Source: Minisyncoccia bacterium | GTDB taxonomy: Bacteria; Patescibacteriota; Minisyncoccia; Phycocordibacterales; UBA9973 | Direction of reading: 5' to 3' | DNA length: 64,000 nucleotides | Assembly: GCA_049287045.1 (NCBI GenBank) | Contig: JBAQFC010000001.1 | Coordinates: 67,309 to 131,308 of the forward strand | Part shown: positions 1 through 64,000 of the stretch, in pieces | Position numbering within the stretch: the first letter of the stretch is position 1 | How the letters are laid out: each line of letters opens with the position of its first letter | Made by a program: the position numbers and the translations under genes | Notes under the pieces: model-generated | What the model was told of the DNA's origin: nothing | Seen by the model: only the letters and a program-made list of their open reading frames with translations | Databases searched by the model: none

Positions 1-246
1 CGGGTTCGAGGACCCTTTATGGTAGAGGGTGCTATTTACGGTATTATTGCTACTATTGTCACACTTATTGTTTTATTACCTTTGACTATTTGGTTTGGAC
101 GCAACATGACCGATTTCCTGGGACTTAATATGTATGATTATTTCCTTTCAAATTTCTTTCAAATTTTCGCAATTCTTTTATTATCAGGAGTATTGCTAGG
201 AATGATTTCTTCTTCTCTTGCAACACGCAGGTATTTAAATAAGTAA
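1..246 (+). CDS. C-terminal fragment of an FtsX-like ABC permease. The ORF enters from upstream of the window.
   Basis: Frame is open from base 1. The hydrophobic TM-rich tail ending ...SSLATRRYLNK resembles FtsX C-termini. Weak call. Confidence 0.4.
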   Translation, partial: RVRGPFMVEGAIYGIIATIVTLIVLLPLTIWFGRNMTDFLGLNMYDYFLSNFFQIFAILLLSGVLLGMISSSLATRRYLNK

Positions 247-252
247 AAATAT

Positions 253-1899
253 ATGGTAAACAAGGAAAATACAAAATTTATTTTTGTAGTGGGTGGAGTT
301 ATTTCTGGGGTAGGAAAAGGTATTACTTCATCTTCCCTTGGACTCATTTTAAAAAATCGTGGTTTTTCTGTTACTTCAATTAAAATAGACCCTTATATCA
401 ATGTCGATGCTGGTACAATGAACCCCACAGAACACGGTGAGGTTTTTGTGCTTTCAGATGGTGATGAAACGGATCAAGACATGGGAAACTACGAAAGATT
501 TCTCGATGTTAATTTAACTCGTATAAACTATATGACGACTGGCCGAGTGTACCAGACAGTTATTGAAAAAGAACGCAATCTAGAATACAAAGGTAAATGT
601 GTGGAGGTGGTTCCGCATATCCCATATGAAGTCATCAGGCGTATCAAAGAAGCAGGCAAAAAAGCTGAAGCAGATATTGTGATTGTGGAAGTTGGAGGTA
701 CTATTGGTGAATATCAAAATATGCTTTTCTTGGAAGCGGCTAGAATGTTGAAAATAGAACACCCAAGAGATGTCATCTTTGTAATGGTTTCTTATCTTCC
801 AATTCCTTCCAAAGTAGGTGAGATGAAAACCAAACCTACTCAACATGCTTCGAGACTTCTAAACGGTTCTGGAATTCAAGCAGATATTTTAATAGCACGT
901 GCTGAAACCAAGCTTGATGAAAAGAGAAAAGAAAAAATAGCACTTTCCTGTAATATTTTACCTGAGAGAATTATTTCAGCTCCAGATGTGGATTCTATTT
1001 ACGACATACCTTTAAATTTTGAAAAAGAAAATCTTTCTGATCGTATTTGTGATTTACTGGGAGTTACTTGTAAAAAACCAGATCCAAAAAAATGGAACGC
1101 TTGGAAAAATTTTGTTAAAAAAACACACAACAGTAAAGGAGTAGTAAAGATTGCCATGATTGGAAAATATTTTGAGACAGGGGATTTCGTTTTATCTGAT
1201 TCATATCTTTCTGTTATTGAAGCAATAAAATATTCCGCATATGCACAAGGAAAGAAGCCAGTTTTTTCTTGGCTTAACTCTGTTGAATATGAGACTAACC
1301 CAGCTAAACTAAAAGAACTTAAAAAATATGATGGTATTGTCGTTCCTGGAGGATTCGGCTCACGCGGAGTAGAAGGAATATTATCTGCAGTAAAATATGC
1401 ACGTTTGAACAAGATTCCATATTTCGGACTTTGTTATGGTATGCAAATGGTTGTGATTGAATATGCCAGAAATGTTTTGGGTTTGAAAGATGCGAATACT
1501 AAGGAAGTAAATCCTGATTCAAAAAATATTGTTATTGATGTAATGGAATCTCAGAAAGAACATTTAAAAAACAATTCTTACGGTGGGTCCATGCGTTTAG
1601 GGGCTTATAAAGCAGTTCTAAAAGATGGCACAGTCGCTCGTAGTGCTTATGGTAAGAAAGAAGTCATAGAAAGACATAGACACCGATATGAGGTGAATCC
1701 AGCCTATATCGAGGCTCTAGAGGCCAAAGGATTGGTGTTCTCTGGACGTTCCCCAGAAGGAAGTTTGATGGAGATTGCAGAGCTTCCAAAGACCAAACAC
1801 CCGTTTTTCTTGGGTACTCAGTTTCACCCAGAATTTCTTGCGCACCCTCTGTCACCACATCCACTTTTCAATGCCTTTATCAAAGCTTGTATTAAATAA
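253..1899 (+). CDS. pyrG: CTP synthase
   Basis: 548 aa with an N-terminal synthetase domain (GGVISGVGKGITSSSLG) and a C-terminal class-I glutamine amidotransferase domain (GLCYGMQ, HPEF). Confidence 0.95.
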   Translation: MVNKENTKFIFVVGGVISGVGKGITSSSLGLILKNRGFSVTSIKIDPYINVDAGTMNPTEHGEVFVLSDGDETDQDMGNYERFLDVNLTRINYMTTGRVYQTVIEKERNLEYKGKCVEVVPHIPYEVIRRIKEAGKKAEADIVIVEVGGTIGEYQNMLFLEAARMLKIEHPRDVIFVMVSYLPIPSKVGEMKTKPTQHASRLLNGSGIQADILIARAETKLDEKRKEKIALSCNILPERIISAPDVDSIYDIPLNFEKENLSDRICDLLGVTCKKPDPKKWNAWKNFVKKTHNSKGVVKIAMIGKYFETGDFVLSDSYLSVIEAIKYSAYAQGKKPVFSWLNSVEYETNPAKLKELKKYDGIVVPGGFGSRGVEGILSAVKYARLNKIPYFGLCYGMQMVVIEYARNVLGLKDANTKEVNPDSKNIVIDVMESQKEHLKNNSYGGSMRLGAYKAVLKDGTVARSAYGKKEVIERHRHRYEVNPAYIEALEAKGLVFSGRSPEGSLMEIAELPKTKHPFFLGTQFHPEFLAHPLSPHPLFNAFIKACIK

Positions 1900-1916
1900 T
1901 AATAATAATAAAATTT

Positions 1917-2528
1917 ATGTTTAATAATTTTTTTAATAGATTTAGTAAAAAAACAGAAGAAGTTAAAGAAGAAGATAAAAGAATAAATGAAAATGATTTA
2001 AAAGGTCATTTAAGAAAATATGTTCCTGTTGAAGATATATCTTCAGGTGATGAATGGGAAAGATATGGTGAGGATTCAGACAATCCTGAGGATGAAGAAA
2101 AGGCTAAATATGAATCAGTATTAACTTCTGACTCTCCATTGGAAGATCACGAGGAAGCATTTTTACATTCTTTAAAAGAAGAAACTGAAAATTCAATAGA
2201 GGTCAACGAAAAATTGATTGAAGAAGAAAGACAAAAATTATTTTCGCAGTTCGTAAAAGATGAAGAAAATAAAAATGGTTTTACAAAAATTGAAAATCTT
2301 AAAAAAGATTTTATTCCTGAGGAGAGACAAGAAAAAATAAATATAAAGGAAGAAAGAAAAATACAAACAACAATGAGTCCTTTGAAAAGAGTTTCTTCAC
2401 AGCAAGATGTTAGAAAAGAATTATGGCCTCGTTCTAAAAAGGATAATCTAAAAACAATGAATGATAAAAAGAAAGAAAGAGTAACTAGAGCTAAAATAGC
2501 TAAAATATTAGATTCTCAGCAGGGTTAA
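1917..2528 (+). CDS. Hypothetical acidic, K/E-rich protein
   Basis: 203 aa ORF of highly charged low-complexity composition with no recognisable domain. It follows pyrG after a (TAA)n run. Confidence 0.45.
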   Translation: MFNNFFNRFSKKTEEVKEEDKRINENDLKGHLRKYVPVEDISSGDEWERYGEDSDNPEDEEKAKYESVLTSDSPLEDHEEAFLHSLKEETENSIEVNEKLIEEERQKLFSQFVKDEENKNGFTKIENLKKDFIPEERQEKINIKEERKIQTTMSPLKRVSSQQDVRKELWPRSKKDNLKTMNDKKKERVTRAKIAKILDSQQG

Positions 2529-2544
2529 ATTAATAACTTAATTG

Positions 2545-2615
2545 TTGCGAGACTTGGACTCGAACCAAGATAACCTCCTCCAGAGGGAGGTGTCCTACCA
2601 TTAGACGATCTCGCA
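2545..2615 (-). tRNA. tRNA-Gln (anticodon CUG)
   Basis: The plus strand carries ggactcgaacc, the reverse complement of a T-arm GGTTCGAGTCC. On the minus strand a cloverleaf folds with a 7-bp acceptor stem TGCGAGA/TCTCGCA, D-arm GTCT..GGAC, anticodon stem CCTCC/GGAGG and loop CUCUGGA, giving anticodon CUG. Confidence 0.65.
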
Positions 2616-2656
2616 ATACGTATAGACTACCGTAAAATTTATATTTTTTCAAGTTA

Positions 2657-3121
2657 ATGACAAGGTTGAACCTTGTCAAAAAATATATGATTCATCTACA
2701 AAAACCAGAAAAATTCAATAGTAAATTTGAAGTTGTAAGTTGTTTCTTTGAACAGGATGGCAAGATTTTGTTGTTGCACCGTCAGGATCATAAGCCTCAA
2801 GGAAATACTTGGGGAGTTCCAGCTGGAAAAGTTGAAGATGGAGAAAATCCATTACAGGCAATAGTTCGAGAACTTGAAGAAGAAACTGGATATGGTGCGG
2901 ATGAAGACCAGTTTAAATTACTTGGTACAGTTTTTGTTCAATATCCAGATTATGATTTTATTTATTATACATTCTATTTTCCATTAACAGGAAATTACGA
3001 GGTAAAAATAGAATCAAAAGCTCATAAGGCTTTTGAGTGGATGACACCCGAAGATGCTCTAAATAAAGACTTGATTCCTGATTTGGATAATTGTATTAAA
3101 CTTTATTATAATCTTTCCTAA
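2657..3121 (+). CDS. Nudix hydrolase. The true start may be the ATG at 2687.
   Basis: Nudix box GKVEDGENPLQAIVRELEEETG. The first 10 codons overlap the 19-bp palindrome at 2659-2677. Confidence 0.8.
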   Translation: MTRLNLVKKYMIHLQKPEKFNSKFEVVSCFFEQDGKILLLHRQDHKPQGNTWGVPAGKVEDGENPLQAIVRELEEETGYGADEDQFKLLGTVFVQYPDYDFIYYTFYFPLTGNYEVKIESKAHKAFEWMTPEDALNKDLIPDLDNCIKLYYNLS

Positions 3122-3124
3122 TAT

Positions 3125-3149
3125 ACATAGGAAACTCCTATGTAGTCTA
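3125..3149. repeat. 25-bp hairpin-containing direct repeat ACATAGGAAACTCCTATGTAGTCTA, copy 1
   Basis: Identical to 3379-3403. Contains the palindrome CATAGG-AAACT-CCTATG. Confidence 0.8.
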
Positions 3150-3168
3150 GATAGTAATATTAAAAATC

Positions 3169-3384
3169 ATGAATAATAAAATACAATTAGGTAAATACGA
3201 ACATTATAAAGGAAATCAGTATGAAGTTATTGGAGTTGCGAAACACAGTGAGACTTTAGAAGATCTGGTTGTATATCGTGCTTTATATGGTGAAAATGAA
3301 TTGTGGGTCAGGCCATTAAAGATGTTTTTAGAAACAGTAGAAGTTGAAGGTAAACAAATTCCAAGGTTTAAGCTAATTACATAG
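3169..3384 (+). CDS. DUF1653 family small protein
   Basis: 71 aa with the signature YEHYKGNQYEV...HSET...VVYRALYG...WVRP typical of DUF1653. Confidence 0.65.
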   Translation: MNNKIQLGKYEHYKGNQYEVIGVAKHSETLEDLVVYRALYGENELWVRPLKMFLETVEVEGKQIPRFKLIT

Positions 3385-3403
3385 GAAACTCCTATGTAGT
3401 CTA
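3379..3403. repeat. 25-bp hairpin-containing direct repeat, copy 2
   Basis: Identical to 3125-3149. Overlaps the stop codon of the DUF1653 gene. Confidence 0.8.
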
Positions 3404-3417
3404 TGTAGTAAACAAAT

Positions 3418-3633
3418 ATGAAACAATTTATTATAATCCTACTGGCTATTATTTGTATTGCAGGCATTGTCGGCGCATTTTGGGCTGTTTTAGGACCTAC
3501 GCCTTTTAAGGCAATTGATAAGGATATTAACTTGGTTACAAAATCAATTAATATTATTTCTGGTAAAAATTCTCAACAGATTAAAAAAACTTCTGGTAAT
3601 AATACCAATATTATCAGTCCTATAAAGCAATAA
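3418..3633 (+). CDS. Small membrane-anchored hypothetical protein
   Basis: 71 aa ORF with an N-terminal TM helix. Confidence 0.35.
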   Translation: MKQFIIILLAIICIAGIVGAFWAVLGPTPFKAIDKDINLVTKSINIISGKNSQQIKKTSGNNTNIISPIKQ

Positions 3634-3650
3634 AGTTGCTTGTCATTTAA

Positions 3651-3669
3651 GACAAGGTTGAACCTTGTC
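3651..3669. promoter_or_regulatory. 19-bp perfect palindrome GACAAGGTTGAACCTTGTC. It also occurs at 2659-2677 and is a candidate operator.
   Basis: Exact duplicate of the site at 2659-2677 within conserved flanks (A(T/A)GACAAGGTTGAACCTTGTCAAAAA). Both lie immediately upstream of plus-strand genes. Confidence 0.5.
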
Positions 3670-3737
3670 AAAAACTTAATACTGAAAAACTTTCATGTTA
3701 TAATATATATATTATTAATTAGTTAAAAATAATTTTT

Positions 3738-4238
3738 ATGAATTTATCAAAAAGTTTTTGGGTTGTTGTAGCAATTGCTATTATTATTTTAAGTGGTTGG
3801 TATTTTATGTCGATGAAGTCTATACAAACAGAAGTGTATATGCCTTCTAGTACAGTTTTGAATACTATACCAGCTAAAACAACTAATGAGCCAATAGTTG
3901 CCGTATCAATTGTTACAGTTTCTTCTAGTTCAAAATTGGGTAGTTATTTAGTAGCGTCAAATGGAATGACATTGTATACATACGCCAAAGATACTGCGAA
4001 TGTAAGTAATTGTTCAGGTTCATGTGCTGTCAATTGGCCACCTTATTCTCCTTCAGCCAGCCAATCTATTGATTCCAATAATTCTATGAACGGTCAGCTT
4101 TCCACTATTAATCGTGCGGATGGTACTAAGCAATTCGCATACAAAGGAGCTCCTATTTATTTCTGGAAGAATGATACAAAACCAGGAGATACAACAGGAC
4201 AAGGTGTCGGTGGTATCTGGTATATTGTTCAACCCTAA
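3738..4238 (+). CDS. Secreted or lipoprotein-like protein with two PF03640-type (Yx[FWY]xxD) secreted repeats
   Basis: N-terminal TM/signal, then LGSYLVASNGMTLYTYAKD...CSGSCAVNWPP and a second GTKQFAYKGAPIYFWKND repeat. An extended -10 (TGTTATAAT) lies at 3696-3704. Confidence 0.55.
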   Translation: MNLSKSFWVVVAIAIIILSGWYFMSMKSIQTEVYMPSSTVLNTIPAKTTNEPIVAVSIVTVSSSSKLGSYLVASNGMTLYTYAKDTANVSNCSGSCAVNWPPYSPSASQSIDSNNSMNGQLSTINRADGTKQFAYKGAPIYFWKNDTKPGDTTGQGVGGIWYIVQP

Positions 4239-4267
4239 TTATTATTAGAAATTAATTATTTTATTTT

Positions 4268-4453
4268 ATGATGAAACTTGCTTGTAAAGATTTAAACCCT
4301 TCCACTACTTGTGCTTTTGAATCTACTGGAGATACAAAAGAAGAAGTAGCTAGTAGAATGATGGTTCATGCTAAGGTGGTTCATGCGGATGATTTAAAAA
4401 ATATGTCTGATGAGGATATCATAAAAATGATGGAATCAAAAGTTCACGAATAG
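4268..4453 (+). CDS. DUF1059 family small protein
   Basis: 61 aa; MKLACKDL...C.FE.TGDT.EEV...HAK.VH matches the DUF1059 pattern. Confidence 0.6.
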   Translation: MMKLACKDLNPSTTCAFESTGDTKEEVASRMMVHAKVVHADDLKNMSDEDIIKMMESKVHE

Positions 4454-4475
4454 TTTTTAAAATCAAGAATAAAAA

Positions 4476-4511
4476 CAGCCAGCACTCGAAAGAACGCTGG
4501 CTATTTTTATT
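4476..4511. terminator. Rho-independent terminator between convergent genes
   Basis: Hairpin CAGCCAGC-N12-GCTGGCT followed by ATTTTTATTT. Confidence 0.7.
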
Positions 4512-5154
4512 TAATAAACAATTTATGCAAGAATTTTAATATAGAAATAATTATTATCAGAACAATTTGGAAGATTATATTGATCAAAATAAGAGATATG
4601 GCGAGTAATCCTAGGTGAGTAAAGAAAGGCCAGGGGATGAATATTAAAATGATTATTAAAAACCATACATTTTTTAAGTCCTGCCACGATGGTCCTATCA
4701 TCGCTCCTATGTTCAAAAATAAAAATATTGTCACTAAATTTTTCCAATTTAGAATATTGATTTGTTTCAAAAAATTTAGAGAATCGGTCAATAAAAGTTT
4801 CCAGTTAGAAAATTCAGGCATGTGATAGATATTTATAAAAAAATATTCTCGGACAAAAAATAGAACTATTAATCCTCCAAAAATTGGAGCAATTGCAATC
4901 AGTAAATTGCCTAATATTGGTAACTTGGAACTAGAGTAAGAGACGCGTGGTTGATCTACAATAACTTTGTATTCACTAATTCTAGCACCAGTCAAAAGAC
5001 ACATAAGAGCATGAGAACTTTCGTGAATAAAAGCTCCGAAATAATAGAGTAAATAATTTATTTTGTAATTCAAAAAACGCCAATTCAGCCAGTTACTAAT
5101 ATAACCCAGAGTGCTGATTATTATGATAATTATTCCGATAGTCATCTCTTTCAC
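4507..5154 (-). CDS. Polytopic membrane protein with an HExxH motif, a putative membrane-embedded zinc metallopeptidase (DUF3267-like)
   Basis: 215 aa with multiple TM segments and FIHESSHALM (HExxH). Confidence 0.45.
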   Translation of the reverse strand: MKEMTIGIIIIIISTLGYISNWLNWRFLNYKINYLLYYFGAFIHESSHALMCLLTGARISEYKVIVDQPRVSYSSSKLPILGNLLIAIAPIFGGLIVLFFVREYFFINIYHMPEFSNWKLLLTDSLNFLKQINILNWKNLVTIFLFLNIGAMIGPSWQDLKNVWFLIIILIFIPWPFFTHLGLLAISLILINIIFQIVLIIIISILKFLHKLFIK

Positions 5155-5194
5155 AATATAAGGTTATCTGATTCAGTGTGATATAGCAAGAATT

Positions 5195-5230
5195 AAAAAA
5201 CTCTTCTAGTAATAAGAAGAGTTTTTTAAT
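5195..5230 (-). terminator. Rho-independent terminator for the minus-strand gene 5243-5623
   Basis: Hairpin AAAAAACTCTTC-N9-GAAGAGTTTTTT with a U-run on the minus strand. Confidence 0.6.
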
Positions 5231-5242
5231 TTATATATAAGA

Positions 5243-5623
5243 TTATTTTTTAGCTATTTTCTTAACAGCTTTTTTAACTTGTTTTTGGGCACCTTTCCAT
5301 TCGCTCTTTAGTTGTTTAGCAAAAGCTTTTATTTCAGGAGCATGTTCTTTGTATTGTTTACCATAACTTGCTGTAATAGCGTCTACTGCTTTATGATAAA
5401 CTGGTTCGGTAGCATTTTTGATTGTTGTTATTTTCTTTGCGACTTCTTTTTTCATGCTGGCCATCCAAACAGCAGCTTTCTTTTGATTCTTTTTACCGTT
5501 TGGTCCAAGGAAATAATAAGCTCCTGCTCCTAATGCTGCAACTCCTGCTCCTATTGCTAGTACTTTACCAGTTGATATTCCACTTTTCTTTGCTACTTTC
5601 TTTGCTACTTTTTTTTGTGCCAT
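5243..5623 (-). CDS. Hypothetical Lys/Ala-rich protein with one TM segment
   Basis: 126 aa ORF with KK-rich termini and a central hydrophobic segment. Confidence 0.4.
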   Translation of the reverse strand: MAQKKVAKKVAKKSGISTGKVLAIGAGVAALGAGAYYFLGPNGKKNQKKAAVWMASMKKEVAKKITTIKNATEPVYHKAVDAITASYGKQYKEHAPEIKAFAKQLKSEWKGAQKQVKKAVKKIAKK

Positions 5624-5662
5624 GATTTTAATTTATATTAATTATATTAAATGATTGTAATA

Positions 5663-5929
5663 TTATGATTTTGTTTTGGTTGCTTTTCGACCTTTTCTCT
5701 TTTTACCAAAAAGAAATTGAAACACTGCACTCTCTTGTATATCTAGAAATATATCTTTTGCTGTACCACTGATTGTATCTGCGTCTTTTTCTACTTTCTT
5801 TAAGATTCGTGAAAAGATGTGCATTATATTTATAAGATATAATAAAAATATTATAGCTAAAATCCACAACATAAAAAACCCGGCTGAAGAAATTAGAAAA
5901 AAAATCTCTGACTGTGCGTTTGTATTCAT
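5663..5929 (-). CDS. Small membrane hypothetical protein
   Basis: 88 aa with one TM helix and a basic C-terminus. Confidence 0.3.
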   Translation of the reverse strand: MNTNAQSEIFFLISSAGFFMLWILAIIFLLYLINIMHIFSRILKKVEKDADTISGTAKDIFLDIQESAVFQFLFGKKRKGRKATKTKS

Positions 5930-5964
5930 AGTTTTATTATACTACTTGTTTAATAAAAGGGGAA

Positions 5965-6972
5965 TTAGTTTATTTCGATATCAACATATAAAATCTGGGG
6001 GAATTTTTCTCGGATTCTTTTTTCTATTTTATCTATATGGTTGCCGACTAGTCGAGGGACACGGTCAGTCATTTTAAACATTAGTTTTGTAAATTCACTA
6101 AAATCATCTTTGATTTCATCAAATTCTTCTTTTAAATCACCGGCTCTATAGATTTCTTCATAAAGAGGTGAGCCATTCCATTCAACTGTGGCGTATATTC
6201 TGTATTGATTAATATCGACAGCAACAGATTTGAAATCTGAAATGTTTTCAATACAAGGATCCTCTAGTAAAAGTTCTGTTATCTCTTCTACAACTTCTTC
6301 GCTCAATGATTTACCTATGATATATTGATGATTCTTTTTAATTAGAAGAACAGCTAAAAATCCAAGAATCAGACCGATTATTATTCCACCGATTGCGTCA
6401 AAAACATTATTTCCTGTAAGGTACATCAAAAATTGAGCAAGCAAAGCAACTAAAACACCAATGACGGCCGCTCCATCTTCATAAACAACTGCCAAAGTAA
6501 CAGGATCAGCATCCTCAAAAATTTTCTTTGTAAATTTATCTTTACCCTTTAGTTCTTTAAAAGCAATAATTAAAGTAATTCCCTCGATTACAAAAGAAAT
6601 ACATAAAACAGAAATTATAAAATAGTTCAAACCAGAGACTTCACTACTATTATAGTGAATTAAAGAGTCTATTGAATGATACACAGTGATACCTGCACCA
6701 ATAAAAAGAATTCCACAGGCAGATATTAAAGACCAAAAAAATCTCTCAATACCGTAACCATACCCTCTAGAACTGTCCGCTGGTTTTTTAGATCTTTTTA
6801 AACCAACCAATAAAAGAGATTGATTGAGAGTATCAGCGAAACTATGCACGCTTTCAGCAAACATACTGGCAGATCCAGAAAAAAGGGCAACTATTGTCTT
6901 CATAATGGTGACAAAAATGTTGCCCAAAAGAGCTGCGATGACTGATTTATTACCTTGAGTTTTGTGTGACAT
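5965..6972 (-). CDS. Cation diffusion facilitator (CDF) family metal efflux transporter
   Basis: 335 aa; the N-terminal TM domain carries the HSFADTLNQ signature, and there is a C-terminal cytoplasmic domain. Confidence 0.85.
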   Translation of the reverse strand: MSHKTQGNKSVIAALLGNIFVTIMKTIVALFSGSASMFAESVHSFADTLNQSLLLVGLKRSKKPADSSRGYGYGIERFFWSLISACGILFIGAGITVYHSIDSLIHYNSSEVSGLNYFIISVLCISFVIEGITLIIAFKELKGKDKFTKKIFEDADPVTLAVVYEDGAAVIGVLVALLAQFLMYLTGNNVFDAIGGIIIGLILGFLAVLLIKKNHQYIIGKSLSEEVVEEITELLLEDPCIENISDFKSVAVDINQYRIYATVEWNGSPLYEEIYRAGDLKEEFDEIKDDFSEFTKLMFKMTDRVPRLVGNHIDKIEKRIREKFPQILYVDIEIN

Positions 6973-7047
6973 GACTTGAATTGTAGCACATTTATTGTTT
7001 TTTACACTCGCTTTAACTGGTTTTTTCTAGTAAAATTAAGATTATAT

Positions 7048-7449
7048 ATGGAATCAAATTTAAAAGAACAAATTTCACCTATAGCATCAACACCAACTAT
7101 TAGTATCTGTCCGGTTTGTCACCAGCCGGTAATTTCTCAGTATTTTTTTTGCCCCAATTGTGGTACTGAATTAACCTCTGCTAAACTTTCTACAACTGTA
7201 GTAACTCAAGCATGGATATACATATTCAGTATTATTCTGCCTATGATTGGTTTTATTTTTGTAAAAAAGTGGCCAGGTACAAAATATTTTAAATCTGATG
7301 ACCCAAAAGCAAAAGTAATAGGCCAGGTTGCTTGGGTGATATTACTGCTTTCTACAATCATTACAGTTTGGCTCGCAATCACTTGGACACAAAAAACCAT
7401 CCAGTCTTCACTCGATAGTATCAATATTGATTTGGGTTCAGGTTTTTAA
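7048..7449 (+). CDS. Zinc-ribbon membrane protein. The ORF opens at 6976, but a start at M25 (7048) is more likely.
   Basis: CPVCHQ...CPNCG zinc-ribbon followed by two TM helices. Confidence 0.4.
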   Translation: MESNLKEQISPIASTPTISICPVCHQPVISQYFFCPNCGTELTSAKLSTTVVTQAWIYIFSIILPMIGFIFVKKWPGTKYFKSDDPKAKVIGQVAWVILLLSTIITVWLAITWTQKTIQSSLDSINIDLGSGF

Positions 7450-7477
7450 AAGTATCAAGAATCATTCATATAATATT

Positions 7478-8518
7478 ATGAGAAAAATATCCAAAAATTT
7501 TATCATCTTGCTGTTTTTCTTTACCTTTTTATTTTTTGGGGTTTTGTTTGTAAATGCACAAAATACTCAACAAACTACTGCATTACCAGTAGTCCTCCCA
7601 ACTATTCCACCGACAACACCTGTGCTTGTTCCAGATAGATTTATTGTTCCATTGAATATGACTTTTGATCAGATAGTTCAAAATCTTTTAGAACAAAATT
7701 ATATTAAAAATAAAGATGATTTTACTTTAGTATTTTCAAAAACAAAAGGTGGTATTGTACCAGGAGCATATAAAATAAATACCACCATGACAATTAATAA
7801 TATTTCTAAAATATTACATACCAAGCCATATATGAAATGGGTCGTTATTCCTCCTGGTTTACGCAAAGAGGAAATTGCTGAACTTTTAGCTACTAATTTA
7901 GGTTGGACAAAATTACAAAAAAATAATTGGATAAATATTTATACAAAAATGAAATACGATTATGTTGAGGGAGTTTATTTTCCTGACACATATTTGATTC
8001 CAGTGAGTGAGACACCTCAAGCTGTATCTAAAAGATTAATTTCTAAATTTAATGAAAAGTTTACACCATATTTACCTCAGTTTCAGACTCAAAATATACA
8101 ATGGACCAAAGGACTCACTATTGCTTCTATTGTTCAGAGAGAGGCTTCTAGTGATGCAGATATGCCTTTAATTGCTGGTATTTTATTGAATCGTTTGAAT
8201 CAAAAAATACCTCTTTCTGTCGATGCGACTTTGCAGTATGTTCGTGGAAATAAAGGAAAGGGTTGGTGGAGTTCGATTAGTATTGCTGATAAAAAAACTG
8301 ATTCACCTTACAACACATATAGACATGCAGGACTTCCTCCACACCCGATTTCTAACCCTGGAATACCTGCAATTGAAGCAGTCTTGAATCCAACTAAAAC
8401 AGATTGTCTTTATTATTTGCATGATAGGGAGCATATTACACATTGTGCGGTGACGTACGATGAACACAAGGCAAATGTTGAGAAGTATCTGAAAAAACCG
8501 TTAAATAACAATATATAA
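7478..8518 (+). CDS. mltG: Endolytic murein transglycosylase MltG (YceG family). The ORF opens at 7427.
   Basis: N-terminal TM, then the YceG signature ...SPYNTYRHAGLPPHPISNPGIPAIEAVLNP...LYYLHD. Confidence 0.75.
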   Translation: MRKISKNFIILLFFFTFLFFGVLFVNAQNTQQTTALPVVLPTIPPTTPVLVPDRFIVPLNMTFDQIVQNLLEQNYIKNKDDFTLVFSKTKGGIVPGAYKINTTMTINNISKILHTKPYMKWVVIPPGLRKEEIAELLATNLGWTKLQKNNWINIYTKMKYDYVEGVYFPDTYLIPVSETPQAVSKRLISKFNEKFTPYLPQFQTQNIQWTKGLTIASIVQREASSDADMPLIAGILLNRLNQKIPLSVDATLQYVRGNKGKGWWSSISIADKKTDSPYNTYRHAGLPPHPISNPGIPAIEAVLNPTKTDCLYYLHDREHITHCAVTYDEHKANVEKYLKKPLNNNI

Positions 8519-8534
8519 CTCGTTTTTTATTCTA

Positions 8535-8563
8535 TTGACAAATAGCCTTATTTGCGCTATAAT
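8535..8563 (+). promoter_or_regulatory. Consensus sigma70 promoter TTGACA-17-TATAAT
   Basis: TTGACA at 8535-8540, a 17-nt spacer and TATAAT at 8558-8563, upstream of the gene at 8620. Confidence 0.6.
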
Positions 8564-8619
8564 TAAGGGGTAATATAGACCTTTAACAATTCAAAAAATA
8601 ATCTAAATCTTTCCAGAAA

Positions 8620-9183
8620 ATGAAAACAAGAGAAATAATGAACTACCCGATAATAGTTGCGGTGGGACAAGGAATAGAAAACTTTAATAAAGAAACAGGT
8701 TCTTATGATATTGAATCTTGTGAAAATAAAGTTTTTAAATACATAGTAATTCATAACCCAGCTTTAGGGGAAAATGCTTTACAATTATTAATCTTTCAAG
8801 AAAGTAAACCATATTGTTTGCATGCTGCAGCTGTATGGGCTTATATGAGAGAAAATAATATAACCACTTTGACGATAAATGGTGGAGGTAAAGTTTCCTT
8901 TTTAAAGAAAAAGGATGGACCATTTGAAATAACATTTCACGGTGAGTCTGGTTCTTTTAAAAAATCATCAATAGAGGATTTTATTTCTATCGTTGAAAAA
9001 TTAGAAGAGATTTATACTGAAAAAGATAGAACTCCTGAAATTACTATTTCTAATATTTCTAACAGAAAATCATTCGAACTTGATGGTATATCTTTAAATC
9101 AAGATGATGTTCTGAAGGAAATAAAAAAATGTTCCATGTTGGAGTATACAGTCCTTACTTTGAACCCTCTTTCTGATTTATGA
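8620..9183 (+). CDS. Hypothetical protein
   Basis: 187 aa ORF preceded by a consensus promoter. No recognisable domain. Confidence 0.45.
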   Translation: MKTREIMNYPIIVAVGQGIENFNKETGSYDIESCENKVFKYIVIHNPALGENALQLLIFQESKPYCLHAAAVWAYMRENNITTLTINGGGKVSFLKKKDGPFEITFHGESGSFKKSSIEDFISIVEKLEEIYTEKDRTPEITISNISNRKSFELDGISLNQDDVLKEIKKCSMLEYTVLTLNPLSDL

Positions 9184-9225
9184 AGAAAGTATTAAATATA
9201 TATTTAAACTAATAAATTATAAATT

Positions 9226-9648
9226 ATGGGAAAAAAAGTTAAATCAGAACACTTTTTGTTATTCGTAGATTTTTCAAATTCATTTTCTTATTCTGCCGTT
9301 ATGTTAGAAAGAGGGCAGGAAATGTCAGAAAAATTAAGAAAATTAGAAGAATTTTATTCGTCACGTTTTGTGGATAACAAATTGTCATTTGTAGATTCCT
9401 TGGTTCGTCTTGAAGAAAAGATGAGGTTTAATAATCATCAACATCCAAAGGACTTCAATTCTAAGGTTTTTGAGAAAAAAGTTGAGGAGATTAATAATCT
9501 TATTGATAAATATAATAAGGTTGTAAAATCTTCTCTAACTCCAGAGAGATTAAAAAATCAAAAGAGTTTGTTGAATGATATCCGTATATTGTCTTGCGGT
9601 ACCGAAGTGATAAAAAAAGAAAATTATCCTTTTCCAATATTTGTTTAA
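9226..9648 (+). CDS. Hypothetical protein
   Basis: 140 aa ORF followed by a terminator hairpin. Confidence 0.45.
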   Translation: MGKKVKSEHFLLFVDFSNSFSYSAVMLERGQEMSEKLRKLEEFYSSRFVDNKLSFVDSLVRLEEKMRFNNHQHPKDFNSKVFEKKVEEINNLIDKYNKVVKSSLTPERLKNQKSLLNDIRILSCGTEVIKKENYPFPIFV

Positions 9649-9669
9649 AATGATTAAATAAAAAATAAA

Positions 9670-9706
9670 AAGACCTGAACTCTATGAGCTCAGGTCTTTT
9701 CTTTTT
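9670..9706. terminator. Bidirectional rho-independent terminator
   Basis: Hairpin AGACCTGA..TCAGGTCT followed by TTTTCTTTTT, between convergent genes. Confidence 0.65.
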
Positions 9707-9731
9707 GTCTTTAATGACAAAAAGCTTTTTG

Positions 9732-10322
9732 TTAAACCCCTAAATATGGAGCAAAAATTTCTTCTCTTTTCCAGATAACTTTCTTTTTTATGTTTCTATC
9801 TCTTCCAATCTCTTCGGTTATTGGATTCGGTCTGGGGTTTCTTAAAAGAATATTAAAATTACCGTTAGTAAATTCAAAAAGATAGTAGTAGGAAATATAG
9901 GTTTCTTTTCTAGGTTTCACCGTCTTGACCGGATAAAGTTTTTGATTAAATCTTCCTTCTTTGTTGTGACCTAATGTTCCAGTTTTGTATCCATTTGTTA
10001 AAAGATTATTTACTACTCTGGTCACAGATGGTTTGAAATCAAAGAAAGCCAATTCTATTAAACTAGGTTCAACTAGTCCCGTTTCTTCTAGAATTTCTTT
10101 CATTATTTCTATCTTTTCATCTTCCGGTTTATTACCTGTGAATCTGGCAACATGAAAATCAACTTGCTCGGTTTTTTTTGTTCGAAATTTTTCCTCATTT
10201 TCTTTTCGAATTTCTTCTCCTTCATCTTTTACGAATTGTACTGTTTTGCACATTTCATCAAATGTTCTGTAATCTAACTTTTGCGTAATTTTTCCGCTGA
10301 TACTAAAAATTCCTCTGTTCAT
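9732..10322 (-). CDS. Hypothetical protein
   Basis: 196 aa ORF with no recognisable domain. Confidence 0.45.
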   Translation of the reverse strand: MNRGIFSISGKITQKLDYRTFDEMCKTVQFVKDEGEEIRKENEEKFRTKKTEQVDFHVARFTGNKPEDEKIEIMKEILEETGLVEPSLIELAFFDFKPSVTRVVNNLLTNGYKTGTLGHNKEGRFNQKLYPVKTVKPRKETYISYYYLFEFTNGNFNILLRNPRPNPITEEIGRDRNIKKKVIWKREEIFAPYLGV

Positions 10323-10469
10323 TCTTTTAGTTTTTAAGGGTTAATATTATTTTGTAAATGTACTAATTTAGCTGAGTAGACAGGATATCAAGATTAAATT
10401 ATCTTGTCAATAAAAATTTAATTACAGCTTAGTTTCCTTTATAGAATGTTATAATAAGATTATAAAAAT

Positions 10470-10694
10470 ATGTATATCAAAATAATAGTCATTAGTGGAG
10501 CCAAAAAGGAAAAAATCATTGAAAAATCAAAAGATCATTTTGATGTTTCGGTAAAAGAAAAAGCGGAAAAGAACATGGCCAACAAAAGAGCTATTGAACT
10601 TTTATCCTTACATTTTAAGGTGCCGACAGCAAAGGTTCGCATTGTAAATGGGCATCATCACCCTCACAAGCTTTTGGTAATAGATGTAGAATAA
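10470..10694 (+). CDS. DUF167 (YggU-like) family protein
   Basis: 74 aa; ...GAKKEKI....V.V.EKAEKNMANKRAIELLS..FKVPTAKVRIV.G matches the DUF167 pattern. Confidence 0.6.
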   Translation: MYIKIIVISGAKKEKIIEKSKDHFDVSVKEKAEKNMANKRAIELLSLHFKVPTAKVRIVNGHHHPHKLLVIDVE

Positions 10695-10709
10695 TGATAT
10701 AATAGCGGT

Positions 10710-11720
10710 ATGAAAATCACTTTTTTTGAGGTTTCTAAAGAGGAGCAAGATGTTCTAACCGCGTCTTTTTCTGGTTTAGATTTTAATATTTCTTTTTTTG
10801 AAGAAAAAATTAACGAAGAAAATGCACATTTAGCCCAAGATGCCGAAGTAGTTTCTGTTTTCGTTAATTCTGAGGTTAATAAAGAGATTATTGATCAACT
10901 TTCTAATCTTAAATTTATAGCGACACGTTCGACTGGTTTTGATCATATTGATGTTGGTTATTGTAATTCTAAAGGAATCCAAGTTTCAAACGTTCCTTCT
11001 TATGGGTCACGCACTGTTGCGGAGTTTGCTTTTAGTTTATTACTTTCAATTTCAAGAAAAGCCAGTATTGCCGGAAGACAGGTTTGTGATAAGAATGATT
11101 TTTCGCAAAATGGTTTCGAAGGTTTTGATCTTTTTGGTAAAACAATCGGTATTATAGGAACTGGTAAAATAGGTAAGAATGCTGCACGAATCGCCAAGGG
11201 TTTCGGTATGAGAGTATTAGCAACAGATCTTTACCCTGATAGTGTTTTTGGAGAAGAGGAAGGTGTTGAATATATACCTCTTCCAGAGCTTCTTTCTGCG
11301 TCAGATATTGTGACCATTCATGCCCCATACAATGAGACTACATTTCATTTGATAAATAAAGAAAATATTAAACAGTTTAAAAAAGGTGCATATTTGATTA
11401 ACACTGCACGCGGTGAAATCATTGAGACAGAAGCTCTATTGATGGGACTAAAAGAAGGTGTTCTTGCAGGTGCAGGTCTTGATGTTCTAGAGTCAGAAAG
11501 GAAATTAAAAGATGAAGTTAAGTTTCTTGCAAGTGGAAAAGCAACCGAAGAAGATAAAAAAATCCTTAGTTTAAATCATGAACTAATAAAAATGTCGAAT
11601 GTTATCATCACCCCACACATCGCTTTTTATACCAAGGAAGCTGTAGCTGATATCTTAAAAACAGCAGCTCAAAATATAAAAGACTTTGTTGACGGTAATC
11701 CAAACAATTTAGTTAAATAA
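10710..11720 (+). CDS. D-isomer-specific 2-hydroxyacid dehydrogenase (glycerate/hydroxypyruvate reductase or D-lactate dehydrogenase type)
   Basis: NAD-binding GKTIGIIGTGKIGKNAARIAKGFGMRVLATD and a catalytic His region TPHIAFYT. Confidence 0.85.
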   Translation: MKITFFEVSKEEQDVLTASFSGLDFNISFFEEKINEENAHLAQDAEVVSVFVNSEVNKEIIDQLSNLKFIATRSTGFDHIDVGYCNSKGIQVSNVPSYGSRTVAEFAFSLLLSISRKASIAGRQVCDKNDFSQNGFEGFDLFGKTIGIIGTGKIGKNAARIAKGFGMRVLATDLYPDSVFGEEEGVEYIPLPELLSASDIVTIHAPYNETTFHLINKENIKQFKKGAYLINTARGEIIETEALLMGLKEGVLAGAGLDVLESERKLKDEVKFLASGKATEEDKKILSLNHELIKMSNVIITPHIAFYTKEAVADILKTAAQNIKDFVDGNPNNLVK

Positions 11721-11721
11721 T

Positions 11722-13020
11722 ATGATAAAAAAGTGGATAAAAAATTCAGATGAATTACTTACCTCAAAAGGTGCTGATGGGGCAATCATAGAAAATCGTA
11801 AATTAGCCTTAGAGATAGCAGAAGCTGGGCTTGAATCAATAAATACTGAAAAAGTAATAATTAATTCTATTAAGTTAGAGAATAATATTTTATCTATTTT
11901 AGATCAGGATTTTGATTTAACTAAATTTAAGAGGATCAAGGTTGTTGGTTTTGGTAAGGCATCTTGTGAGGCGGCCTCTGCCTTTGAAAAAATATTAGGC
12001 TCAAAAATTAATGAAGGTGCAGTTATTGGATTAAATAAAATAACTTGTGATTATATTCAAACTTTTGCCGGAACACACCCTCGTCCTTCCGAAGTAAACA
12101 TTGAGGCTGGAAAGAAAATATACGAAATAGCTGATGGGTCAAAAGAAGATGATCTCTTGATTGCTATTGTTTCTGGTGGTGGATCAGCACTTCTTTGTTA
12201 TCCTGAGAGTGAGTGTACTCAAGGAAGAGAACTGTATGATGTTTTTTTGAAATGTGGACAAACAATTACAGAAATAAATACAATTAGAAAACATCTGTCT
12301 TTTTTGAAAGGTGGCGGTCTTGCTAAAATGGCTTATCCAGCGACAGTTATCGGCCTTATTTTTTCTGATGTCCCCGGAGACCGTTTTGAAGATGTAGCAT
12401 CAGGTCCGACTTACAAAGATGAGAGTACTATTCACCAGGCAGAGATGATTATTCATGAGCATAATTTGGGAAAATTTATTTTGTTTGAAACACCCAAGGA
12501 TGATAAATATTTTACGAAGGTCCATAATTTTGTTCTTGTTTCAAATAAGACAGCAGTAGAAGCGATGGCAGAAAAAGCAAAAGAGCTTGGTTTCGAGGCC
12601 AATATAATTTCTACAGAAATGTATGAGGAGGTGGATGAGTCTCTTAAAAAACTTTTTGCTGCAGAGAAAAACAATACAGTTGTGTTGGCTGCAGGTGAAC
12701 CAAAACTTGAAGTAAAGACAAAGGGTGGTAGTGGAGGACGAAGTCTTTTTATGGGGCTTCGAGCAGTTAAAGAAAAAATGACCAACACGGGTTCTGTTTT
12801 GATTCCACTTGCGTCAGATGGTATGGATAATTGTGATGCAGCTGGTGCAGTAATAGATAAAAGCACAATAGAAAAAATAGAAAAATTGGGATTAGATCTT
12901 GATGATTATCAATCTCGTTTTGATGCTTATCCGATTTTCCAAAAATCCGGTGATATGATTATGACCGGTGCTACTGGAGCAAATGTTTCAGATTTAATGA
13001 TTCTTTTAACAAAAAAATAA
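11722..13020 (+). CDS. Glycerate 2-kinase (MOFRL family)
   Basis: 432 aa with DUF4147/MOFRL-like motifs (LAAGEPKLEVKTKGGSGGRSLFMGLRAV). It sits 2 nt after the dehydrogenase gene. Confidence 0.75.
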   Translation: MIKKWIKNSDELLTSKGADGAIIENRKLALEIAEAGLESINTEKVIINSIKLENNILSILDQDFDLTKFKRIKVVGFGKASCEAASAFEKILGSKINEGAVIGLNKITCDYIQTFAGTHPRPSEVNIEAGKKIYEIADGSKEDDLLIAIVSGGGSALLCYPESECTQGRELYDVFLKCGQTITEINTIRKHLSFLKGGGLAKMAYPATVIGLIFSDVPGDRFEDVASGPTYKDESTIHQAEMIIHEHNLGKFILFETPKDDKYFTKVHNFVLVSNKTAVEAMAEKAKELGFEANIISTEMYEEVDESLKKLFAAEKNNTVVLAAGEPKLEVKTKGGSGGRSLFMGLRAVKEKMTNTGSVLIPLASDGMDNCDAAGAVIDKSTIEKIEKLGLDLDDYQSRFDAYPIFQKSGDMIMTGATGANVSDLMILLTKK

Positions 13021-13021
13021 A

Positions 13022-15094
13022 ATGGATAAAAAAATTACAAAAATAGAGGCAGAAGAAATAAAAGACTCACGAGGAACACCGACAATTAAAGTCACAGTTT
13101 GGGTGGGAGATAATTTCGCCAGTTTTTCTGTTCCGTCTGGAGCAAGTACCGGTGTTCATGAAGCACATGAACTTCGTGATGAAGATGGCAAAGGGGTAAA
13201 AAATGCTATTGGGAAGATAAATACTATTATTTCCGAGGCTTTAATTGGTAAAGATGTTCAAAATCAAAATGAAATAGATAGAATAATGATTAAGTTGGAC
13301 GGAACACCTAATAAAGACAACCTAGGTAGTAACTCCATGATTGGTGTCAGTATTGCGTGTGCTAAAGCTGCAGCAAAAGTTTTAGACATGGAAGTTTTTG
13401 AATACCTTAGGGCTCTTCCACTGGGCGCAGGGGAAGCGGTTAAAGAAATAAAGCCATCTAGAGCTGTGCCTTACTTGTACATGAATTTAATCAACGGTGG
13501 TAAACATGCAAAAAATGACTTAGCTTTTCAAGAATATCATATTGTGCCTGATACAAAAGACATAACAGAATCAGTTGAAATTGGTATTAAAATACAAAAT
13601 ACACTAAAAGAAATCATCGGTGGCGAATTGGGTCTTGAGTCTCTTTCATTGGGAGATGAAGGAGGTCTTGCTCCTAAAGTAAGTGATATCAGAAAACCTC
13701 TCGAATATTTGACTGAAGCATTAAAGAGAAATAATCTTTCGAACAAAGTTAGATTCGCGTTAGATGTTGCAGCTTCTTCTTTTTATATCGATGGTATGTA
13801 TAAGATTGGTGATAAAAAAGTTTCCAAAGATGAGCTTATGGAAATTTATAAAAAATTCATTCTCGAGTTCAACCTACTTTCTATTGAAGATCCTTTTGAT
13901 GAAGAAGATTTTGAAAGTTTCAGAAAACTAAAAGAAGAAAATAATAATTTATTGGTTGTTGGTGATGATTTGACTGTGACCAATAAAGTTCTTCTAAAAG
14001 AAGCTTTAGAAAAGGGAAGTGTTAATACAATAATCATAAAGCCGAACCAAATAGGTACTTTATCTGAAACACTAGAAACAATGCAATTAGCACGCGAAAA
14101 TAATATTAATATTATTGTCAGTCACCGTAGTGGAGAAACAGGTGATGATTTTATTGCTGACTTAGCTTACGCGTATGGTTGTTTTGGTCTTAAATCTGGT
14201 TCCCCAGTAAACCCGGAAAGAATGGTGAAGTATCAGAGATTAATAAAGATAACTCAAAAATATTTTTTAATGAAAGGGTCAAAGGCTCAAATAGTCGCGA
14301 CGATAGGACCTGCTTCTGGTGATAAAGAAATGATAAGAGACATGGTTAAACACCAGGCTGATGTCTTTCGTTTAAATTTCTCATGGGGTACATACGAAGA
14401 ACATGCTGTATATATAAAAAATATCCGTGAAGTATCAGAAGATTTAGCAAAAAGAATTCCAATAATTCAAGATTTGTCTGGTCCGAGAGTTCAAGAAAAG
14501 TCTGGTCATGAATTCAATAAAGAATCTGTGACACTTCTTTCACAAAAAGATATAGCTGATTTAATTTTTGGTATTGGACAAGGAGTTGACTATGTTGCTA
14601 TGTCTTATGTTGGAAGTGCAAAAGATGTTTTGGAGTTACGAGAAAAAATAAAAGAACTTACCCCTGTCCGTCCAGGTGGAGTTGTAAAAGTTACTCCAAT
14701 TATTGCTAAAATTGAACGTAAAGTTGCATTAGATAATATTGATGAAATTATAGAAGTTGCGGATGCGATAATGATAGCTAGAGGGGATATGGGTAATGAG
14801 GTTCCTCTTGAAAAGATCCCTTTTATAGAAAAGGAAATTATCGAGAAAGCTAAAAAAGCCGGTAAACCAGTAATCGTTGCTACTCAAATGATGCTTTCTA
14901 TGACTGAAAATAAGCTTCCAACACGCGCCGAAGTGACCGATGTAGCATATGCAATAATTTCTGGTGCTGATGCCGTCATGCTCTCAGAGGAAAGTGCGTC
15001 TGGAAAGCATCCTTTAGAAGCTGTTGAAATGATGGAAAAAGGAGTTTTTGAGGCTGAAAAACATATCAAAAATTTAGTGATTAATGCATTATAG
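13022..15094 (+). CDS. eno: Fused enolase (about 410 aa) plus a minimal pyruvate kinase catalytic barrel (about 275 aa)
   Basis: Enolase is supported by SHRSGETGDDFIADLAYAYG. Pyruvate kinase is supported by IVATIGPAS...FRLNFSWG...IARGDMGNEVP...TQMMLSM...PTRAEVTDVAYA...MLSEESASGKHP. The result is a single uninterrupted 690 aa ORF. Confidence 0.85.
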   Translation: MDKKITKIEAEEIKDSRGTPTIKVTVWVGDNFASFSVPSGASTGVHEAHELRDEDGKGVKNAIGKINTIISEALIGKDVQNQNEIDRIMIKLDGTPNKDNLGSNSMIGVSIACAKAAAKVLDMEVFEYLRALPLGAGEAVKEIKPSRAVPYLYMNLINGGKHAKNDLAFQEYHIVPDTKDITESVEIGIKIQNTLKEIIGGELGLESLSLGDEGGLAPKVSDIRKPLEYLTEALKRNNLSNKVRFALDVAASSFYIDGMYKIGDKKVSKDELMEIYKKFILEFNLLSIEDPFDEEDFESFRKLKEENNNLLVVGDDLTVTNKVLLKEALEKGSVNTIIIKPNQIGTLSETLETMQLARENNINIIVSHRSGETGDDFIADLAYAYGCFGLKSGSPVNPERMVKYQRLIKITQKYFLMKGSKAQIVATIGPASGDKEMIRDMVKHQADVFRLNFSWGTYEEHAVYIKNIREVSEDLAKRIPIIQDLSGPRVQEKSGHEFNKESVTLLSQKDIADLIFGIGQGVDYVAMSYVGSAKDVLELREKIKELTPVRPGGVVKVTPIIAKIERKVALDNIDEIIEVADAIMIARGDMGNEVPLEKIPFIEKEIIEKAKKAGKPVIVATQMMLSMTENKLPTRAEVTDVAYAIISGADAVMLSEESASGKHPLEAVEMMEKGVFEAEKHIKNLVINAL

Positions 15095-15131
15095 AAGTTT
15101 TTTTATTAAAAAAATATGATACAATAAATAT

Positions 15132-15518
15132 ATGAAAATAAATCTTCAAGCAAAGAATATGGAGTTAACACCAGCAATACATGATTATGTATTGGAAAGA
15201 GTCACCAATTTAGGAAAATTACTTTCTAAAATGGAAGAAAAAGGTGGGGAAGTTTTAGTAGTTTTTGATGTTGCTAAAACAACCAATCATCACAAGGCAG
15301 GAGAAATCTTTCGTGCCGACTGTACTATCACTGTGGATGGAAATAAATTTTATTCAAGTTCTGATAAGTCAGATCTTTACGCTGCAGTAGATGATGTAAA
15401 GGAAAATATTTTCCATGAAATAACTCGTGCTAAAGCAAAGAAACAACATCTATTCCGTCGTGGTGCACAAAAGGTAAAGGACCTAATGAAAGGCTTTACT
15501 TCTTTTGGGAAGAAATAA
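15132..15518 (+). CDS. hpf: Ribosome hibernation promoting factor (short HPF/RaiA)
   Basis: 128 aa; MKINLQAKNMELTPAIHDYVLERV.. is typical of the sigma54-modulation/YfiA family. Confidence 0.8.
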   Translation: MKINLQAKNMELTPAIHDYVLERVTNLGKLLSKMEEKGGEVLVVFDVAKTTNHHKAGEIFRADCTITVDGNKFYSSSDKSDLYAAVDDVKENIFHEITRAKAKKQHLFRRGAQKVKDLMKGFTSFGKK

Positions 15519-16341
15519 AAACAGAATATTCCATTTCTTTTTTTCCTTCAGGCAACACTCTTTTTATTACAAAAAGGGTGTTTTCTATTGTGGCATCAGT
15601 GATGATAATTCTTTTACCTCCATTGATAAAAAAAGTTCTTGGCCAAACATAATAAGCTTTAAACTTATTAAAGTTTTTAATAGGGTCATCAGACAAGTTT
15701 ATCAATCCATCTTCTTTCTTTATTTTTTTAGTATAAGTTGCTTTTGTCTCATCCTGTGGAGTAGATTTTATTTTTTCATCTATAATATTTGGTAAAATTT
15801 TAACAAGAAGCTCTCCGCCTGTTTTTATTAAACGTTCTCGTAGTTCAAAAGCTTTTTCGAGGCTGTGTATTGGTACTTTTTCTTCGGTAATGATTGGTCC
15901 GGCATCCATTTTATATTCCATTTTTTGAATACTAATACCAGTCTGTTCATCTCCGTTTAGAATTGCTGATTCCACGGGTGAGGCTCCTCGATACTTTGGA
16001 AGTAGAGAATAATGAATATTTATGGAGCCTAATCTAGGTGCATTTATTATCTCTTCAGGCATTATTTTTCCATAAGCGACAACAATACTAATGTCAGATT
16101 TTTGTAGTAAAGGAAGATCACTTTTTAGTTCATCTAATTTTTCTGGTTGTAGATATGGAATGTTGTTTGCTATTGCCCATGTCTTTGTGGGTGGAGGAGT
16201 TATAATCATTTTACGTCCTTGTGGTTTGTCAGGGGAAGTAATAATGAGGGATGGCAAAAAACCATTTTGTTTTAAAATCTCTAAAGTATCTCTAGCCACA
16301 TCTGGTGTGCCCCAAAAAATAAAGTTTATTTTTTTACTCAT
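15496..16341 (-). CDS. fmt: Methionyl-tRNA formyltransferase. The start is set at the internal Met that overlaps the def stop; the ORF extends to 16476.
   Basis: MSKKINFIFWGTPDVA... formyltransferase N-domain. The gene overlaps the def stop by 8 nt. Confidence 0.85.
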   Translation of the reverse strand: MSKKINFIFWGTPDVARDTLEILKQNGFLPSLIITSPDKPQGRKMIITPPPTKTWAIANNIPYLQPEKLDELKSDLPLLQKSDISIVVAYGKIMPEEIINAPRLGSINIHYSLLPKYRGASPVESAILNGDEQTGISIQKMEYKMDAGPIITEEKVPIHSLEKAFELRERLIKTGGELLVKILPNIIDEKIKSTPQDETKATYTKKIKKEDGLINLSDDPIKNFNKFKAYYVWPRTFFINGGKRIIITDATIENTLFVIKRVLPEGKKEMEYSVFISSQKK

Positions 16342-16876
16342 AGGTTGGTTTTTCTTCCTTGATATCTTTAGCATGGTCGATAAAAAGAGTGCCATCGAGA
16401 TGGTCTGTTTCATGTTGAAAGATCTGGGCCAAAAGACCAGATGCCCCTCTGGTAAATTTTTTACCATTTTCATCATAAGCAGTTACTGTCGCTTTTTTTG
16501 ATCGAAAAGTTTTTCCATAAAGCCAACGTACAGAGAGACATCCTTCTGGTACCCAGTCTTTTTCTTGAGATAGTTTAGATATTTTTGGGTTTATAAAAAC
16601 AAGGTCTGGTGTCTTACCTGTTTTTTCTTTTTGAAACTCAGGTGAATCTTCACCTCCTATGAATTCCTGATCAAAAATCTTACCGGATACGACGAATATA
16701 CGCAAAGAATATCCAATCTGTGGAGCTGCTATTGCTACTCCATCACTCTGGCTTTTTAGAGAGTCAGACATTTCCTTTAATATCTTTTTTATTTTAGGAC
16801 TTCCTATTTGGTCAAGAGAGACTTCTTCTGCTTTTTGACGCAAAACTTTATCTTCTTTTTGTACTATATTCTTCAT
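16334..16876 (-). CDS. def: Peptide deformylase
   Basis: Motifs GCLS and QHETDHLDG. Confidence 0.9.
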   Translation of the reverse strand: MKNIVQKEDKVLRQKAEEVSLDQIGSPKIKKILKEMSDSLKSQSDGVAIAAPQIGYSLRIFVVSGKIFDQEFIGGEDSPEFQKEKTGKTPDLVFINPKISKLSQEKDWVPEGCLSVRWLYGKTFRSKKATVTAYDENGKKFTRGASGLLAQIFQHETDHLDGTLFIDHAKDIKEEKPTYE

Positions 16877-16888
16877 ATTGTTTAGTTT

Positions 16889-18214
16889 TTATTTGGTATC
16901 TTTCAAGTATTCTATAAGTTTGTCTAGTTTCACAGTGTCTTGAGATCTGTTTGACATATCACGCACAATAACCGAGTTCTCTAGAGCTTCTTTTTGTCCA
17001 AAGATAAGTGCATATGGAATCTGTAATTTTTCGGCAATAGCTAATTGAGCACCAATACTATCTTTTGATAAAGATTGTGCTATTGGAACATGTGCTTTGC
17101 GTAGTATTTCGATAATATTTAGACTCTTTAATTTTGCTTCAGATCCAAGTTGGATAAAGTAAAGCTTTGGTTTTTTTATAATACGAGGTGAAAGTTTTTT
17201 GTACCAAGTTGACCCAACAATTCTATCAACACCCATAGAAAATCCTACAGCAGGTACGTCTTTTTTACCTCCGATTTGGCGTGCCAAGTAATCGTATCTT
17301 CCTCCAGAAGCAATCGTAAGAGGTGAGCCATCTTCTGCTGCACCTTGTTCTATTACTTCAAAAACAGTACGAGTGTAGTATGAAAGTCCACGAACTAAAT
17401 TTTTGTTGATGTTATATTGAATACCCATTGCTTCTAAGTATTCCAAGACCTCTTTGAAGTGTTTCTTACAAGAAGGGCATAGGAAAGAAACTGCATCAGG
17501 AGCACTGATGTTTATTTCTTTTGTTTTTTCTTCTTTAGAATCCAAGATACGAAGTGGGTTTGTTTTTAGACGGTCACGGTCGATACTAGGAAGTTGGTTT
17601 AAATGTTTTCGGTAATAAGCTGTAAGTTCCTTTATGTATCCACCTCGACACTCTTTGTCCCCAATTGAGTTTATTTCAATAGTAAGATTTTCTGCACCTG
17701 CTTCTTCTAAAATACTCATTCCTGTTTTGATTACCAAAGCATCCATGATACTTTTATCACTTCCAAGAGAATCTAAATCAAACTGTGAAAACTGACGGTA
17801 ACGTCCACGCTGAGGTTTATCATGTCTAAATACTGGTCCGTATTTATAAAACATAACAGGTTGAGGCATTGTTTGCATTCCATGTTCAATATAAGCACGC
17901 ATCAATGCTGCTGTGTGTTCTGGGCGAAGAGCTAGGTGGTCTCCACCTTTTGTTTTTAGAGTGTACATTTCTTTGTCGATAATATCTGTACCTTCACCAA
18001 TACTAGAGGTGAACACTTCTTCGTGTTCTAGAATCGGAGTTTCAATTGGTTTGAAACCATAATAAACCGCGACTTCTTGTGCTTTCTCAAAAAAACCTTG
18101 GAAAGCATAATACTCATCATTCATAATATCTCTCATTCCTTTTGGAGAGGAGAGATCTTTTTTTGTTGATTTTTTTGCTGTATCTGCGGTTGTAGTTGTT
18201 TTAATTTTGTTCAT
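16889..18214 (-). CDS. hisS: Histidyl-tRNA synthetase
   Basis: 441 aa class II aaRS with the HisRS N-terminal motifs (KGMRD...) and an anticodon-binding domain. Confidence 0.9.
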   Translation of the reverse strand: MNKIKTTTTADTAKKSTKKDLSSPKGMRDIMNDEYYAFQGFFEKAQEVAVYYGFKPIETPILEHEEVFTSSIGEGTDIIDKEMYTLKTKGGDHLALRPEHTAALMRAYIEHGMQTMPQPVMFYKYGPVFRHDKPQRGRYRQFSQFDLDSLGSDKSIMDALVIKTGMSILEEAGAENLTIEINSIGDKECRGGYIKELTAYYRKHLNQLPSIDRDRLKTNPLRILDSKEEKTKEINISAPDAVSFLCPSCKKHFKEVLEYLEAMGIQYNINKNLVRGLSYYTRTVFEVIEQGAAEDGSPLTIASGGRYDYLARQIGGKKDVPAVGFSMGVDRIVGSTWYKKLSPRIIKKPKLYFIQLGSEAKLKSLNIIEILRKAHVPIAQSLSKDSIGAQLAIAEKLQIPYALIFGQKEALENSVIVRDMSNRSQDTVKLDKLIEYLKDTK

Positions 18215-18228
18215 ATCTTTTTAAAAAA

Positions 18229-18837
18229 TTATTCAGCTTGTTGATAATTACCTGGAAAAATATTTATTTTATTTACTGGTAGTAATCTTATTAATGCTCT
18301 ACCTACCATAAGATCTTTTGGTACTGCACCCCAATATCTGGAGTCAGAACTTTGGGATCTATTGTCTCCCATTACAAAATATTCATCATCTTTTAATTCA
18401 AAATGTAAAACATCACTGGACTCATTTTTAACAAAGGGTTGACCAAGGACGAATCCATCTGGGTGCTCTTTGTTTGTTATGGTAACTGCACTTCCTTTTA
18501 TATCGACTATTTCACCAGGAAGACCGATTATTCTCTTTATAAAAAATTTAGTGGTGTCTTTAGGATAATGGAAAACGACAACATCATCACGTTTTATATT
18601 ACCCAAACGATATGAGATCTCGTCTATTACAAGATACTGTCCGTCTTGGAAGGTAGGAACCATTGAAGATCCTGAAACGATAAATGGTTGAGCTATGAAA
18701 ACTCTGATAGGGATGACGATGATTACAGCTATAATTGCAAAGCGCACAAATTCCCAAATTGATTGCCATAAACTTTCTTTTTTTTCAGGAATAGGTGTTT
18801 TAACAATTTCTTCTTTTTGCTCTTTTTCATTTTCCAT
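18229..18837 (-). CDS. lepB: Signal peptidase I
   Basis: Box B GSSMVPTF and box E GDNRSQSSDSRYWG, with an N-terminal TM anchor. Confidence 0.85.
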   Translation of the reverse strand: MENEKEQKEEIVKTPIPEKKESLWQSIWEFVRFAIIAVIIVIPIRVFIAQPFIVSGSSMVPTFQDGQYLVIDEISYRLGNIKRDDVVVFHYPKDTTKFFIKRIIGLPGEIVDIKGSAVTITNKEHPDGFVLGQPFVKNESSDVLHFELKDDEYFVMGDNRSQSSDSRYWGAVPKDLMVGRALIRLLPVNKINIFPGNYQQAE

Positions 18838-18913
18838 GGTTCTATTCTATCATACAAATTACTTGACACAACTGTAAAATTTGTTTCTTAATATATTAAA
18901 TATATAAATTAAT

Positions 18914-19462
18914 ATGCTAAAATATTTAAATATGAAATTAGTAGTTGGTTTAGGAAACCCAGGAAAAGAATACGAAAAGACAAGACATAATGCTGGACGC
19001 ATTATGGTTTCTTTGATTTCTGAAAAAGTGGATCCAAAAAATAAAATTAAATTTATCACTCCAGATACTTTTATGAATAATTCCGGTAAGGCTATCATAC
19101 CTTTTATAAAATCAAAAAAAGATTTAGCTAGTTTGGTTGTTATTTATGATGATATTGATTTACCAATTGGTAGAATTAAAATTTCTTTTAACAGGTCTTC
19201 TGGGGGACACAATGGGGTAGAGTCCATTATTAAACACGTGAAGTCTCAAGAATTTTTAAGAATCAGAATTGGAGTCTCTCCAGAGACGCCAGGCGGAAAA
19301 CTCAGAAAACCATCAGGGGAGAAAGCAGTCTTAAATTTCTTGCTCGGTGAATTCAAAAAGAGCGAACTAGACGAACTCAAAAAACTTTCTAAAAAAGTAG
19401 CAGAAGCAGTAGATATGTTTTACTCGGAAGGTATGGGTAAGACAATGAGCTTATTTAATTAA
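18914..19462 (+). CDS. pth: Peptidyl-tRNA hydrolase
   Basis: MKLVVGLGNPGKEYEKTRHNAG. Confidence 0.9.
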   Translation: MLKYLNMKLVVGLGNPGKEYEKTRHNAGRIMVSLISEKVDPKNKIKFITPDTFMNNSGKAIIPFIKSKKDLASLVVIYDDIDLPIGRIKISFNRSSGGHNGVESIIKHVKSQEFLRIRIGVSPETPGGKLRKPSGEKAVLNFLLGEFKKSELDELKKLSKKVAEAVDMFYSEGMGKTMSLFN

Positions 19463-19464
19463 TT

Positions 19465-19485
19465 CCCACATGTCGGACATGTGGG
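19465..19485. repeat. Palindromic repeat CCCACATGTCGGACATGTGGG. The same family occurs at 43177-43221 and 44983-45023.
   Basis: 21-nt perfect palindrome immediately after the pth stop, followed by AATTTTGTT. It may double as a terminator. Confidence 0.75.
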
Positions 19486-19492
19486 AATTTTG

Positions 19493-19521
19493 TTGACAAA
19501 CAAGTTGTGATTCTTTATCAT
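19493..19521 (+). promoter_or_regulatory. Putative sigma70 promoter TTGACA-17-TATCAT
   Basis: Sequence match only. It lies about 125 nt upstream of the ORF at 19646. Confidence 0.35.
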
Positions 19522-19645
19522 GGTACTTCTGTATTGTTCTTTCAAAAAAATTTTTGTTTTTAATAAATTTGTTTGCTCTCTTGAGGGATTTTAGATCTTT
19601 TAGGAGAATAAATAAATTTAATATAAACAAACTAAAAACTAAAAA

Positions 19646-20173
19646 ATGAAACTAAGACCACAAGCACACGAAAAAATACTCAGAGGAATTTATGCCAATA
19701 ATGGTACAAAATTAGACCTAAAAATGTATTTTGATGAAAAAATGGCAAGAAGAGTTGGTAAAGAGATTGCTGAATTTTCAAAAAAAATTAGTCTTTCAAA
19801 TCCAATCTTCAGAGTGTATCCAGTTAATGATATCCAGGGTAATTTGGATAAATTTGATACACAGTGCCATCCTTCACTTAAAAAAGAAGGGGTTAAGTTC
19901 TCTTTGGAAAGTAAAAATATTCCCGCGTACATTGAATTAATTAAGTGTAAGCCCACAGAGGAATATCAGAGTATTCTAAAAGAAATTAAGGAAAGGTCAT
20001 TTTTCCCTGCACCGTCACCATATGTTTATGGTTTGGGAATACAACACAAAAATATTATTGAAGAATCTTTTGGGTGTATTTTTTCTCCTGATAAAAAAAT
20101 ATATTTAAAGACGAGCACGGTGATTCGTGTTTTATGGGTATTGATTCTTGCAACAACTACAAAGCCACTTTGA
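19646..20173 (+). CDS. Hypothetical protein
   Basis: 175 aa ORF with no recognisable domain. Confidence 0.4.
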   Translation: MKLRPQAHEKILRGIYANNGTKLDLKMYFDEKMARRVGKEIAEFSKKISLSNPIFRVYPVNDIQGNLDKFDTQCHPSLKKEGVKFSLESKNIPAYIELIKCKPTEEYQSILKEIKERSFFPAPSPYVYGLGIQHKNIIEESFGCIFSPDKKIYLKTSTVIRVLWVLILATTTKPL

Positions 20174-20253
20174 TTAAAAGTTCAGGTCACTTTTCTTATA
20201 ATTACTGGTACGCTGTTGTTCGATGATCTTAGTAACATTAATTTTTATTATTT

Positions 20254-20282
20254 AACACCCCAAATATTGGGGTGTTTTTTAT
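20254..20282 (+). terminator. Rho-independent terminator
   Basis: ACACCCC-AAATATT-GGGGTGT followed by TTTTTT. Confidence 0.7.
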
Positions 20283-20311
20283 TTGACAAAATAGCATAAA
20301 TATGCTAGTAT
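20283..20311 (+). promoter_or_regulatory. Sigma70-type promoter TTGACA-17-TAGTAT
   Basis: It lies directly after the terminator. Its extended sequence TTATTTGACAAAAT..CATAAA.AT..GCTA.TAT is nearly identical to the promoter at 61666. Confidence 0.5.
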
Positions 20312-20400
20312 CATAACGAATAAAGTTGTTTTAAAAAAAGTTTTGATTGGTTTCAAAAGTGCCTGTGGGGAATTTTTGAAACCAATTTAAACTAATAAAA

Positions 20401-22224
20401 ATGGAAACAATGGAAATAGTAAAAACAAAAGTTATCTCAATTAATGAGAACTCAGAAATTCTGATACCTTATGATTACCAAGAACCAGTAATTGAAAAAT
20501 TAATGGATTTTGTACAGGAAAATGAAAATAAACCATTCGCAACAGGATTCGTGGTTATGCCAGGAGGTTCTGGTAAAACTGTAATTTTTGCTCATTTGGT
20601 TAAAAGATTAAACCATCGTGTTATTATTGCTTCTCCGACTTTGACTATTTCAGATCAAAATCTTGAAACAATCAGACAAGTAAACCCTGGTCTTAAAATT
20701 AGTGTTTACTATGATGGTGAAAGGGATTTAACAGGTGATGTAATTTTTATTACATATCATTCTCTTATGAGAGTTTTGGCTAGCGAATCAATACCTCGTG
20801 ATTTTGCGAGATATGTTTTATTTGATGAGGCGCATAGAGCGCTTTCACCAGCTAGGTCTAAAATTATTGAAAAGCTGAATGCAGTATGTATTGGTTTTAC
20901 AGCGACTGATAAATTTTCTGAACAAAAAAATGTTGAGAAAAATTTCAAAAATGAAATCTACCGGATGTCTTTAAAAGAGGCTATTGAAATGGGAATTTTG
21001 CTGCCGCTTCGTGGGTATATTGTAGAAACTCAAATTAATTTGAGAGGAGTTCAGTTATCACACAGAAATCAACTTAATGAAAAAGCAGCAGAAAAATATT
21101 TAAACATTGCAGCTAGAAATCAGGTTGCTAGAGATTTTTATTTAAAAAATTTCAAAGGTATACCTGCTGTAGCTTTTTGTATAAGTATTAATCATGCGGT
21201 AGAGCTTGCAAAGTATTTTTCTTTATCTGGTATCAAAGCAGTGGCTGTTCATTCTAAAATCACTAAAGACAAAAGACGTGAAATCTTTTCTGAATATAGA
21301 AAAGGTAATATAGATGTTTTGTGTTCGTGTGATTTATTAATTGAAGGCTGGAATTCTAAGCGTGTTACAGTCGAACTCAATCTAAGACCTACTTATTCTT
21401 GGGTTTTGGCTGAACAAAGAGCTTGCAGAGTAATTAGACCTTTTATTGGGAAAGAAGCTGGAATCATCGTGGAGTTTCAAGATATCTATAGTAAAAAAGA
21501 TCAACATATTTTAGTTCATCATTTATTTGGAAATCGAGAGTATACCCAAGGTGGTTACATTGCTGCACCTAGTAAAATAATGCGAGCAGAAAGGCAAATG
21601 CTGGAAAATAATAATCCAGTTTATGTTTTTGATAACCTAAAAGTTTCTTCTATTGTCCGTGAGGTTGTAAATTTAAAACCAATTATCTCTGATAAAGCCT
21701 TCGGGAACAAAGAGTTGATTAAAGAAATTTTACTTTCTCGCGCAGATGTAAACTACAACGATTTGAAAGTTAGAGCTTTTATGGATCTCGAGTTCAATCA
21801 TTGGCTTTTCAAAGGTAAAGGGCAGTCTCTTATGAAAAAACATCTTGGAATGTTATGGCAAGGTTCTAAAGAAGATTATGAACTTTTTATGTATGACATT
21901 TTGGGTGTGCATCTCTTTAATGAAACTTTTTCTTTGCTTGGAGAAGATATAGAAAATGTGGCTGAAACTTTTGACCCATTAAAAACGAGTATGGACAAGG
22001 AAGTAATACGCAGGTTTGTTAATTTAATCTATAACGACAAAGAGAAACGTATAATTAAATTATACTTTGGTTTTGAATCTGTTAATGGTGAAGGAATGGA
22101 ATTAGAAGAAATAGGAGAAATACTTTCCTTAACAAGAGAAAGAGTGAGGCAAATTAAAGAAAGAGGTATAAGAAATCTTAGAAGATACTTTAAAGAACAT
22201 AAAGTTGGTATTGTTTCAATTTAA
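20401..22224 (+). CDS. SF2 DEAH-type helicase fused to a C-terminal sigma70 region-4-like HTH
   Basis: Helicase motifs I (GGSGKT), II (DEAH), III (TAT) and VI (QRACRVIR). The last 70 aa, ...GMELEEIGEILSLTRERVRQIKERGIRNLRRY, match sigma70 region 4.2. Confidence 0.7.
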   Translation: METMEIVKTKVISINENSEILIPYDYQEPVIEKLMDFVQENENKPFATGFVVMPGGSGKTVIFAHLVKRLNHRVIIASPTLTISDQNLETIRQVNPGLKISVYYDGERDLTGDVIFITYHSLMRVLASESIPRDFARYVLFDEAHRALSPARSKIIEKLNAVCIGFTATDKFSEQKNVEKNFKNEIYRMSLKEAIEMGILLPLRGYIVETQINLRGVQLSHRNQLNEKAAEKYLNIAARNQVARDFYLKNFKGIPAVAFCISINHAVELAKYFSLSGIKAVAVHSKITKDKRREIFSEYRKGNIDVLCSCDLLIEGWNSKRVTVELNLRPTYSWVLAEQRACRVIRPFIGKEAGIIVEFQDIYSKKDQHILVHHLFGNREYTQGGYIAAPSKIMRAERQMLENNNPVYVFDNLKVSSIVREVVNLKPIISDKAFGNKELIKEILLSRADVNYNDLKVRAFMDLEFNHWLFKGKGQSLMKKHLGMLWQGSKEDYELFMYDILGVHLFNETFSLLGEDIENVAETFDPLKTSMDKEVIRRFVNLIYNDKEKRIIKLYFGFESVNGEGMELEEIGEILSLTRERVRQIKERGIRNLRRYFKEHKVGIVSI

Positions 22225-22227
22225 TCA

Positions 22228-22262
22228 AACACCCGTTCTGTAATACAGAACGGGTGTTTTTA
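22228..22262 (+). terminator. Rho-independent terminator
   Basis: ACACCCGTTCTG-TAAT-ACAGAACGGGTGT followed by TTTTTAT. Confidence 0.75.
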
Positions 22263-22380
22263 TATTTCCTTTACTGCTTCTATCAGAACACTTTTTTCAC
22301 CATTATGCACAGAGACTTTGTCGGAGAAAGCTATGCATTTTTCTGGAACCAAAATATCTTTTGAGACTGCAAATATTTTT
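22260..22380 (-). pseudogene. Orphan duplicate of the dnaE 3' end (the last 39 codons and stop, about 90% identical to 24337-24456)
   Basis: A 120-bp segment aligns base-for-base with the real dnaE terminus 2076 bp downstream. It has no start codon and abuts the REP hairpin at 22381. Confidence 0.7.
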
Positions 22381-23155
22381 CTGCGTTAGGTCTTGCCTAA
22401 CGCAGAACTTTGTAATTTAGCCAATCAAAAATTTCTTTCATAAAATACTCCTTTTTTGGAAAATAATTTGGGAAAGATTTTATATCTATTATTTTATTCT
22501 GTGGTCTTTTCTTTTCAATAAAATCTAGATAACTTGAGTAACTATAATTACTTAAATATATTATAGATTCTATTTTATTTTTTATTTCTTTTTCTTTCCA
22601 GTCTTTATCTATCAATTTTATTGGATTTAAATGAATATATGAAAATAAGTATTTTAAATAATTATCATTGTCTGCATGCTCAGATTTAAACTTTCCTTCA
22701 AAAAGTCCACCAGTTCTTTTGTATTTATTATTGTAGTACATAGCATAAGCTGTGCTTAATTTTTGCATAAATTTACTTATTCCACCTTCAATTTTTTCTG
22801 TTATTAAAATATGAAAATGATTCGGCATTAGACAATATGCACCAATGGCAACTAAATTATTTATTCTTTCAATTTCATAAATATCAAAATCTTTATTTCT
22901 TTTAAGATCATATAAATTAAAATTTTGATCTGTATTTGATATGAAAAGTAAACTTATAAAATAATTATAATCTTGTTTGTCTTGGAATATTCTTTGTTTA
23001 CTATTACCACGATTATATATATGATAATATTCGCCTTCAACAAAATTTACTTTGCGTATAGACATACAATAAATTTATCATAATCACTCCGCATTAGGCA
23101 ATTTACGTTAGGCAAGACCTAACGCAGCATTACGAACAGAGACCTAACGCAGACT
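22381..23155 (-). mobile_element. IS200/IS605-type or RAYT-like element: a Y1 HUH transposase gene bounded by inverted REP-type hairpins
   Basis: The left end is CTGCGTTAGG-TCTTG-CCTAACGCAG (22381-22405). The right end is its reverse complement CGTTAGG-CAAGA-CCTAACGCAG (23106-23127), with partial extra copies at 23089-23101 and 23140-23155. Confidence 0.7.
22397..23065 (-). CDS. IS200-like/REP-associated tyrosine (Y1, HUH) transposase
   Basis: GEYYHIYNRGNSKQRIF...AYCLMPNHFHILI (HuH motif), with the catalytic Tyr region in the C-terminal half. Confidence 0.8.
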   Translation of the reverse strand: MSIRKVNFVEGEYYHIYNRGNSKQRIFQDKQDYNYFISLLFISNTDQNFNLYDLKRNKDFDIYEIERINNLVAIGAYCLMPNHFHILITEKIEGGISKFMQKLSTAYAMYYNNKYKRTGGLFEGKFKSEHADNDNYLKYLFSYIHLNPIKLIDKDWKEKEIKNKIESIIYLSNYSYSSYLDFIEKKRPQNKIIDIKSFPNYFPKKEYFMKEIFDWLNYKVLR

Positions 23156-23211
23156 TATTAAAATAAAAAGCCGTTGTAATTTTACAACGGCTTTCAAAAA
23201 AATAATTTTTA

Positions 23212-24240
23212 TTAACCCTTTTTGAATAAACCAATAATGTCTTCTTTAGAAAGCACCCCTCTTGAGGATGGATCAATAAGAATGATTTTACCGGCATTCA
23301 ATTTTTCCCAAGCAAATTCGGCAACCAATTCCGGATATATCTTTAATAAATCCGGAATCAATTTTTTAAACTTCGTTTCCAGTTCACTTGGAGAACTTGA
23401 TACCTGCTGTGTCTTAATAGTTTTATTTTTAGGTACGACAGCAGGTTTATTGGTTAAAATTTTATTTGTTTTATTAATTACATTACCCTGAGGATAAACA
23501 GAAAGAATTTTTATAGTTTTTACACCTTCTTCTTTCTGAGTTTCATAACCGGCATCTTTTAATCTTTTTAATGCTTTTTCACAATCAGTTTTTTTCTTGA
23601 GGGCTAAAGAAAAACTTTCAGGATTTTTTCTGAAAGTTTTTCTGTAGACTGTATTAATTATAGGCAAACCCTTCAGTACTTTTTTTCGTATGTTATCTAT
23701 TTCTTGCAACCTCTTTTGAAGTTCATCTTCTATAGAATCTTCGCTTAAAAATAAAAAAATACTTAAGCCTTTCTGAAAACAAAAAAAATTATTTTCGCGC
23801 AGCATGGAAACTACATTTTCAATATTTTCTGAAGTAGCAAATTCTGCTCGCGCCATCGACATTTGTTTTTGAGAAGAAAAAAGTGTTTTATATCCAAATT
23901 TCATCTCCCCGGTTGATTTAGGCATCTTAATATCATCAATAATGATACTGTTGGCTTTTTCAACCAAGATAGTGCCTTCCTTTCTTTCTTGTTCGCTTTC
24001 ATTAAGGTTTGGTAAAAGAATATGGAGATGTTTCTCGTTTTCTTTGCAAGAAAGTATTTCATTTCTCATAAGAATTTCCTCTGCTACTTCAGCAGAATCT
24101 TTTGAATCAAATTCCATAACTAAATAATTTGGAATGAATTCATTTGTTAGCACTTTTGCTATGATTTTTGAAAGCAGGTTTGCAATTTTTGAATAAAATT
24201 CTCTGTACCTCGTTGGTACAATTTTTATTGGGTTTTCCAT
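23212..24240 (-). CDS. Hypothetical protein lying inside the segment bounded by the duplicated dnaE ends
   Basis: 342 aa ORF with no recognisable domain. Confidence 0.45.
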   Translation of the reverse strand: MENPIKIVPTRYREFYSKIANLLSKIIAKVLTNEFIPNYLVMEFDSKDSAEVAEEILMRNEILSCKENEKHLHILLPNLNESEQERKEGTILVEKANSIIIDDIKMPKSTGEMKFGYKTLFSSQKQMSMARAEFATSENIENVVSMLRENNFFCFQKGLSIFLFLSEDSIEDELQKRLQEIDNIRKKVLKGLPIINTVYRKTFRKNPESFSLALKKKTDCEKALKRLKDAGYETQKEEGVKTIKILSVYPQGNVINKTNKILTNKPAVVPKNKTIKTQQVSSSPSELETKFKKLIPDLLKIYPELVAEFAWEKLNAGKIILIDPSSRGVLSKEDIIGLFKKG

Positions 24241-24335
24241 TAGCTTTGGGTTTTAAGGGTTTATAGATTTTTTAAAAAACTTTTTTATTAATCTATCATA
24301 CAATACAGACTATGTCAATAGTATGTATTGTAAAT

Positions 24336-27300
24336 TTATATTTCCTTTACCGCTTCAATCAGAACACTTTTTTCACCATTTCGTACAGATACTTTACCCG
24401 AGAATGCTATACATTTTTCTGGAACTAAAATATCTTTTGAGACTGCAAATATTTTTGGAAAAGCGACAGCTTCTATCGAACCGGTAAAATCTGAAATTTT
24501 AATGAAGGCCATCTGGTCATTTTTCTTGGTTGTGACAAGCCTAGAGATTTCGATGATTCCGGCAAGCGTAACAGTCATATCATTTCCAATTCTTTCTAAT
24601 ACTTTTTTAATATTCATATCACGACTTTCTATTTTTTCACGTAGTCTGTCGAGGGGGTGTCCGGAAACATATAACCCTAGAAGTTCTTTTTCCCAAAGTA
24701 ATTTTTCTGCTTGAGTTGCAGCAGGTGCTGGTTTTAGAGTGAGTGCTTGGAATTCTGTTACTGGTAATGTACCAAAAAGTGAAACCTGATTGGCTGCTTG
24801 TTTGGAGTTCTCACGGATATAAGCAAGCATATCTTCTAGGTTCGCTAGAAGTAAACCACGTTCTCCAAAGTCATCCATGCTACCTGTTTTTATTAAAGCT
24901 TCCATGGATTTTTTGTTTAAATTTTTACTTTTGACTCTATCTAGGAAATCAGTGATAGATTTGAATTTACCATTATTCTTTCTCTCTTCAATCAAAGCTT
25001 CTCCTATTTCGGCGCCAAAATTTTTTATTGTATAAAGTCCGAAGCGAATTGTTTTGTCGTCAATACGAGTAAAACCTTGGAAACTTTCATTTACATGTGG
25101 AGGCAAGACTTTGATTCCCATTTTTTCACATTCACGAGTAATCTCAGAAATTTTCTCTACATCTCCGGATTCAGCTGTGAGTACTGCACACATGTATTCG
25201 ACAGGGAAGTTGGCTTTCATATAAGCTGTTTGGTAAGCGACGCGTCCGTAACTCGCTGAGTGTGCTTTGTTGAAACCATACGCAGCAAAAGGTTCGATTT
25301 GTTTCCAAAGTTCTTGAGCTTTTTTGAGTGGCCATTTACTGTGTTCCACACAACCCGTGATGAAGTGGTCTTTTTGTTTTTCCATTTCCTCAGGAATTTT
25401 TTTACCGACAGCCTTTCTAAACTTGTCGGCTTCACCCCAACTATACCCGGCGATATGAATAGAAATAAGCAAGAGGTCATCTTGGTAAACAAGCACACCA
25501 TAAGTTTGTTTTAGGATTGGCTCGAGCATCGGGTCGAGATATTTTACGAGACTCGGATTATGTTTACGCTCGATATAGAGAGGAATGAATTGAATAGGTC
25601 CTGGACGATATAGAGCCACCATCGCATTGATATCGTGTATAGAAGTTGGTTTTAATTGTTTCAAATAAGCAGTCATACCACCACCGTTCAATTGGAAAAG
25701 TCCCATTGTCTCACCACGAGCTAGCATTTCAAAAGTTTTTTTATCAGCTACGTCTACATAATCAAGATCAACTTTTATGTTGTGAACTTTTTCTGTAATC
25801 TTCACCGCATCAGCAAGGATTGCTAGGTTTTTAATACCAAGAAAATCAAATTTTGGCAGACCGACATCTTCGATCTGATACATATCATACTGAGTAATTA
25901 TTTCTCCACCTTTAGGGTCGTATTGAATCGGTGTGAATTCATAAAGTGGTCGGGGAGCGATGACGATACCTGCAGCATGGACAGAGACGTGTCTAACACA
26001 GCCTTCCATTTTTTTTGCCAAATCAATAATTTCTTTTGTGATAGGTTCTTTTTTGTATGCTTCTTTCAGTTCCGGTACGAGCTTCATTGCGTTGTCTATT
26101 GTCATAGCAGTACCTTGAGAGCCGAGCGGAATTAAACTAGACAATCGATCACCAATAGCATACTCGTAGCCAAGTGCTCGAGCGACGTCACGCACGGAAC
26201 CTTTGGCCATCATTGTTCCAAATGTTCCTATCTGAGCAACACGGTCTTTACCATATTTTTCTTTTGTGTAGGCAATCATTTCTGCTCTACGATTGTCGGC
26301 GAAGTCCATATCAATATCGGGTAGAGAGGGACGCTCTGGGTTCAAGAATCTTTCGAAAGGGAGTTTGTATTCAAGTGGATCGACGTTGGTAATACCGAGC
26401 AAGTATGTCGTCAGAGATCCGGCGACAGATCCTCGAATATTTGTGAAGATATCATTCTCACGAGCGAAACGTAAAAGATCTCCCACAACTAAAAAGTAAG
26501 TAGGGTAACCTTTTTGTTTAATAATACCGAGCTCATATTCAAGTCTGTCCACATACTCTTTGTTCTGTGGTAATTTTCTAAATTCAAAACCTTTATATGC
26601 CAATTCTTTCAAGACTTCATTCGGATCTTTGTCGCCTTCGATTTTAAATTCAGGGAAGTATGCTTTACCCAATTCTATTTCATAATCTTCACACAAGTCA
26701 GATACGAGCATAGTGTTACCGACTGCATCAGGTACATCTTTAAAATATTCTTTTGCTGTTTTCTCATCAATAAAAGAAAAATCATCATCAGAGAATTCAA
26801 ATTTTCCTGTATCTTTTCCTTCAGCACCTGTATTTACCTGGAGCAGGGTATGGTGCGCTTTATGATCATCTTTACATGGGTAGTGTGAGTCTTGAGTAGC
26901 AACGATAGGTATATCGAATTTTTTTCCTAATTTTACTAGTTCATTACGAAGCTCTTGGTCTCTCTCTATGTGTGGGTGAGATTGTACTTCGATAAAATAA
27001 TTTTTACCAAAAATATCAACATGTTCTTTTATTATTGCTTCAGTTTTTTCAACATTTCCAGCAAGTATGGCACGAGAAAGTTTACCTCCCATACATCCTG
27101 AAAGACAAATGATTCCTTCACTGTATTTTTTTAATAGTTCTTCATCAACACGGGGCTTGTAATAATATCCTTCGAGGTTTGCAATCGTGACGATACGCAT
27201 CAAATTTTTATACCCCTGCAAATTTTTTGCGAGCAGTATTAGGTGATATCTTTTATTATCGATGCCTGCTTCCTTGTCAGTTAATTTTCTTTCTGCAACA

Positions 27301-27509
27301 TAGACTTCACACCCGATGATTGGTTTGATCTCATTTTTTTTACATTCTTTATAAAATTCAATTGCTCCGTACATATTGCCATGGTCAGTTATTGCTACAG
27401 CGGGCATATTGAACTTCTTGGCTAGTTTTACCATATCTTCCACCTTAGAAAGCCCATCCAATAGGGAATAGTGCGAATGGTTATGAAGGTGGACGAATTT
27501 GGATGCCAT
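24336..27509 (-). CDS. dnaE: DNA polymerase III alpha subunit
   Basis: 1057 aa with an N-terminal PHP domain ([13 protein letters not shown]), a polymerase core and a C-terminal OB fold. Confidence 0.95.
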
Positions 27510-27716
27510 ATTTGTATAATAGCATAAAAATAACCCCTCAAAGCCTCCCCTTTATAATGGAGGGTAAACAATACCCCGTTTAATACCTTATGGAATAACA
27601 CGAAAATCCAATCTGAAAAGACTTGACTTCTATACCAAAAGGTGTATAATAAGCAAGTAGTACAAATTGAACCTTTAAATAAACGAGTAATATACACCTA
27701 ACCCCAAAAACCAGCT

Positions 27717-28367
27717 ATGAAAAGATTTAGATTTATTATTGTAATCGGTTTAATACTGGTTGCTAATTTTGTTAGTGGACAGGATTCCACGGATACTTCA
27801 GTACCCACAAAAATCCCAATCGGTGAAAGGAAGTTAACATTCTATGCTGCAGGCATTTATAATGCCTATGAGTATGGTGGTTGGAACCTAGGATTAAACA
27901 TCCAAAATATTCCAACAGAAATGCGAATCTTCCAAAGAGTTTACTTGGGACTTGAAATTACCAGGAATGCTCAACTTGGTTTAGAAATGGGAGTGAGACC
28001 TTTGAAGAAAAGTTGGGGCAAAGTTAATTACGCCAACAAAATCGGAATAGTCTTTCACGACCGTAACAATGTTTTTACTCCTCATGACTCTTTGGTTTCA
28101 GGATCAATTGGTGCTCCCGGTAAAATGATTATTGCTTTTCAATTAGGCTGTAGTCTTGAAATAATAAACCGGTTTGGCTTCTTTGCAACTTTTAACCCAG
28201 GGATATCCTTTCGTCCTGACTCCAAATTCAATTGGGGCCATAATGGCTACTGGTACTGGGGGTATGAAGGTGGATTCTACTTTAATTTTGGCGGAATGAA
28301 GAAAATTAAAGATGTAACTATGAATAATAGTTACATCAATCAATTTCAATTTTATTCATGGTCATAA
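27717..28367 (+). CDS. Secreted hypothetical protein, aromatic- and Gly-rich, possibly a beta-barrel
   Basis: Signal peptide followed by alternating aromatic/Gly segments. A TTGACT-16-TATAAT promoter lies upstream. Confidence 0.4.
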   Translation: MKRFRFIIVIGLILVANFVSGQDSTDTSVPTKIPIGERKLTFYAAGIYNAYEYGGWNLGLNIQNIPTEMRIFQRVYLGLEITRNAQLGLEMGVRPLKKSWGKVNYANKIGIVFHDRNNVFTPHDSLVSGSIGAPGKMIIAFQLGCSLEIINRFGFFATFNPGISFRPDSKFNWGHNGYWYWGYEGGFYFNFGGMKKIKDVTMNNSYINQFQFYSWS

Positions 28368-28414
28368 ATTTACTACACAAATCTTAAAATGCACAATATT
28401 ATTGTGCATTTTTT

Positions 28415-29182
28415 TTATTTCAAATTTACACTGAGATAAGTCGCTACTATCGCGGCTGTTTCTCCTCGAAGAGTGAGTTGACCCAATGAAGCTATTTTAA
28501 ATCCAGCATCTTTTGCTTTCTGACTTTCTTCTGGTGTCCAGCCTCCTTCAGGTCCGATGAAGATGCAGGGTGAAGATTTCTCTTTTAAAACGCACCCATA
28601 AAATTCTGCTGAATTTTTGCTCGTGCTCGCGCCGTCGCGCTCCCAAGGCGTTTGAAAAGAGAAATCTTCACCGCCTGCATCGAAAAATATATTACATTCG
28701 TTATCCTTTACCATTTCTAAACTTTGTTCAAAAGAAATTGGTTCCATAATTTCAGGAATAAAACTTCGGCCAGATTGTTCAGAGGCTTCTTTAGCTATTT
28801 TTTGTAATCTTTCCATGTTGAGTCCGGTCTTCACTGTGCGTGTGGTTATGATTGGAATTATTTTATTTACTCCGCACTCGGTAGTTTTTTGGACAACAAG
28901 TTCAAAATTTTCTTTTTTCAAAACTGCACAAAATAGGGTAACACCCCTAGTGTCAAGGTTAAGCCTTGACACTTTTTCTATTTTTAATTTAACAGTATTT
29001 TTATTTATTTCTTCAATACGTGCTATAGCAGAAATTCCTTTACCATCGCAAAGTTCCACTTGTTCATTTATTTCAAGTTTTAATACTTTTGCCATCTGGT
29101 GCGCTATTTCGCCTGTGATTTCTATTTCTTTGTCTGCTTGTGAAAAGTTGAAATTATCTATGAATCTGTGGATTTTTGCCAT
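28415..29182 (-). CDS. rsmE: 16S rRNA (uracil1498-N3)-methyltransferase, RsmE family
   Basis: 255 aa with a PUA-like N-domain (HRF...) and a C-terminal SPOUT-like domain (GPEGGWT.EE). Confidence 0.6.
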   Translation of the reverse strand: MAKIHRFIDNFNFSQADKEIEITGEIAHQMAKVLKLEINEQVELCDGKGISAIARIEEINKNTVKLKIEKVSRLNLDTRGVTLFCAVLKKENFELVVQKTTECGVNKIIPIITTRTVKTGLNMERLQKIAKEASEQSGRSFIPEIMEPISFEQSLEMVKDNECNIFFDAGGEDFSFQTPWERDGASTSKNSAEFYGCVLKEKSSPCIFIGPEGGWTPEESQKAKDAGFKIASLGQLTLRGETAAIVATYLSVNLK

Positions 29183-29256
29183 AAATAAAGTCTAGCACAT
29201 TTTTGTTTTATTTTTGATACAATGAATGTATTAAAAATTTATTGAAATAAAATACA

Positions 29257-30285
29257 ATGGCAAAGACAATAAAAGTAGGAATAAACGGTTTTGGAAGAAT
29301 AGGACGAGCATTTTTAAAAATTGCTTGGGACAGACCCGAAATAGAAATAGTTGCAGTCAATGATCTGGGTGATGTTGCCAATATGGCGTACCTTTTGAAA
29401 TACGATACAGTTTATCGAACATGGAAGCATGACATAAAAGCTGAAGGTAACGAACTTGTTATTGATGGAAAAAGAATCAAAGTTCTTGCCGAGAGAGACC
29501 CAGCGGTATTGCCTTGGGGAGCTTTAGGTGTGGATGTTGTAGTTGAATCAACTGGACTTTTCACTACATATGACAAAGCCAATGCTCACATTACAGCGGG
29601 TGCGAAAAAAGTAGTCATTTCTGCTCCAGCCAAAGAGGGCGATGGTACGGTGAATGGTGCAACTATCTTGATGGCAATTAATGAAGAAAAATTCGGCACT
29701 TGTGATATTACTTCCAATGCTTCTTGTACAACTAATGCTGCAAGTCCTTTGATTGGGATTTTACACGAAGCTCTTGGTATTGAAAAAGCATTACTCAATA
29801 CTGTACATGGATACACTGCTTCTCAGAGTATTGTCGATGGACCAAATAAAAAAGATTTTCGTGAGGGACGAGCAGCAGCGCAAAATATCGTGCCATCTTC
29901 CACCGGTGCAGCTATCGCTGTGACCAAAGCATTTCCAGAATTAACAAATCTTTTTGATGGCATCTCAATGCGTGTGCCAGTACCTGCTGGAAGTATTGTT
30001 GATATCACTTTTATTTCTAAAAAACCTACAACTGCAGAAGAAGTAAATGCAATTCTTAAAAAGGCGAGCCAGGACCCAAAGTGGAGTACTGTTTTTTCGG
30101 TGACCGAAGAAGATTTAGTTTCATCCGACATTTTAGGAGAATCCCATGGTTCAATTGCTGATTTAAAAATGACTCGTGTTGTCGGTGGTAATCTTGTAAA
30201 AGTAATGGGCTGGTACGACAACGAAATGGGGTACACTCATACTCTTGTTGATCATGTTATTAAAACAGGAAATACTATAAAATAA
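29257..30285 (+). CDS. gap: Glyceraldehyde-3-phosphate dehydrogenase
   Basis: GINGFGRIGR and the catalytic SNASCTTN motif. Confidence 0.95.
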   Translation: MAKTIKVGINGFGRIGRAFLKIAWDRPEIEIVAVNDLGDVANMAYLLKYDTVYRTWKHDIKAEGNELVIDGKRIKVLAERDPAVLPWGALGVDVVVESTGLFTTYDKANAHITAGAKKVVISAPAKEGDGTVNGATILMAINEEKFGTCDITSNASCTTNAASPLIGILHEALGIEKALLNTVHGYTASQSIVDGPNKKDFREGRAAAQNIVPSSTGAAIAVTKAFPELTNLFDGISMRVPVPAGSIVDITFISKKPTTAEEVNAILKKASQDPKWSTVFSVTEEDLVSSDILGESHGSIADLKMTRVVGGNLVKVMGWYDNEMGYTHTLVDHVIKTGNTIK

Positions 30286-30286
30286 T

Positions 30287-30781
30287 ATGAAAATATTTAT
30301 CGCATCAGATCATGCTGGTTATGATTTAAAAGAAAAACTTCGAGATTTTTTAGTTGATCTTGGACATGAAGCTGAGGACAAGGGTCCTTTGATTTTTGAT
30401 GCGAATGATGATTATCCTGATTATATAAAACTAGTTGCTGAGGCTGTCGCTAGAAATCCAGAAGGAAGTTTTGGTATTGTTATTGGTGGTAGTGGGCAAG
30501 GGGAAGCGATAGTTGCCAATCGGGTACCGGGTGTTCGTGCAATGACTTTTTATGGACCAAGACTTCCATTAGGAGATATCAATATTGAAGGACATCACAG
30601 TGATGATCCATATGAAATAGTCAGACTTGCACGACAGCACAACGATGCAAATATTTTATCCATTGGTGCACGTTTTGTTTCTGAAGAAGAAGCGAGACAA
30701 GCGATTTTGATTTTTATGGATACAGAATTTTCAAACGAAGAAAGACATTTTAGAAGAATTAAAAAAATAGATAACAAATAA
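30287..30781 (+). CDS. rpiB: Ribose-5-phosphate isomerase B
   Basis: MKIFIASDHAGYDLKE..., RpiB/LacA family. Confidence 0.9.
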   Translation: MKIFIASDHAGYDLKEKLRDFLVDLGHEAEDKGPLIFDANDDYPDYIKLVAEAVARNPEGSFGIVIGGSGQGEAIVANRVPGVRAMTFYGPRLPLGDINIEGHHSDDPYEIVRLARQHNDANILSIGARFVSEEEARQAILIFMDTEFSNEERHFRRIKKIDNK

Positions 30782-30784
30782 TAT

Positions 30785-31501
30785 ATGCCTGAAATAATAC
30801 CCGCAGTCCTTACAAAAAATTACGATGATTTAAAAAATAAAATAGCACTTGTACGTGGAGTTACTCCAATAGTGCAGGTGGATATTTGTGATGGAGTTTA
30901 CACTCAAAATTATACTTGGCCTTTTCGTTCGACAGGATCAGATAGAGAAGTAGCTGAGTTGGATTTTCATGCACAAGACATTTTAGGTGAGCGCGAAGGT
31001 CTTCCTTTTTGGGAAGATATTGAATTCGAGTTGGACTTGATGGTGATGGATGCTGTAGATAATTTTGATTTTTATATGAAGTTTGGACCCAAGAGAGTTG
31101 TTTTCCATCTTGAGGCACAAAGAGATTTAGATTCTTTTAGAGATTTTCTAGAAGGTATGGATATGTATATTAGAGAGACGATACAGGTGGGTGTGGCAAT
31201 AAAACCAGGTACACCATTGGAAAATATTTTACCAATCGTTCCTTTCATTGATTTCGTACAATGCATGGGTATTGAAAAAGTTGGTTTTCAAGGACAAGAT
31301 TTTGATGAACGTGTTTTAGACCAAATAAAAAATTTGAAAGAAAAATTTCCAGAGCTTACTGTTAGTGTTGATGGGGGAGTCAATGTAGATACAGCTCAAG
31401 AACTTGTGAGTGCTGGTGCAGATAGATTAGTCATCGGTAGTGCTATTTTTAATACCAGTGACATCATCGGTACTGTTGAGATGTTTGAGAATTTGGTATA
31501 A
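30785..31501 (+). CDS. rpe: Ribulose-phosphate 3-epimerase-like TIM-barrel protein
   Basis: N-terminal I.PAVL...VDICDG and C-terminal VDGGVNVDTAQELVSAGADRLVIGSAIF motifs. It sits within the pentose-phosphate operon. Confidence 0.65.
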   Translation: MPEIIPAVLTKNYDDLKNKIALVRGVTPIVQVDICDGVYTQNYTWPFRSTGSDREVAELDFHAQDILGEREGLPFWEDIEFELDLMVMDAVDNFDFYMKFGPKRVVFHLEAQRDLDSFRDFLEGMDMYIRETIQVGVAIKPGTPLENILPIVPFIDFVQCMGIEKVGFQGQDFDERVLDQIKNLKEKFPELTVSVDGGVNVDTAQELVSAGADRLVIGSAIFNTSDIIGTVEMFENLV

Positions 31502-31510
31502 TAATACTAA

Positions 31511-32404
31511 ATGATTTTAACTCAAGAAAAAATTTGGAAGCTACAAGAAACTGCGAATAATATTCGTGTCTCTATTATTGAATCTTTAATTGAAGCAAAG
31601 TCTGGTCACACTGCTGGACCTCTCGGTATGGCAGATATTTTTACTCTTTTTTATTTTCATATTTTGCGTCATGATCCGAAAAATCCTGCATGGCCCGAGC
31701 GTGATAGATTTGTACTTTCCAATGGTCACATTTGCCCGGTACTTTATGCCACGATGGCACACTCAGGATATTTCCCTGTAGAAGAATTGAAAACTTTAAG
31801 AAAATTCGGTTCACGTTTACAAGGTCACCCTCATCGAGAATATTTACCATATGTAGAGACTTCTTCCGGACCTCTTGGTCTTGGGCTTTCTCAAGCTGTC
31901 GGTATGGCTTTGGCAGACAGGATAGATAATGGTGCTGGCACTGATAGATTTATTTATTGCTTTATGTCTGATGGTGAACATAACGAAGGAAATACTTGGG
32001 AAGCGATGATGCTTGCCGGAAAAAATAAACTAAGAAATCTTATTGCAGTTGTGGACAGAAATAATATTCAGATTGATGGCTTCACTGAAAATATCATGCC
32101 TCTAGAGCCCCTGGCTGACAAATGGCGATCTTTCGGTTGGCATGTGATAGAAGTCTCTGGTCACGATTTTCAGGCTTTAAATGAAGCTGTAGAAGAAGCA
32201 CAGGCTGTCTATGAAAAGCCTTCCGTTATCATTGCTCATACAATACCCGGTAAAGGTGTGAAAGAATTTGAGAGGGATTATCGTTGGCACGGAACACCTC
32301 CTGGTACAGGCCCAGAGGACAAAATTAAAAAAGACAAACAAGGTGAAGTCGCATTAGCAGAACTTCGTACTTTAGGTGGACAAATTAGAAGTGAACATCA
32401 ATAG
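31511..32404 (+). CDS. Transketolase, N-terminal (ThDP-binding) subunit
   Basis: GHTAGPLGMADI...SNGH...GPLGLGLSQAVGMA; split-gene architecture. Confidence 0.9.
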   Translation: MILTQEKIWKLQETANNIRVSIIESLIEAKSGHTAGPLGMADIFTLFYFHILRHDPKNPAWPERDRFVLSNGHICPVLYATMAHSGYFPVEELKTLRKFGSRLQGHPHREYLPYVETSSGPLGLGLSQAVGMALADRIDNGAGTDRFIYCFMSDGEHNEGNTWEAMMLAGKNKLRNLIAVVDRNNIQIDGFTENIMPLEPLADKWRSFGWHVIEVSGHDFQALNEAVEEAQAVYEKPSVIIAHTIPGKGVKEFERDYRWHGTPPGTGPEDKIKKDKQGEVALAELRTLGGQIRSEHQ

Positions 32405-32431
32405 TTCGGCAAGCTCACTATAAATAAATTT

Positions 32432-33430
32432 ATGTTAAACCCAGAATTAAAATTAAACTCAAAACTTTTTGCTCTAGACGTTGAGCAAGTTCCAATTCGT
32501 AAAGGATTCGGTCAGGGACTTTTGGCTGCAGGTGAGTTGGATAAAAATATTGTCGGTCTTTGTGCAGATTTGACCGAGAGTACTCAGATGAATTTATTCG
32601 CAGAAAAATTTCCAGAAAGATTTATAGAGATAGGAGTTGCCGAACAAAATCTAGCAGCTGTCGCTTCGGGTATGGCAGCGATGGGCAAGATCCCTTTTAT
32701 TTCTTCGTACGCTATGTTTTCTCCAGGTAGAAACTGGGAGCAGATCCGTACTACTATTTGTTATAACAATCGACCGGTCAAAATTGCGGGATCTCATGCT
32801 GGAGTTTCTGTTGGTCCTGACGGTGGCACGCATCAAGCTATCGAGGATATTGCCATCACTCGTGTTATTCCCAATATGCATGTTATATCTCCTTGTGATG
32901 CAATAGAAGCAAAGAAAGCTACATTGGCATTGGCCAAGACAACCTTTCCTACTTATTTACGATTGGTTCGTGAAAAGACTCCAATCATCACTACCGAAGA
33001 AACTCCATATGAGGCAGGTAAAGCACAAATTTATTGGATGCCTGATATTGGTTTGGCTCAGGTTGGAATAGTTGCCACAGGCGCACTTCTTTATAAAGCA
33101 CTATTGGCAGCGAAAGAATTGGAAGCTGAAGGGATAAAAGTAAAAGTTATGAATTTGTCTTCGATTAAGCCGATTGATGCTGAGGCTCTGACAATTTTAG
33201 CTAAAGAAACAAAAGCAATCGTGACAGTTGAAGAACACCAGATAGCTGGGGGAATGGGTTCTGCTGTAGCAGAAGTTCTAGCCCAAAATTATCCTGTGCC
33301 GATAGAATTCGTTGGTGTACATGATAGATTTGGTCAGTCGGGTACTCCAGAAGAACTCATAGAGCACTATGGTATGGGTAAAGATTCTATTAAAGAGGCG
33401 GTGAAGAAAGTTTTAAAGAGAAAAATTTAG
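32432..33430 (+). CDS. Transketolase, C-terminal (pyrimidine-binding) subunit
   Basis: GVAEQNLAAVASGMA...SSYAMF and a C-terminal TKC domain. Confidence 0.9.
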   Translation: MLNPELKLNSKLFALDVEQVPIRKGFGQGLLAAGELDKNIVGLCADLTESTQMNLFAEKFPERFIEIGVAEQNLAAVASGMAAMGKIPFISSYAMFSPGRNWEQIRTTICYNNRPVKIAGSHAGVSVGPDGGTHQAIEDIAITRVIPNMHVISPCDAIEAKKATLALAKTTFPTYLRLVREKTPIITTEETPYEAGKAQIYWMPDIGLAQVGIVATGALLYKALLAAKELEAEGIKVKVMNLSSIKPIDAEALTILAKETKAIVTVEEHQIAGGMGSAVAEVLAQNYPVPIEFVGVHDRFGQSGTPEELIEHYGMGKDSIKEAVKKVLKRKI

Positions 33431-33777
33431 TTCAATCTTATTACATTTTCTATTTCAGACAAAGTTTCTTTGATTTTTGTTTTTGTTTCCTCTGATTGTT
33501 CCATTTCTTTCAATTTTATTAAATCTTTATTTAAATTATTTAATCTTTGAACAGAATTTTCAGTATCACCTGTCTTTGATAAAGATTCTTTCTCTATAAT
33601 TTCATTCTGCATTTCGTTTGCTATTCCTTCCAATATTTGATTGTTATCTTTTTTAGCTACAAAAAATAAACCGTCTTTAAATCCTTCTTTTAAAGGCTGA
33701 TTTTTCGTATATTCTTCAATCTTAGATCTTTCTTCTATTGGGATACTCTTGTTCCATATTGATTCTCCTTTTTCCAT
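33427..33777 (-). CDS. Small coiled-coil hypothetical protein (third gene of a three-gene set)
   Basis: 116 aa, E/K-rich with a heptad pattern. Confidence 0.35.
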   Translation of the reverse strand: MEKGESIWNKSIPIEERSKIEEYTKNQPLKEGFKDGLFFVAKKDNNQILEGIANEMQNEIIEKESLSKTGDTENSVQRLNNLNKDLIKLKEMEQSEETKTKIKETLSEIENVIRLN

Positions 33778-33798
33778 ATATTTATTTTCGTTTAATTA

Positions 33799-34161
33799 TT
33801 AATTTTCTTGGTTAGTTTTGATTAAATCGTTTCTTCTTTCTCTGTTTGTTTCTATGATTACTATTTCTTTGTTAAGTCTGATAATATCTTCTTTTAGTTT
33901 TCTGTGATCTTCTTGCATTTCTCTATAAGCAATCCCATCAAGCTTATTTAAAAATTCAAGATCTTTGTCGTCCTTTTCTATCTCTAAAGTAGGGAATTTT
34001 GTTTTAAATTCTTTTTCATTCTTATCCTTCCAATTTTCGCAATCCGCAAGTGTTTTATAGCACAAGTCTCTAATAAATTTTTCACTTTCTAGTTTCTGAG
34101 TTTTCATTTTCTCATTGTCCTCAAAAGCACTCTTTAGTTTTATTGCCGGAATTTTTTCCAT
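33799..34161 (-). CDS. Small coiled-coil hypothetical protein (second gene of the set)
   Basis: 120 aa, E/K-rich. Confidence 0.35.
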   Translation of the reverse strand: MEKIPAIKLKSAFEDNEKMKTQKLESEKFIRDLCYKTLADCENWKDKNEKEFKTKFPTLEIEKDDKDLEFLNKLDGIAYREMQEDHRKLKEDIIRLNKEIVIIETNRERRNDLIKTNQEN

Positions 34162-34173
34162 ATTTTTTAGGGT

Positions 34174-34686
34174 TTAATTTTTACTAATATCTCCTCCTGG
34201 AGTTCGTGGCTTTATATATTCTTTATTGCTAATGCTTTCCATTTGAGCTAATGCTAGACTAGCATCACTTCTTACTATTGTCTGTATTTTTTCCAATCCA
34301 ACAAGTTGTTTTTTGAGTTCTTCTTTTTTAACAGGCAGGATACCACCAGCATTTATTTTTTCTTGTAGTTCAGTGATTGATGTTTCAAGTTTATTTACAA
34401 CGTTTTGTAATCTTTTTACTTCAGCAGTTTTTTCTTCTAAATCAGTTTCTTTTTTGTTTCTATTTTCTATAAATTTTTCGTTAAGATTTAGGTCAGCCCA
34501 AAATGTCATCTTTTGGATTTCTGGATCAGCTTCTCCTATTTGTTTGATTCCTCTACCATAGATGCCTTCTTGATACTCGAAATGTTTACTAGCATTTTCA
34601 GCACGTAATTTTTCGTCCGAAGTCATTTGCATTATATTTTCTATTTGCTTACTTGCTTGTGGTATTTTTATGTTTTTTCCTTCCAT
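34174..34686 (-). CDS. Small coiled-coil hypothetical protein (first gene of the set)
   Basis: 170 aa, E/K/Q-rich. Confidence 0.35.
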   Translation of the reverse strand: MEGKNIKIPQASKQIENIMQMTSDEKLRAENASKHFEYQEGIYGRGIKQIGEADPEIQKMTFWADLNLNEKFIENRNKKETDLEEKTAEVKRLQNVVNKLETSITELQEKINAGGILPVKKEELKKQLVGLEKIQTIVRSDASLALAQMESISNKEYIKPRTPGGDISKN

Positions 34687-34704
34687 ATAATATATATATT
34701 TTTA

Positions 34705-35736
34705 TTATTTTAATATCTTTATTTTATAACTCTCAGGGGATTTTGTCAAATATTCTTCAAGTTTTTCTTTGGACAATAATCCAGCTTGTGCACCGACATA
34801 TTCCACGACAGACATTGAATTTATTGGTCCCCAGGCCAAAGCTTCAGGAATACTTTTACCCAATGCTATTGCTGTGGTAAAGGTTGATGAATAAGCATCA
34901 CCTGCACCTGTACGGTCTATTGGCGTTCCGACATCTGGATACATCGGTATAGACCAGATGTTTGTACCGTCAGATGCAATCGCGCCATTTGGTCCATCAC
35001 TGATAGATACGATTTTAGGTCCAAGAGCATGGATGCCTTTGGCTAATATTGAAACATCTTTAGTCTTAATATTCAATATTTTTTCCGCTTCTTCAGTATT
35101 ACAAAAGAAAATTTCTGTGTGGGCATAGATATCTTTTAATAATTCTGTACCGAGTTTTATTTGGAATGTTCCGGGCTGGAAAGCGAGTTTTGTCTCTGGG
35201 TGATTCTTTAAAAATTCAGCGATTTCTAGTTGGTATGGTAGGGAATTGTCAGCAAGTGAACTCAAATAAATCCAACCGATTTCTGGTAATTCTGTCGCTG
35301 GAAATTTATAATTAAATTCAGTATGTTTGATTAGGATAGTACGTTCAACACCATACCAAAGTACATAGTGATAGTTGGTTAGTTTGCCATTTTCTGTCTG
35401 TACGAAATCTGTAATGATTTTTTCTTTTTTAAGAGCAGCCAAGCAATCTGCTCCATTCAGATCATCACCGATATTGGTCAAAACAGCCGAAGAAAGTCCG
35501 AGTCTCGCAGCTGCGACAGCAGCATTGGGACTGTTGCCAACAGCACAAATTACATCGACTGATTCGTAAGGTACCTTATCTCCGAAACGCAGGCAGAGTT
35601 CTGAACTTTCAGAATCATCTAGGCCCTTGTGCACATGAGCGTCTTTAAGTTTAATAAAAGCGTCTGTGACAATATCCCCAATTGCTAAAAAATCTATTTT
35701 GCTCTTTATTTCAGTCATGATACGATTATATAACAT
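34705..35736 (-). CDS. PfkB-family carbohydrate kinase (ribokinase-like)
   Basis: N-terminal LAIGDIVTD and C-terminal GAGDAYSS anion-hole motif. Confidence 0.8.
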   Translation of the reverse strand: MLYNRIMTEIKSKIDFLAIGDIVTDAFIKLKDAHVHKGLDDSESSELCLRFGDKVPYESVDVICAVGNSPNAAVAAARLGLSSAVLTNIGDDLNGADCLAALKKEKIITDFVQTENGKLTNYHYVLWYGVERTILIKHTEFNYKFPATELPEIGWIYLSSLADNSLPYQLEIAEFLKNHPETKLAFQPGTFQIKLGTELLKDIYAHTEIFFCNTEEAEKILNIKTKDVSILAKGIHALGPKIVSISDGPNGAIASDGTNIWSIPMYPDVGTPIDRTGAGDAYSSTFTTAIALGKSIPEALAWGPINSMSVVEYVGAQAGLLSKEKLEEYLTKSPESYKIKILK

Positions 35737-35761
35737 TCGGTAAAATTTTAAAAATATTTTT

Positions 35762-37303
35762 ATGTCTAAAAAGATAATCTTTCTTTTGGTAGTTTTATTT
35801 TTATTTTCTAGATCTCATCTAGTTTTTGGTAGTCCCGTGATAAATGAATTGATGTATGATCTAGATGGTGCTGATATTGATTGGGTGGAAATTTACAATC
35901 CGAATAGTGAAGATGTTGATTTAACAAGCTTGAAACTTTTAGTTAGTAATTCGACTTCCAATCATGGAATAGTCAAACATTCTGGTTCAGAAATTCTTCA
36001 TCAAGGTGAGTACGGTATCATCGTGCCAAGTTCAGATATTGAAGCTTTTACAAACAAGTGGGGGAACTCGGGTAATATTTTTACCGCGAGTTTTTCTTTG
36101 CCCAATGAGACCGAAAAAGTTGAAATAAATAATGGAGACAAAACTTCTTCTTTGTCTTCGGTCACTTATAATTCCACGCAAGGAGCTTCGGGTGATGGTA
36201 ATTCCTTACAGCTGATAAATGGTACATGGAAAGCTGCTTTACCGACGCTCGGGTCTACAAATAATATTTCAGTTTCTACTATATCGTCCACTTCAACAAC
36301 TTCTTCCAATAGTTCAGTATCGAATAGTTCAAACAACGAGAGTTCTTATGTTCAAAATACTTCGACAATAACAAAAACTAAAATATCTGAAGAGCCTAAA
36401 ATCAAGACAAAAATTCTTTCTAAGAATTTAGTCTTTGCAGGTGTACCAGTTGAGTTTCAAGTAAAGACGACAGGGTATTCAGGTGAGACACTTTCCTCTG
36501 GAAAATATTTTTGGAATTTTGGTGACGGAGATTCTAGAGAAGCCAGTGGAACAGATAGATTTACCCATGTATATGCTTATTCAGGTGAATATGTCGTGTC
36601 TCTGGAATATTATATGAATGTTTATATTTCAGAACCAATTGCAGTTGATAAGATTACGATCAAGGTAGTACCAATACAGGTATCAATATCAAAAGTTGGA
36701 AATGAAAAAGATTTTTTTATAGAGCTTTCCAATAGTTCTGAATATGAGATAGATATTTCTAAATGGATTCTTTCTTCAGGGGAAAAGAAATTTATTTTTC
36801 CTAAAAACAGTATTATTATGCCGAAAAGATCAATAATACTTTCAGACAAGATTACGCAATTTGTTTCAAGTGATGCGAGAAATTTGAAATTAGTTCTCTC
36901 GACAGGTGAAGTTGCTTATGACTACGGTGTTTCATTGGCACCAATCGAAGTTGTAGTAAAAAATGAGATTTCCGTACAAGCCCCAGCCCCAGTTTTAGAA
37001 AAAACTACAATAAATATAAAAACAATAGAACCTGTCCAAAGTATTTCACAAAGTAATACAAGTGAGGATAAAAATATAAAAATAGAAAAAAATGTTTCTG
37101 TACCAGCTGTACAAAAAGCTAGCAAAAATTTATCAGCCTCCGCCGTAGAGAGTGGTGTGTTGCCGGGTAGTTCAAAGAATTTATATCTTTCTTTTATTGG
37201 ACTAGTTGTTTTTCTTGGGTTTAGTGCGGGTAGTGTTTATTTTATTCGTCGGAATAGAGTTGCCTTAGAAGACGGTGAAGATTTTGAAATAATCGATGAA
37301 TAA
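35762..37303 (+). CDS. Lamin-tail-domain (LTD) surface protein with a C-terminal TM anchor
   Basis: Signal peptide; LTD signature SPVINELMYDLDGADIDWVEIYNPNSEDVDLTSLKL; Ser-rich linker; C-terminal hydrophobic segment plus RRNR. Confidence 0.65.
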   Translation: MSKKIIFLLVVLFLFSRSHLVFGSPVINELMYDLDGADIDWVEIYNPNSEDVDLTSLKLLVSNSTSNHGIVKHSGSEILHQGEYGIIVPSSDIEAFTNKWGNSGNIFTASFSLPNETEKVEINNGDKTSSLSSVTYNSTQGASGDGNSLQLINGTWKAALPTLGSTNNISVSTISSTSTTSSNSSVSNSSNNESSYVQNTSTITKTKISEEPKIKTKILSKNLVFAGVPVEFQVKTTGYSGETLSSGKYFWNFGDGDSREASGTDRFTHVYAYSGEYVVSLEYYMNVYISEPIAVDKITIKVVPIQVSISKVGNEKDFFIELSNSSEYEIDISKWILSSGEKKFIFPKNSIIMPKRSIILSDKITQFVSSDARNLKLVLSTGEVAYDYGVSLAPIEVVVKNEISVQAPAPVLEKTTINIKTIEPVQSISQSNTSEDKNIKIEKNVSVPAVQKASKNLSASAVESGVLPGSSKNLYLSFIGLVVFLGFSAGSVYFIRRNRVALEDGEDFEIIDE

Positions 37304-37364
37304 ATTTGCATCTTGGCTTTAGATTTATTATGCTGTACTTGTCTTATTAATAATAATCCGAATT

Positions 37365-37415
37365 GCGTCGCGCTTCAATGGACGATTGCGCGACATGATT
37401 TCGCTAAATCAAAAA
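37365..37415 (+). promoter_or_regulatory. Conserved hairpin-containing leader motif GTCGCGC-N13-GCGCGAC-ATGATTT(C/T)GC(T/A)AAATCAAA, copy 1
   Basis: About 85% identical to 48954-49001, which lies upstream of the giant gene. Both copies contain the 7-bp stem GTCGCGC/GCGCGAC. Confidence 0.5.
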
Positions 37416-37446
37416 TCAAATGTTTAAAAACTTTTTACTTAAAAAA

Positions 37447-37635
37447 ATGCTTCGTCTCCAAGGTGTACCAGAAGCGCAGATCGATATGGTTATCAATATG
37501 ATGGAGAAAGATCCAGAGCTCTTCAAGAAAATTGCGGCTGAAGTCCAAGAAAAAATAAAAAAGGGGATGGATCAGAATGCCGCTTCAATGGAAGTAATGC
37601 AAAAGTACCAGGAAGAATTAAAAAAGCTAGCTTAG
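37447..37635 (+). CDS. Small helical hypothetical protein. The ORF opens at 37420.
   Basis: About 62 aa, K/E-rich. Confidence 0.3.
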   Translation: MLRLQGVPEAQIDMVINMMEKDPELFKKIAAEVQEKIKKGMDQNAASMEVMQKYQEELKKLA

Positions 37636-37657
37636 ACTATCTTTAATCTTCAGAAAA

Positions 37658-37688
37658 AGAGCCCTATAAATAGGGCTCTTTTTGTTCT
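37658..37688 (+). terminator. Rho-independent terminator
   Basis: AGAGCCCTA-TAAA-TAGGGCTCT followed by TTTTTGTT. Confidence 0.75.
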
Positions 37689-37775
37689 TGACATATATAC
37701 TGTAGTATGCTATACTTTGTGCATAGTTTAATTATTTTGTTCATCTAAAAATAAGTCTCAAGGAGGGGCTTCAAA

Positions 37776-38279
37776 ATGAGAAAAAAAATTATTATCGCAA
37801 TCACCGCATGTGTTGCAGTTGCAGGCTTAGCACTACTTAATGTTTTTAATGCTAATGCTAATGCTGGTTCTGGCTCAGCTAAAACATCACATGTCAAAAA
37901 ACCTGTGCAAACAGGAACAGGAACAGGAATGATTTACCGAACCAATTCAGTAACTTACCCATTGGAAAATGGAAAGTTGTTAACTGTAAAGACAACCACA
38001 CCATATATAGATGTGGTGCTGCCGGCAAAGGACACATTCTTTGTTCAAAGAAAAGAAACCTTTAAAAAGGTTATGGCAAATTACACCGACTGCAAAGGCA
38101 CTCCACAGGAATATGAAAAAACTGTCGTGGGACCTGCGCAAATAAAGTTGGTTAAGCTTCGTTTAGCTGGGAGAACAATCACTGTTCCGTTACATAAACT
38201 TGAGAAAAAAGAATATGTGACATCGGACAAACCTGCACAGCTCTGTGAAGCGACCATAGTTACGCTGAAGTATAAATAA
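37776..38279 (+). CDS. Secreted hypothetical protein
   Basis: A strong SD sequence AAGGAGGGG lies 6 nt upstream. There is a signal peptide, and two Cys residues could form a disulfide. Confidence 0.5.
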   Translation: MRKKIIIAITACVAVAGLALLNVFNANANAGSGSAKTSHVKKPVQTGTGTGMIYRTNSVTYPLENGKLLTVKTTTPYIDVVLPAKDTFFVQRKETFKKVMANYTDCKGTPQEYEKTVVGPAQIKLVKLRLAGRTITVPLHKLEKKEYVTSDKPAQLCEATIVTLKYK

Positions 38280-38300
38280 TTTTTTTCAAAATTCATCTTG

Positions 38301-38337
38301 ATAGCACCTGAATAATTTTGGGTGCTATTTTTTTTGT
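38301..38337 (+). terminator. Rho-independent terminator
   Basis: ATAGCACC-N12-GGTGCTAT followed by TTTTTTTT. Confidence 0.7.
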
Positions 38338-38358
38338 TCCAAATTAGAAATTTATTAT

Positions 38359-38634
38359 TTATTGCACAGTGTCCGGTATTTTTATATCTGAGGAGTTTAC
38401 TGGTAGGTTTAATTTTTTTTCTACTAGCAGATATCTGGTAATATCGAGACCTTGGACATCTTCGCCTTTACTTTCGGTAAAAATTTTATTTACATTTTTT
38501 ACAATAAAACCCGTTGAATAAAAAAACAAGACTACTGTTATAACAAGAAACAAAAAAATAACACCTAAATAAATTAGATCGATACGTTCTATTTTTCTTG
38601 AAATTTTTGTAATGTTTGTGTCTTTCGGGTCCAT
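38359..38634 (-). CDS. Small single-TM protein, the last gene of the minus-strand pilus-assembly operon
   Basis: 91 aa with a central TM helix. Confidence 0.3.
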   Translation of the reverse strand: MDPKDTNITKISRKIERIDLIYLGVIFLFLVITVVLFFYSTGFIVKNVNKIFTESKGEDVQGLDITRYLLVEKKLNLPVNSSDIKIPDTVQ

Positions 38635-38638
38635 AATA

Positions 38639-39199
38639 TTATTGAGATTTTTCTGTTATTAATGTTGCTTTGTATGATATAGAACATGTTCCTGTCCATC
38701 CGGATTTTTCTTGTGATGAAATATTTAAACTTTCTATTTTAGTAAAATACGGCATGCTCTCGAATTTTTGTAAATAATTTGAAAAATTATGGACATTTGT
38801 CGTTAGACTATTTGAATATGCAATTGTTGAAAGAGGGAATGCTTCTGAAGCTGCCAGTGATACTGGTGTTTCAAAACGATAGGATTGCGACACTCCATTA
38901 CTAGATGCAAGGTTGTCTAGTGCATTTATAAATGTAGAAATATTATCTGAAGGTAGGAAAGCATTACTTATCAGAACATCATTATTTCCTACTATTTGTG
39001 CATCGTGTTTGATTACAGAAAGAAGCTCAGTTCTTTTTTTAAGTTCTGTCTCGAGTTTGTTATTGAAAACAATATTGTCAGTGACAGATTCTATCTCTCT
39101 TTTTATGAAAAAAATTATTAAAATAGTAACAAGAATGACACCCAGTGAAATAAGTGCGTTACGTCCGATATACATTAATAAATTTTTTGATGTAAACAT
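38639..39199 (-). CDS. PilO-like type IV pilus assembly protein
   Basis: 186 aa with an N-terminal TM followed by a coiled coil, positioned downstream of the pilM/N-like gene. Confidence 0.4.
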   Translation of the reverse strand: MFTSKNLLMYIGRNALISLGVILVTILIIFFIKREIESVTDNIVFNNKLETELKKRTELLSVIKHDAQIVGNNDVLISNAFLPSDNISTFINALDNLASSNGVSQSYRFETPVSLAASEAFPLSTIAYSNSLTTNVHNFSNYLQKFESMPYFTKIESLNISSQEKSGWTGTCSISYKATLITEKSQ

Positions 39200-39200
39200 A

Positions 39201-40658
39201 TTATTTATAGTACAACATACTTGGGTCTTTAAGATGAAATGAAATTGAAAATGGAATATCTGCTTTTTGTTCCAGGTTTGTAATAGGTAAATCTACCTCA
39301 GTAAAATATGTAGATGCTTGAAATGATTTTTTGAATTGATTAAGAGTATCACGATTTTTGGCAGTACCGGTTACAAACATCATATCACTTAATGATGGTG
39401 CTCCAAAACTCGATATTGTGATTCCTGGAATAACGCGAGAATTGATTTCGTCAATCAAGATACTCCAGTTGGGTGTGTTGGACAAAATAGATTGAGAGAC
39501 AAGGGTCAGAGAATTTACTTTTTTTATCAAGGATTCTTTTTGGATTATATCTGACGTAACAGGGAATGTAGAAAGAATAGAACTTTCATTTTGAATTATT
39601 TGTGATACTGAAAAAATATAAAGATAAGCTGCAATAAAAGTAAACAAAAAGAATAAAGATACTACTATCAACAAGTTGCGAGTAAGTTTTGTGAATGTTT
39701 TTATATTGTGGTATTTGTAAGTTTCGGCAATCCCAACAGGTAGTAAACTTATTTGATCGTCTTGTCCTTGTGAGATTTCTCCACGCACTACCGCACCGAC
39801 AGGGATGAGCCATTTGGATTGTGGTTCCAAGTTGGAAATATTTTCCAAATATTTTAAGAATTTGTCTCTGATTGTTGTTTCTGTAAAAGAAACTTCATGA
39901 ATTGTTTCTTTGAGTTCAGATTCGAGTGAATTCTTTATTTTGTTTGTCTCATCTTTCAAGAAATTTTCTTCTTTAATAAAGAGAGCTGGAAGCGTTCTGG
40001 AAAATTGAAGAATATTATCTTTCACTGTAAAGATGGTCACGCTGTCCTGATTCTTTTTTGTTAACAAACTCAATTCTCCTGGTTGTAGTTTTGCTGATCG
40101 AGCAATACTTGCGATATGAGATTCAAGAGCAAAAGTATTCACCCCGGCTTCTTCCAGAGTTTTGATATAGTCGTCTGCGATATTTTTAGGAATCGTAGAA
40201 ACGAGAACTTTGTTGGTATCACCAGAACCATCTGTATCCTCCCATCCTATATACACAGTGTCTCTCTTAAAAGGGAGTTGGAAATCAATCGCGAGGTCTA
40301 TTGCTTCTTCTAGATGTAAATTAGTGATAGTTTTAGGGAAAGGAAAAATATGAGAATAAATTTTGTCTTCTGGTATGGAAATAACAGCATAACTTCCGTA
40401 AAGTTTTTCTCTTTTCCAGATGTCCTTTATAGTTTTTTTGAAAAGTTCTTTATCTACTATCGCCCCATTTGATATTATATTTTCAGGTATTGATTCTTCT
40501 ATTAGAATAAGTTCGTTTTCTAAATTATCGGTAATACTTTTTAATATTTGTTTTGTTGCTTTTTTCTTTGGACGGAAATAAGCAATGCGTATATTTAAGT
40601 CGCTGATTTCAACTCCAGTAAAATACTTTTTCTTTGTTAGAAGATTTAAAATGTTCAC
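39201..40658 (-). CDS. PilM-like actin-fold domain fused to a TM plus PilN-like periplasmic region
   Basis: 485 aa. The N-terminal 320 aa are cytoplasmic (..FTGVEISDLNIRIAYF..), followed by a single TM (LLIVVSLFFLFTFIAAYLYIF) and a periplasmic tail. Confidence 0.45.
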   Translation of the reverse strand: MNILNLLTKKKYFTGVEISDLNIRIAYFRPKKKATKQILKSITDNLENELILIEESIPENIISNGAIVDKELFKKTIKDIWKREKLYGSYAVISIPEDKIYSHIFPFPKTITNLHLEEAIDLAIDFQLPFKRDTVYIGWEDTDGSGDTNKVLVSTIPKNIADDYIKTLEEAGVNTFALESHIASIARSAKLQPGELSLLTKKNQDSVTIFTVKDNILQFSRTLPALFIKEENFLKDETNKIKNSLESELKETIHEVSFTETTIRDKFLKYLENISNLEPQSKWLIPVGAVVRGEISQGQDDQISLLPVGIAETYKYHNIKTFTKLTRNLLIVVSLFFLFTFIAAYLYIFSVSQIIQNESSILSTFPVTSDIIQKESLIKKVNSLTLVSQSILSNTPNWSILIDEINSRVIPGITISSFGAPSLSDMMFVTGTAKNRDTLNQFKKSFQASTYFTEVDLPITNLEQKADIPFSISFHLKDPSMLYYK

Positions 40659-40896
40659 GATGTTTTTATTATATCAAGTTTTATATTTTGATGCTATATA
40701 ATTTTTTTTGATTCTGCATTTTCCCCTGTCCCCGGTTTAGGGGATTTCCCCTAAACCGGGTATCGGGGAAAGTGTCAGAGATACTACAAGTTATCCACTA
40801 TTAGGTTTACTTATTTGTTTTTTAAAAAAACTTCTGATATAATTTAGGCATAAAGGTTTTAATAGATTATTAATTTTATTTAAAAGTATAAATTTT

Positions 40897-41622
40897 ATGA
40901 ATATGAATTTTGTGAAGAAAAATAAAAATCGTGGTTTCACTTTGCTTGAGCTCTTGATCGTTATCGCGATCATCGCTATTTTGTCTGTTGCACTTGTTCT
41001 AGTTTTGAACCCAGCAGAAACTTTAAAGAAGGCTCGAGATGCTCAGCGTATCTCTGACCTTGCTACACTTAAAACTGCGATAGGACTTTATTTGACGAGT
41101 GTCTCCCCAGCATACTTGGGTGGAGTGGCTGATAACAATTTCTGTAAACCTACTCCAGCAACTGCATGGGGCGACGGTTCGTTCACATACAAGATTTCTT
41201 ACTCGACTCCTATTGCCGTCCCAATCACTGATGCAGTCGAAGATGGTAGTACTGGTGTTATCAAAAGACAAGCAGCTGTGAATCCAAGTCTTACAGATGG
41301 TACTGGTTGGATTCCTGTTAAGTTTGATAACATTACAGGAGGATCTCCAATTTCAAACATTCCTCTTGATCCAACAAACAATATCGTAAGCACTTTGAGT
41401 ACTGCTGCTTCTGTAAGAAGTGATGCTCTAGTCTATCGTTATGCATGTGCAATAACTCCACTTACTTTTGAAATCGATGCTCAACTAGAAAGTGATGCTT
41501 ATACTGTTACTGACGACAAAAGAGCAAGTGATGGTGGAAATAGTACACTTTATTATGAAGTTGGTACAAGTCTATCAATCATGACTGCTGCTTCTCCTTC
41601 TGCAGTTGGAACAGATATCTAA
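40897..41622 (+). CDS. Type IV pilin, paralogue 1
   Basis: Prepilin leader KNRG|FTLLELLIVIAIIAILS, with Glu at +5. Confidence 0.8.
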   Translation: MNMNFVKKNKNRGFTLLELLIVIAIIAILSVALVLVLNPAETLKKARDAQRISDLATLKTAIGLYLTSVSPAYLGGVADNNFCKPTPATAWGDGSFTYKISYSTPIAVPITDAVEDGSTGVIKRQAAVNPSLTDGTGWIPVKFDNITGGSPISNIPLDPTNNIVSTLSTAASVRSDALVYRYACAITPLTFEIDAQLESDAYTVTDDKRASDGGNSTLYYEVGTSLSIMTAASPSAVGTDI

Positions 41623-41643
41623 TCATTTAGCTAATAAAATAAA

Positions 41644-41676
41644 AACACCTCGGTTTTACACTGAGGTGTTTTTATT
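41644..41676 (+). terminator. Rho-independent terminator
   Basis: ACACCTCGG..CTGAGGTGT followed by TTTTTATTTT. Confidence 0.7.
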
Positions 41677-41768
41677 TTATTAGATTTGTCTCAAAAATAC
41701 TTGCTTGTTTTTTTTATATTTAGTAAAATTATATAAGCTATTATTATTTTATAAAAAACTATATATTT

Positions 41769-42449
41769 ATGAATATGAATTTTGTGAAGAAAAATAAAAA
41801 TCGTGGTTTCACTTTGCTTGAGCTTTTGATCGTTATCGCGATCATCGCTATTTTGTCTGTCGCACTCGTTCTAGTTTTGAACCCTGCAGAAACTTTGAAG
41901 AAGGCCCGAGATGCTCAGCGTATTTCTGACCTTAATACAATCAAAACTGCAATCGGACTTTATATGACGACAGTAGCACCGGTGTATTTAGGAGGAACAT
42001 CCTCCAACGCCGAATGTCAGGCTGTGACAGGTACTTGGGCAGGTACAAACAAGATTTTTTATTCTCTTCCTGTTGCTAGTGTTATTACTGACGTGGTATT
42101 GGATGGTGTTGGTGGTGCTCTAAAATTGCAGGTTGCAACTCCAAGTCTTACAGACAGTACTGGTTGGATTCCTGTTGATTTCGGTAATATTGCCGGAGGT
42201 TCTCCTATCTCAAAAATTCCTGTTGATCCAATCAACACTATTACTGCTCTAGGTGCAGTTGCAAGTACAGATCTAGTATATCGTTATGGATGTGCTCAAT
42301 CCCCATTAGCTTTCGAGATTGATGCTCAATTAGAAAGTATCGCTTACACTGTTACTACTGATATGAGAGCGACTGATGGTGGTAATAATGCAGGTGTATA
42401 TGAAGATGGTACTGACTTGTTGATATTTGGAACAGGCGCAGACTTCTAA
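41769..42449 (+). CDS. Type IV pilin, paralogue 2
   Basis: The first 60 aa are nearly identical to paralogue 1, and the C-terminal globular part diverges. Confidence 0.8.
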   Translation: MNMNFVKKNKNRGFTLLELLIVIAIIAILSVALVLVLNPAETLKKARDAQRISDLNTIKTAIGLYMTTVAPVYLGGTSSNAECQAVTGTWAGTNKIFYSLPVASVITDVVLDGVGGALKLQVATPSLTDSTGWIPVDFGNIAGGSPISKIPVDPINTITALGAVASTDLVYRYGCAQSPLAFEIDAQLESIAYTVTTDMRATDGGNNAGVYEDGTDLLIFGTGADF

Positions 42450-42471
42450 TTTTACTCAACTTTTTATTAAA

Positions 42472-42507
42472 AAATACCTCGGCTTTACGCTGAGGTATTT
42501 TTTTTAT
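42472..42507 (+). terminator. Rho-independent terminator, a homologue of the one at 41644
   Basis: AATACCTCGG..CTGAGGTATT followed by TTTTTTTT. Confidence 0.7.
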
Positions 42508-42520
42508 ATAATAGTTTACT

Positions 42521-43159
42521 ATGATACTAAATTTTATATTTTCACATTTAAATACGATTGCTTTAGGGGTATGGGTGGCATTTTTGGTGGTTATTGCTAT
42601 TCGTTTTTTCCGACCAGCTTGGTTGAGAAATATTTCTTATTCAAAACTTATTTTAGTTGCTATAGGATTAAATATTTTTTATGGTTTGTTTGTGAGTTGG
42701 GGACAATATCATGTATGGGCATCAGCCAATGATTTTACCAGATCACTTGTAAATTTACCTTTACCAAAAGAGGTGCCAATGTCTTATCTTTTTGAATGGA
42801 CAAGACCATTATTTCAGAATCATTTAGGATATTTCCTGTATTATATTATAGGACGTGTTTGGTTAAATATTTTCGTCTCATTTTTAATTTCAGGAGCAGT
42901 TTATCTTCTATTTAGAATTTGGAATTCTTACCGTGGTGGTTTTATAGAAAAAGGTCCTGAATTATTATTAATTTTGATGTTGATTTCTGGTTTTCCAGAT
43001 ATTATGATTTTAATTCCTCTTGGTTTTATTTTTGCAATTTTTTTGTTTACTTTTTACTATTTTAAAAAGGGTCACAAGAATGTAGAAATTGAACCAGCTT
43101 TTATTTTTGCAACTCTTTTCGCTTTATTATTTACAAATATTATTTTGAGTTTGATTTAG
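42521..43159 (+). CDS. Polytopic membrane protein of unknown function in the pilus locus
   Basis: 212 aa with about 6 TM helices. Confidence 0.4.
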   Translation: MILNFIFSHLNTIALGVWVAFLVVIAIRFFRPAWLRNISYSKLILVAIGLNIFYGLFVSWGQYHVWASANDFTRSLVNLPLPKEVPMSYLFEWTRPLFQNHLGYFLYYIIGRVWLNIFVSFLISGAVYLLFRIWNSYRGGFIEKGPELLLILMLISGFPDIMILIPLGFIFAIFLFTFYYFKKGHKNVEIEPAFIFATLFALLFTNIILSLI

Positions 43160-43176
43160 TAAAAGATGCCACTTGA

Positions 43177-43221
43177 CCCACATGTCCGACATGTGGGATC
43201 CCCACATGTCGGACATGTGGG
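43177..43221. repeat. Two tandem copies of the 21-nt palindromic repeat CCCACATGTC(C/G)GACATGTGGG immediately upstream of the pilB promoter
   Basis: Copies at 43177-43197 and 43201-43221, separated by 3 nt. Same family as 19465-19485. Confidence 0.75.
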
Positions 43222-43272
43222 TTTATGAAGGTTTGTCTTTTATATTTTGCTGTAAATTGGTATAATCTCTTC

Positions 43273-44982
43273 ATGCACATAAGCGAAGAAAAATTAAAGT
43301 CGATTTTACTTGAATCGGGTCTCGTCACTGATGACGATTTTAATTTAGCTCGCGAAGAATCTAAAAGAAGTGGTCAGACCATTTCTGATGTTTTGATCGG
43401 TAATGAAAAAATTACCGAAGATTACCTTGTAGAACTTTTAGCTCCATATTATGGTGTTCCGATTATCAATCTTAAAAAAGAACAGATTGATCCTGCTGCT
43501 TTGGAGTTGATTCCGGAAGTTTATGCAAAATCAAAGAACGTAATAATGTTTGGTTATGATAAAGAAAAGGGGATAATAAAGCTGGCAATGCTTGATCCTC
43601 TTGATTACGATACTATTGAATACATCCGAATAAAATTCAACGCTTGGGTGGAAGCATACCTGACGACTTACTCAAGTTTGCGTTATGGTTTTAGACAATA
43701 TAAACAAAAAATAAATGTAGGCTTCGAACAACTTATTTCAGAAAACATAGAACAGTCTCTTTCTCTTGCCAATGAAAAAGATTTATCAAAGACAGCGACT
43801 GCTGTCCCTATCGTCACTATTCTAGATAATATTATCGAGCAAGCAATAGCCTTGAATTCTTCTGATATTCACTTTGAGCCACTTGAAAATGCTCTTCTTG
43901 TTCGTTTTCGTATTGATGGTGTTATGTCAGAAATTTTAAGTTTGCCCCAAGCGATAGCTTCGATCCTCGTCGCTCGTGTAAAGATTCTCGGCAATCTGCA
44001 GATTGATGAACACCGCGCTCCTCAAGACGGACGTTTTAGTTTCAAAATGCAAGATGGCACAAACATCGATGTTCGCGTGAATATCATGCCTATTTTTCAT
44101 GGTGAAAAAGTTGAAATGAGATTACTAAAAAGTTCTATTCGCCCGCTCTCTTTAAAAGATCTTGGTTTTTCAGATATTGCGAGTAGAGTTCTCGGTGAAG
44201 AAATCAAAAAACCTCACGGAATGATTCTTGTGACTGGACCGACTGGTCACGGTAAGACTACGACTCTTTACGCAATATTACATATTTTAAATACACCTTT
44301 GGTGAACATTACGACGATTGAAGACCCTATCGAGTACGAGTTTCCAAGAGTAAATCAAACACAAGTAAATACAAAAACAGGAATCACTTTTGCAAACGGT
44401 CTGAGGTCTCTTCTTCGTCAAAATCCAGACATAATCATGATCGGAGAGATACGTGACAATGAAACAGTTGAGATTGCGGTTCAGGCTGCCTTGACGGGTC
44501 ACCTTGTTTTATCTTCACTCCATACCAATGATGCTCCGTCTGCTATTCCTCGTCTGCTCGACATGAAGGCTCCAGCCTTTTTACTTTCTTCCACTATCAA
44601 TGCGATCATCGCCCAGCGTCTTGTCAGAAAAATCTGCACACAATGTATCGGATCATATGAGATAACACCTGAAATAAATATTACCATAAGAGAACAGGTC
44701 AAAATTTCTGGAGGTGATGAAAAAAATATACCCAAGACTCTTTATAAAGGACGCGGTTGTAATGTTTGTGGAAATTCAGGATATTTTGGACAAATAGGAA
44801 TCTTTGAAGTTATGGTTATAACCGAAGGTATTCGTGAGATGATTATCGCTGGCGCAGAAGTATCAACATTGAGAAAGACAGCCATTGCCAATGGTATGAT
44901 TTCTATGTTTATGGATGGTTTGGATAAAGTTGAAAAGGGGATTACAACAATAGAAGAAATTACTCGTGTGGTTAATGAATAA
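43273..44982 (+). CDS. pilB: Type IV pilus assembly ATPase PilB (GspE family). The ORF opens at 43225.
   Basis: T2SSE N-domain, then Walker A GPTGHGKTT, a Walker B region and the C-terminal tetracysteine motif CTQC...CNVC. An extended -10 TGGTATAAT lies at 43258-43266. Confidence 0.9.
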   Translation: MHISEEKLKSILLESGLVTDDDFNLAREESKRSGQTISDVLIGNEKITEDYLVELLAPYYGVPIINLKKEQIDPAALELIPEVYAKSKNVIMFGYDKEKGIIKLAMLDPLDYDTIEYIRIKFNAWVEAYLTTYSSLRYGFRQYKQKINVGFEQLISENIEQSLSLANEKDLSKTATAVPIVTILDNIIEQAIALNSSDIHFEPLENALLVRFRIDGVMSEILSLPQAIASILVARVKILGNLQIDEHRAPQDGRFSFKMQDGTNIDVRVNIMPIFHGEKVEMRLLKSSIRPLSLKDLGFSDIASRVLGEEIKKPHGMILVTGPTGHGKTTTLYAILHILNTPLVNITTIEDPIEYEFPRVNQTQVNTKTGITFANGLRSLLRQNPDIIMIGEIRDNETVEIAVQAALTGHLVLSSLHTNDAPSAIPRLLDMKAPAFLLSSTINAIIAQRLVRKICTQCIGSYEITPEINITIREQVKISGGDEKNIPKTLYKGRGCNVCGNSGYFGQIGIFEVMVITEGIREMIIAGAEVSTLRKTAIANGMISMFMDGLDKVEKGITTIEEITRVVNE

Positions 44983-45023
44983 CCACATATCGGACATGAG
45001 GGAATCTCATGTCCGATATGTGG
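44983..45023. repeat. 41-nt perfect palindrome CCACATATCGGACATGAG-GGAAT-CTCATGTCCGATATGTGG, a variant of the CCCACATGTCSGACATGTGGG family
   Basis: It starts 1 nt after the pilB stop codon. Its half-sites resemble the 21-nt repeat. Confidence 0.7.
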
Positions 45024-45053
45024 ACGACGTGTTATTAATGAATAATAATTTTT

Positions 45054-46262
45054 ATGATATATACATACAAAGCATACAATAAAGATAATAAAATAATAGA
45101 TGGAGAATATGAAGCATCTTCCAACCAAGAAGTCGTAGAATATTTGGCTAAAATTTCTCTAACACCGGTCTCTGTTCATGCGATAAGTACAAGCAAAAAA
45201 ATTCTATCAATCGAACTATTTGACAGCATCACATCTATTGATATTGTTTTTCTAATACGTAACCTGGCGACCACAATCAAAGCGGGATTATCTATTGTTG
45301 AATCCATTGATATCTTGATCAAAGATACCAAAAAAAATTCAATGAGAAAAATCCTTCAAGGGGTCAAAGCCAAGATTGAAAACGGACAGACTCTTTCTTC
45401 TGGTTTTGAAGCTTACAAAGAATCTTTTCCACCGATTTTTATCGGTATGGTAAAAGCTGGTGAGGTCTCCGGTCAGCTTGGTAAATCTTTGTCAGAACTC
45501 GCTCGTTATCTTTCAAAAGAATATACACTTCGAAGTAAAATAAAATCAGCTCTTACTTATCCGATTATTCTTCTTATTGCTTCAGCTTTGGTTGTGACAT
45601 TGATGTTGGTTTTCGTTCTTCCAAAGCTTACTCAATCATTTGCTCAAAGTGGAGTGACACTACCTTGGATTACCAAAGCTTTTCTTTTTGTTTCTCAGAT
45701 GCTTACCTATAGTTTTATTTTGGACTTGGTTGTTCTCGGAGCGATAGTATTTTTCTTTACTTATTTCCGTAAGACAGCGACAGGAAAAAAGTTTTTCTTT
45801 TTTGTTACTTCACATACACCAGTCGCAAAGGATTTGATAAAGAAGATAGCTGTTGTTCGTTTTGCTCATACCTTTGGTAATCTGATAGGTAGTGGTCTGT
45901 CTGTTGTTGAATCTCTTTCAATCTCTTCACAGTCGATAAACAACCAGAGTTATACTGATGCGATTGATAAATCAATCGAGGATATCAAAAATGGTATCTC
46001 TGTTTCAGAAGCGCTTAGTAAATATCCGAAACTTTTCCCCAGTCTTTTGATAAGTCTTATTATGGTTGGTGAGCGTACTGGATCCCTCCAGGAAATTCTT
46101 ATGACTTTTGCAGATTTTTATGAAGAAGAAGTTGATAATACATTAAAAGAATTGACTGCAGTCTTGGAACCTGTTTTGCTTATCATTATGGGTCTGATGA
46201 TTGGTGCTATTGCTGTATCGATAATCCTTCCTATTTATCAATTAGTCGGACACTTTATTTAA
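45054..46262 (+). CDS. pilC: Type IV pilus inner-membrane platform protein PilC (GspF family)
   Basis: 402 aa with two T2SSF repeats and three TM segments. Confidence 0.85.
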   Translation: MIYTYKAYNKDNKIIDGEYEASSNQEVVEYLAKISLTPVSVHAISTSKKILSIELFDSITSIDIVFLIRNLATTIKAGLSIVESIDILIKDTKKNSMRKILQGVKAKIENGQTLSSGFEAYKESFPPIFIGMVKAGEVSGQLGKSLSELARYLSKEYTLRSKIKSALTYPIILLIASALVVTLMLVFVLPKLTQSFAQSGVTLPWITKAFLFVSQMLTYSFILDLVVLGAIVFFFTYFRKTATGKKFFFFVTSHTPVAKDLIKKIAVVRFAHTFGNLIGSGLSVVESLSISSQSINNQSYTDAIDKSIEDIKNGISVSEALSKYPKLFPSLLISLIMVGERTGSLQEILMTFADFYEEEVDNTLKELTAVLEPVLLIIMGLMIGAIAVSIILPIYQLVGHFI

Positions 46263-46263
46263 T

Positions 46264-47574
46264 ATGAAGTACTTCCGTGGCCGTCATGTCCTGAGCTTGT
46301 CGAAGGGTTTCACGATGCTTGAATTGTTGATCACTACCGCAATAGTGGTGACAGTAGCTTCAGCAGGTATTGGTTTTTATATAAATTATGGCAAGAGTGT
46401 CGACCTAAATTCTGTTGTTCAAATTTTAGCTTCTGATTTAAAACAAGCACAATCGAGATCTATGATAGGTGAGGGAGGTTTCAAATGGGGAGTGCATCTA
46501 GTGAATGGAACAAAAGATTATTATGAAATATTTTCTACCCCGGATGTTTATAGTAATGGTGCAAAAGTTATCCTCTCAACAACCTATCTATCCAGTGGTG
46601 TTACTTTTTCCAGTCCATCATCCGGTACGTCTTCGGATATTATTTTTAATAAAATATCAGGAGGAACAACTCCGTCTTTTGTTGGATTAACTTCAGGTAG
46701 TATTACTGAAAGAATCGGTCTTTCAAGTATTGGAAGTATTGAAATTGCTGAGGTTGCAATTAAAACGTTGATTGTCGCAGGCGGCGGTGGTGGCGGTGGT
46801 AATTGTAATTCTTGTGGTGGTGCAGGCGGCGGTGGTGCCGGTGGTTTGGTTTATGTACCATCGCTTGTTGTCACAAGTGGTTCAATGTCAGTCCTTGTTG
46901 GTGCAGGAGGTGCGGGTGGTGCCAATAATACCAATGGCTCATCGGCCAATGGAGTTGCTGGAACAAATTCATCATTTGGTGGTTATATTGCAACGGGTGG
47001 CGGAGGTGGCCGACCACAGAGTGGTGTCGCGGGTGGCAATGGAGGTTCTGGTGGTGGAGGCTCAGGTGGTGGTAGTCCTGTTGCTGGTGCTGGTGGTCTT
47101 GGTATATTTGGACAAGGAAATAATGGTGGTGCAGGTATTAGTTCACCTCATGGCGGAGGCGGCGGCGGAGGTGCTGGTGGCCCAGGCAGTACAGGTAGTA
47201 CGAAAGCTGGTGGTATTGGTCTTTCTTATTCTCTTAGTGGTTCAAGTATTTATTATGCTGGCGGCGGTGGTGGTGGTACATACACTTCAGGTACTGGAGG
47301 TACAGGGGGATTGGGTGGTGGTGGTAATGGTGTAAATAGTACTACTAACAATGGTTATGGTTTTTCTGGAACAGTGAATACTGGCGGTGGTGGCGGGGGA
47401 GCCAATGGAGCGCCCGTTGGTGGAGGTGGAGGAACTGGTGGTTCAGGAATAGTCATAATTAGTTACTCGACAGCTTCTGGTATAACAGCTACCGGTGGTA
47501 CAATAACTACAGTCGGTGCAAACACAGTTCACACATTTACTTCAAGCGGGACTTTTATTGTCACAGTACCGTAG
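46264..47574 (+). CDS. Pilin-like protein with a prepilin N-terminus and a 250-aa glycine-rich low-complexity domain
   Basis: KGFTMLELLITTAIVV prepilin signal, then a GGGGGGGNCNSCGGAGGGGAGG...-type region encoded by (GGT/GGC)n, and a short C-terminal beta-rich tail. Confidence 0.55.
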   Translation: MKYFRGRHVLSLSKGFTMLELLITTAIVVTVASAGIGFYINYGKSVDLNSVVQILASDLKQAQSRSMIGEGGFKWGVHLVNGTKDYYEIFSTPDVYSNGAKVILSTTYLSSGVTFSSPSSGTSSDIIFNKISGGTTPSFVGLTSGSITERIGLSSIGSIEIAEVAIKTLIVAGGGGGGGNCNSCGGAGGGGAGGLVYVPSLVVTSGSMSVLVGAGGAGGANNTNGSSANGVAGTNSSFGGYIATGGGGGRPQSGVAGGNGGSGGGGSGGGSPVAGAGGLGIFGQGNNGGAGISSPHGGGGGGGAGGPGSTGSTKAGGIGLSYSLSGSSIYYAGGGGGGTYTSGTGGTGGLGGGGNGVNSTTNNGYGFSGTVNTGGGGGGANGAPVGGGGGTGGSGIVIISYSTASGITATGGTITTVGANTVHTFTSSGTFIVTVP

Positions 47575-47580
47575 AATTTT

Positions 47581-47621
47581 GACCAGTGCTTTAGGCGCTC
47601 GGAGCGCCTAAAGCACTGGTC
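47581..47621. repeat. 41-nt perfect palindrome GACCAGTGCTTTAGGCGCTC-G-GAGCGCCTAAAGCACTGGTC (REP-like, with no U-run)
   Basis: Perfect 20-bp arms. It shares the 12-mer CCAGTGCTTTAG with the hairpin cluster at 63766-63786. Confidence 0.7.
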
Positions 47622-47640
47622 TAGTCCATACTAAATTTTC

Positions 47641-48315
47641 ATGAAAAATTTTTTCAAAAATAAAAAAATATCTTTAAACAAAGGAGCACTCTTGCTCGAA
47701 CTTTTGATTGTTATTTCATTGCTCGCGGTGATTCTTTCTTTCGGAATCAATGCGATGTTTTTGAGTTTAAAAAGTAACAGAGTCTCTGGTGAACGCGACA
47801 TTGCGAATGCATTGGCGACAGAATCCTTGGAAGCAGTGAGAGCGACAGTCGAAGAAAATTGGCAAAATATTTATGCTCCCTCTGGAATAGTAAAAGGAAC
47901 CACACATTATTACCCAAAACAATCTCTAGGAAAGTGGGTCCTTACTACCGTATCAGGAGACGGAGTTATCACCATCGGTGGTGTTGTTTTTACCAGATAT
48001 GTCATCATCGATGATGTGTGTCGAGACAACTCAACTCGTGAAGTGACAGGTGTCACACCTTGTACTATTCCGAGTACTCAATCAGATGATCCGAGTACAC
48101 AGAGAGTCTCATCAATAGTGTCTTGGCCAGGTGCAGATCCAGTCACAATGTACGAATATTTTTTTCGTTGGAAAAATAAAGTATGTACTCAAGGCGGATG
48201 GGTTGCAGGAGTACCAGGAAATTCTACGCAAGATTGCACCGGTGCTGGCACCAATTATGATTCAAAAGAAGACACAGTTTTTATCGATCCAAATGGTTCA
48301 TTTAAGCTTCAGTAA
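47641..48315 (+). CDS. Minor pilin or pseudopilin
   Basis: Prepilin motif KG|ALLLELLIVISLL with Glu at +5. Confidence 0.6.
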   Translation: MKNFFKNKKISLNKGALLLELLIVISLLAVILSFGINAMFLSLKSNRVSGERDIANALATESLEAVRATVEENWQNIYAPSGIVKGTTHYYPKQSLGKWVLTTVSGDGVITIGGVVFTRYVIIDDVCRDNSTREVTGVTPCTIPSTQSDDPSTQRVSSIVSWPGADPVTMYEYFFRWKNKVCTQGGWVAGVPGNSTQDCTGAGTNYDSKEDTVFIDPNGSFKLQ

Positions 48316-48347
48316 ATTATTTTAGCTAAGTTGGTTAAGTTGATTAT

Positions 48348-48587
48348 ATGTGGTATGATAAAGTTATGAAAAATATTCTTCAATTTTCAATTTCAAAAGG
48401 GGAAAATAATTACATAGCGCAAGCTGTTGGTTTTCCTATTTTTACTCAAGCAGAAAGTTTAGATCAGCTTATTGAAAATATAAAAGAAGCTACGGGTTTA
48501 CATTTCAAAGATGAGGATTTATCTGAATACGGATTTGTTCCTAAGCCATCTTTATTGATAAATTTCGAGGTTCCTCAGTATGCCTAA
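48348..48587 (+). CDS. hicB: HicB-family antitoxin (UPF0150-like)
   Basis: 79 aa; ...YIAQAVGFPIFTQAESLDQLIENIKEATGLHF... RNase-H-like fold pattern. It overlaps hicA by 8 nt. Confidence 0.55.
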   Translation: MWYDKVMKNILQFSISKGENNYIAQAVGFPIFTQAESLDQLIENIKEATGLHFKDEDLSEYGFVPKPSLLINFEVPQYA

Positions 48588-48822
48588 GTTGAAAGTTTTA
48601 TCTGGAAAAGATTTAATTGATATTTTTGCTTCTTTTGGTTTTCATATTATTGGTCAAACTGGCAGTCATGTAAAAATGCGCTGCCATAAAGATAACAATA
48701 AACAAACACTCACCATACCTCTACATAAAGAAATCGATAAAGGTCTTTTGAAAGCAATTTTTAATCAAGGTTCTATGTATATTTCAGAACAAGAGTTAAA
48801 GAAATATTTCTTTACAGAATAA
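48580..48822 (+). CDS. hicA: HicA-family mRNA interferase toxin
   Basis: 80 aa; KVLSGKDLIDIFASFGF...GSHVKM....TIPLHKEIDKGLLKAI. Confidence 0.65.
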   Translation: MPKLKVLSGKDLIDIFASFGFHIIGQTGSHVKMRCHKDNNKQTLTIPLHKEIDKGLLKAIFNQGSMYISEQELKKYFFTE

Positions 48823-48827
48823 AAAAA

Positions 48828-48855
48828 GCGCCCTCCTAGTAAGGAGGGCGCTTTC
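48828..48855 (+). terminator. Terminator hairpin with a weak U-run
   Basis: GCGCCCTCCT-AGTA-AGGAGGGCGC followed by TTTC. Confidence 0.5.
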
Positions 48856-48953
48856 AATCTTATCCACTGTTTTACTTGTTGCAGTTAATTATTAAAAGAA
48901 GTAAAATATAGGGGAGTATTCTACCGATTTTTCTGCAGACTTTTTTCAGACAT

Positions 48954-49001
48954 GAGTCGCGCTTCAACGGACACTGCGCGACATGATTTTGCAAAATCAA
49001 A
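48954..49001 (+). promoter_or_regulatory. Conserved hairpin-containing leader motif, copy 2, lying 40 nt upstream of the giant gene
   Basis: GAGTCGCGCTTCAACGGACACTGCGCGACATGATTTTGCAAAATCAAA; see 37365-37415. Confidence 0.5.
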
Positions 49002-49041
49002 TTATTTATTTTTAATGTTCTCAAGTAGCTAGTAAAGTCGA

Positions 49042-52000
49042 ATGAAAAAAATTATAAAAAAAATAAATTTAAGTCGGTTTAATTTATTCTTGGTAGTTCT
49101 ACTTCTTGGAGTAGTTTCTTTTTCATTCGTGAAACTTGTTTTTGCATCCACTCCGGATACCACTAAACCGAATCCTGGACAAGCATGGAATGAGATCGGC
49201 AACGGAAGTTTTCAGATCAGCGGACCTACTGGTGGACCCACAGTTCCCAAAACTTTTATTTTTCCTGATGTTGATAATACTTATGTCATCACTGCACCGA
49301 CTCCGGTTGGAACAACAGGACAAGTTCTTACTTCCACAGGAGCTCTCGGTCAACAATCCTGGGCGACACCAACTTTCGGTAATGTCAATGGTACTGGTAC
49401 GACAAATTTTATAACCAAGTGGAACGATGCTGTCGGTACTTTAGTAAATTCTTTAATTTTTGATAATGGAACAAATGTCGGTATCGGAACAACAGCACCA
49501 GCTACACCTTTTCAAGTTGGACAAAGTGGTACAAATAAAAATTCAAGATTTTGGGGGAACATAGATGTAAATGGAGGAGGTTCATTAACTTTTGGATCTG
49601 GAGATTCTTCTATCGGATATCCTTCTGGTTATAATTTGGCTTTCAATACTTACAACGGAAGTCTGACCGAAAAAATGAGAATCACGTCCGTTGGTAATGT
49701 TGGTATTGGAACCACGAATCCATCAATGTCACTAGATGTAAAAGGTTCAGGTGCTGGACACGTTATAATGGGTAGTTGGGCTTCAAATGGAGCTTACGGA
49801 GTACTTAGTCTGAATGGTTTAAATGATACAGGTTCCAATTTTTATAGTGCAGCAGGAGGTCCTCTTTATATTAATCGTCCAACAGGACAAGGTCTATATT
49901 TTAGAGAAAATAATGCTGATCAAATGACCATTCTAAATGGTGGCAATGTTGGTATTGGAACAGTAACTCCAGGAGCAAAATTGGACGTAGAAAATCTTTC
50001 TGCTGGAATCAACGAAGGGATTCGATTATCTCATGCAAATGCTTATGATGCAGGATCCAAGATTTCTTGGTGGATGGATAATGCTTCAGAAAGTGCAAAT
50101 ATCAAAAGTGCATGGTATCCGACTCCTACATCGAAATCGTATATTGCACTCTCTACCTATGGCCCGTCATTACTTGAGAGAATGAGAATAAATGGTGATG
50201 GTAATGTCGGTATTGGATCAACAGCACCAAACGAAAAGCTGGATGTTAAATCCGGTAATATTTCTATTTCTGATTCTGCTGGAAACGAACGCGGAAGATT
50301 TTGGAGTACAGATACAGGTGGTTCACCTTATGAAACAGGATTACAAACAAGTAATTATCACCTTGTGTTAGATGCTTCCGGTTCTGGACAAAATAATATT
50401 ATTATGCGAACAGGTTCAAGTACTGTTGGTACTGGTACTGAAAAATTAAGAATTACAGGTGCAGGTCTTGTCGGTATTGGAACATCAGCTCCTGCACAGC
50501 TTCTTCAAGTTGGTAGTGCGACTTCAACAGCCAATCAGTATTCAAGAATTGATTCCGCGGCAGCATATGATGCAGGATTAGAACTCGCATCTGCTGGTGC
50601 ATCAAAATGGACTATTTACAGACCAGGAGGTACAAATGATTTGAGGTTTTATGATGCTACTGCTACTGCAGGAGATAGGCTAACTATAAAAGCAAGCACT
50701 GGTAACGTCGGCATAGGCACCACAGCACCCACTGCAAAATTAGAACTCGGAGGTACGTCAGGTGTAGACGGTTTGAAATTCCCTGACGGAACTCTTCAGG
50801 TTACCGGAGCTTCTAGTGGAGTCAAATTACTTTCGAGTGGTACTGGCCTGACAATCAACGGAAATTCTGTAACGAGAACTGCAGTTAATGCTTGGGATGC
50901 TGAAGTATATAGTCAAGACGGTTATTCTGGTGGAGCCTATGCGTCTTATGTAGTTCGCAATCTGACTGGTGTTTATTATATGGTTGGTTTGAATACAGAC
51001 CCGACTTTAAATCCTAGTTACACTAGTATAGATTATGCTTGGTATGTGCTCAATAGTACAAGTGCTTCGATTTATGAAAGTGGTACCAACATTGCTCCTG
51101 CAATCACTACTATCGCTGTAGGTGATGTGCTTGCTGTGACTTATGATGGATCAAATATCAGATATCTCCAAAACGGAGTCGTAAAAAGAACAGTGCCGGT
51201 CATTATAACTCTTCCTCTTTATTTAGATTCTTCTTTCCACAGTGGAGCTGCGACACCGGATATTAGCAATATTCAATTCGGACCTATGAGTACTGGTTCT
51301 CAATGGGCTGCAAACGGAACAAGTATTTATTACAACGGTGGTAATGTTGGAATTGGAGTTACTGCACCAAGCAATAAATTAGAAATCAGTGGAGGAGATC
51401 TTATGGTTAACGGAGCTGGAGCTTCAAAAAGCCTATACTTAAATTATGATAAGACTAGCTTTCCAAATTATGCGAGTTCATTAACTCAAACAGGTGCTGC
51501 TGATGTTTCAGGTACGCGTGGACTTGTAATAAATGCTAACAGTGGTCAAGCAGTAACAAATTATGGTATTGGTTTTGCGATTGATGGGGCTAATAAAATG
51601 TTCCTCCAAGGAAGTAGCGGCAATGTCGGTATTGGTACTACAGCACCAACATCTAAATTAGAGGTATCAGCTGGAAATATTCAAATGAGTGATGGGTATC
51701 CAGTAACTTGGGGTGATACAGTCACACCTAGAGGTCAAATAGTTACTTTTTCAGCTTCTCCTGATAGAGGCTTAAGATACACTGCACAACCAGGAGGTGT
51801 TGGATGGTTTGGAGTTCACGATTTTTATGCGGCTGACGGAGTTGCTGGAACTACACCTACATTGGCAATGAGAATAAAAGATGGCAAAGTCGGCATTGGA
51901 ACGTCGGCACCGGTTGGCAAACTTAATGTAGTCGCTGCTTCTTCTAATGTATCACAGTCTGGGCAAGCTATCGGTTTTGGAAGTACGGCAGTTCCATCTG

Positions 52001-55000
52001 GTGTAACAATGGGTTGGAATGATAATAATTACGGATGGCTCCAGTCATGGAGCAGTACGCCACTCTATGTTAATGCGTTAGGAAATGATGTCATATTCAA
52101 TAGAGATAGTGGCAAAGTCGGTATTGGAAACACTGCACCATCCGAAAAGCTCGATGTCACAGGCAATGTTGAATTCTCAGGTGCTTTGATGCCAAACAAT
52201 CTTCCAGGATCTTCTGGTCAATTTTTGACCTCTGGTGGTGCTGGAGTTGCTCCAACATGGATTGCTGGTGTGACAGGAAGTGGCACGACCAATTATGTTA
52301 CAAAATGGACACCAAACGGTACCACTCTTGGTAATTCTTTGATTTTTGATAATGGTACAAATGTCGGTATCGGTACAACAACACCAGGAGCACAACTAGA
52401 AGTAAAGGGAAACGGAACCGCCAAAATATTAATTGGAGATATGAGCTATTCTAATTATGCTGGAATTTCATTAACTGGATTAACAACTGCTGGGAATTAC
52501 ACGTTATTAACGAGAGCTGCGGACCCTGATTTGTATATCAACAGACCATCTGGTTATGCAATGCAGTTTTCAGAAGCAAACGGTGTTCCTCAGATGTTTA
52601 TTAAAACCGGTGGTAACGTCGGTATTGGAACAACAGTACCAACTCAAAAATTAACCGTGAATGGTGCGATTACTCAAGGAACCAACGGAGCTTCTTGGAC
52701 TTTAGATACTTCCGTCGTTGCAAACGATTGGACAATGATTGGTTCCTCTGACTCTGTTACTCAGAGATATTTACACTTTGGTTATAGAGCAGCTGATGCA
52801 ATAGGAGGTGCATACACTGATAGTGCAAAAATAAACTTCTACACAGGAGGAGCTATTCTTGGAATCAACGGTGGTAAAGTTGGTGTTGGTGTAGCATTAC
52901 CTACAGCCAAGTTCCAAGTCGGAACATCTTCTTCTTCTGCGGGTGTAGATGTGTCAGTTATAGGTTCATTTGGAGGTAGTGTTGTAGGATCAGCTTATCC
53001 TCTAACTGTTTCAAATACTGCTGCTATAACCGTAGGAAATAAAGCATTGATGACGTATGTCATGGGACCTGCTTGGTCTTCTACTGCTTATGCTGGTGCA
53101 TATCTTGAAAACGTAGATGCGTCTACCTCATATGTTATTGGAACTTATCGTCCTTCTGATTCTCTAGCAGAAAGAATGAGAGTCACATCCAATGGAAATG
53201 TCGGAATTGGAAATACAGCACCACTTAATAAACTTACCGTAACAGCTTCCACTATGCCTACTGGACAAGGTGCATTTTCTGCATCAAACACTTCAACTTC
53301 TGGAACTCAATATGGTCTTGCTGGTACAGCAACTGGTGCTAGTACGACAAATGTTGCTGGTTACTTTAGTGCCTCAGGTGCGACAAACAATTATGGTTTA
53401 ATTGTTAATAGTGGTCTTGTTGGTATTGGTACACAAACACCATCTTTTCCTTTGGAAATTGTCAAAGCTGCACCTCTTGGTACACAATTGGCTTTAACTC
53501 AATCTGCTGGAAATACAACAGGATTGTTGGCATGGACTGGTGGATCTTTTTATATACAAACAGGTTCGAAATATGATTCGTCTGCTGCTTGGGTTAGTAC
53601 CAACGGCACAACAGTCGGTAACCAAGGGTATTCTTATTTCGGTCAAGACGGGTCTGTTTCACTCGGTATGGTTTCTAGTGCTCTTACTGGTACTACTATT
53701 TCTTCATGGAGAACTTCTCCATTTCAGTTGACTGCTGCAGGCAATCTAGGTCTTGGTGGTATTACTCCAACAGTTGCACTTGAAGTTTTAGGTAGTACCA
53801 CAAACAGTTCTGTAAAAGTTCGTGGAATAGAAATACAAGGTTATGCAGTGAACAATGAATGGATAGGTGAAAATATTTATTATAGTGGAGGATGGAAATA
53901 TCGAGCTAACGGTTTTGGAAATCAGATATATTTCGGTGGTAGTGCTACCGGCGATATTTCATTTTACACTGCGCCAAATAATGTCGGTGGTGCAGGTGCA
54001 GCTGCTACTCTTACAAATCGTTTTACAATTACTCCTGGTGGCAGTATCGGTATAGGTACAACAAACCCAGGTGCAGCCCTAGAAGTAAATGGTCAAGTGA
54101 AAATCACCGGAGGTACTCCAGGTGCTGGCGAAGTTCTTACTTCAGATGCAGTTGGTTTAGCTACATGGGTTCTTCCCGTAGCATCAGTCACAGGTACAGG
54201 TACACAAAATTATGTAACTAAATGGAATAATGCAGGAGGTACTGCTATTGGTAACTCTTTGGTTTTTGATAATGGAACAAATGTTGGTATAGGTACAACA
54301 GCACCAGGATATAAATTAGATGTTTCAACAACTGGACCTGGTGGAATGCATGTTGCTACAAACACTTCTACTGCTGCTAATCCATCATTTTATTTGACAG
54401 ATGCAGCTGCGAGTTATTCTGATTTTGAAATTTATTCTGATGCTACTAATGTTAAATTAGGACCTTATCTTGATAAGGGTATTCAGTTTGTTGGTAATGC
54501 CGGAACTGAAACAAAAATGACAATTGATAGCTCAGGCAACGTAGGTATAGGCACAACAGCAGCAACACTACTAGATGTAAAAGGTGCTTCACCTATAATC
54601 CAGGTACAAGATAATGCCGCAGGTTATGCTATCACTCGTTACCGAGCTGGTGGTTCTGGAGTAAGTGATGCTTATTTTGGAGTTGATGCTGGAGTCGTGG
54701 GTTTGATTACTGGTGGCGGAGGAATTCCTTATGCTGCTGTTATCTCTCGTCAGGGCGCATACCCAGTGCAATTTGGAACAAACAACCTTGCTCGAATGAC
54801 GATAAGTAGTGCTGGACTTGTTGGTATTGGATTAACAAACCCAACAGCTCCTCTAGAAATAAACGATAGTACATGGACCACTGCTTCTGTCCGACCAACT
54901 GTTTTGAAACTAGGTTCTTATACTGATGCTGCAAACGAAGGTCCATTTATAGACTTCACTTCACGATGGACTGGTCTTTATCAGGATTGGGTTGTAGGAC

Positions 55001-58000
55001 GTATCGGTGGCGTCTATGATAATTCTGTTGCAAACGGTGGAGCATTAGTTTTCTATACAAACTACGGTGTTGGAGCAGCCAGTGCGACAGTGAAAGAACA
55101 AATGAGAATTAATCCACTCGGCAATGTTGGTATTGGTACATCATTACCTGATGTACTTGGTTTAGCAGCAGGTCATACTTCTCTTACCCTTGCAGGAGCT
55201 ACTGGTGATTTTTATGCAAATTTTGAGCTTCAAGGACACAGAGGTGTAGGAGGTAACCAGGTTGGTACAATATCTTTCTTTCAAGACACAACTAGAACCG
55301 CATTGATTAGTGTTAATAATGGAGTCTCTGCTTTAGATGAAAGTTCTATGACATTTTTTACTAAAACAACTGGTGTTGCAATGGGAGAAAGAATGAGAAT
55401 TGATAAAGCAGGCAACGTCGGTATTAGAAATACAGCACCATTAGAACTCTTATCTCTCGGAACAGCTGGAACAACAGCTGGTATATTGTCTTTTGCAGGA
55501 GCGACTTCCGGTAAAGCAATCCTTCAAGCAACAGCAGCAGCTGGCACTCCCACTCTCAATCTTCCAACCACATCTGGAACACTTGCTCTTACATCCGATG
55601 TACCAGGAACAATCTACGATTCTACATGGCAGAGAATAGTAAATCCTGGTGGAGCATATTATTCTTCAACCGGATCTTTGGGAACTGGTGCAATAGCCAT
55701 CAATCTTCCTGTCGGAATGGGAAACCAAATGATCAGTATGACCATAAAGGTTTATGAATACGCGACCAACGAGTCATTTGAAATTCATGCTGGAGGATAT
55801 ATGTACACCTCAGGTAATACCTGGGCAAATAATCCATTTGCTTATATCGTAGGAAATCCAGGAGTTGATAGAAGATTTACAGTAAGATTTGGTTATACAG
55901 CTGGAGGTAAAGCTGTTGTTTATATTGGTGAGACTGGATCCACATGGGCATATCCTCAGGTGGCAGTCACCGATGTCTTTGTTGGTTTCCAGGGTCAATC
56001 AGTTGCTCTTACTACTGGTTGGTCAGTTGGTTTTGCAACTGCTTTTGAAAACGTTACAGCTACTGTTACTAACACTCAGGTTGGTTATGCTCTTAGTACC
56101 AACACAGCCAATACCACTGTATTGCGAGATGCTTCAGGCAATTTCGCTGCTGGAGTTATAACTGCTAATTTAAGCGGTTATAAAAACATAGATAATGGTA
56201 ATGAGATAACCATTGCTAATGGTTTCGCTGGTGGTGCTTTATATTTGAACTATCGTGGTGCTTCTAGTGCAATTACTTCATTAAATATTATGAATGGTAT
56301 GTCAGGTGGCGTTTATGCAAATGTTCAGGCATTAGCTTTCGTAAAATCAGGAGGTACAGCTGCTCAGTTTTTAAAAGCAGACGGAAGTGTTGATTCAAAT
56401 GTGTACATGACTTCTGGTAGTCAATGGACAACTTCAGGAACAAATCTTTACGATTCTTTGGCAGGCAATGTTGGTATTGGATCAACAAACCCAGTTAATA
56501 AACTTGAGGTAGCATCTTCCACTATGCCTACTGGGCAAGGTATAATTACTGCGTCAAATACTTCAACAGCAGGAACTCAATATGGTATTGCTGGTACAGC
56601 AACTGGTGCTAGTACGACAAACGTTGCAGGCTACTTTAGCGCCTCGGGTGCTACAAATAATTATGGTTTGATTGTTAACGGTGGTCTTGTGGGTATAGGA
56701 ACACAAACACCAACTTATCCACTTTCAATCGTATCAAGCACAGCTGGTAAAGCTTATGGTGATTTAGAGATTCAAGATACGGGCACGGACGGTCCATATT
56801 TAACTTTCCATGACCCAGGTTCTATGGCATGGTCTATGGGAGTCACAAACAGTACACAAAATTTATCTATAAGACAAAATAATATAACTGGAACTGCAGC
56901 AATGACTATTCTAAATACGAGTGGCAACGTCGGTGTTGGTGTATCTCCATCAGAAAAGTTAGATGTTTATGGAAATGCTATATTTGGAAGTAACGCTGCA
57001 AACTCATATATTGGAATAAGAAGACCCGACGGTTCGGTTACCGCAACATTTAAAATAGCTACTGATACTGCAGGACTTTTAATTAAGCAAGGTGGTGGTG
57101 GTTCTTATATCGATTTTAGTACAAATGCCACAACAAACGCAGTTAGAATTATAGATAATGGCTACGTCGGTATCGGAACGACGGCGCCAACCAATAACCT
57201 GCATGTTCTAGGTGTCGGTCCTGGACACCTCATCCGTTCTGAAACTACCGCAGCGACTGGAGATGGTTACAGTGGTATTCAATTGACTGCAGGAAGCCGC
57301 TCAGGGTATTTGTTTGTTGCAAATCAAACTGGTACGAGTTATGGAGGTGACGGTGGCTTAAATATGTACAGTTCCAATGGTCCATTATTGTTCTGGCCAG
57401 GTGCTGTTGAGAAGATGAGGATTTTAGCAAACGGTAATGTCGGTATTGGAGTCACAGCTCCACCAGTTAAATTATCCGTCGGTGCGGTTACTTCAGGATA
57501 CGGAATGATTGGAGTAAAACAAACAAGTCCATTGAACTACAATGGTATCTGGGTTGAATCTTCAACAAATTCTAAATCTGTAACTATTGGTCATACTGGT
57601 GTTTATGGTTCAATTGGCACGAACTATGCTACTGGTGGTGATGCCCCTTATTCAAACTTAGTTCTTAATGAAGGTGGCGGCAACGTCGGTATTAGAAATA
57701 CAGCACCATTGGAACTCTTGTCTATTGGAACCTCTGGAACAACGGCTGGTGTATTATCCCTTGCCGGAGCAACATCCGGTAAAGCAATCATTAATGTTCT
57801 AGCAGCAGCTGGCACTCCCACCCTCACTCTTCCCACAACAACCGGAACTTTGGCTCTTTTGACTGATATGCCAGCTAATATATCTTTGGTTACTACAGGA
57901 GGTGCGACAGTAAATGGTAACGATGTAACAAATGGTGGAGCTGGATCTTGGACTAGTGATGTATATAGTAAAGATGGTTTTGTCGGTGGAGCATATGTAT

Positions 58001-61000
58001 CAGCTGTAGTTGATTCTATTGCTACTTCATATATGATTGCTCTTAATACTGATCCAACTCTAAACAATTCTTATACTTCTTTGGATTATGCTTGGTATGT
58101 GACAAGTAGTTCCAATGGTTATATTTATGAAAGTGGAGTAAATCCTCAAACAGGTATTACTCTAGCTGTCGGAGATGTTTTGGCTATTGTCTATGATGGT
58201 ACCAATGTTAAGTATCTACGAAATGGAGTTGTCCAAAGAACTGTTGCTGCAGTCATAACAGCTCCACTTTATTTTGATTCCTCTTTCGGTACTGTAAGTC
58301 CTACTTCTACATTTAGTCATATTCAAATTGGATCAATGAGTGTTGGCTCTCAATGGGCTGCAAACGGAACAAGTATTTATTACAACGGTGGCTACGTAGG
58401 TATTGGAACTTCAACACCAGATGCACCACTACACGCAAAAGGTGGTACAGCAATGTCGTCTGGTTGGAATAGAACAGCGACATTAGAAGCCACATTTCCT
58501 GGCCTTATATTTAACAGTAATAATACAAAATGGGGTGGTATTGTGTATGATTACAGTTCAAACATGATTATTAGAGTTGGAGCAACAAGTAATGATATTA
58601 TGGGAACTGGAGTAAGTGCTTTGAGCTTTAATGCAACAACAGGCGCAGCATCTTTTGGGTCAACTATTACATCTGGTTTAATCAACGGACAAACAATCTC
58701 AAGTGCTGCGAATTTTACGGGTACATTGGCTGCAGCGACATCCGTTAATACTAATAATTTTATCGTGAATACAGGAACCGGGTATGGTCTTTGTTTCTGG
58801 TCTAGTTGTGCTAATTGGAACATTAGTATGGGAAATACAGCAGAGTATCATTATGGACCAGTAACAGATTACGCTATAAAAACGAGCATGGATAGTGTAG
58901 CAGGAAGAGGTTGGACATGGGGAACAGTCGGTGTGATTCCTGTAGCTGCCTTGAGTAATACTGGAGTAATGCAAATAGCTGGAACAATGACTGCATCGTC
59001 TTTGATTAAATCAGGAGGTACAGCTGCTCAGTTCTTGAAAGCTGATGGATCTGTTGATTCTTCAACTTATATAACCGCTTCTGCTCTTTCCGGTTATGTC
59101 ACTTCCGCAGCTCCGTCATTCTCCGGATCTTTGAAACGTACAGCACCTGGAACAGGTTATCTAGACGGAAACGGTGTTGAAGTACCGAGCGTAAACACTG
59201 GTGTTATTTATTCTGCTAATCCTTCTCCAGTTGGTGGTAATGCACCTACAGCAACATCTTTAAATACAATGATTGGTATGGGCTTTACAACCGGAAATAT
59301 CGCTGGTATTAGTGCAACTTACGCTGGAACTGCAGCTCATTGGGGTCAATATGTCGTTGCTAATCAAACTGGTATAGTTTTCTTGGATGCAACAGATGGA
59401 AATATTTATAATACTGGTGGTATGGTCAACGGACAAACTATCACAAGTGCTGCGAACTTTACAGGTTCTTTGACTGTTGCTGGTAATACTACATTGGGAG
59501 GTACTTCTAACTTTACAGTAAATAGTGCTAGATCTTCAGGTATGTTCTTGAAAGCTGATACTATTGATTCTCAAGCTTCAGGTGATCCATTAGAACTTCA
59601 ATACGGAATTCCAGGAGACGTTGTTGTGTTTGGTACCGATAGTAACTTACAAGTTCAAGGTACAGGTACTTCTGCTTTTGCTGGAGTTGTTACTGTTAGT
59701 GGTCTTACTTTAAATACTAATCGTGTGAATATGACAAGTGGAACCAATCTTCATCTTGACCCATTTTCTACTGGAGCTGTTTACCTAGCTTATTATACTG
59801 GAACAGGAGGAACAGTGTTTGGAAATGGTGCAAATGGTGCAAGTGGTGCAAATGTTTCTTCTACTGGTGTAGTCACTGGAACAAACTTTTCCGGTCCTGG
59901 AACAGGTCTTACAGGTACAGCAGCGAGTTTGACTACTGGATATATATCATCTCCTGATGGAGATCGTGTTGCTGGTAATAAATTACCTACAACTACTCCA
60001 CAGGCAGTTAGATTTGACTTTTCTACTGCTGCTTCTGCTGGTATGCCAGGTGGAAACTATGCAGGTGTTATGACATATGCTGTTTGGACTGGAACAACTG
60101 CTTCGACAGGGGATGCATCATACCAATTAGCTTTCGGTAGTACGGCTGCGAATGGTGGTGGAACTCCAGTATTAAATATTCGAAAGGGTATAGATAGTAC
60201 ATGGAACTCTTGGTATAACATTATTACTTCTGCGAACATTGCCTCTCAAGCAGTAGGTACTGCAACCAATGCAACTAACGCAAGCACTATATTGTCAACT
60301 ACAGATTCAACAACTAACTCACTTATCCCTGTACTTTTTGGGGGAAGTTGGATGACTACTGGTCAAGTAAACGTAAAAAATAATCCATACCTTTACTATA
60401 ATCCAAGTACCAGTACATTTTATACTCCTAATGAAGAAATTGGAACCAGTTCTATGACATCTCTTAATGTTACAAGTGATTATCTTGGTAATAATAAAAG
60501 AATGTTTGCAACTGCTGACTCTTGGCTTCGTTTTAACGGTAGTAATGATTTCACTTCCGGTATTTATGCTGGTACAGGAATTTTTAGAACTGACGGAAAT
60601 CTACAAGTAGGATCAGGCGGTGCTTCATTTAATGTTACTGCTGCTGGTGCAGTCACTGTTCTTGGTGGTATTGCTCTTAATACCAACGGAGCATCTGGTG
60701 TTGGTTTAAAGTTGGGTGCCACAGGTTCTGAAGCAAGTATTATTTCCAATTCATCTACAGGTCATTTGGATATTACTCCACGTTCTGGCTATAATGCAAT
60801 TTTTACTGCTGGTAAGGTTACTATGGGATCTACATCATCACCAGCAAGTAATAGTACGCTAAATGTCTTTACTCCTGCTGCTACTGGTGGTGGTGTTAGA
60901 ATTGATAAAATATCAGGTTATCAAACAGTATTTTTGGGTGATGGTGGAAGTGCCACTTCTCATGGTGTTCTTCAATTGTATACATCAGGAACAATGTCTA

Positions 61001-61602
61001 CTCAAATTTATGCAGGAGGAAATTCATTCTTTAATTCGTCAGGTAACCTTGGTGTTGGTATTACTGCTCCAACTGATAAATTGAGTGTTGTTGGTAATAT
61101 TAGAACAACAGGTTGTTTATATTATGCGTCTTCATCATTAGGTACTTGTGCATCTGATAAACAAATTAAAAAAGATATTCATCCATACAATCTTGGTCTT
61201 AATGCTTTACTCGGTATTAATCCTGTGCAGTTTAAATACAATGGTCTAGGTGGTTTCCAAGATGATGGTAGTACACAACTCGGAGTTGTTGCCCAAGATA
61301 TTGAAAAAACAACACCTGATTTGGTTAAAAGCTTAATGGTCCAACTTCATAAGGATGATAAAAATCAAACAGAGATAAAGTCGGTTGATTACGGTGCTTT
61401 CACTTATGTTATTATTAATTCTATTAAAGAATTTTATGTTAAGTTTACAAATGAAGTAGCAAGTATCTCTGATAAACTTGTTGCGATAGTTAATCGTATC
61501 AATGGTCACGATATAAAAATTAAAGAACTTGAGAAACAAAACAATGATCTTAAATCTCTAGTTTGTATAGATCATCCAACAGCAGCAATCTGTAAAAAAT
61601 AA
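49042..61602 (+). CDS. Giant (4186 aa) secreted fibrous repeat protein with a C-terminal peptidase-S74-type intramolecular chaperone/auto-processing domain (phage tail-fibre or endosialidase type)
   Basis: N-terminal signal/TM. More than 40 copies of a module ending ...GNVGIGTT(A/N)P...KL(D/E)V. Two copies of a 140-aa jelly-roll-like domain (DYAWYV...GDVLA..YDG.N..YL.NGV). The C-terminus, ASDKQIKKDI.PYNLGLNALLGINPVQFKY...LGVVAQDIEKTTPDLV...VDYGAFTYVIINSIKEF....E...L, matches the S74 intramolecular chaperone autocleavage domain. Confidence 0.85.
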   Translation: MKKIIKKINLSRFNLFLVVLLLGVVSFSFVKLVFASTPDTTKPNPGQAWNEIGNGSFQISGPTGGPTVPKTFIFPDVDNTYVITAPTPVGTTGQVLTSTGALGQQSWATPTFGNVNGTGTTNFITKWNDAVGTLVNSLIFDNGTNVGIGTTAPATPFQVGQSGTNKNSRFWGNIDVNGGGSLTFGSGDSSIGYPSGYNLAFNTYNGSLTEKMRITSVGNVGIGTTNPSMSLDVKGSGAGHVIMGSWASNGAYGVLSLNGLNDTGSNFYSAAGGPLYINRPTGQGLYFRENNADQMTILNGGNVGIGTVTPGAKLDVENLSAGINEGIRLSHANAYDAGSKISWWMDNASESANIKSAWYPTPTSKSYIALSTYGPSLLERMRINGDGNVGIGSTAPNEKLDVKSGNISISDSAGNERGRFWSTDTGGSPYETGLQTSNYHLVLDASGSGQNNIIMRTGSSTVGTGTEKLRITGAGLVGIGTSAPAQLLQVGSATSTANQYSRIDSAAAYDAGLELASAGASKWTIYRPGGTNDLRFYDATATAGDRLTIKASTGNVGIGTTAPTAKLELGGTSGVDGLKFPDGTLQVTGASSGVKLLSSGTGLTINGNSVTRTAVNAWDAEVYSQDGYSGGAYASYVVRNLTGVYYMVGLNTDPTLNPSYTSIDYAWYVLNSTSASIYESGTNIAPAITTIAVGDVLAVTYDGSNIRYLQNGVVKRTVPVIITLPLYLDSSFHSGAATPDISNIQFGPMSTGSQWAANGTSIYYNGGNVGIGVTAPSNKLEISGGDLMVNGAGASKSLYLNYDKTSFPNYASSLTQTGAADVSGTRGLVINANSGQAVTNYGIGFAIDGANKMFLQGSSGNVGIGTTAPTSKLEVSAGNIQMSDGYPVTWGDTVTPRGQIVTFSASPDRGLRYTAQPGGVGWFGVHDFYAADGVAGTTPTLAMRIKDGKVGIGTSAPVGKLNVVAASSNVSQSGQAIGFGSTAVPSGVTMGWNDNNYGWLQSWSSTPLYVNALGNDVIFNRDSGKVGIGNTAPSEKLDVTGNVEFSGALMPNNLPGSSGQFLTSGGAGVAPTWIAGVTGSGTTNYVTKWTPNGTTLGNSLIFDNGTNVGIGTTTPGAQLEVKGNGTAKILIGDMSYSNYAGISLTGLTTAGNYTLLTRAADPDLYINRPSGYAMQFSEANGVPQMFIKTGGNVGIGTTVPTQKLTVNGAITQGTNGASWTLDTSVVANDWTMIGSSDSVTQRYLHFGYRAADAIGGAYTDSAKINFYTGGAILGINGGKVGVGVALPTAKFQVGTSSSSAGVDVSVIGSFGGSVVGSAYPLTVSNTAAITVGNKALMTYVMGPAWSSTAYAGAYLENVDASTSYVIGTYRPSDSLAERMRVTSNGNVGIGNTAPLNKLTVTASTMPTGQGAFSASNTSTSGTQYGLAGTATGASTTNVAGYFSASGATNNYGLIVNSGLVGIGTQTPSFPLEIVKAAPLGTQLALTQSAGNTTGLLAWTGGSFYIQTGSKYDSSAAWVSTNGTTVGNQGYSYFGQDGSVSLGMVSSALTGTTISSWRTSPFQLTAAGNLGLGGITPTVALEVLGSTTNSSVKVRGIEIQGYAVNNEWIGENIYYSGGWKYRANGFGNQIYFGGSATGDISFYTAPNNVGGAGAAATLTNRFTITPGGSIGIGTTNPGAALEVNGQVKITGGTPGAGEVLTSDAVGLATWVLPVASVTGTGTQNYVTKWNNAGGTAIGNSLVFDNGTNVGIGTTAPGYKLDVSTTGPGGMHVATNTSTAANPSFYLTDAAASYSDFEIYSDATNVKLGPYLDKGIQFVGNAGTETKMTIDSSGNVGIGTTAATLLDVKGASPIIQVQDNAAGYAITRYRAGGSGVSDAYFGVDAGVVGLITGGGGIPYAAVISRQGAYPVQFGTNNLARMTISSAGLVGIGLTNPTAPLEINDSTWTTASVRPTVLKLGSYTDAANEGPFIDFTSRWTGLYQDWVVGRIGGVYDNSVANGGALVFYTNYGVGAASATVKEQMRINPLGNVGIGTSLPDVLGLAAGHTSLTLAGATGDFYANFELQGHRGVGGNQVGTISFFQDTTRTALISVNNGVSALDESSMTFFTKTTGVAMGERMRIDKAGNVGIRNTAPLELLSLGTAGTTAGILSFAGATSGKAILQATAAAGTPTLNLPTTSGTLALTSDVPGTIYDSTWQRIVNPGGAYYSSTGSLGTGAIAINLPVGMGNQMISMTIKVYEYATNESFEIHAGGYMYTSGNTWANNPFAYIVGNPGVDRRFTVRFGYTAGGKAVVYIGETGSTWAYPQVAVTDVFVGFQGQSVALTTGWSVGFATAFENVTATVTNTQVGYALSTNTANTTVLRDASGNFAAGVITANLSGYKNIDNGNEITIANGFAGGALYLNYRGASSAITSLNIMNGMSGGVYANVQALAFVKSGGTAAQFLKADGSVDSNVYMTSGSQWTTSGTNLYDSLAGNVGIGSTNPVNKLEVASSTMPTGQGIITASNTSTAGTQYGIAGTATGASTTNVAGYFSASGATNNYGLIVNGGLVGIGTQTPTYPLSIVSSTAGKAYGDLEIQDTGTDGPYLTFHDPGSMAWSMGVTNSTQNLSIRQNNITGTAAMTILNTSGNVGVGVSPSEKLDVYGNAIFGSNAANSYIGIRRPDGSVTATFKIATDTAGLLIKQGGGGSYIDFSTNATTNAVRIIDNGYVGIGTTAPTNNLHVLGVGPGHLIRSETTAATGDGYSGIQLTAGSRSGYLFVANQTGTSYGGDGGLNMYSSNGPLLFWPGAVEKMRILANGNVGIGVTAPPVKLSVGAVTSGYGMIGVKQTSPLNYNGIWVESSTNSKSVTIGHTGVYGSIGTNYATGGDAPYSNLVLNEGGGNVGIRNTAPLELLSIGTSGTTAGVLSLAGATSGKAIINVLAAAGTPTLTLPTTTGTLALLTDMPANISLVTTGGATVNGNDVTNGGAGSWTSDVYSKDGFVGGAYVSAVVDSIATSYMIALNTDPTLNNSYTSLDYAWYVTSSSNGYIYESGVNPQTGITLAVGDVLAIVYDGTNVKYLRNGVVQRTVAAVITAPLYFDSSFGTVSPTSTFSHIQIGSMSVGSQWAANGTSIYYNGGYVGIGTSTPDAPLHAKGGTAMSSGWNRTATLEATFPGLIFNSNNTKWGGIVYDYSSNMIIRVGATSNDIMGTGVSALSFNATTGAASFGSTITSGLINGQTISSAANFTGTLAAATSVNTNNFIVNTGTGYGLCFWSSCANWNISMGNTAEYHYGPVTDYAIKTSMDSVAGRGWTWGTVGVIPVAALSNTGVMQIAGTMTASSLIKSGGTAAQFLKADGSVDSSTYITASALSGYVTSAAPSFSGSLKRTAPGTGYLDGNGVEVPSVNTGVIYSANPSPVGGNAPTATSLNTMIGMGFTTGNIAGISATYAGTAAHWGQYVVANQTGIVFLDATDGNIYNTGGMVNGQTITSAANFTGSLTVAGNTTLGGTSNFTVNSARSSGMFLKADTIDSQASGDPLELQYGIPGDVVVFGTDSNLQVQGTGTSAFAGVVTVSGLTLNTNRVNMTSGTNLHLDPFSTGAVYLAYYTGTGGTVFGNGANGASGANVSSTGVVTGTNFSGPGTGLTGTAASLTTGYISSPDGDRVAGNKLPTTTPQAVRFDFSTAASAGMPGGNYAGVMTYAVWTGTTASTGDASYQLAFGSTAANGGGTPVLNIRKGIDSTWNSWYNIITSANIASQAVGTATNATNASTILSTTDSTTNSLIPVLFGGSWMTTGQVNVKNNPYLYYNPSTSTFYTPNEEIGTSSMTSLNVTSDYLGNNKRMFATADSWLRFNGSNDFTSGIYAGTGIFRTDGNLQVGSGGASFNVTAAGAVTVLGGIALNTNGASGVGLKLGATGSEASIISNSSTGHLDITPRSGYNAIFTAGKVTMGSTSSPASNSTLNVFTPAATGGGVRIDKISGYQTVFLGDGGSATSHGVLQLYTSGTMSTQIYAGGNSFFNSSGNLGVGITAPTDKLSVVGNIRTTGCLYYASSSLGTCASDKQIKKDIHPYNLGLNALLGINPVQFKYNGLGGFQDDGSTQLGVVAQDIEKTTPDLVKSLMVQLHKDDKNQTEIKSVDYGAFTYVIINSIKEFYVKFTNEVASISDKLVAIVNRINGHDIKIKELEKQNNDLKSLVCIDHPTAAICKK

Positions 61603-61630
61603 TCTAAAATTAAAAAATACTATTAAAAAT

Positions 61631-61665
61631 AGGCTAGATTCTGAAAAGAATCTAGCCTATTTTAT
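61631..61665 (+). terminator. Rho-independent terminator of the giant gene
   Basis: AGGCTAGATTC-TGAAAA-GAATCTAGCCT followed by ATTTTATTT. Confidence 0.75.
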
Positions 61666-61694
61666 TTGACAAAATCATAAAATATTGCTATTAT
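61666..61694 (+). promoter_or_regulatory. Sigma70 promoter TTGACA-17-TATTAT
   Basis: TTGACA at 61666-61671 and TATTAT at 61689-61694. The extended sequence is nearly identical to the promoter at 20283. Confidence 0.55.
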
Positions 61695-61752
61695 TTAGGT
61701 AATTAAATTTTCTTTTACAAAAAAATAACTAACCCTAAAAAACTCAGAAACG

Positions 61753-63675
61753 ATGAAAACTAAAAGAATGTTACTCGTAGTTGCTTTCGCAACTCTAAAT
61801 TTTCAATTTTTAAACACATTAAAAGCTCAAGTTAGTTTTTCTTCTCCTGCAACTTTTGCAGTAGGAGGTCAACCTTTTTCACCCGTTAGCGCAGATTTTA
61901 ATGGAGACGGTAATCTTGATTTAGCTGCAACTAATAATAATAGCAATGATGTTCAAATATTACTAGGTAATGGTACAGGTGGATTCGGTGCTGCTTCTAG
62001 TTTTATTATTTCTTCTTATTCTGTTTCAATCACAAGTGCAGATTTCAATGGAGACGGCAAGGCTGATTTAGCGACTGCTAATCAAGGTTCAAATAGTGTT
62101 TCTGTTTTATTCGGTAATGGTTTAGGTGGTTTTGATACTGCTACTAATTTTACTGTTGGTAGCGGACCTATTTGGATTATTAATACAGATCTCAATGGAG
62201 ACGGTAAAGTTGACTTAGTAATAGTTAACCAAAATTCAAACAATGTTTCCGTGTTAATGAATGATAGTACAGGTGGATTTGGTATTGCTACTAATTTTTT
62301 GGTAGGTTCCAATCCATATTCAGTCACAAGTGCAGATTTCAATGGAGACGGCAAAGCTGATTTAGCGACTGTTAATCAAGGAGCAAACAATGTATCAATT
62401 TTGTTAGGTGATAGTACAGGTGGATTTGGTATTGCTACTAATTTTTCAGTAGGCACTTCTCCTATGGGGATTACTAGTGCGGACTTTAACGGAGATGGAA
62501 AAATTGATTTAGTAACAGCTAATTCAAATAATAATAATGTTTCTATCTTATTAGGTACTGGGTCAGGTAGTTTTAGTTCTGCTATTAATTTTTTAGTTGG
62601 TACTACTCCTTTTTCAATTTCAAATGCGGACTTTAACGGAGATGGAAAAATTGATTTAGTTACTGCCAACCAAGGTTCGAATGATGTCTCAATATTACTA
62701 GGTAATGGTACAGGTAGTTTTGGTACTACTAATAACTTTTCAGCATGTAGTAGTCCTCGTTCAGTTATTTGTGCAGATTTCAATGGAGATGGAAATATAG
62801 ATTTGTCTGTAGGAACTCAGTATTCTAATAATATTTCTATATTGTTTAATACCTCTCTTCCAACTAGTGCTCCAATCTGTTTAATTACCGTAGACCCAAC
62901 AAACACTCACAATGTAATTGTTTGGGAAAAAAGTAGTTTGAATTTAGCACCGATTGATAGCTTCATTGTTTACCGTGAAATTTCTACTAACGATTATCAG
63001 CAAATAGGAGCTGTATCAAAGGATTCTTTAAGTGTTTTTAATGATATTGTAAATCCGTCAACGACGGGTTATCGATACAAATTAAAAGTAAAGAACACCT
63101 CGGGTATCAGTTCCAATTTCAGCAGTTATCATAATACTATTTATCTCACCAATATCGGCCCCAACTTCAGTTGGACACCGTATCAGGTAGAGAACAATAC
63201 GACACCGGTAGCCAATTACAATGTCTACCGAGATGATAGCTTATCTGGAGTTTTCAATCTGATAGGGAACACGACCGGTAACCAGTTTGGTTATACTGAT
63301 GTAAATTTTTCTTCTTTCCCGTATGCGCAGTATTATGTAGAAGCTGTGATGGTATCTGGATCTTGTTTTCCGACCAGATCAGGTTTCGGTACTGCCCGTA
63401 GTAATATCAAAGGTTTTGGAATTACTGGATTGCAGGAATTACCTTTTGCGAAAGTAAAAGTGTACCCGAATCCCACCAGAGATATTTTAAATATCGAAGG
63501 TATTACCGACAAAACTATACTGCATTTATATGATGTAGTAGGGAAGTTAGTAATGGAGAAAGAAGTAGAAAACAACACTACGATAAACACAAGTGAACTC
63601 GTAGATGGGATCTATACACTTTCAACAGAAACTAAAGGGGGTAGAATATTTAATAAAATAGTGGTAAACCACTAA
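61753..63675 (+). CDS. Secreted FG-GAP/VCBS-repeat protein with an Ig/FN3-like region and a T9SS-type C-terminal sorting domain (Por_Secre_tail-like)
   Basis: Signal peptide; at least 9 repeats of ADFNGDGK.DL..AN.GSN.VS.LLG (FG-GAP). The C-terminal 80 aa, KVYPNPTRDILNIEG....LHLYDVVGKLVMEKEV......NTSELVDGIYTLS.ETKGGRIFNKIVV, matches the CTD pattern. Confidence 0.75.
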   Translation: MKTKRMLLVVAFATLNFQFLNTLKAQVSFSSPATFAVGGQPFSPVSADFNGDGNLDLAATNNNSNDVQILLGNGTGGFGAASSFIISSYSVSITSADFNGDGKADLATANQGSNSVSVLFGNGLGGFDTATNFTVGSGPIWIINTDLNGDGKVDLVIVNQNSNNVSVLMNDSTGGFGIATNFLVGSNPYSVTSADFNGDGKADLATVNQGANNVSILLGDSTGGFGIATNFSVGTSPMGITSADFNGDGKIDLVTANSNNNNVSILLGTGSGSFSSAINFLVGTTPFSISNADFNGDGKIDLVTANQGSNDVSILLGNGTGSFGTTNNFSACSSPRSVICADFNGDGNIDLSVGTQYSNNISILFNTSLPTSAPICLITVDPTNTHNVIVWEKSSLNLAPIDSFIVYREISTNDYQQIGAVSKDSLSVFNDIVNPSTTGYRYKLKVKNTSGISSNFSSYHNTIYLTNIGPNFSWTPYQVENNTTPVANYNVYRDDSLSGVFNLIGNTTGNQFGYTDVNFSSFPYAQYYVEAVMVSGSCFPTRSGFGTARSNIKGFGITGLQELPFAKVKVYPNPTRDILNIEGITDKTILHLYDVVGKLVMEKEVENNTTINTSELVDGIYTLSTETKGGRIFNKIVVNH

Positions 63676-63679
63676 ATCT

Positions 63680-63801
63680 CCCAGCCAGCGCCTAAGGCGC
63701 TGGCTAAACAATACTAATCCCTTAAACTTAAAAAAGTTTAAGGGATTTTTTATTTCATCTTTACAGCCAGTGCTTTAGACTCTGGCCGGCGCTGGCTGGG
63801 G
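63680..63801. repeat. Cluster of REP-like hairpins between the FG-GAP gene and the second transposase, including one canonical terminator
   Basis: Hairpin AGCCAGCGCC-TAA-GGCGCTGGCT (63683-63705); terminator TCCCTTAAACTT-AAAA-AAGTTTAAGGGA followed by TTTTTT (63716-63752); GCCAG-N11-CTGGC (63766-63786); and GGCGCTGGCTGGG (63788-63800), which is complementary to 63680-63692. Confidence 0.65.
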
Positions 63802-63829
63802 ATATTTAGCATTATGATATAATTATTTT

Positions 63830-64000
63830 GTGAGAAAACAACCTCTTATAACAGGAGAATATTATCACATATATAATCGCGGCGTGGATAAACGTGATAT
63901 TTTTAACGATAAAAATGATGTTTATCGTTTTATTGAAAGTATGTCTGAGTTTAATCAAATTGATACGATAGGAAGTATAAGAGATAAAAGAAAGAATAAT
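63830..64000 (+). CDS. N-terminal part of a second IS200-like/RAYT-type Y1 transposase (GTG start). It runs off the window.
   Basis: The translation ...GEYYHIYNRGVDKRDIFNDKNDVYRFIE... parallels the N-terminus of the 22397-23065 transposase (GEYYHIYNRGNSKQRIFQDKQDYNYFIS). Confidence 0.6.
   Translation, partial: MRKQPLITGEYYHIYNRGVDKRDIFNDKNDVYRFIESMSEFNQIDTIGSIRDKRKNN

Follow-up and report, generated by a model that had tools for sequence, protein, structure and literature searches.

In the stretch of DNA analysed here (the window, 64,000 nucleotides), a single giant open reading frame of 4186 codons lies beyond a set of type IV pilus (T4P) genes, which raises the questions of what such a protein is, whether it belongs to the cell or to a phage, and whether it works together with the pilus. 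The source organism is a member of the Minisyncoccia within the candidate phyla radiation (CPR/Patescibacteria), represented by a MAG whose PilB (MFZ2205083.1) is 100% identical to the PilB encoded in the window. The first-pass annotation had described the product as a secreted fibre with a phage-type S74 C-terminus that forms one attachment apparatus with the pilus. A 4186-residue secreted fibre composed of phage tail-fibre modules and ending in an S74 chaperone is real, and we lean towards the view that the gene encodes a cell-surface, trimeric adhesin of the tail-fibre type belonging to the Minisyncoccia bacterium itself. Homology suggests that this adhesin could serve in binding a host or partner cell.

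The reading frame begins with ATG and contains no internal stops (Table 1). The overall GC content of the gene is raised through GC2, the protein being rich in Gly, Ala, Thr and Ser, and GC3 is 0.209 (genome about 0.21-0.31) and even along the whole gene. Recent transfer was considered as the reason for the raised GC and was rejected, since the GC3 of the gene does not differ from the genome value. Within the gene, exact repetition of DNA extends to at most 44 nt (at 51298 and 58348), only 20 of its 31-mers are repeated, and identity between the duplicated blocks is 74-84% in DNA. At the level of the sequence there was thus no sign of collapsed repeats, the assembly artefact that could have undone the original proposal. 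No whole-fibre orthologue was present among 185,579 species genomes, and none of the NCBIfam models covered the fibre; it may be a strain-specific, evolutionarily short-lived construct.

The proposed S74 identity of the C-terminus was borne out by the profile search, in which PF13884 matched aa 4038-4096 with an E-value of 2.5e-9 and 37.7 bits (gathering score 22). Ser4038, Asp4039 and Lys4043 were invariant across an alignment of 19 sequences, the fibre reading S4038-D-K-Q-I-K4043 (S-D-x-x-x-K), and 149 residues extend from Ser4038 to the C-terminal end. Moreover, a profile of the C-terminus matched solved chaperone domains from S16, MyRF, T5 and GA-1 (6F45, E 1.5e-18; 7DC3 of MyRF, 7e-18; 8HQZ of T5, 2.5e-9; 3GUD; 8JOV), and over its last ~190 aa the fibre shares about 55% identity with the Bdellovibrionota "tail fiber domain-containing proteins". 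Judged from these alignments, the fibre does end in a true intramolecular chaperone of the S74 type, for which self-cleavage is predicted.

The fibre contains 30 capping-loop motifs of the form [NKLSY][VIL]G[IVL][GR]x2-4[PA], compared with a mean of 0.4 and a maximum of 4 in residue shuffles. The earlier count of "dozens" of modules was roughly right, but their assumed length of about 70 aa was too short, since the loops recur with a median period of 86 aa (range 73-109). The repeat profile matched five solved fragments of Bdellovibrio MAT fibres (8OND, E 2.3e-20; 8OML; 8OJN; 8ON4; 8OL4), and two PHROG tail-fibre families matched the repeats with E-values of 7e-49 and 7e-43, phrog_18345 in 10 stretches and phrog_9942 in 9; both sets of matches support a repeat body of the tail-fibre type. 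The cassette-start motif is present in three paralogous copies, beginning at aa 93, 1059 and 1696, and is also repeated in large fibre-like proteins (e.g., P0239 and P0251). In addition, aa 2475-2566 are 82% identical to aa 1385-1476. In composition the fibre is a mosaic whose cassettes are also in circulation among phage tail-fibre genes, and it seems to have lengthened as such cassettes were strung together and duplicated.

Table 1. Features of the fibre gene and its surroundings (positions in the window; aa numbering of the fibre)
Feature	Position	Strand	Basis or remark
Type IV pilus locus	39201..48315		Pfam and NCBIfam matches
72-aa ORF, antitoxin position before hicA	from 48366	+	no Pfam match
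hicA toxin gene	48580-48822	+	HicA_toxin, E 6e-15
14-bp GC-rich hairpin between hicA and fibre gene	48824-48855	+	
~50-nt motif: hairpin GTCGCGC-N13-GCGCGAC, then palindrome TGATTTTGCAAAATCA	48952..49001	+	40 nt 5' of ATG
Giant fibre gene, 4186 aa + stop	49042..61602	+	single ORF
Sec-type leader, aa 1-36	49042..49149	+	basic n-region, ~23-residue hydrophobic core, then VFA/S
"PNPGH" base module, aa 37-92, TP..PNPGQAWNEIGNGSFQISGPT..KTFIFPDVDNT	49150..49317	+	phmmer and alignment
Cassette-start motif no. 1, aa 93-160, GQVLTS..W..GTGTTNFITKW..NSLIFDNGTNVGIGTTAP	49318..49521	+	paralogous copies
First beta-helix repeat block, aa 145-585, 6 capping loops	49474..50796	+	motif positions; MAT profile match
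ConA-like/SPRY beta-sandwich copy 1, aa 590-765	50809..51336	+	predicted structure
Long beta-helix repeat run, aa 768-2140	51343..55461	+	capping loops; MAT profile; PHROG
Cassette-start motif no. 2	52216-52416	+	inside long repeat run
Cassette-start motif no. 3	54127-54336	+	inside long repeat run
Linker module copy 1, aa 2121-2191, GNVGIRNTAPLELLSLG...LNLPTTSGTLALTSD	55402..55614	+	75% identical to aa 2877-2947
Non-repeat module, aa 2187-2348, …KVYEYATNESFEIHAGGYMY…	55600..56085	+	similarity to P0078, P0106
More beta-helix repeat modules, aa 2476-2880	56467..57681	+	repeat motifs
Linker module copy 2, aa 2877-2947	57670..57882	+	similarity to copy 1
ConA-like/SPRY beta-sandwich copy 2, aa 2942-3115	57865..58386	+	58-62% identical to copy 1
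Non-repeat Gly/Ser/Thr-rich region, aa 3130-3600, short internal duplications	58429..59841	+	self-comparison
Highly conserved tail-fibre module, aa 3615-3740, SPDGDR..KLPTT..VRFDF..NYAGVMTY..GDASYQLAF..WNSWY	59884..60261	+	
Last capping loop, aa 4002-4017, NLGVGITAPTDKLSVV	61045..61092	+	20 residues ahead of cleavage serine
Peptidase_S74 intramolecular chaperone domain, aa 4038-4186, helical tail with terminal C-x8-C	61153..61599	+	PF13884
Predicted catalytic Ser4038	61153-61155	+	invariant in alignment
Predicted catalytic Lys4043	61168-61170	+	invariant in alignment
Intrinsic terminator, 17-bp hairpin + U-tract	61626..61663	+	folding vs shuffles

The two copies of the duplicated domain (aa ~590-780 and aa ~2942-3130) align with an E-value of 3e-45, and the structure prediction (pLDDT 81, pTM 0.82) yielded a ConA-like/SPRY beta-sandwich, so that the label "lectin/jelly-roll-like" given to it from the letters was correct. 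The duplicated domain had a single match in the word-indexed database; other carriers of the ConA-like domain are a YD-repeat protein (P0001) and a phage-like tail fibre (P0060). The non-repeat module at aa 2187-2348 has 58% identity with part of P0078 and 48% with P0106, and it is also found in P0251, a signal-less S74 protein of 2698 aa. The Gly/Ser/Thr-rich region carries an internal duplication (aa 3210-3279 and 3458-3529) and gave no Pfam or PDB match over aa 3130-3600; FLKADGS motifs are located at aa 2443 and 3331. PDB sequence matches were absent for aa 2176-2473, 3130-3613 and 3740-4003, and Pfam and PDB searches left about 1100 residues (aa 2187-2470, 3130-3600 and 3741-3990) with neither a fold nor a function that could be recognised. 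Several internal modules occur in phage contigs too. The module at aa 3615-3740 and the ConA-like domain are common to the fibre and phage proteins, and the homology to phage tail fibres covers both shaft and modules (phrog_18345, phrog_9942, IMG/VR and phage matches). The same modules were found in free-living Bacteroidota (Chryseobacterium, Pedobacter).

At the N-terminus, the sole strongly hydrophobic stretch of the fibre spans aa 7-38 (Kyte-Doolittle windows above 1.6 begin at aa 7-20 only), with a Lys/Arg-rich segment before it and VFA/ST after it, in agreement with the signal/TM N-terminus proposed earlier. Both the pattern and the hydropathy are consistent with a Sec signal of the kind expected at the start of a MAT fibre; VFA/S is the putative cleavage site, and an A-x-T junction after the leader is kept in family members. 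A phmmer search with the N-terminal module against 1.84 billion representatives gave 58 matches, and those aligned from the N-terminus were hypothetical proteins of 750-1300 aa from Ca. Nomurabacteria, Pacebacteria and Parcubacteria. When eight N-termini were aligned, 11 of the 16 invariant columns fell inside the PNPGH module, and the fibre carries the signature of this base, i.e., the leader followed by A-x-T-PNPGH-x-W-x-E-x-G-D/N-G-x-F…GPT…T-x-x-FPD. This unnamed family (e.g., MCX6756491.1, MBP6931263.1 and KKR20268.1) shares the leader and the PNPGH module with the fibre at 36-43% identity and has Gly/Thr/Ser-rich, fibre-like bodies, with a weak S74 match in one member. However, its proteins are three to five times shorter, most of them lack a recognisable S74 end, and no member is a full-length orthologue of the fibre.

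The pilus locus comprises PilM/N (on the - strand), two pilins, an ORF, PilB, PilC, a Gly_rich_2-domain pilin and a ComGE-like pilin. The fibre gene had been placed directly downstream of these genes; the pilus genes do lie upstream, but a 72-aa ORF, hicA and a 14-bp hairpin intervene. The gene has its own terminator, as had been stated, with a predicted folding energy of -24.7 kcal/mol (z = -8.7) that was equalled by 0 of 200 shuffles. For the leader motif that had likewise been claimed, a second copy is present in the window at 37364-37415, and the 26-nt pattern has 2 exact matches there (0 expected); the motif was missing from all 105 loci searched, 80 T4P-related loci among them. Its RNA fold was no better than that of shuffled sequences. 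The order of the pilus operon is kept in 80 metagenomic loci, where PilB is 57-82% identical, and the 31 of these whose downstream sequence reaches 4 kb or more were counted in a census of co-location. By tblastn, none of the 31 matched the fibre in any of its parts, so the giant homologues sought beside T4P loci in relatives did not appear; a different ORF of at least 1000 aa occupied the post-pilus position in 19 of them. The position after the pilus operon is conserved as a slot that different large secreted proteins occupy. A relationship between the fibre and the operon's Gly-rich pilin was also considered and was dropped, as no similarity was found.

Among known systems, the MAT fibres of Bdellovibrio bacteriovorus (S74 subgroup, Bd3182), which are displayed on the surface and active in prey handling, are chromosomal bacterial genes like the fibre gene, and their products start with a signal peptide, as is predicted for the fibre (Caulton et al. 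2024, PMC10769870). Both have a long beta-helix with loops of the MAT capping-loop consensus V-G-G/N-pi-x-x-P-x-x-x-L (PMC10769870), a mosaic of adhesive domains and an SDxxxK S74 end. The fibre is, however, about four times the MAT length (4186 aa versus about 1000 aa), it has lectin-like domains within the shaft in addition to the tip, and it lacks the conserved ~130-aa beta-rich MAT N-terminal domain, in whose place stands a Parcubacteria-type PNPGH module. Minisyncoccota are not known to have an outer membrane, in contrast to the Gram-negative predator Bdellovibrio. A profile of the MAT N-terminal domain built from six Bdellovibrionota-like homologues, set against aa 36-273 of the fibre, gave an hhalign probability of 0.3%, and BLAST also detected nothing there. 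NCBI taxonomy places the Minisyncoccota in the kingdom Bacillati, and the lists in the MAT paper (PMC10769870) contain no Patescibacteria. Phage fibres and spikes (K1F endosialidase, T5 pb1/L-shaped fibre, S16 gp37 and the GA-1 neck appendage) share with the fibre the C-terminal PF13884 domain and its catalytic dyad, and phage proteins also share the PHROG tail-fibre repeats, the aa 3615-3740 module and the ConA-like domain. Unlike them, the fibre carries a Sec leader with a cellular N-terminal module in place of a virion-attachment domain, no phage cluster surrounds its gene, and it exceeds in size the phage-like relatives retrieved (2698 aa at most). The ICA domain of MyRF resembles the fibre in its C-terminal profile (7DC3) and in the capping loop, which is also a MyRF feature (PMC10769870), but MyRF is a eukaryotic membrane-bound transcription factor and only the trimerising, self-cleaving cassette is in common. 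The fibre adds a new and very long form to the adhesive fibres of the S74/MAT type in bacteria and is, as far as its sequence tells, probably a very long relative of the prey-binding fibres of Bdellovibrio.

If the protein is a trimeric surface adhesin, its Sec-type leader would move the chain over the membrane, three S74 chaperone domains would associate and nucleate the folding of a triple beta-helix from the C- to the N-terminus, and one helix segment after another would be capped by the 30 GNVGIGTTAPxxKL loops. Chaperone-led folding and loop capping are suggested by the homology to the K1F/T5-type chaperone domains and to the Bdellovibrio MAT fibres. Ser4038 together with Lys4043 would then cut the chaperone off, leaving chains of ~4000 residues with an exposed distal tip, and the lineage-specific PNPGH module at the mature N-terminus would hold the fibre on the cell envelope. 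Should the leader be cleaved and the PNPGH module fail to hold on to the envelope, the outcome would be release of the fibre and not its display. If length scales as in Bd3182 (922 aa, about 550 Å), the fibre is predicted to reach roughly 0.3 µm, close to the dimensions of the cell. Glycans or proteins on the surface of a second cell could be bound by the distal tip and by the two ConA-like/SPRY domains at the sides of the fibre; the most plausible such cell is the host or partner needed by bacteria so reduced. Adhesins and T4P are essential to the epibiotic growth of a cultivated patescibacterium, the one genetically tractable member of the group (PMC10633639).

The binding could also be directed elsewhere. 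A surface role not aimed at a host cell, be it the binding of environmental polysaccharides or particles, aggregation, a protective coat or a decoy soaking up phages that use the same receptor, would suit ConA-like/SPRY and tail-fibre modules, which are general glycan binders found in Chryseobacterium and Pedobacter as well, and a MAG that has no known host. We consider it rather unlikely, as the nearest characterised relatives serve cell-cell recognition by a predator (PMC10769870) and as Minisyncoccia have reduced genomes, their cultivated members being obligate parasites or epibionts that need adhesins. Improbable to a greater degree is that the fibre acts as an accessory or tip adhesin of the adjacent pilus, the two making a single attachment machine. 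The fibre starts 727 bp past the last pilus gene, in the orientation of the distal pilus genes, and large secreted proteins fill the post-pilus slot in 19 of 31 loci, the closest of which (L028) encodes one with a pilin-like leader; at a Peribacteria locus (L005), PilC and a PilB-like gene lie 2-3 kb upstream of a 2418-aa ORF with the aa 3615-3740 module, and in the homologue P0015 a weak prepilin N-terminus is combined with an S74 C-terminus. The P0015 gene, however, is not beside pilus genes, and the fibre itself has no prepilin leader (neither a PF07963 match nor a G/FxxxE motif; three neighbouring pilins do match PF07963). It forms a separate transcription unit behind the ORF/hicA pair and a strong hairpin, and the count of 0 of 31 loci tells against a shared apparatus, so this part of the first-pass annotation was not supported. 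The link between fibre and pilus is weak, and the fibre is not a conserved partner of the pilus genes.

All recognisable modules of the fibre have phage relatives, and the same cassettes are present in signal-less proteins of 2360-2700 aa, one of them (P0251) S74-ended, as would be expected if the gene were the leftover of a prophage or tailocin. Such an origin is nevertheless highly improbable, because the protein begins with a Sec-type leader and a lineage-specific cellular module, and the gene has the GC3 of the genome and its own terminator. Its neighbours are the T4P genes, hicA, FG-GAP and housekeeping genes; they do not form a phage structural gene cluster, and no phage structural genes occur in the 49 kb upstream or in the 2.4 kb downstream to the end of the window. 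The leader, the genome-like GC3 and the neighbourhood make the gene look native, in line with the original view that it is cellular and not a prophage remnant. We give equally little credence to an assembly chimera in which shorter paralogous fibre genes were joined at repeat motifs. The three internal cassette-start motifs, of the type found ~90 residues from the fibre N-terminus, the 44-nt exact repeat and the frequent breakage of related fibre genes at MAG contig ends would fit such joining, whereas the unbroken frame, the uniform GC3, the divergence between the repeat blocks and the few recurrent 31-mers oppose it. There is also one leader and one S74 end, as in a single gene, and the independent proteins of 2360-2700 aa have similar cassettes.

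The preferred reading, a cell-surface adhesin of the bacterium itself, admits a further and more speculative step. It is conceivable, though we hold it with considerable doubt, that Parcubacteria/Minisyncoccia have turned receptor-binding cassettes of phages into a lineage-specific family of fibres that are anchored to the cell and share the PNPGH base as their defining mark, and that the fibre described here is a multi-cassette, multivalent tether of ~0.3 µm that captures the host before pilus-driven contact. If the binding modules are indeed exchanged with phages, the host of an uncultured CPR bacterium could become predictable from sequence alone. The PNPGH module provides a sequence signature by which the remaining members of the family can be traced, and the region after the pilus operon emerges as a hotspot for the swapping of large surface proteins in this lineage. 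The phage-type, S74-capped trimeric fibre known in bacteria from the Bdellovibrio MATs is extended to a Minisyncoccia genome, in a form that is four times longer and has a different, lineage-specific base module. How the ultra-small CPR/Patescibacteria recognise and hold their hosts is largely unexplained, and the fibre supplies candidate host-binding domains, namely the two ConA-like domains and the tip left after cleavage.

The fibre gene is one open frame of 4186 residues without internal stops; Gly, Thr, Ser and Ala make up 46% of the protein, and Cys occurs six times. Kyte-Doolittle windows above 1.6 begin, over the whole fibre, at aa 7-20 only, so that the sole hydrophobic segment lies at about aa 7-38. 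It is preceded by the basic stretch MKKIIKKINLSR and ends in VFA|ST, which fits the signal or transmembrane N-terminus proposed in the first-pass annotation and has the pattern of a putative Sec signal peptide. At the other end, Pfam recognized its sole family in the fibre, Peptidase_S74 (PF13884), at aa 4038-4096 (E 2.5e-9; 37.7 bits against a gathering score of 22). Ser4038, Asp4039 and Lys4043, the S-D-x-x-x-K dyad, were invariant when the fibre was aligned with 18 homologous C-termini. A profile of the C-terminus matched solved structures of the phage S16 long tail fibre (6F45, E 1.5e-18), the MyRF chaperone domain (7DC3, E 7e-18), a putative tail fibre (8JOV), the T5 L-shaped fibre (8HQZ, E 2.5e-9) and the GA-1 neck appendage (3GUD). 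Since the S74 match is significant, the claimed auto-chaperone end stands, and by these profiles it is a canonical S74 domain. Two Cys pairs near this end, both conserved with several Bdellovibrionota-like homologues, are candidate disulfides of the chaperone and of the tip as it is before cleavage.

For the part between these ends, degenerate modules of about 70 aa had been claimed; the modules are real, but their length was misjudged. The capping-loop motif [NKLSY][VIL]G[IVL][GR]x2-4[PA] occurs 30 times in the fibre, against a mean of 0.4 and a maximum of 4 in 1000 residue shuffles, and successive repeats are spaced 73-109 aa apart (median 86). PHROGs places the repeats in the tail-fibre families phrog_18345 (E 7e-49, 10 stretches) and phrog_9942 (E 7e-43, 9 stretches). 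When a profile built from 20 repeat units was compared with solved structures, it matched five Bdellovibrio bacteriovorus fibre fragments, the best being 8OND (Bd2133, E 2.3e-20), followed by 8OML, 8OJN, 8ON4 and 8OL4, of the mosaic adhesive trimer (MAT) family. MATs (Caulton et al. 2024) are products of chromosomal genes with a signal peptide, surface-displayed trimeric beta-helices of about 1000 aa that participate in prey handling; their capping-loop consensus is V-G-G/N-pi-x-x-P-x-x-x-L, and the last part of the chain is an S74 domain with SDxxxK in some and a different adhesive tip in others (PMC10769870). Judged by sequence, the GNVGIGTTAPxxKL motif of the fibre is the MAT capping loop, and its shaft is predicted to be a beta-helix of MAT and phage type.

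Positions of the fibre gene and of other features in the window
Feature	Window positions	Remarks
Enolase-pyruvate kinase ORF	13022-15094	690 aa; enolase aa 5-413; aa ~500-684 match part of the kinase model only
607-aa ORF	20401-22224	N-terminal SF2 helicase part, sigma-70 region-4-like domain at the C-terminus; weakly similar to MzaA (MZA anti-phage system)
Second copy of ~50-nt motif	37364-37415	32 nt upstream of 62-codon ORF
62-codon ORF	37447-37635	no Pfam match; own terminator-like hairpin after the ORF
Type IV pilus (T4P) locus	39201-48315	
Two tandem near-identical 21-nt palindromes	43170-43222	CCCACATGTCCGACATGTGGG / CCCACATGTCGGACATGTGGG; directly 5' of pilB start codon
pilB	43225-44982	
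T4P-operon pilin (N_methyl motif)	46264-47574	Gly_rich_2 domain (PF21722, E 7e-20)
Near-perfect ~20-bp hairpin	47581-47621	GACCAGTGCTTTAGGCGCTC/GGAGCGCCTAAAGCACTGGTC; between Gly-rich pilin gene and ComGE-like gene
Fibre gene	49042-61602 (+)	
Cys pair	61114-61152	GCLYYASSSLGTC, aa 4025-4037, just ahead of cleavage Ser4038
Second Cys pair	61558-61593	C-x8-C, aa 4173-4184, extreme C-terminus
Next gene after fibre	61753-63675	640-aa FG-GAP/VCBS-repeat protein; Por_Secre_tail (T9SS type A sorting), E 9e-13

Bdellovibrionota-like homologues of the fibre C-terminus have a beta-rich N-terminal domain of about 130 aa, called invariant in the MAT paper (PMC10769870). A profile of this domain did not match fibre aa 36-273 (hhalign probability 0.3%), and by this comparison the fibre N-terminus is not of MAT type. 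A phmmer search with aa 1-140 against 1.84 billion cluster representatives yielded 58 proteins. Where the alignment starts at the N-terminus of the matched protein, the leader of the fibre recurs, as does a module of some 55 aa, A-x-T-PNPGH-x-W-x-E-x-G-D/N-G-x-F…GPT…T-x-x-FPD (the PNPGH module, fibre aa 37-92). The proteins so matched are "hypothetical proteins" of 750-1300 aa from Ca. Nomurabacteria, Pacebacteria and Parcubacteria, many of them cut off at contig ends; Pfam gave a weak S74 match in one and no domain in the others. Such a family, with and without S74, is reminiscent of the division of MATs into S74 and non-S74 members. The other matches contain a cassette-start motif inside large proteins, such as P0251, a 2698-aa protein from a Logan assembly without a signal peptide and with a strong S74 end (63 bits); it has the cassette-start motifs and the aa 2187-2348 module of the fibre and is probably a very long phage tail fibre related to the fibre shaft.

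In the fibre itself this motif, GQVLTS…W…TGTGTTNYxTKW…NSLIFDNGTNVGIGTT, is present in three paralogous copies starting at aa 93, 1059 and 1696, and aa 1385-1476 are duplicated at 2475-2566 (82%) and aa 2121-2191 at 2877-2947 (75%), so that the protein seems to be put together from several fibre cassettes, joined end to end and in part duplicated. It has two lectin-like (ConA-like/SPRY) domains, at aa ~590-780 and ~2942-3130. Their best match among predicted viral structures was a structural protein of Cellulophaga phage phi13:1 (E 1.6e-14, 29% identity, TM 0.83), and the domain was also found in a YD-repeat protein (P0001) and a phage-type tail fibre (P0060). The module at aa 3615-3740 has 27 aligned homologues with 46-60% identity and 25 invariant columns, individual proteins reaching 79%. 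It is carried by 75 viral contigs of IMG/VR (identity up to 82%), by a 294-kb contig with T4 gp13, gp15 and sheath genes, by the tail fibre of Curvibacter phage P26059A and by genomes of Gracilibacteria, Paceibacterota, Peribacteria, Chryseobacterium and Pedobacter. Pfam and PDB gave no recognisable family or solved relative for about 1100 residues (aa 2187-2470, 3130-3600 and 3741-3990).

The first-pass annotation had argued against a prophage remnant, and the surroundings of the gene agree: elsewhere the window has the gene content of a normal chromosome, with CTP synthase, the enolase-pyruvate kinase fusion, HisRS, DnaE and a tRNA-Gln. PilB is identical (100%) to MFZ2205083.1, which is encoded on a 146.6-kb contig of a "Minisyncoccia bacterium" MAG; the next relatives are 70-83% identical, and the named ones belong to Nomurabacteria, Yonathbacteria, Pacebacteria and the Parcubacteria group. 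The GC3 of the fibre gene, 0.209, falls in the range of other genes (0.21-0.31), and the overall GC is higher because the amino-acid composition raises it at second codon positions; in composition the gene is native. Nor does its sequence bear signs of a collapsed-repeat artefact, since exact internal repeats do not exceed 44 nt, no more than 20 31-mers occur repeatedly and the DNA identity between duplicated blocks is 74-84%. Tandem Repeats Finder found no relevant repeat in the gene, and at the DNA level the repeats are old. A T9SS type A sorting signal, as borne by the product of the following gene, is unexpected in a Minisyncoccia genome.

The proposal that the fibre and the pilus form one apparatus fared worse. 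The T4P locus was confirmed (PilM/N, two pilins, PilB, PilC, a Gly_rich_2-domain pilin and a ComGE-like pilin), and the fibre gene does lie downstream of it, but not directly: a 72-aa ORF without a Pfam match, then hicA (E 6e-15) and a 14-bp GC-rich hairpin separate it from the last T4P gene. Among 80 metagenomic loci with PilB 57-82% identical, the pilus operon order was kept wherever flanks were present, and in 31 of them the sequence extends 4 kb or more past the ComGE-like gene. In none of these 31 did tblastn match any 300-aa piece of the fibre at E 1e-6 or better; by this comparison the fibre is not a conserved partner of the pilus. Instead, 19 of the 31 have in this slot a different secreted ORF of at least 1000 aa, these ORFs being mutually different; in L028, a locus among the closest relatives, it begins with a pilin-like leader. 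By these comparisons, the slot after the pilus operon is a site where the lineage keeps swapping large surface proteins, and in the window the fibre occupies it. The secreted proteins of loci L026-L105 are varied, with 1000-1800 aa (for example L041 15108-18902, L028 15981-19535 and L080 14131-19575); some have a C-terminal region in common, and none has a homologue in the window. A looser pilus-fibre link is hinted at by two cases. The only other adjacency among six CPR genome loci is on a Peribacteria MAG contig (L005; CAZZNY010000001.1, 1-11554, UGA read as Gly), where a 2418-aa ORF with the aa 3615-3740 module has PilC and PilB-like ATPase genes 2-3 kb ahead of it. In the other case, the homologue P0015, a weak prepilin motif and an S74 end are joined in one protein, but no pilus genes are nearby. 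The Gly_rich_2 pilin of the window has no direct similarity to the fibre; P0059, a holder of the aa 3615-3740 module, also has Gly_rich_2.

The gene carries its own strong terminator, as had been stated. Its leader motif of about 50 nt, a hairpin (GTCGCGC-N13-GCGCGAC) with the palindrome TGATTTyGCwAAATCA after it, lies 40 nt ahead of the ATG; the claim that it is conserved holds for one further copy in the window, but the motif was absent from the 105 loci searched. Its RNA fold was no better than that of shuffles, and it may be a protein-binding site common to two genes. The palindromes ahead of pilB could be a putative operator or an RNA structure.

Following what is known of S74 chaperones and MATs, the chains would be exported, three S74 domains would trimerise and template the folding of the shaft, and Ser4038/Lys4043 would release the chaperone by cleavage. 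What is left, a fibre with about 4000 residues in each chain, would then be held on the cell by the PNPGH module, its tip and lateral lectin-like domains binding ligands of another cell. Scaling from Bd3182 (922 aa, about 550 Å; PMC10769870) suggests a length of about 0.3 µm. We consider the structural part of this account very likely, and the whole, including the binding of a host or partner cell, somewhat favoured. Bacterial S74-capped tail-fibre-like adhesins are already known, with many NCBI "tail fiber domain-containing proteins", and relatives in Omnitrophica, Micavibrio, Uabimicrobium and Dokdonia are listed in the MAT paper (PMC10769870); no paper in the literature searched links such adhesins to Patescibacteria. 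In contrast to those known, the fibre belongs to another host lineage, has a different base module and internal lectin-like domains, and is about four times longer. Given that Minisyncoccota in culture live as obligate epibionts or parasites and that adhesins are essential in their sole genetically tractable member (PMC10633639), host capture would be the most plausible role of the fibre.

Follow-up and report, generated by a model that had tools for sequence, protein, structure and literature searches.

Near the end of a 64,000-nt stretch of DNA (the window, by which we mean the whole stretch analyzed), a complete gene encodes a 640-aa FG-GAP protein that closes in a type-A T9SS C-terminal sorting domain (CTD), and a RAYT gene with its own REP hairpins follows directly. 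We consider it likely that these are two unrelated neighbors: a Bacteroidota-type FG-GAP/CTD gene acquired horizontally, though not recently, and a RAYT/REP unit resident in CPR genomes. The window holds a further RAYT gene, called here the first RAYT; the one behind the FG-GAP gene is the second. Coordinates are given in Table 1.

Table 1. Features of the window, in nucleotide positions counted from its first letter
Feature	Position	Strand	Basis
First RAYT, 222 aa, of a different subfamily from the second RAYT	22397-23065	-	PF01797
Diverged member of the REP family of the second RAYT, GACCAGTGCTTTAGGCGCTC-G-GAGCGCCTAAAGCACTGGTC, perfect 20-bp stem, intergenic	47581-47621	.	Mismatch search
Candidate sigma-70-like promoter (TTGACA-17 nt-TATTAT) ahead of the FG-GAP gene	61666-61694	+	11/12 matches
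Complete FG-GAP/T9SS-CTD gene, 640-aa ORF	61753-63675	+	ORF call, profile searches
Probable Sec signal peptide, MKTKRMLLVVAFATLNFQFLNTLKA followed by Q	61753-61830	+	Read by eye from translation
Seven FG-GAP/VCBS repeats, 49 aa each, every one with a D-x-N-G-D-G-x-x-D loop	61831-62844	+	PF13517, DNA period
β-rich middle module, ~200 aa	62845-63459	+	Sequence comparison, structure prediction
Type-A T9SS C-terminal sorting domain, aa 570-640	63460-63672	+	Profile cut-offs, structure model
REP hairpin A, CCCAGCCAGCGCC-TAA-GGCGCTGGCT	63680-63705	.	Inverted-repeat search
Hairpin resembling an intrinsic terminator of the FG-GAP gene, with TTTTTATTT after a 14-bp stem	63716-63752	+	Enclosed by REPs A and B
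REP B, CAGCCAGTGC..GCGCTGGCTGGGG	63764-63801	.	Inverted-repeat search
Extended -10 box TGATATAAT, 6 nt before the GTG of the second RAYT	63815-63823	+	Sequence inspection
Second RAYT, first 57 codons from GTG 63830	63830-64000	+	ORF, PF01797

The FG-GAP protein and its C-terminal domain

The protein has the same sequence as NCBI MFZ2205090.1, which comes from a Minisyncoccia MAG. Its signal peptide is followed by seven FG-GAP repeats, then by a β-rich module of ~200 aa and finally by the type-A T9SS CTD, four parts in all. The signal peptide is conserved in the ortholog on contig L007 and contains no Cys; the protein is therefore not a lipoprotein. In a profile search of the protein, PF13517 (FG-GAP_3) scored 207 bits over seven stretches and PF01839 scored 117.6 bits. 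The repeat region has a 147-nt period in its DNA, and seven D(F/L)NGDG(K/N)xD loops are seen in the translation, in agreement with FG-GAP/VCBS tandem repeats of ~50-60 aa with an FG..GAP core and a Ca-binding-type DxDxDG loop, seven of which make up one propeller. Judging from the repeats, the region probably forms a seven-bladed β-propeller. For the middle module no Pfam family was found at threshold. It is the best conserved part of the protein, with 60-68% identity to Bacteroidota proteins and 81% to L007, and defines the protein family jointly with the CTD. In the AF2 model built for the 276-aa C-terminal module, only the CTD is confidently predicted (aa 203-276 of the module, pLDDT 68-91); strands are predicted in the middle module at low confidence.

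An earlier sequence-only reading of the window had proposed that the protein ends in a Por-secretion-type CTD, and the present analysis confirms this. The domain scores above both curated cut-offs (PF18962, 48.8 bits versus 27; TIGR04183, 40.5 bits versus 23) and ends 1-2 residues before the stop codon of the gene. Thus a CTD at the extreme C-terminus is combined with an N-terminal Sec signal peptide, the latter recognized by inspection. A PDB profile search found 8glk_D (E = 3.9e-8), the NucA CTD within the T9SS translocon. Foldseek comparison of the model gave a TM of 0.80 and an rmsd of 2.5 Å for the same chain, followed by 8qb1 (0.69) and 7pq4 (0.59); the predicted model is a seven-stranded Ig-like β-sandwich like that of solved CTDs. 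The domain is a genuine type-A T9SS CTD. T9SS machinery genes (SprA/Sov, PorV, PorU, PorZ, PorK-N/GldK-N) were not among the 31 ORFs scanned in the 64-kb window. CPR bacteria are not known to possess an outer membrane or a T9SS, and literature searches returned no description of a T9SS or of CTDs in CPR/Patescibacteria. In Bacteroidota, the T9SS carries proteins across the outer membrane (PMC10994853, PMC10202324).

Host genome and expression signals

Judged by sequence, the host is a CPR/Paceibacteria-type genome and not Bacteroidota, because the contig is labeled Minisyncoccia at NCBI, the named matches of DnaE from the same contig are all Nomurabacteria, Paceibacterota or Patescibacteria (71-82% identity), type IV pilus genes are present in the window, and SD sites are nearly absent. 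The genome is probably about 0.8 Mb in size. The sequence-only reading had also placed the contig outside the Bacteroidetes, arguing from TTGACA/TATAAT promoters and AGGAGG SD sites. DnaE and the NCBI label bear out the placement, but the SD sites offered as evidence are essentially absent (an SD-like motif at -20 to -4 in only 2 of 47 ORFs of the window), and the SD-based argument was rejected. A good TTGACA-17-TATTAT site precedes the FG-GAP gene, with TG before its -10 box, 58 nt ahead of the ATG and with no SD after it, but promoter-like sites in the scanned region 61400-64000 are not enriched over shuffles (8 found versus 10.8 expected).

Many genes of the window begin just behind a TATAAT-like -10 box, only a few bases away from it, an arrangement that looks leaderless. 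From the position of its -10 box, the mRNA of the second RAYT is probably leaderless as well; the same arrangement precedes its relative on contig L129. A pilus cluster and a giant surface protein lie in the neighborhood of the FG-GAP gene. The one Rfam match in the window at gathering thresholds was a tRNA-Gln; the hairpins had none.

Selection on the C-terminal domain

That a CTD in such a host would be non-functional, as had been suggested, is not supported by its substitution rates. The dN/dS was 0.36 for the N-terminus, 0.30 for the distal repeats, 0.20 for the middle module and about 0.12-0.15 for the CTD, the last value being approximate since dS is saturated there. These rates point to purifying selection on all parts of the protein. 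We therefore regard it as unlikely that the CTD is a decaying relic without a remaining role. Such decay would be in keeping with an amino-acid divergence between window and L007 that is highest of the gene in the CTD (30%, versus 13% in the middle module) and with the in-frame REP insertion tolerated in the CTD of the L007 copy. However, all three CPR copies have an intact CTD that exceeds the Pfam threshold, the dN/dS of the domain is low, its fold is predicted confidently, and its rate, 2.3-fold that of the middle module, is nothing unusual in the family, other members of which range from 0.24 to 4.

We infer that Sec would carry the protein over the one membrane of the CPR cell. Where outer membrane and T9SS are lacking, the CTD could not serve as an outer-membrane translocation signal, and it may have been kept as a folded Ig-like end domain needed by the rest of the protein or for a binding function.

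Origin of the FG-GAP gene

All other named protein matches that carry the CTD are from Bacteroidota, the best Bacteroidota match being 60% identical. A scan of a genome collection returned 22 loci encoding the C-terminal module, with the window's own MAG not among them; 19 were in Bacteroidota MAGs, several of which have 3-4 paralogs, and 2 in CPR MAGs. At one Bacteroidota homolog locus, other CTD-bearing cargo genes adjoin. In a neighbor-joining tree of 276 aa with 200 bootstraps, window and L007 were sisters in 200/200 replicates. Together with the copy on contig L013 they formed a clade in 131/200 (65%), nested among Bacteroidota and unlabeled sequences. The nearest sister sequences of the CPR clade (P0085 and P0038) come from unbinned low-GC contigs, and their neighbors have almost no Pfam matches and zero PHROGs matches.

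The L007 ortholog occupies the same locus and is followed by a RAYT and pilin-like genes. The L013/L149 copy, from Nomurabacteria and more distant than the L007 ortholog, sits on a 184-kb contig with >68 kb on both sides, in a MAG (nzgw476) of 0.80 Mb that is about 97% complete and assigned to Paceibacteria. The 90%-identity cluster of the FG-GAP protein holds a single sequence despite the presence in the database of a genome with a 98%-identical DnaE, which suggests that the gene is patchily present even among close relatives.

Because the gene family is overwhelmingly Bacteroidota and the CPR copies group inside the Bacteroidota radiation, the best reading of these sequences is that the gene was acquired horizontally, most likely by CPR from Bacteroidota; on this point the sequence-only reading is upheld. 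A groundwater study reports Bacteroidota among the more frequent non-CPR donors to Patescibacteria, relative to the number of MAGs recovered (PMC12455944). We also carried out the GC and codon-usage check that had been proposed for 61753-63675. The gene is host-like overall: GC3 of the repeat region (0.15) equals the host minimum, and that of the middle module and CTD (0.32-0.34) is just over the host maximum of 0.31. Composition does not discriminate a foreign origin, however, because donors and recipient are both low-GC, the Bacteroidota homolog loci having 33-40% GC. The transfer is not recent, since the gene has host-like composition, a sigma-70-like promoter and a dN/dS of 0.1-0.4 in every module. 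We thus picture a Paceibacteria-type CPR lineage that would have taken up an adhesin-like FG-GAP gene, most likely from Bacteroidota and not recently; at least one further CPR genome has the gene at the corresponding locus, and a third carries a more distant copy.

It is distinctly unlikely that the family is instead native to this CPR clade, from which it reached Bacteroidota, or is ancient in both. The three CPR sequences perhaps form one clade (65% bootstrap), unlabeled low-GC contigs adjoin that clade in the tree, and the composition of the gene is at home in its host. Against this, Bacteroidota loci outnumber the other CPR loci by 19 to 2, with multiple paralogs per Bacteroidota genome, and Bacteroidota sequences branch outside and around the CPR sequences. 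Moreover, the machine for which the CTD is a signal belongs to the Bacteroidota outer membrane (PMC10994853), and the single-member cluster suggests patchy presence among close relatives.

We give a slim chance to a further possibility, that the CPR cell is an episymbiont of Bacteroidota and the CTD is kept as a tag for the T9SS of its host. The Sec-exported protein would then display a cargo tag on the CPR surface, and the tag would dock on exposed T9SS parts in the outer membrane of the host, such as PorV-type shuttles or the attachment complex. If so, the FG-GAP gene would be a device for host recognition or attachment and would indicate Bacteroidota as the host. Purifying selection on the CTD, the Bacteroidota origin of the gene and the neighboring pilus cluster and giant surface protein are compatible with such a role.

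The second RAYT and its REP hairpins

The full second RAYT (P0326) has 223 aa; its gene would end near 64501, beyond the window and inside a 3′ REP hairpin. At full length it scores 32.5 bits against PF01797 (cut-off 23), and the NHFH (H-x-H) motif and the conserved Tyr are aligned. The first RAYT scores 39.9 bits. There are at least two RAYTs within 64 kb. Their N-termini had been put at about 50% identity, which agrees with the 52.6% found over 38 aa; the full-length second RAYT is 42% identical to the first over 145 aa. NF047646 (REP_Tyr_transpos) is the best and sole NCBIfam match for the first RAYT (40.9 bits), the L007 RAYT (44.0 bits) and the L129 relative of the second RAYT (20.4 bits). 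Because these scores are below the cut-off of 80, the three are RAYT-like proteins and not curated equivalog members. Of the 3,368 homologs in the family of the second RAYT, every named one is from CPR. On L129, a RAYT with 77% identity has the same flanking hairpins among different neighbors. Literature searches found no description of RAYTs in Patescibacteria/CPR.

As the sequence-only reading had noted, GC-rich REP-like hairpins lie directly downstream of the FG-GAP gene. Paired with each other, REPs A and B make a REPIN-like doublet, a compound hairpin of 138 nt (63672-63809), and the segment 63668-63815 has a folding energy of -40.8 kcal/mol as DNA (z = -10.1). The motif AGCCAGCGCC occurs three times in the window, always inside 63683-63797. 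With up to 3 mismatches, the 19-mer CCAGCGCCTAAGGCGCTGG occurs at two places in the window (63685 and 47583), compared with 0 in 100 shuffles. The 3′ REP of the second RAYT, CCAGCCAGCGCCTAAGGCGCTGGCTGG, lies directly at the stop codon (about 1857-1883 of contig L153). The 65 kb examined has REP copies at three loci, namely 47581, the cluster at 63680-63801 and the REP 3′ of the second RAYT. The second RAYT has its own REP palindrome on the 5′ and 3′ sides, as expected of a RAYT, and the L129 relative has the same layout.

Hairpins of the form CCAGCCAGCGCC-TAA-GGCGCTGGCTGG, found on both flanks of the second RAYT, recur in other low-GC metagenome contigs, two of which carry genes of the second RAYT's family. 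The recurring hairpins share arm extensions beyond what the search pattern required; the extended REP hairpin A is identical in contig L078, with related ones in L082, L045 and L095. The hairpins of the first RAYT are unrelated in sequence (22227-22259; 22379-22407, covering its stop codon; 23167-23194). The presence on both flanks and in other contigs supports the earlier proposal of a distinct REP family for the second transposase.

In-frame REP copies also occur inside coding sequences, one of them in the L007 CTD. For every RAYT examined, the stop codon lies inside the 3′ REP.

These features are consistent with a resident CPR REP-RAYT unit around an HUH/Y1 transposase with cognate GC-rich hairpins on both flanks, in which the 5′ REP pair encloses the terminator of the FG-GAP gene and the loop of the 3′ hairpin provides the stop codon of the RAYT. 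By analogy with characterized RAYTs, the protein would bind REP hairpins in single-stranded form, cleave them and disperse them.

Did the RAYT/REP unit bring in the FG-GAP gene?

We found no sign that the second RAYT has moved the FG-GAP gene. The proposal that the gene arrived on or near a RAYT/REP element is not supported, because the family of the second RAYT is CPR-resident and absent beside the Bacteroidota homologs. An origin of the gene by, or as part of, a composite RAYT/REP mobile unit is very improbable, even though in both window and L007 the gene is followed directly by REP, terminator, REP and RAYT, and a REP copy lies inside the CTD coding sequence of L007. Two subfamilies (42% identity) are represented by the RAYTs in this slot, and their REPs are different and unrelated. 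No REP lies on the upstream side of the FG-GAP gene, neither the L013 (Nomurabacteria) copy nor any of the Bacteroidota homologs has a RAYT within 10 kb, and relatives of the second RAYT carry the same hairpins in unrelated contexts. In addition, RAYTs are described as typically single-copy; they seem incapable of self-replication and disperse REPINs instead (PMC5581495).

An assembly or binning artefact, in which a Bacteroidota FG-GAP gene was wrongly joined to a CPR contig, is extremely improbable. In favor of it, the gene is close to the window end, its closest taxonomically labeled full-length relatives are Bacteroidota, and the L007 contig begins 62 nt before its copy and so leaves the upstream junction unconfirmed by that assembly. 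A chimera is argued against because an independent Logan contig (L153) is 100% identical to window positions 62631-64000, spanning the 3′ half of the FG-GAP gene, the REPs and the second RAYT and continuing through the next gene, a terminator and a promoter of host style are found at the upstream junction, the gene is host-like in GC and codon usage, the downstream RAYT is from a family whose named members are all CPR, relatives lie on CPR contigs in two other CPR MAGs, and the best Bacteroidota protein is only 60% identical, unlike contaminating reads of a co-assembled genome.

Comparison with known systems

The layout of the FG-GAP protein (signal peptide, functional domain and a roughly 70-aa C-terminal β-sandwich) is the same as that of Bacteroidota type-A CTD cargo, exemplified by the F. 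johnsoniae NucA CTD in the SprA-PorV translocon (8GLK/8GLJ, PMC10994853) and the RgpB CTD (7PQ4). The difference is that the gene resides in a CPR genome with no obvious machinery for the canonical job of the CTD. FG-GAP/VCBS proteins with a CTD from uncultured Bacteroidota (MES2139724.1, P0005; MES2591124.1, P0053) are alike in architecture and length (640-653 aa), with 52-60% identity at full length and 60-68% across the last 276 aa. Their genes differ in their setting, having other CTD-bearing cargo genes as neighbors and no RAYT close by, and the family is uncharacterized.

The second RAYT shares with Proteobacteria REP-RAYT systems (E. coli TnpA-REP with REP/BIME; Pseudomonas REPINs; PMC5581495, PMC3116915) an HUH/Y1 protein of ~220 aa, GC-rich palindromes on both flanks, a REP doublet that forms a long hairpin, a separate REP sequence for each RAYT in one genome, and REPs at intergenic 3′ ends. 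The CPR system differs in its distant similarity to curated RAYTs (NF047646, 20-44 bits versus the cut-off of 80), in having at least two RAYTs in 64 kb of a probably ~0.8-Mb genome, in stop codons inside the 3′ REP and in in-frame REPs in coding sequences.

The groundwater transfers from Bacteroidota to Patescibacteria reported in PMC12455944 involve the same donor and recipient phyla, and the dataset includes MAG nzgw476, source of the L013 copy; FG-GAP, T9SS and Por_Secre_tail are unmentioned in the accessible part of its text. The FG-GAP/CTD cargo-type gene is a new example of such transfer. None of these findings changes a paradigm; transfer from Bacteroidota to Patescibacteria was already documented.

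Implications

With the RAYT/REP unit, there are further examples of REP-RAYT systems from the streamlined genomes of CPR. The prevailing view is that CPR bacteria live attached to other cells, and the hosts and attachment molecules of Paceibacteria are mostly unknown. A conserved, predicted-secreted, integrin-like protein from Bacteroidota is thus a candidate host-interaction factor, and its intact and constrained secretion tag, made for a Bacteroidota-only machine, hints at which organisms these CPR cells meet. A ‘hallmark’ sorting domain can evidently persist under selection outside the lineage that owns the machine, which matters for the use of such domains as taxonomic or functional markers.

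C-terminal domain of the FG-GAP protein

The FG-GAP gene encodes a protein of 640 aa whose N-terminus (MKTKRMLLVVAFATLNFQFLNTLKA, followed by Q) reads by eye as a predicted Sec signal peptide without a lipobox. In Pfam, FG-GAP_3 matched seven stretches (207 bits) and FG-GAP scored 117.6 bits; the repeat DNA has a period of 147 nt and every repeat carries the D(F/L)NGDG(K/N)xD loop. Residues 570-640 scored 48.8 bits with Por_Secre_tail (PF18962), whose gathering score is 27, and the NCBIfam profile TIGR04183 scored 40.5 bits against 23, both cut-offs being exceeded. Searched as a profile, the C-terminal 276 aa (the middle module and the CTD, together called the module) matched the CTDs of PDB entries 8GLK and 8GLJ (E = 3.9e-8 and 5e-6, respectively). 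Confidence in the AlphaFold model of this region was confined to the CTD (pLDDT 68-91), which superposed on the NucA CTD of the T9SS translocon complex (TM 0.80, 2.5 A) and also on the CTDs of mirolase and RgpB. Based on the profile scores, PDB matches and superposition, the domain is therefore a genuine T9SS CTD, as the sequence-only reading had it.

Host genome and integrity of the locus

An identical protein, MFZ2205090.1, is recorded at NCBI for a "Minisyncoccia bacterium" MAG. The 146.6-kb contig that bears it also encodes CTP synthase, HisRS, DnaE, GAPDH, a split transketolase, an enolase-pyruvate kinase fusion and a type IV pilus cluster. All named DnaE matches were Candidatus Nomurabacteria, Paceibacterota or Patescibacteria (71-82% identity), while relatives without names reached 98%. 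The host is a CPR bacterium. Its DnaE relatives bear out the earlier conclusion of a non-Bacteroidetes host; the contig-wide SD sites offered as part of the evidence do not hold, an SD-like motif being present in just 2 of 47 window ORFs. A TATAAT-like -10 box, often with TG before it, lies a few bases 5′ of many start codons (e.g. 10710, 31511, 40658(-) and 63830), which suggests that leaderless mRNAs may be widespread in this genome. The FG-GAP gene has no SD and a TTGACA-17-TATTAT site 58 nt upstream.

The contig L153 (Logan assembly, run SRR28062869) is 100% identical to window 62631-64000 and extends through the entire second transposase gene, RAYT#2, into the following gene. In L007 (also L001), a Candidatus Paceibacterota locus, the ortholog has a RAYT and then pilin-like genes 3′ of it. 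The copy in L013 (also L149), from the Candidatus Nomurabacteria MAG nzgw476, lies >68 kb from both ends of a 184-kb contig, with purF, guaA, miaA and murA as neighbours. The locus is not a chimera and the transfer is not recent. The whole gene is host-like in composition (GC 0.354 and GC3 0.231, within the range of window genes). The middle module and CTD have a GC3 of 0.32-0.34, slightly over the host maximum of 0.31 and like that of Bacteroidota copies (0.21-0.39). This check, suggested by the sequence-only reading, has little power because donors and recipient are both low-GC.

Other features of the window are included in the table. The DnaE has its 98%-identical relative on a 148-kb contig in the protein database, and the 90%-identity cluster of the FG-GAP protein (P0001) holds the window sequence alone; in that closest relative the FG-GAP gene may be missing or may not have been assembled. 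One ORF joins the N- and C-terminal domains of enolase to a pyruvate kinase barrel, apparently a fusion of two enzymes that act consecutively in glycolysis. Directly 5′ of the FG-GAP gene, and 3′ of PilM, pilins, PilB, PilC and a Gly-rich protein, lies the gene for a 4186-aa secreted protein rich in GNVGIGTTAP-type repeats. Like phage tail fibres, this protein has a Peptidase_S74 intramolecular-chaperone domain at its C-terminal end (aa 4038-4096). The hairpin in the pilM/first pilin spacer is unrelated to either REP family of the window.

Features of the window and of related contigs
Feature	Contig	Position (strand)	Remarks
Enolase-pyruvate kinase ORF	window	13022-15094 (+)	690 aa
Superfamily-2 helicase	window	20401-22224 (+)	ResIII/DEAD/Helicase_C; C-terminal sigma-70 region 4 domain
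RAYT#1	window	22397-23065 (-)	first Y1 transposase
RAYT 3′ REP	window	22379-22407
DnaE	window	24336-27509	P0134
Pilus cluster	window	39201-47574
GC-rich imperfect hairpin	window	40717-40774	28-nt arms, CATTTTCCCCTGTCCCCGGTTTAGGGGA / TCCCCTAAACCGGGTATCGGGGAAAGTG
Diverged RAYT#2-type REP hairpin	window	47581-47621
4186-aa secreted protein	window	49042-61602 (+)
FG-GAP gene	window	61753-63675 (+)
REP A	window	63680-63705	CCCAGCCAGCGCC-TAA-GGCGCTGGCT
AT-rich terminator hairpin	window	63716-63752	with T-run; between REP A and REP B
REP B	window	63764-63801	CAGCCAGTGC...GCGCTGGCTGGGG
RAYT#2 GTG	window	63830 (+)	TGATATAAT six bases 5′
RAYT 3′ REP	L153	~1857-1883
RAYT 3′ REP	L001	2928-2948
RAYT 3′ REP	L129	~4000-4020
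REP copy in CTD	L007/L001	1912-1932	TGTCAAGGCTTAACCTTGACA

Origin of the FG-GAP gene

The nearest full-length proteins with a taxonomic label were from Bacteroidota MAGs (52-60% identity). Homologs were scanned for, in one genome per species, with the aligned C-terminal 276 aa, a query more specific than the FG-GAP repeats. The resulting 22 loci comprised 19 in Bacteroidota MAGs (several with three or four paralogs), L007 (81% identity), L013 (66%) and a weak partial match at the CTD end in Chitinophaga. At one Bacteroidota locus the homolog was adjoined by other CTD-bearing cargo genes. By neighbour-joining, the window and L007 copies were sisters in 200 of 200 bootstraps. L013 joined them as a clade in 131 of the 200 replicates, and that clade was nested within a mix of Bacteroidota and unlabelled sequences. 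This nesting and the predominance of Bacteroidota loci support the foreign origin proposed from sequence alone. A single transfer into an ancestor within Paceibacteria, whose descendants then diverged, would fit; two separate acquisitions by CPR are a possible alternative.

A groundwater MAG survey places nzgw476 in Paceibacteria, order UBA9983_A, family UBA9973 (0.80 Mb, ~97% complete), and, in proportion to the MAGs recovered, ranks Bacteroidota with the commoner sources outside CPR of genes passed to Patescibacteria (PMC12455944). FG-GAP/CTD proteins branching beside the CPR clade came from two unbinned contigs of ~29% GC, L150 (ENA k141_538350) and L152. The ORFs around these genes, one of them coding for a 992-aa protein, gave almost no Pfam matches and no PHROGs matches; the contigs might belong to additional CPR genomes, or else to a mobile element or phage that has gone unrecognised.

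RAYT#2 and its REP hairpins

The spacer 3′ of the FG-GAP stop codon is 154 nt long. REP A and REP B, both within it, form one compound hairpin by pairing with each other (-40.8 kcal/mol as DNA, z = -10), a REPIN-like doublet. A search with the RAYT of contig L129, a 77% identical relative, found P0326, a 223-aa "transposase [Minisyncoccia bacterium]" on a contig of 146,619 bp, equal in length to that of the window. Its first 57 residues are those encoded by the window from the RAYT#2 start; it matches PF01797 (32.5 bits versus 23), and both the NHFH motif and the conserved Tyr are present. In L153, RAYT#2 ends in ...TTA CCA GCC AGC GCC TAA GGCGCTGGCTGG, a 3′ REP that is the same hairpin with the stop codon as its loop. 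RAYT#2 itself contains the REP B arm in inverted orientation, at codons ~58-64 (TESKALA). The same hairpin recurs in low-GC metagenome contigs, its arms extended beyond the search pattern (in L078, CCCAGCCAGCGCCTAAGGCGCTGGCTGGGG), and on both flanks of the L129 RAYT, amid other neighbours. The second transposase thus has its own distinct REP family, as first read.

The RAYT#2 family comprises 3,368 proteins, the named ones all CPR. NF047646 was the best NCBIfam match for RAYT#1, the L007 RAYT and the L129 relative of RAYT#2, below cut-off in each case; these are RAYT-like proteins outside that curated equivalog. All four CPR RAYT genes examined end within their own 3′ REP hairpin, the stop codon being the loop in two, and near residue 60 the RAYT#2-family genes have a (P/S)KAL segment, in frame and derived from a REP. 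RAYT#2 and its hairpins are an ordinary, if little-described, CPR REP-RAYT unit adjoining the FG-GAP gene.

The proposal that the FG-GAP gene arrived on or near such an element was rejected: the 10 kb around each Bacteroidota homolog and around the L013 copy contain no RAYT, no REP was found 5′ of the gene in the window, and the RAYT in the matching slot of L007 belongs to the RAYT#1 subfamily (52% identical to RAYT#1, 42% to RAYT#2), with an unrelated REP (TGTCAAGG-TTAAG-CCTTGACA). Since both genomes have the layout gene-REP-terminator-REP-RAYT though the elements differ, the comparison suggests that the spacer is a preferred landing site; it does not point to a vehicle.

Selection on the CTD and its role

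T9SS carries proteins across the Bacteroidota outer membrane (PMC10994853, PMC10202324). No T9SS genes were found among the window ORFs scanned, the window being ~8% of a roughly 0.8-Mb genome. CPR cells are not known to possess such an outer membrane or a T9SS. Between the window and L007, dN/dS (Nei-Gojobori) was 0.36 for the N-terminus, 0.30 for the distal FG-GAP repeats, 0.20 for the middle module and 0.12 for the CTD, where dS is saturated. At the protein level the CTD diverged 2.3 times faster than the middle module, a ratio that ranged from 0.24 to 4 among other family pairs at similar divergence. Neither comparison gave any sign of CPR-specific relaxed constraint on the CTD. The earlier suggestion that a CTD lacking a T9SS would be non-functional is probably wrong; from these rates, the domain is kept.

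Along the module (window 62845-63672 versus L007 1261-2091) dS was very uneven, with 0.09 in codons 80-120, ~0.3-0.6 in adjoining blocks and >1 in the CTD, and nucleotide identity varied between 66% and 96%. This could stem from recombination between CPR lineages or from nucleotide-level constraint. The CTD coding sequence in L007 also contains an in-frame copy of that genome's REP. The insert encodes CQGLTLT where about five ancestral codons once stood; the Por_Secre_tail match is retained.

We consider it likely that Sec exports the FG-GAP protein and that the CTD is retained as a structural or binding domain. The gene offers a clean example, of moderate interest, of how a CPR lineage has domesticated a cargo-type adhesin of Bacteroidota.
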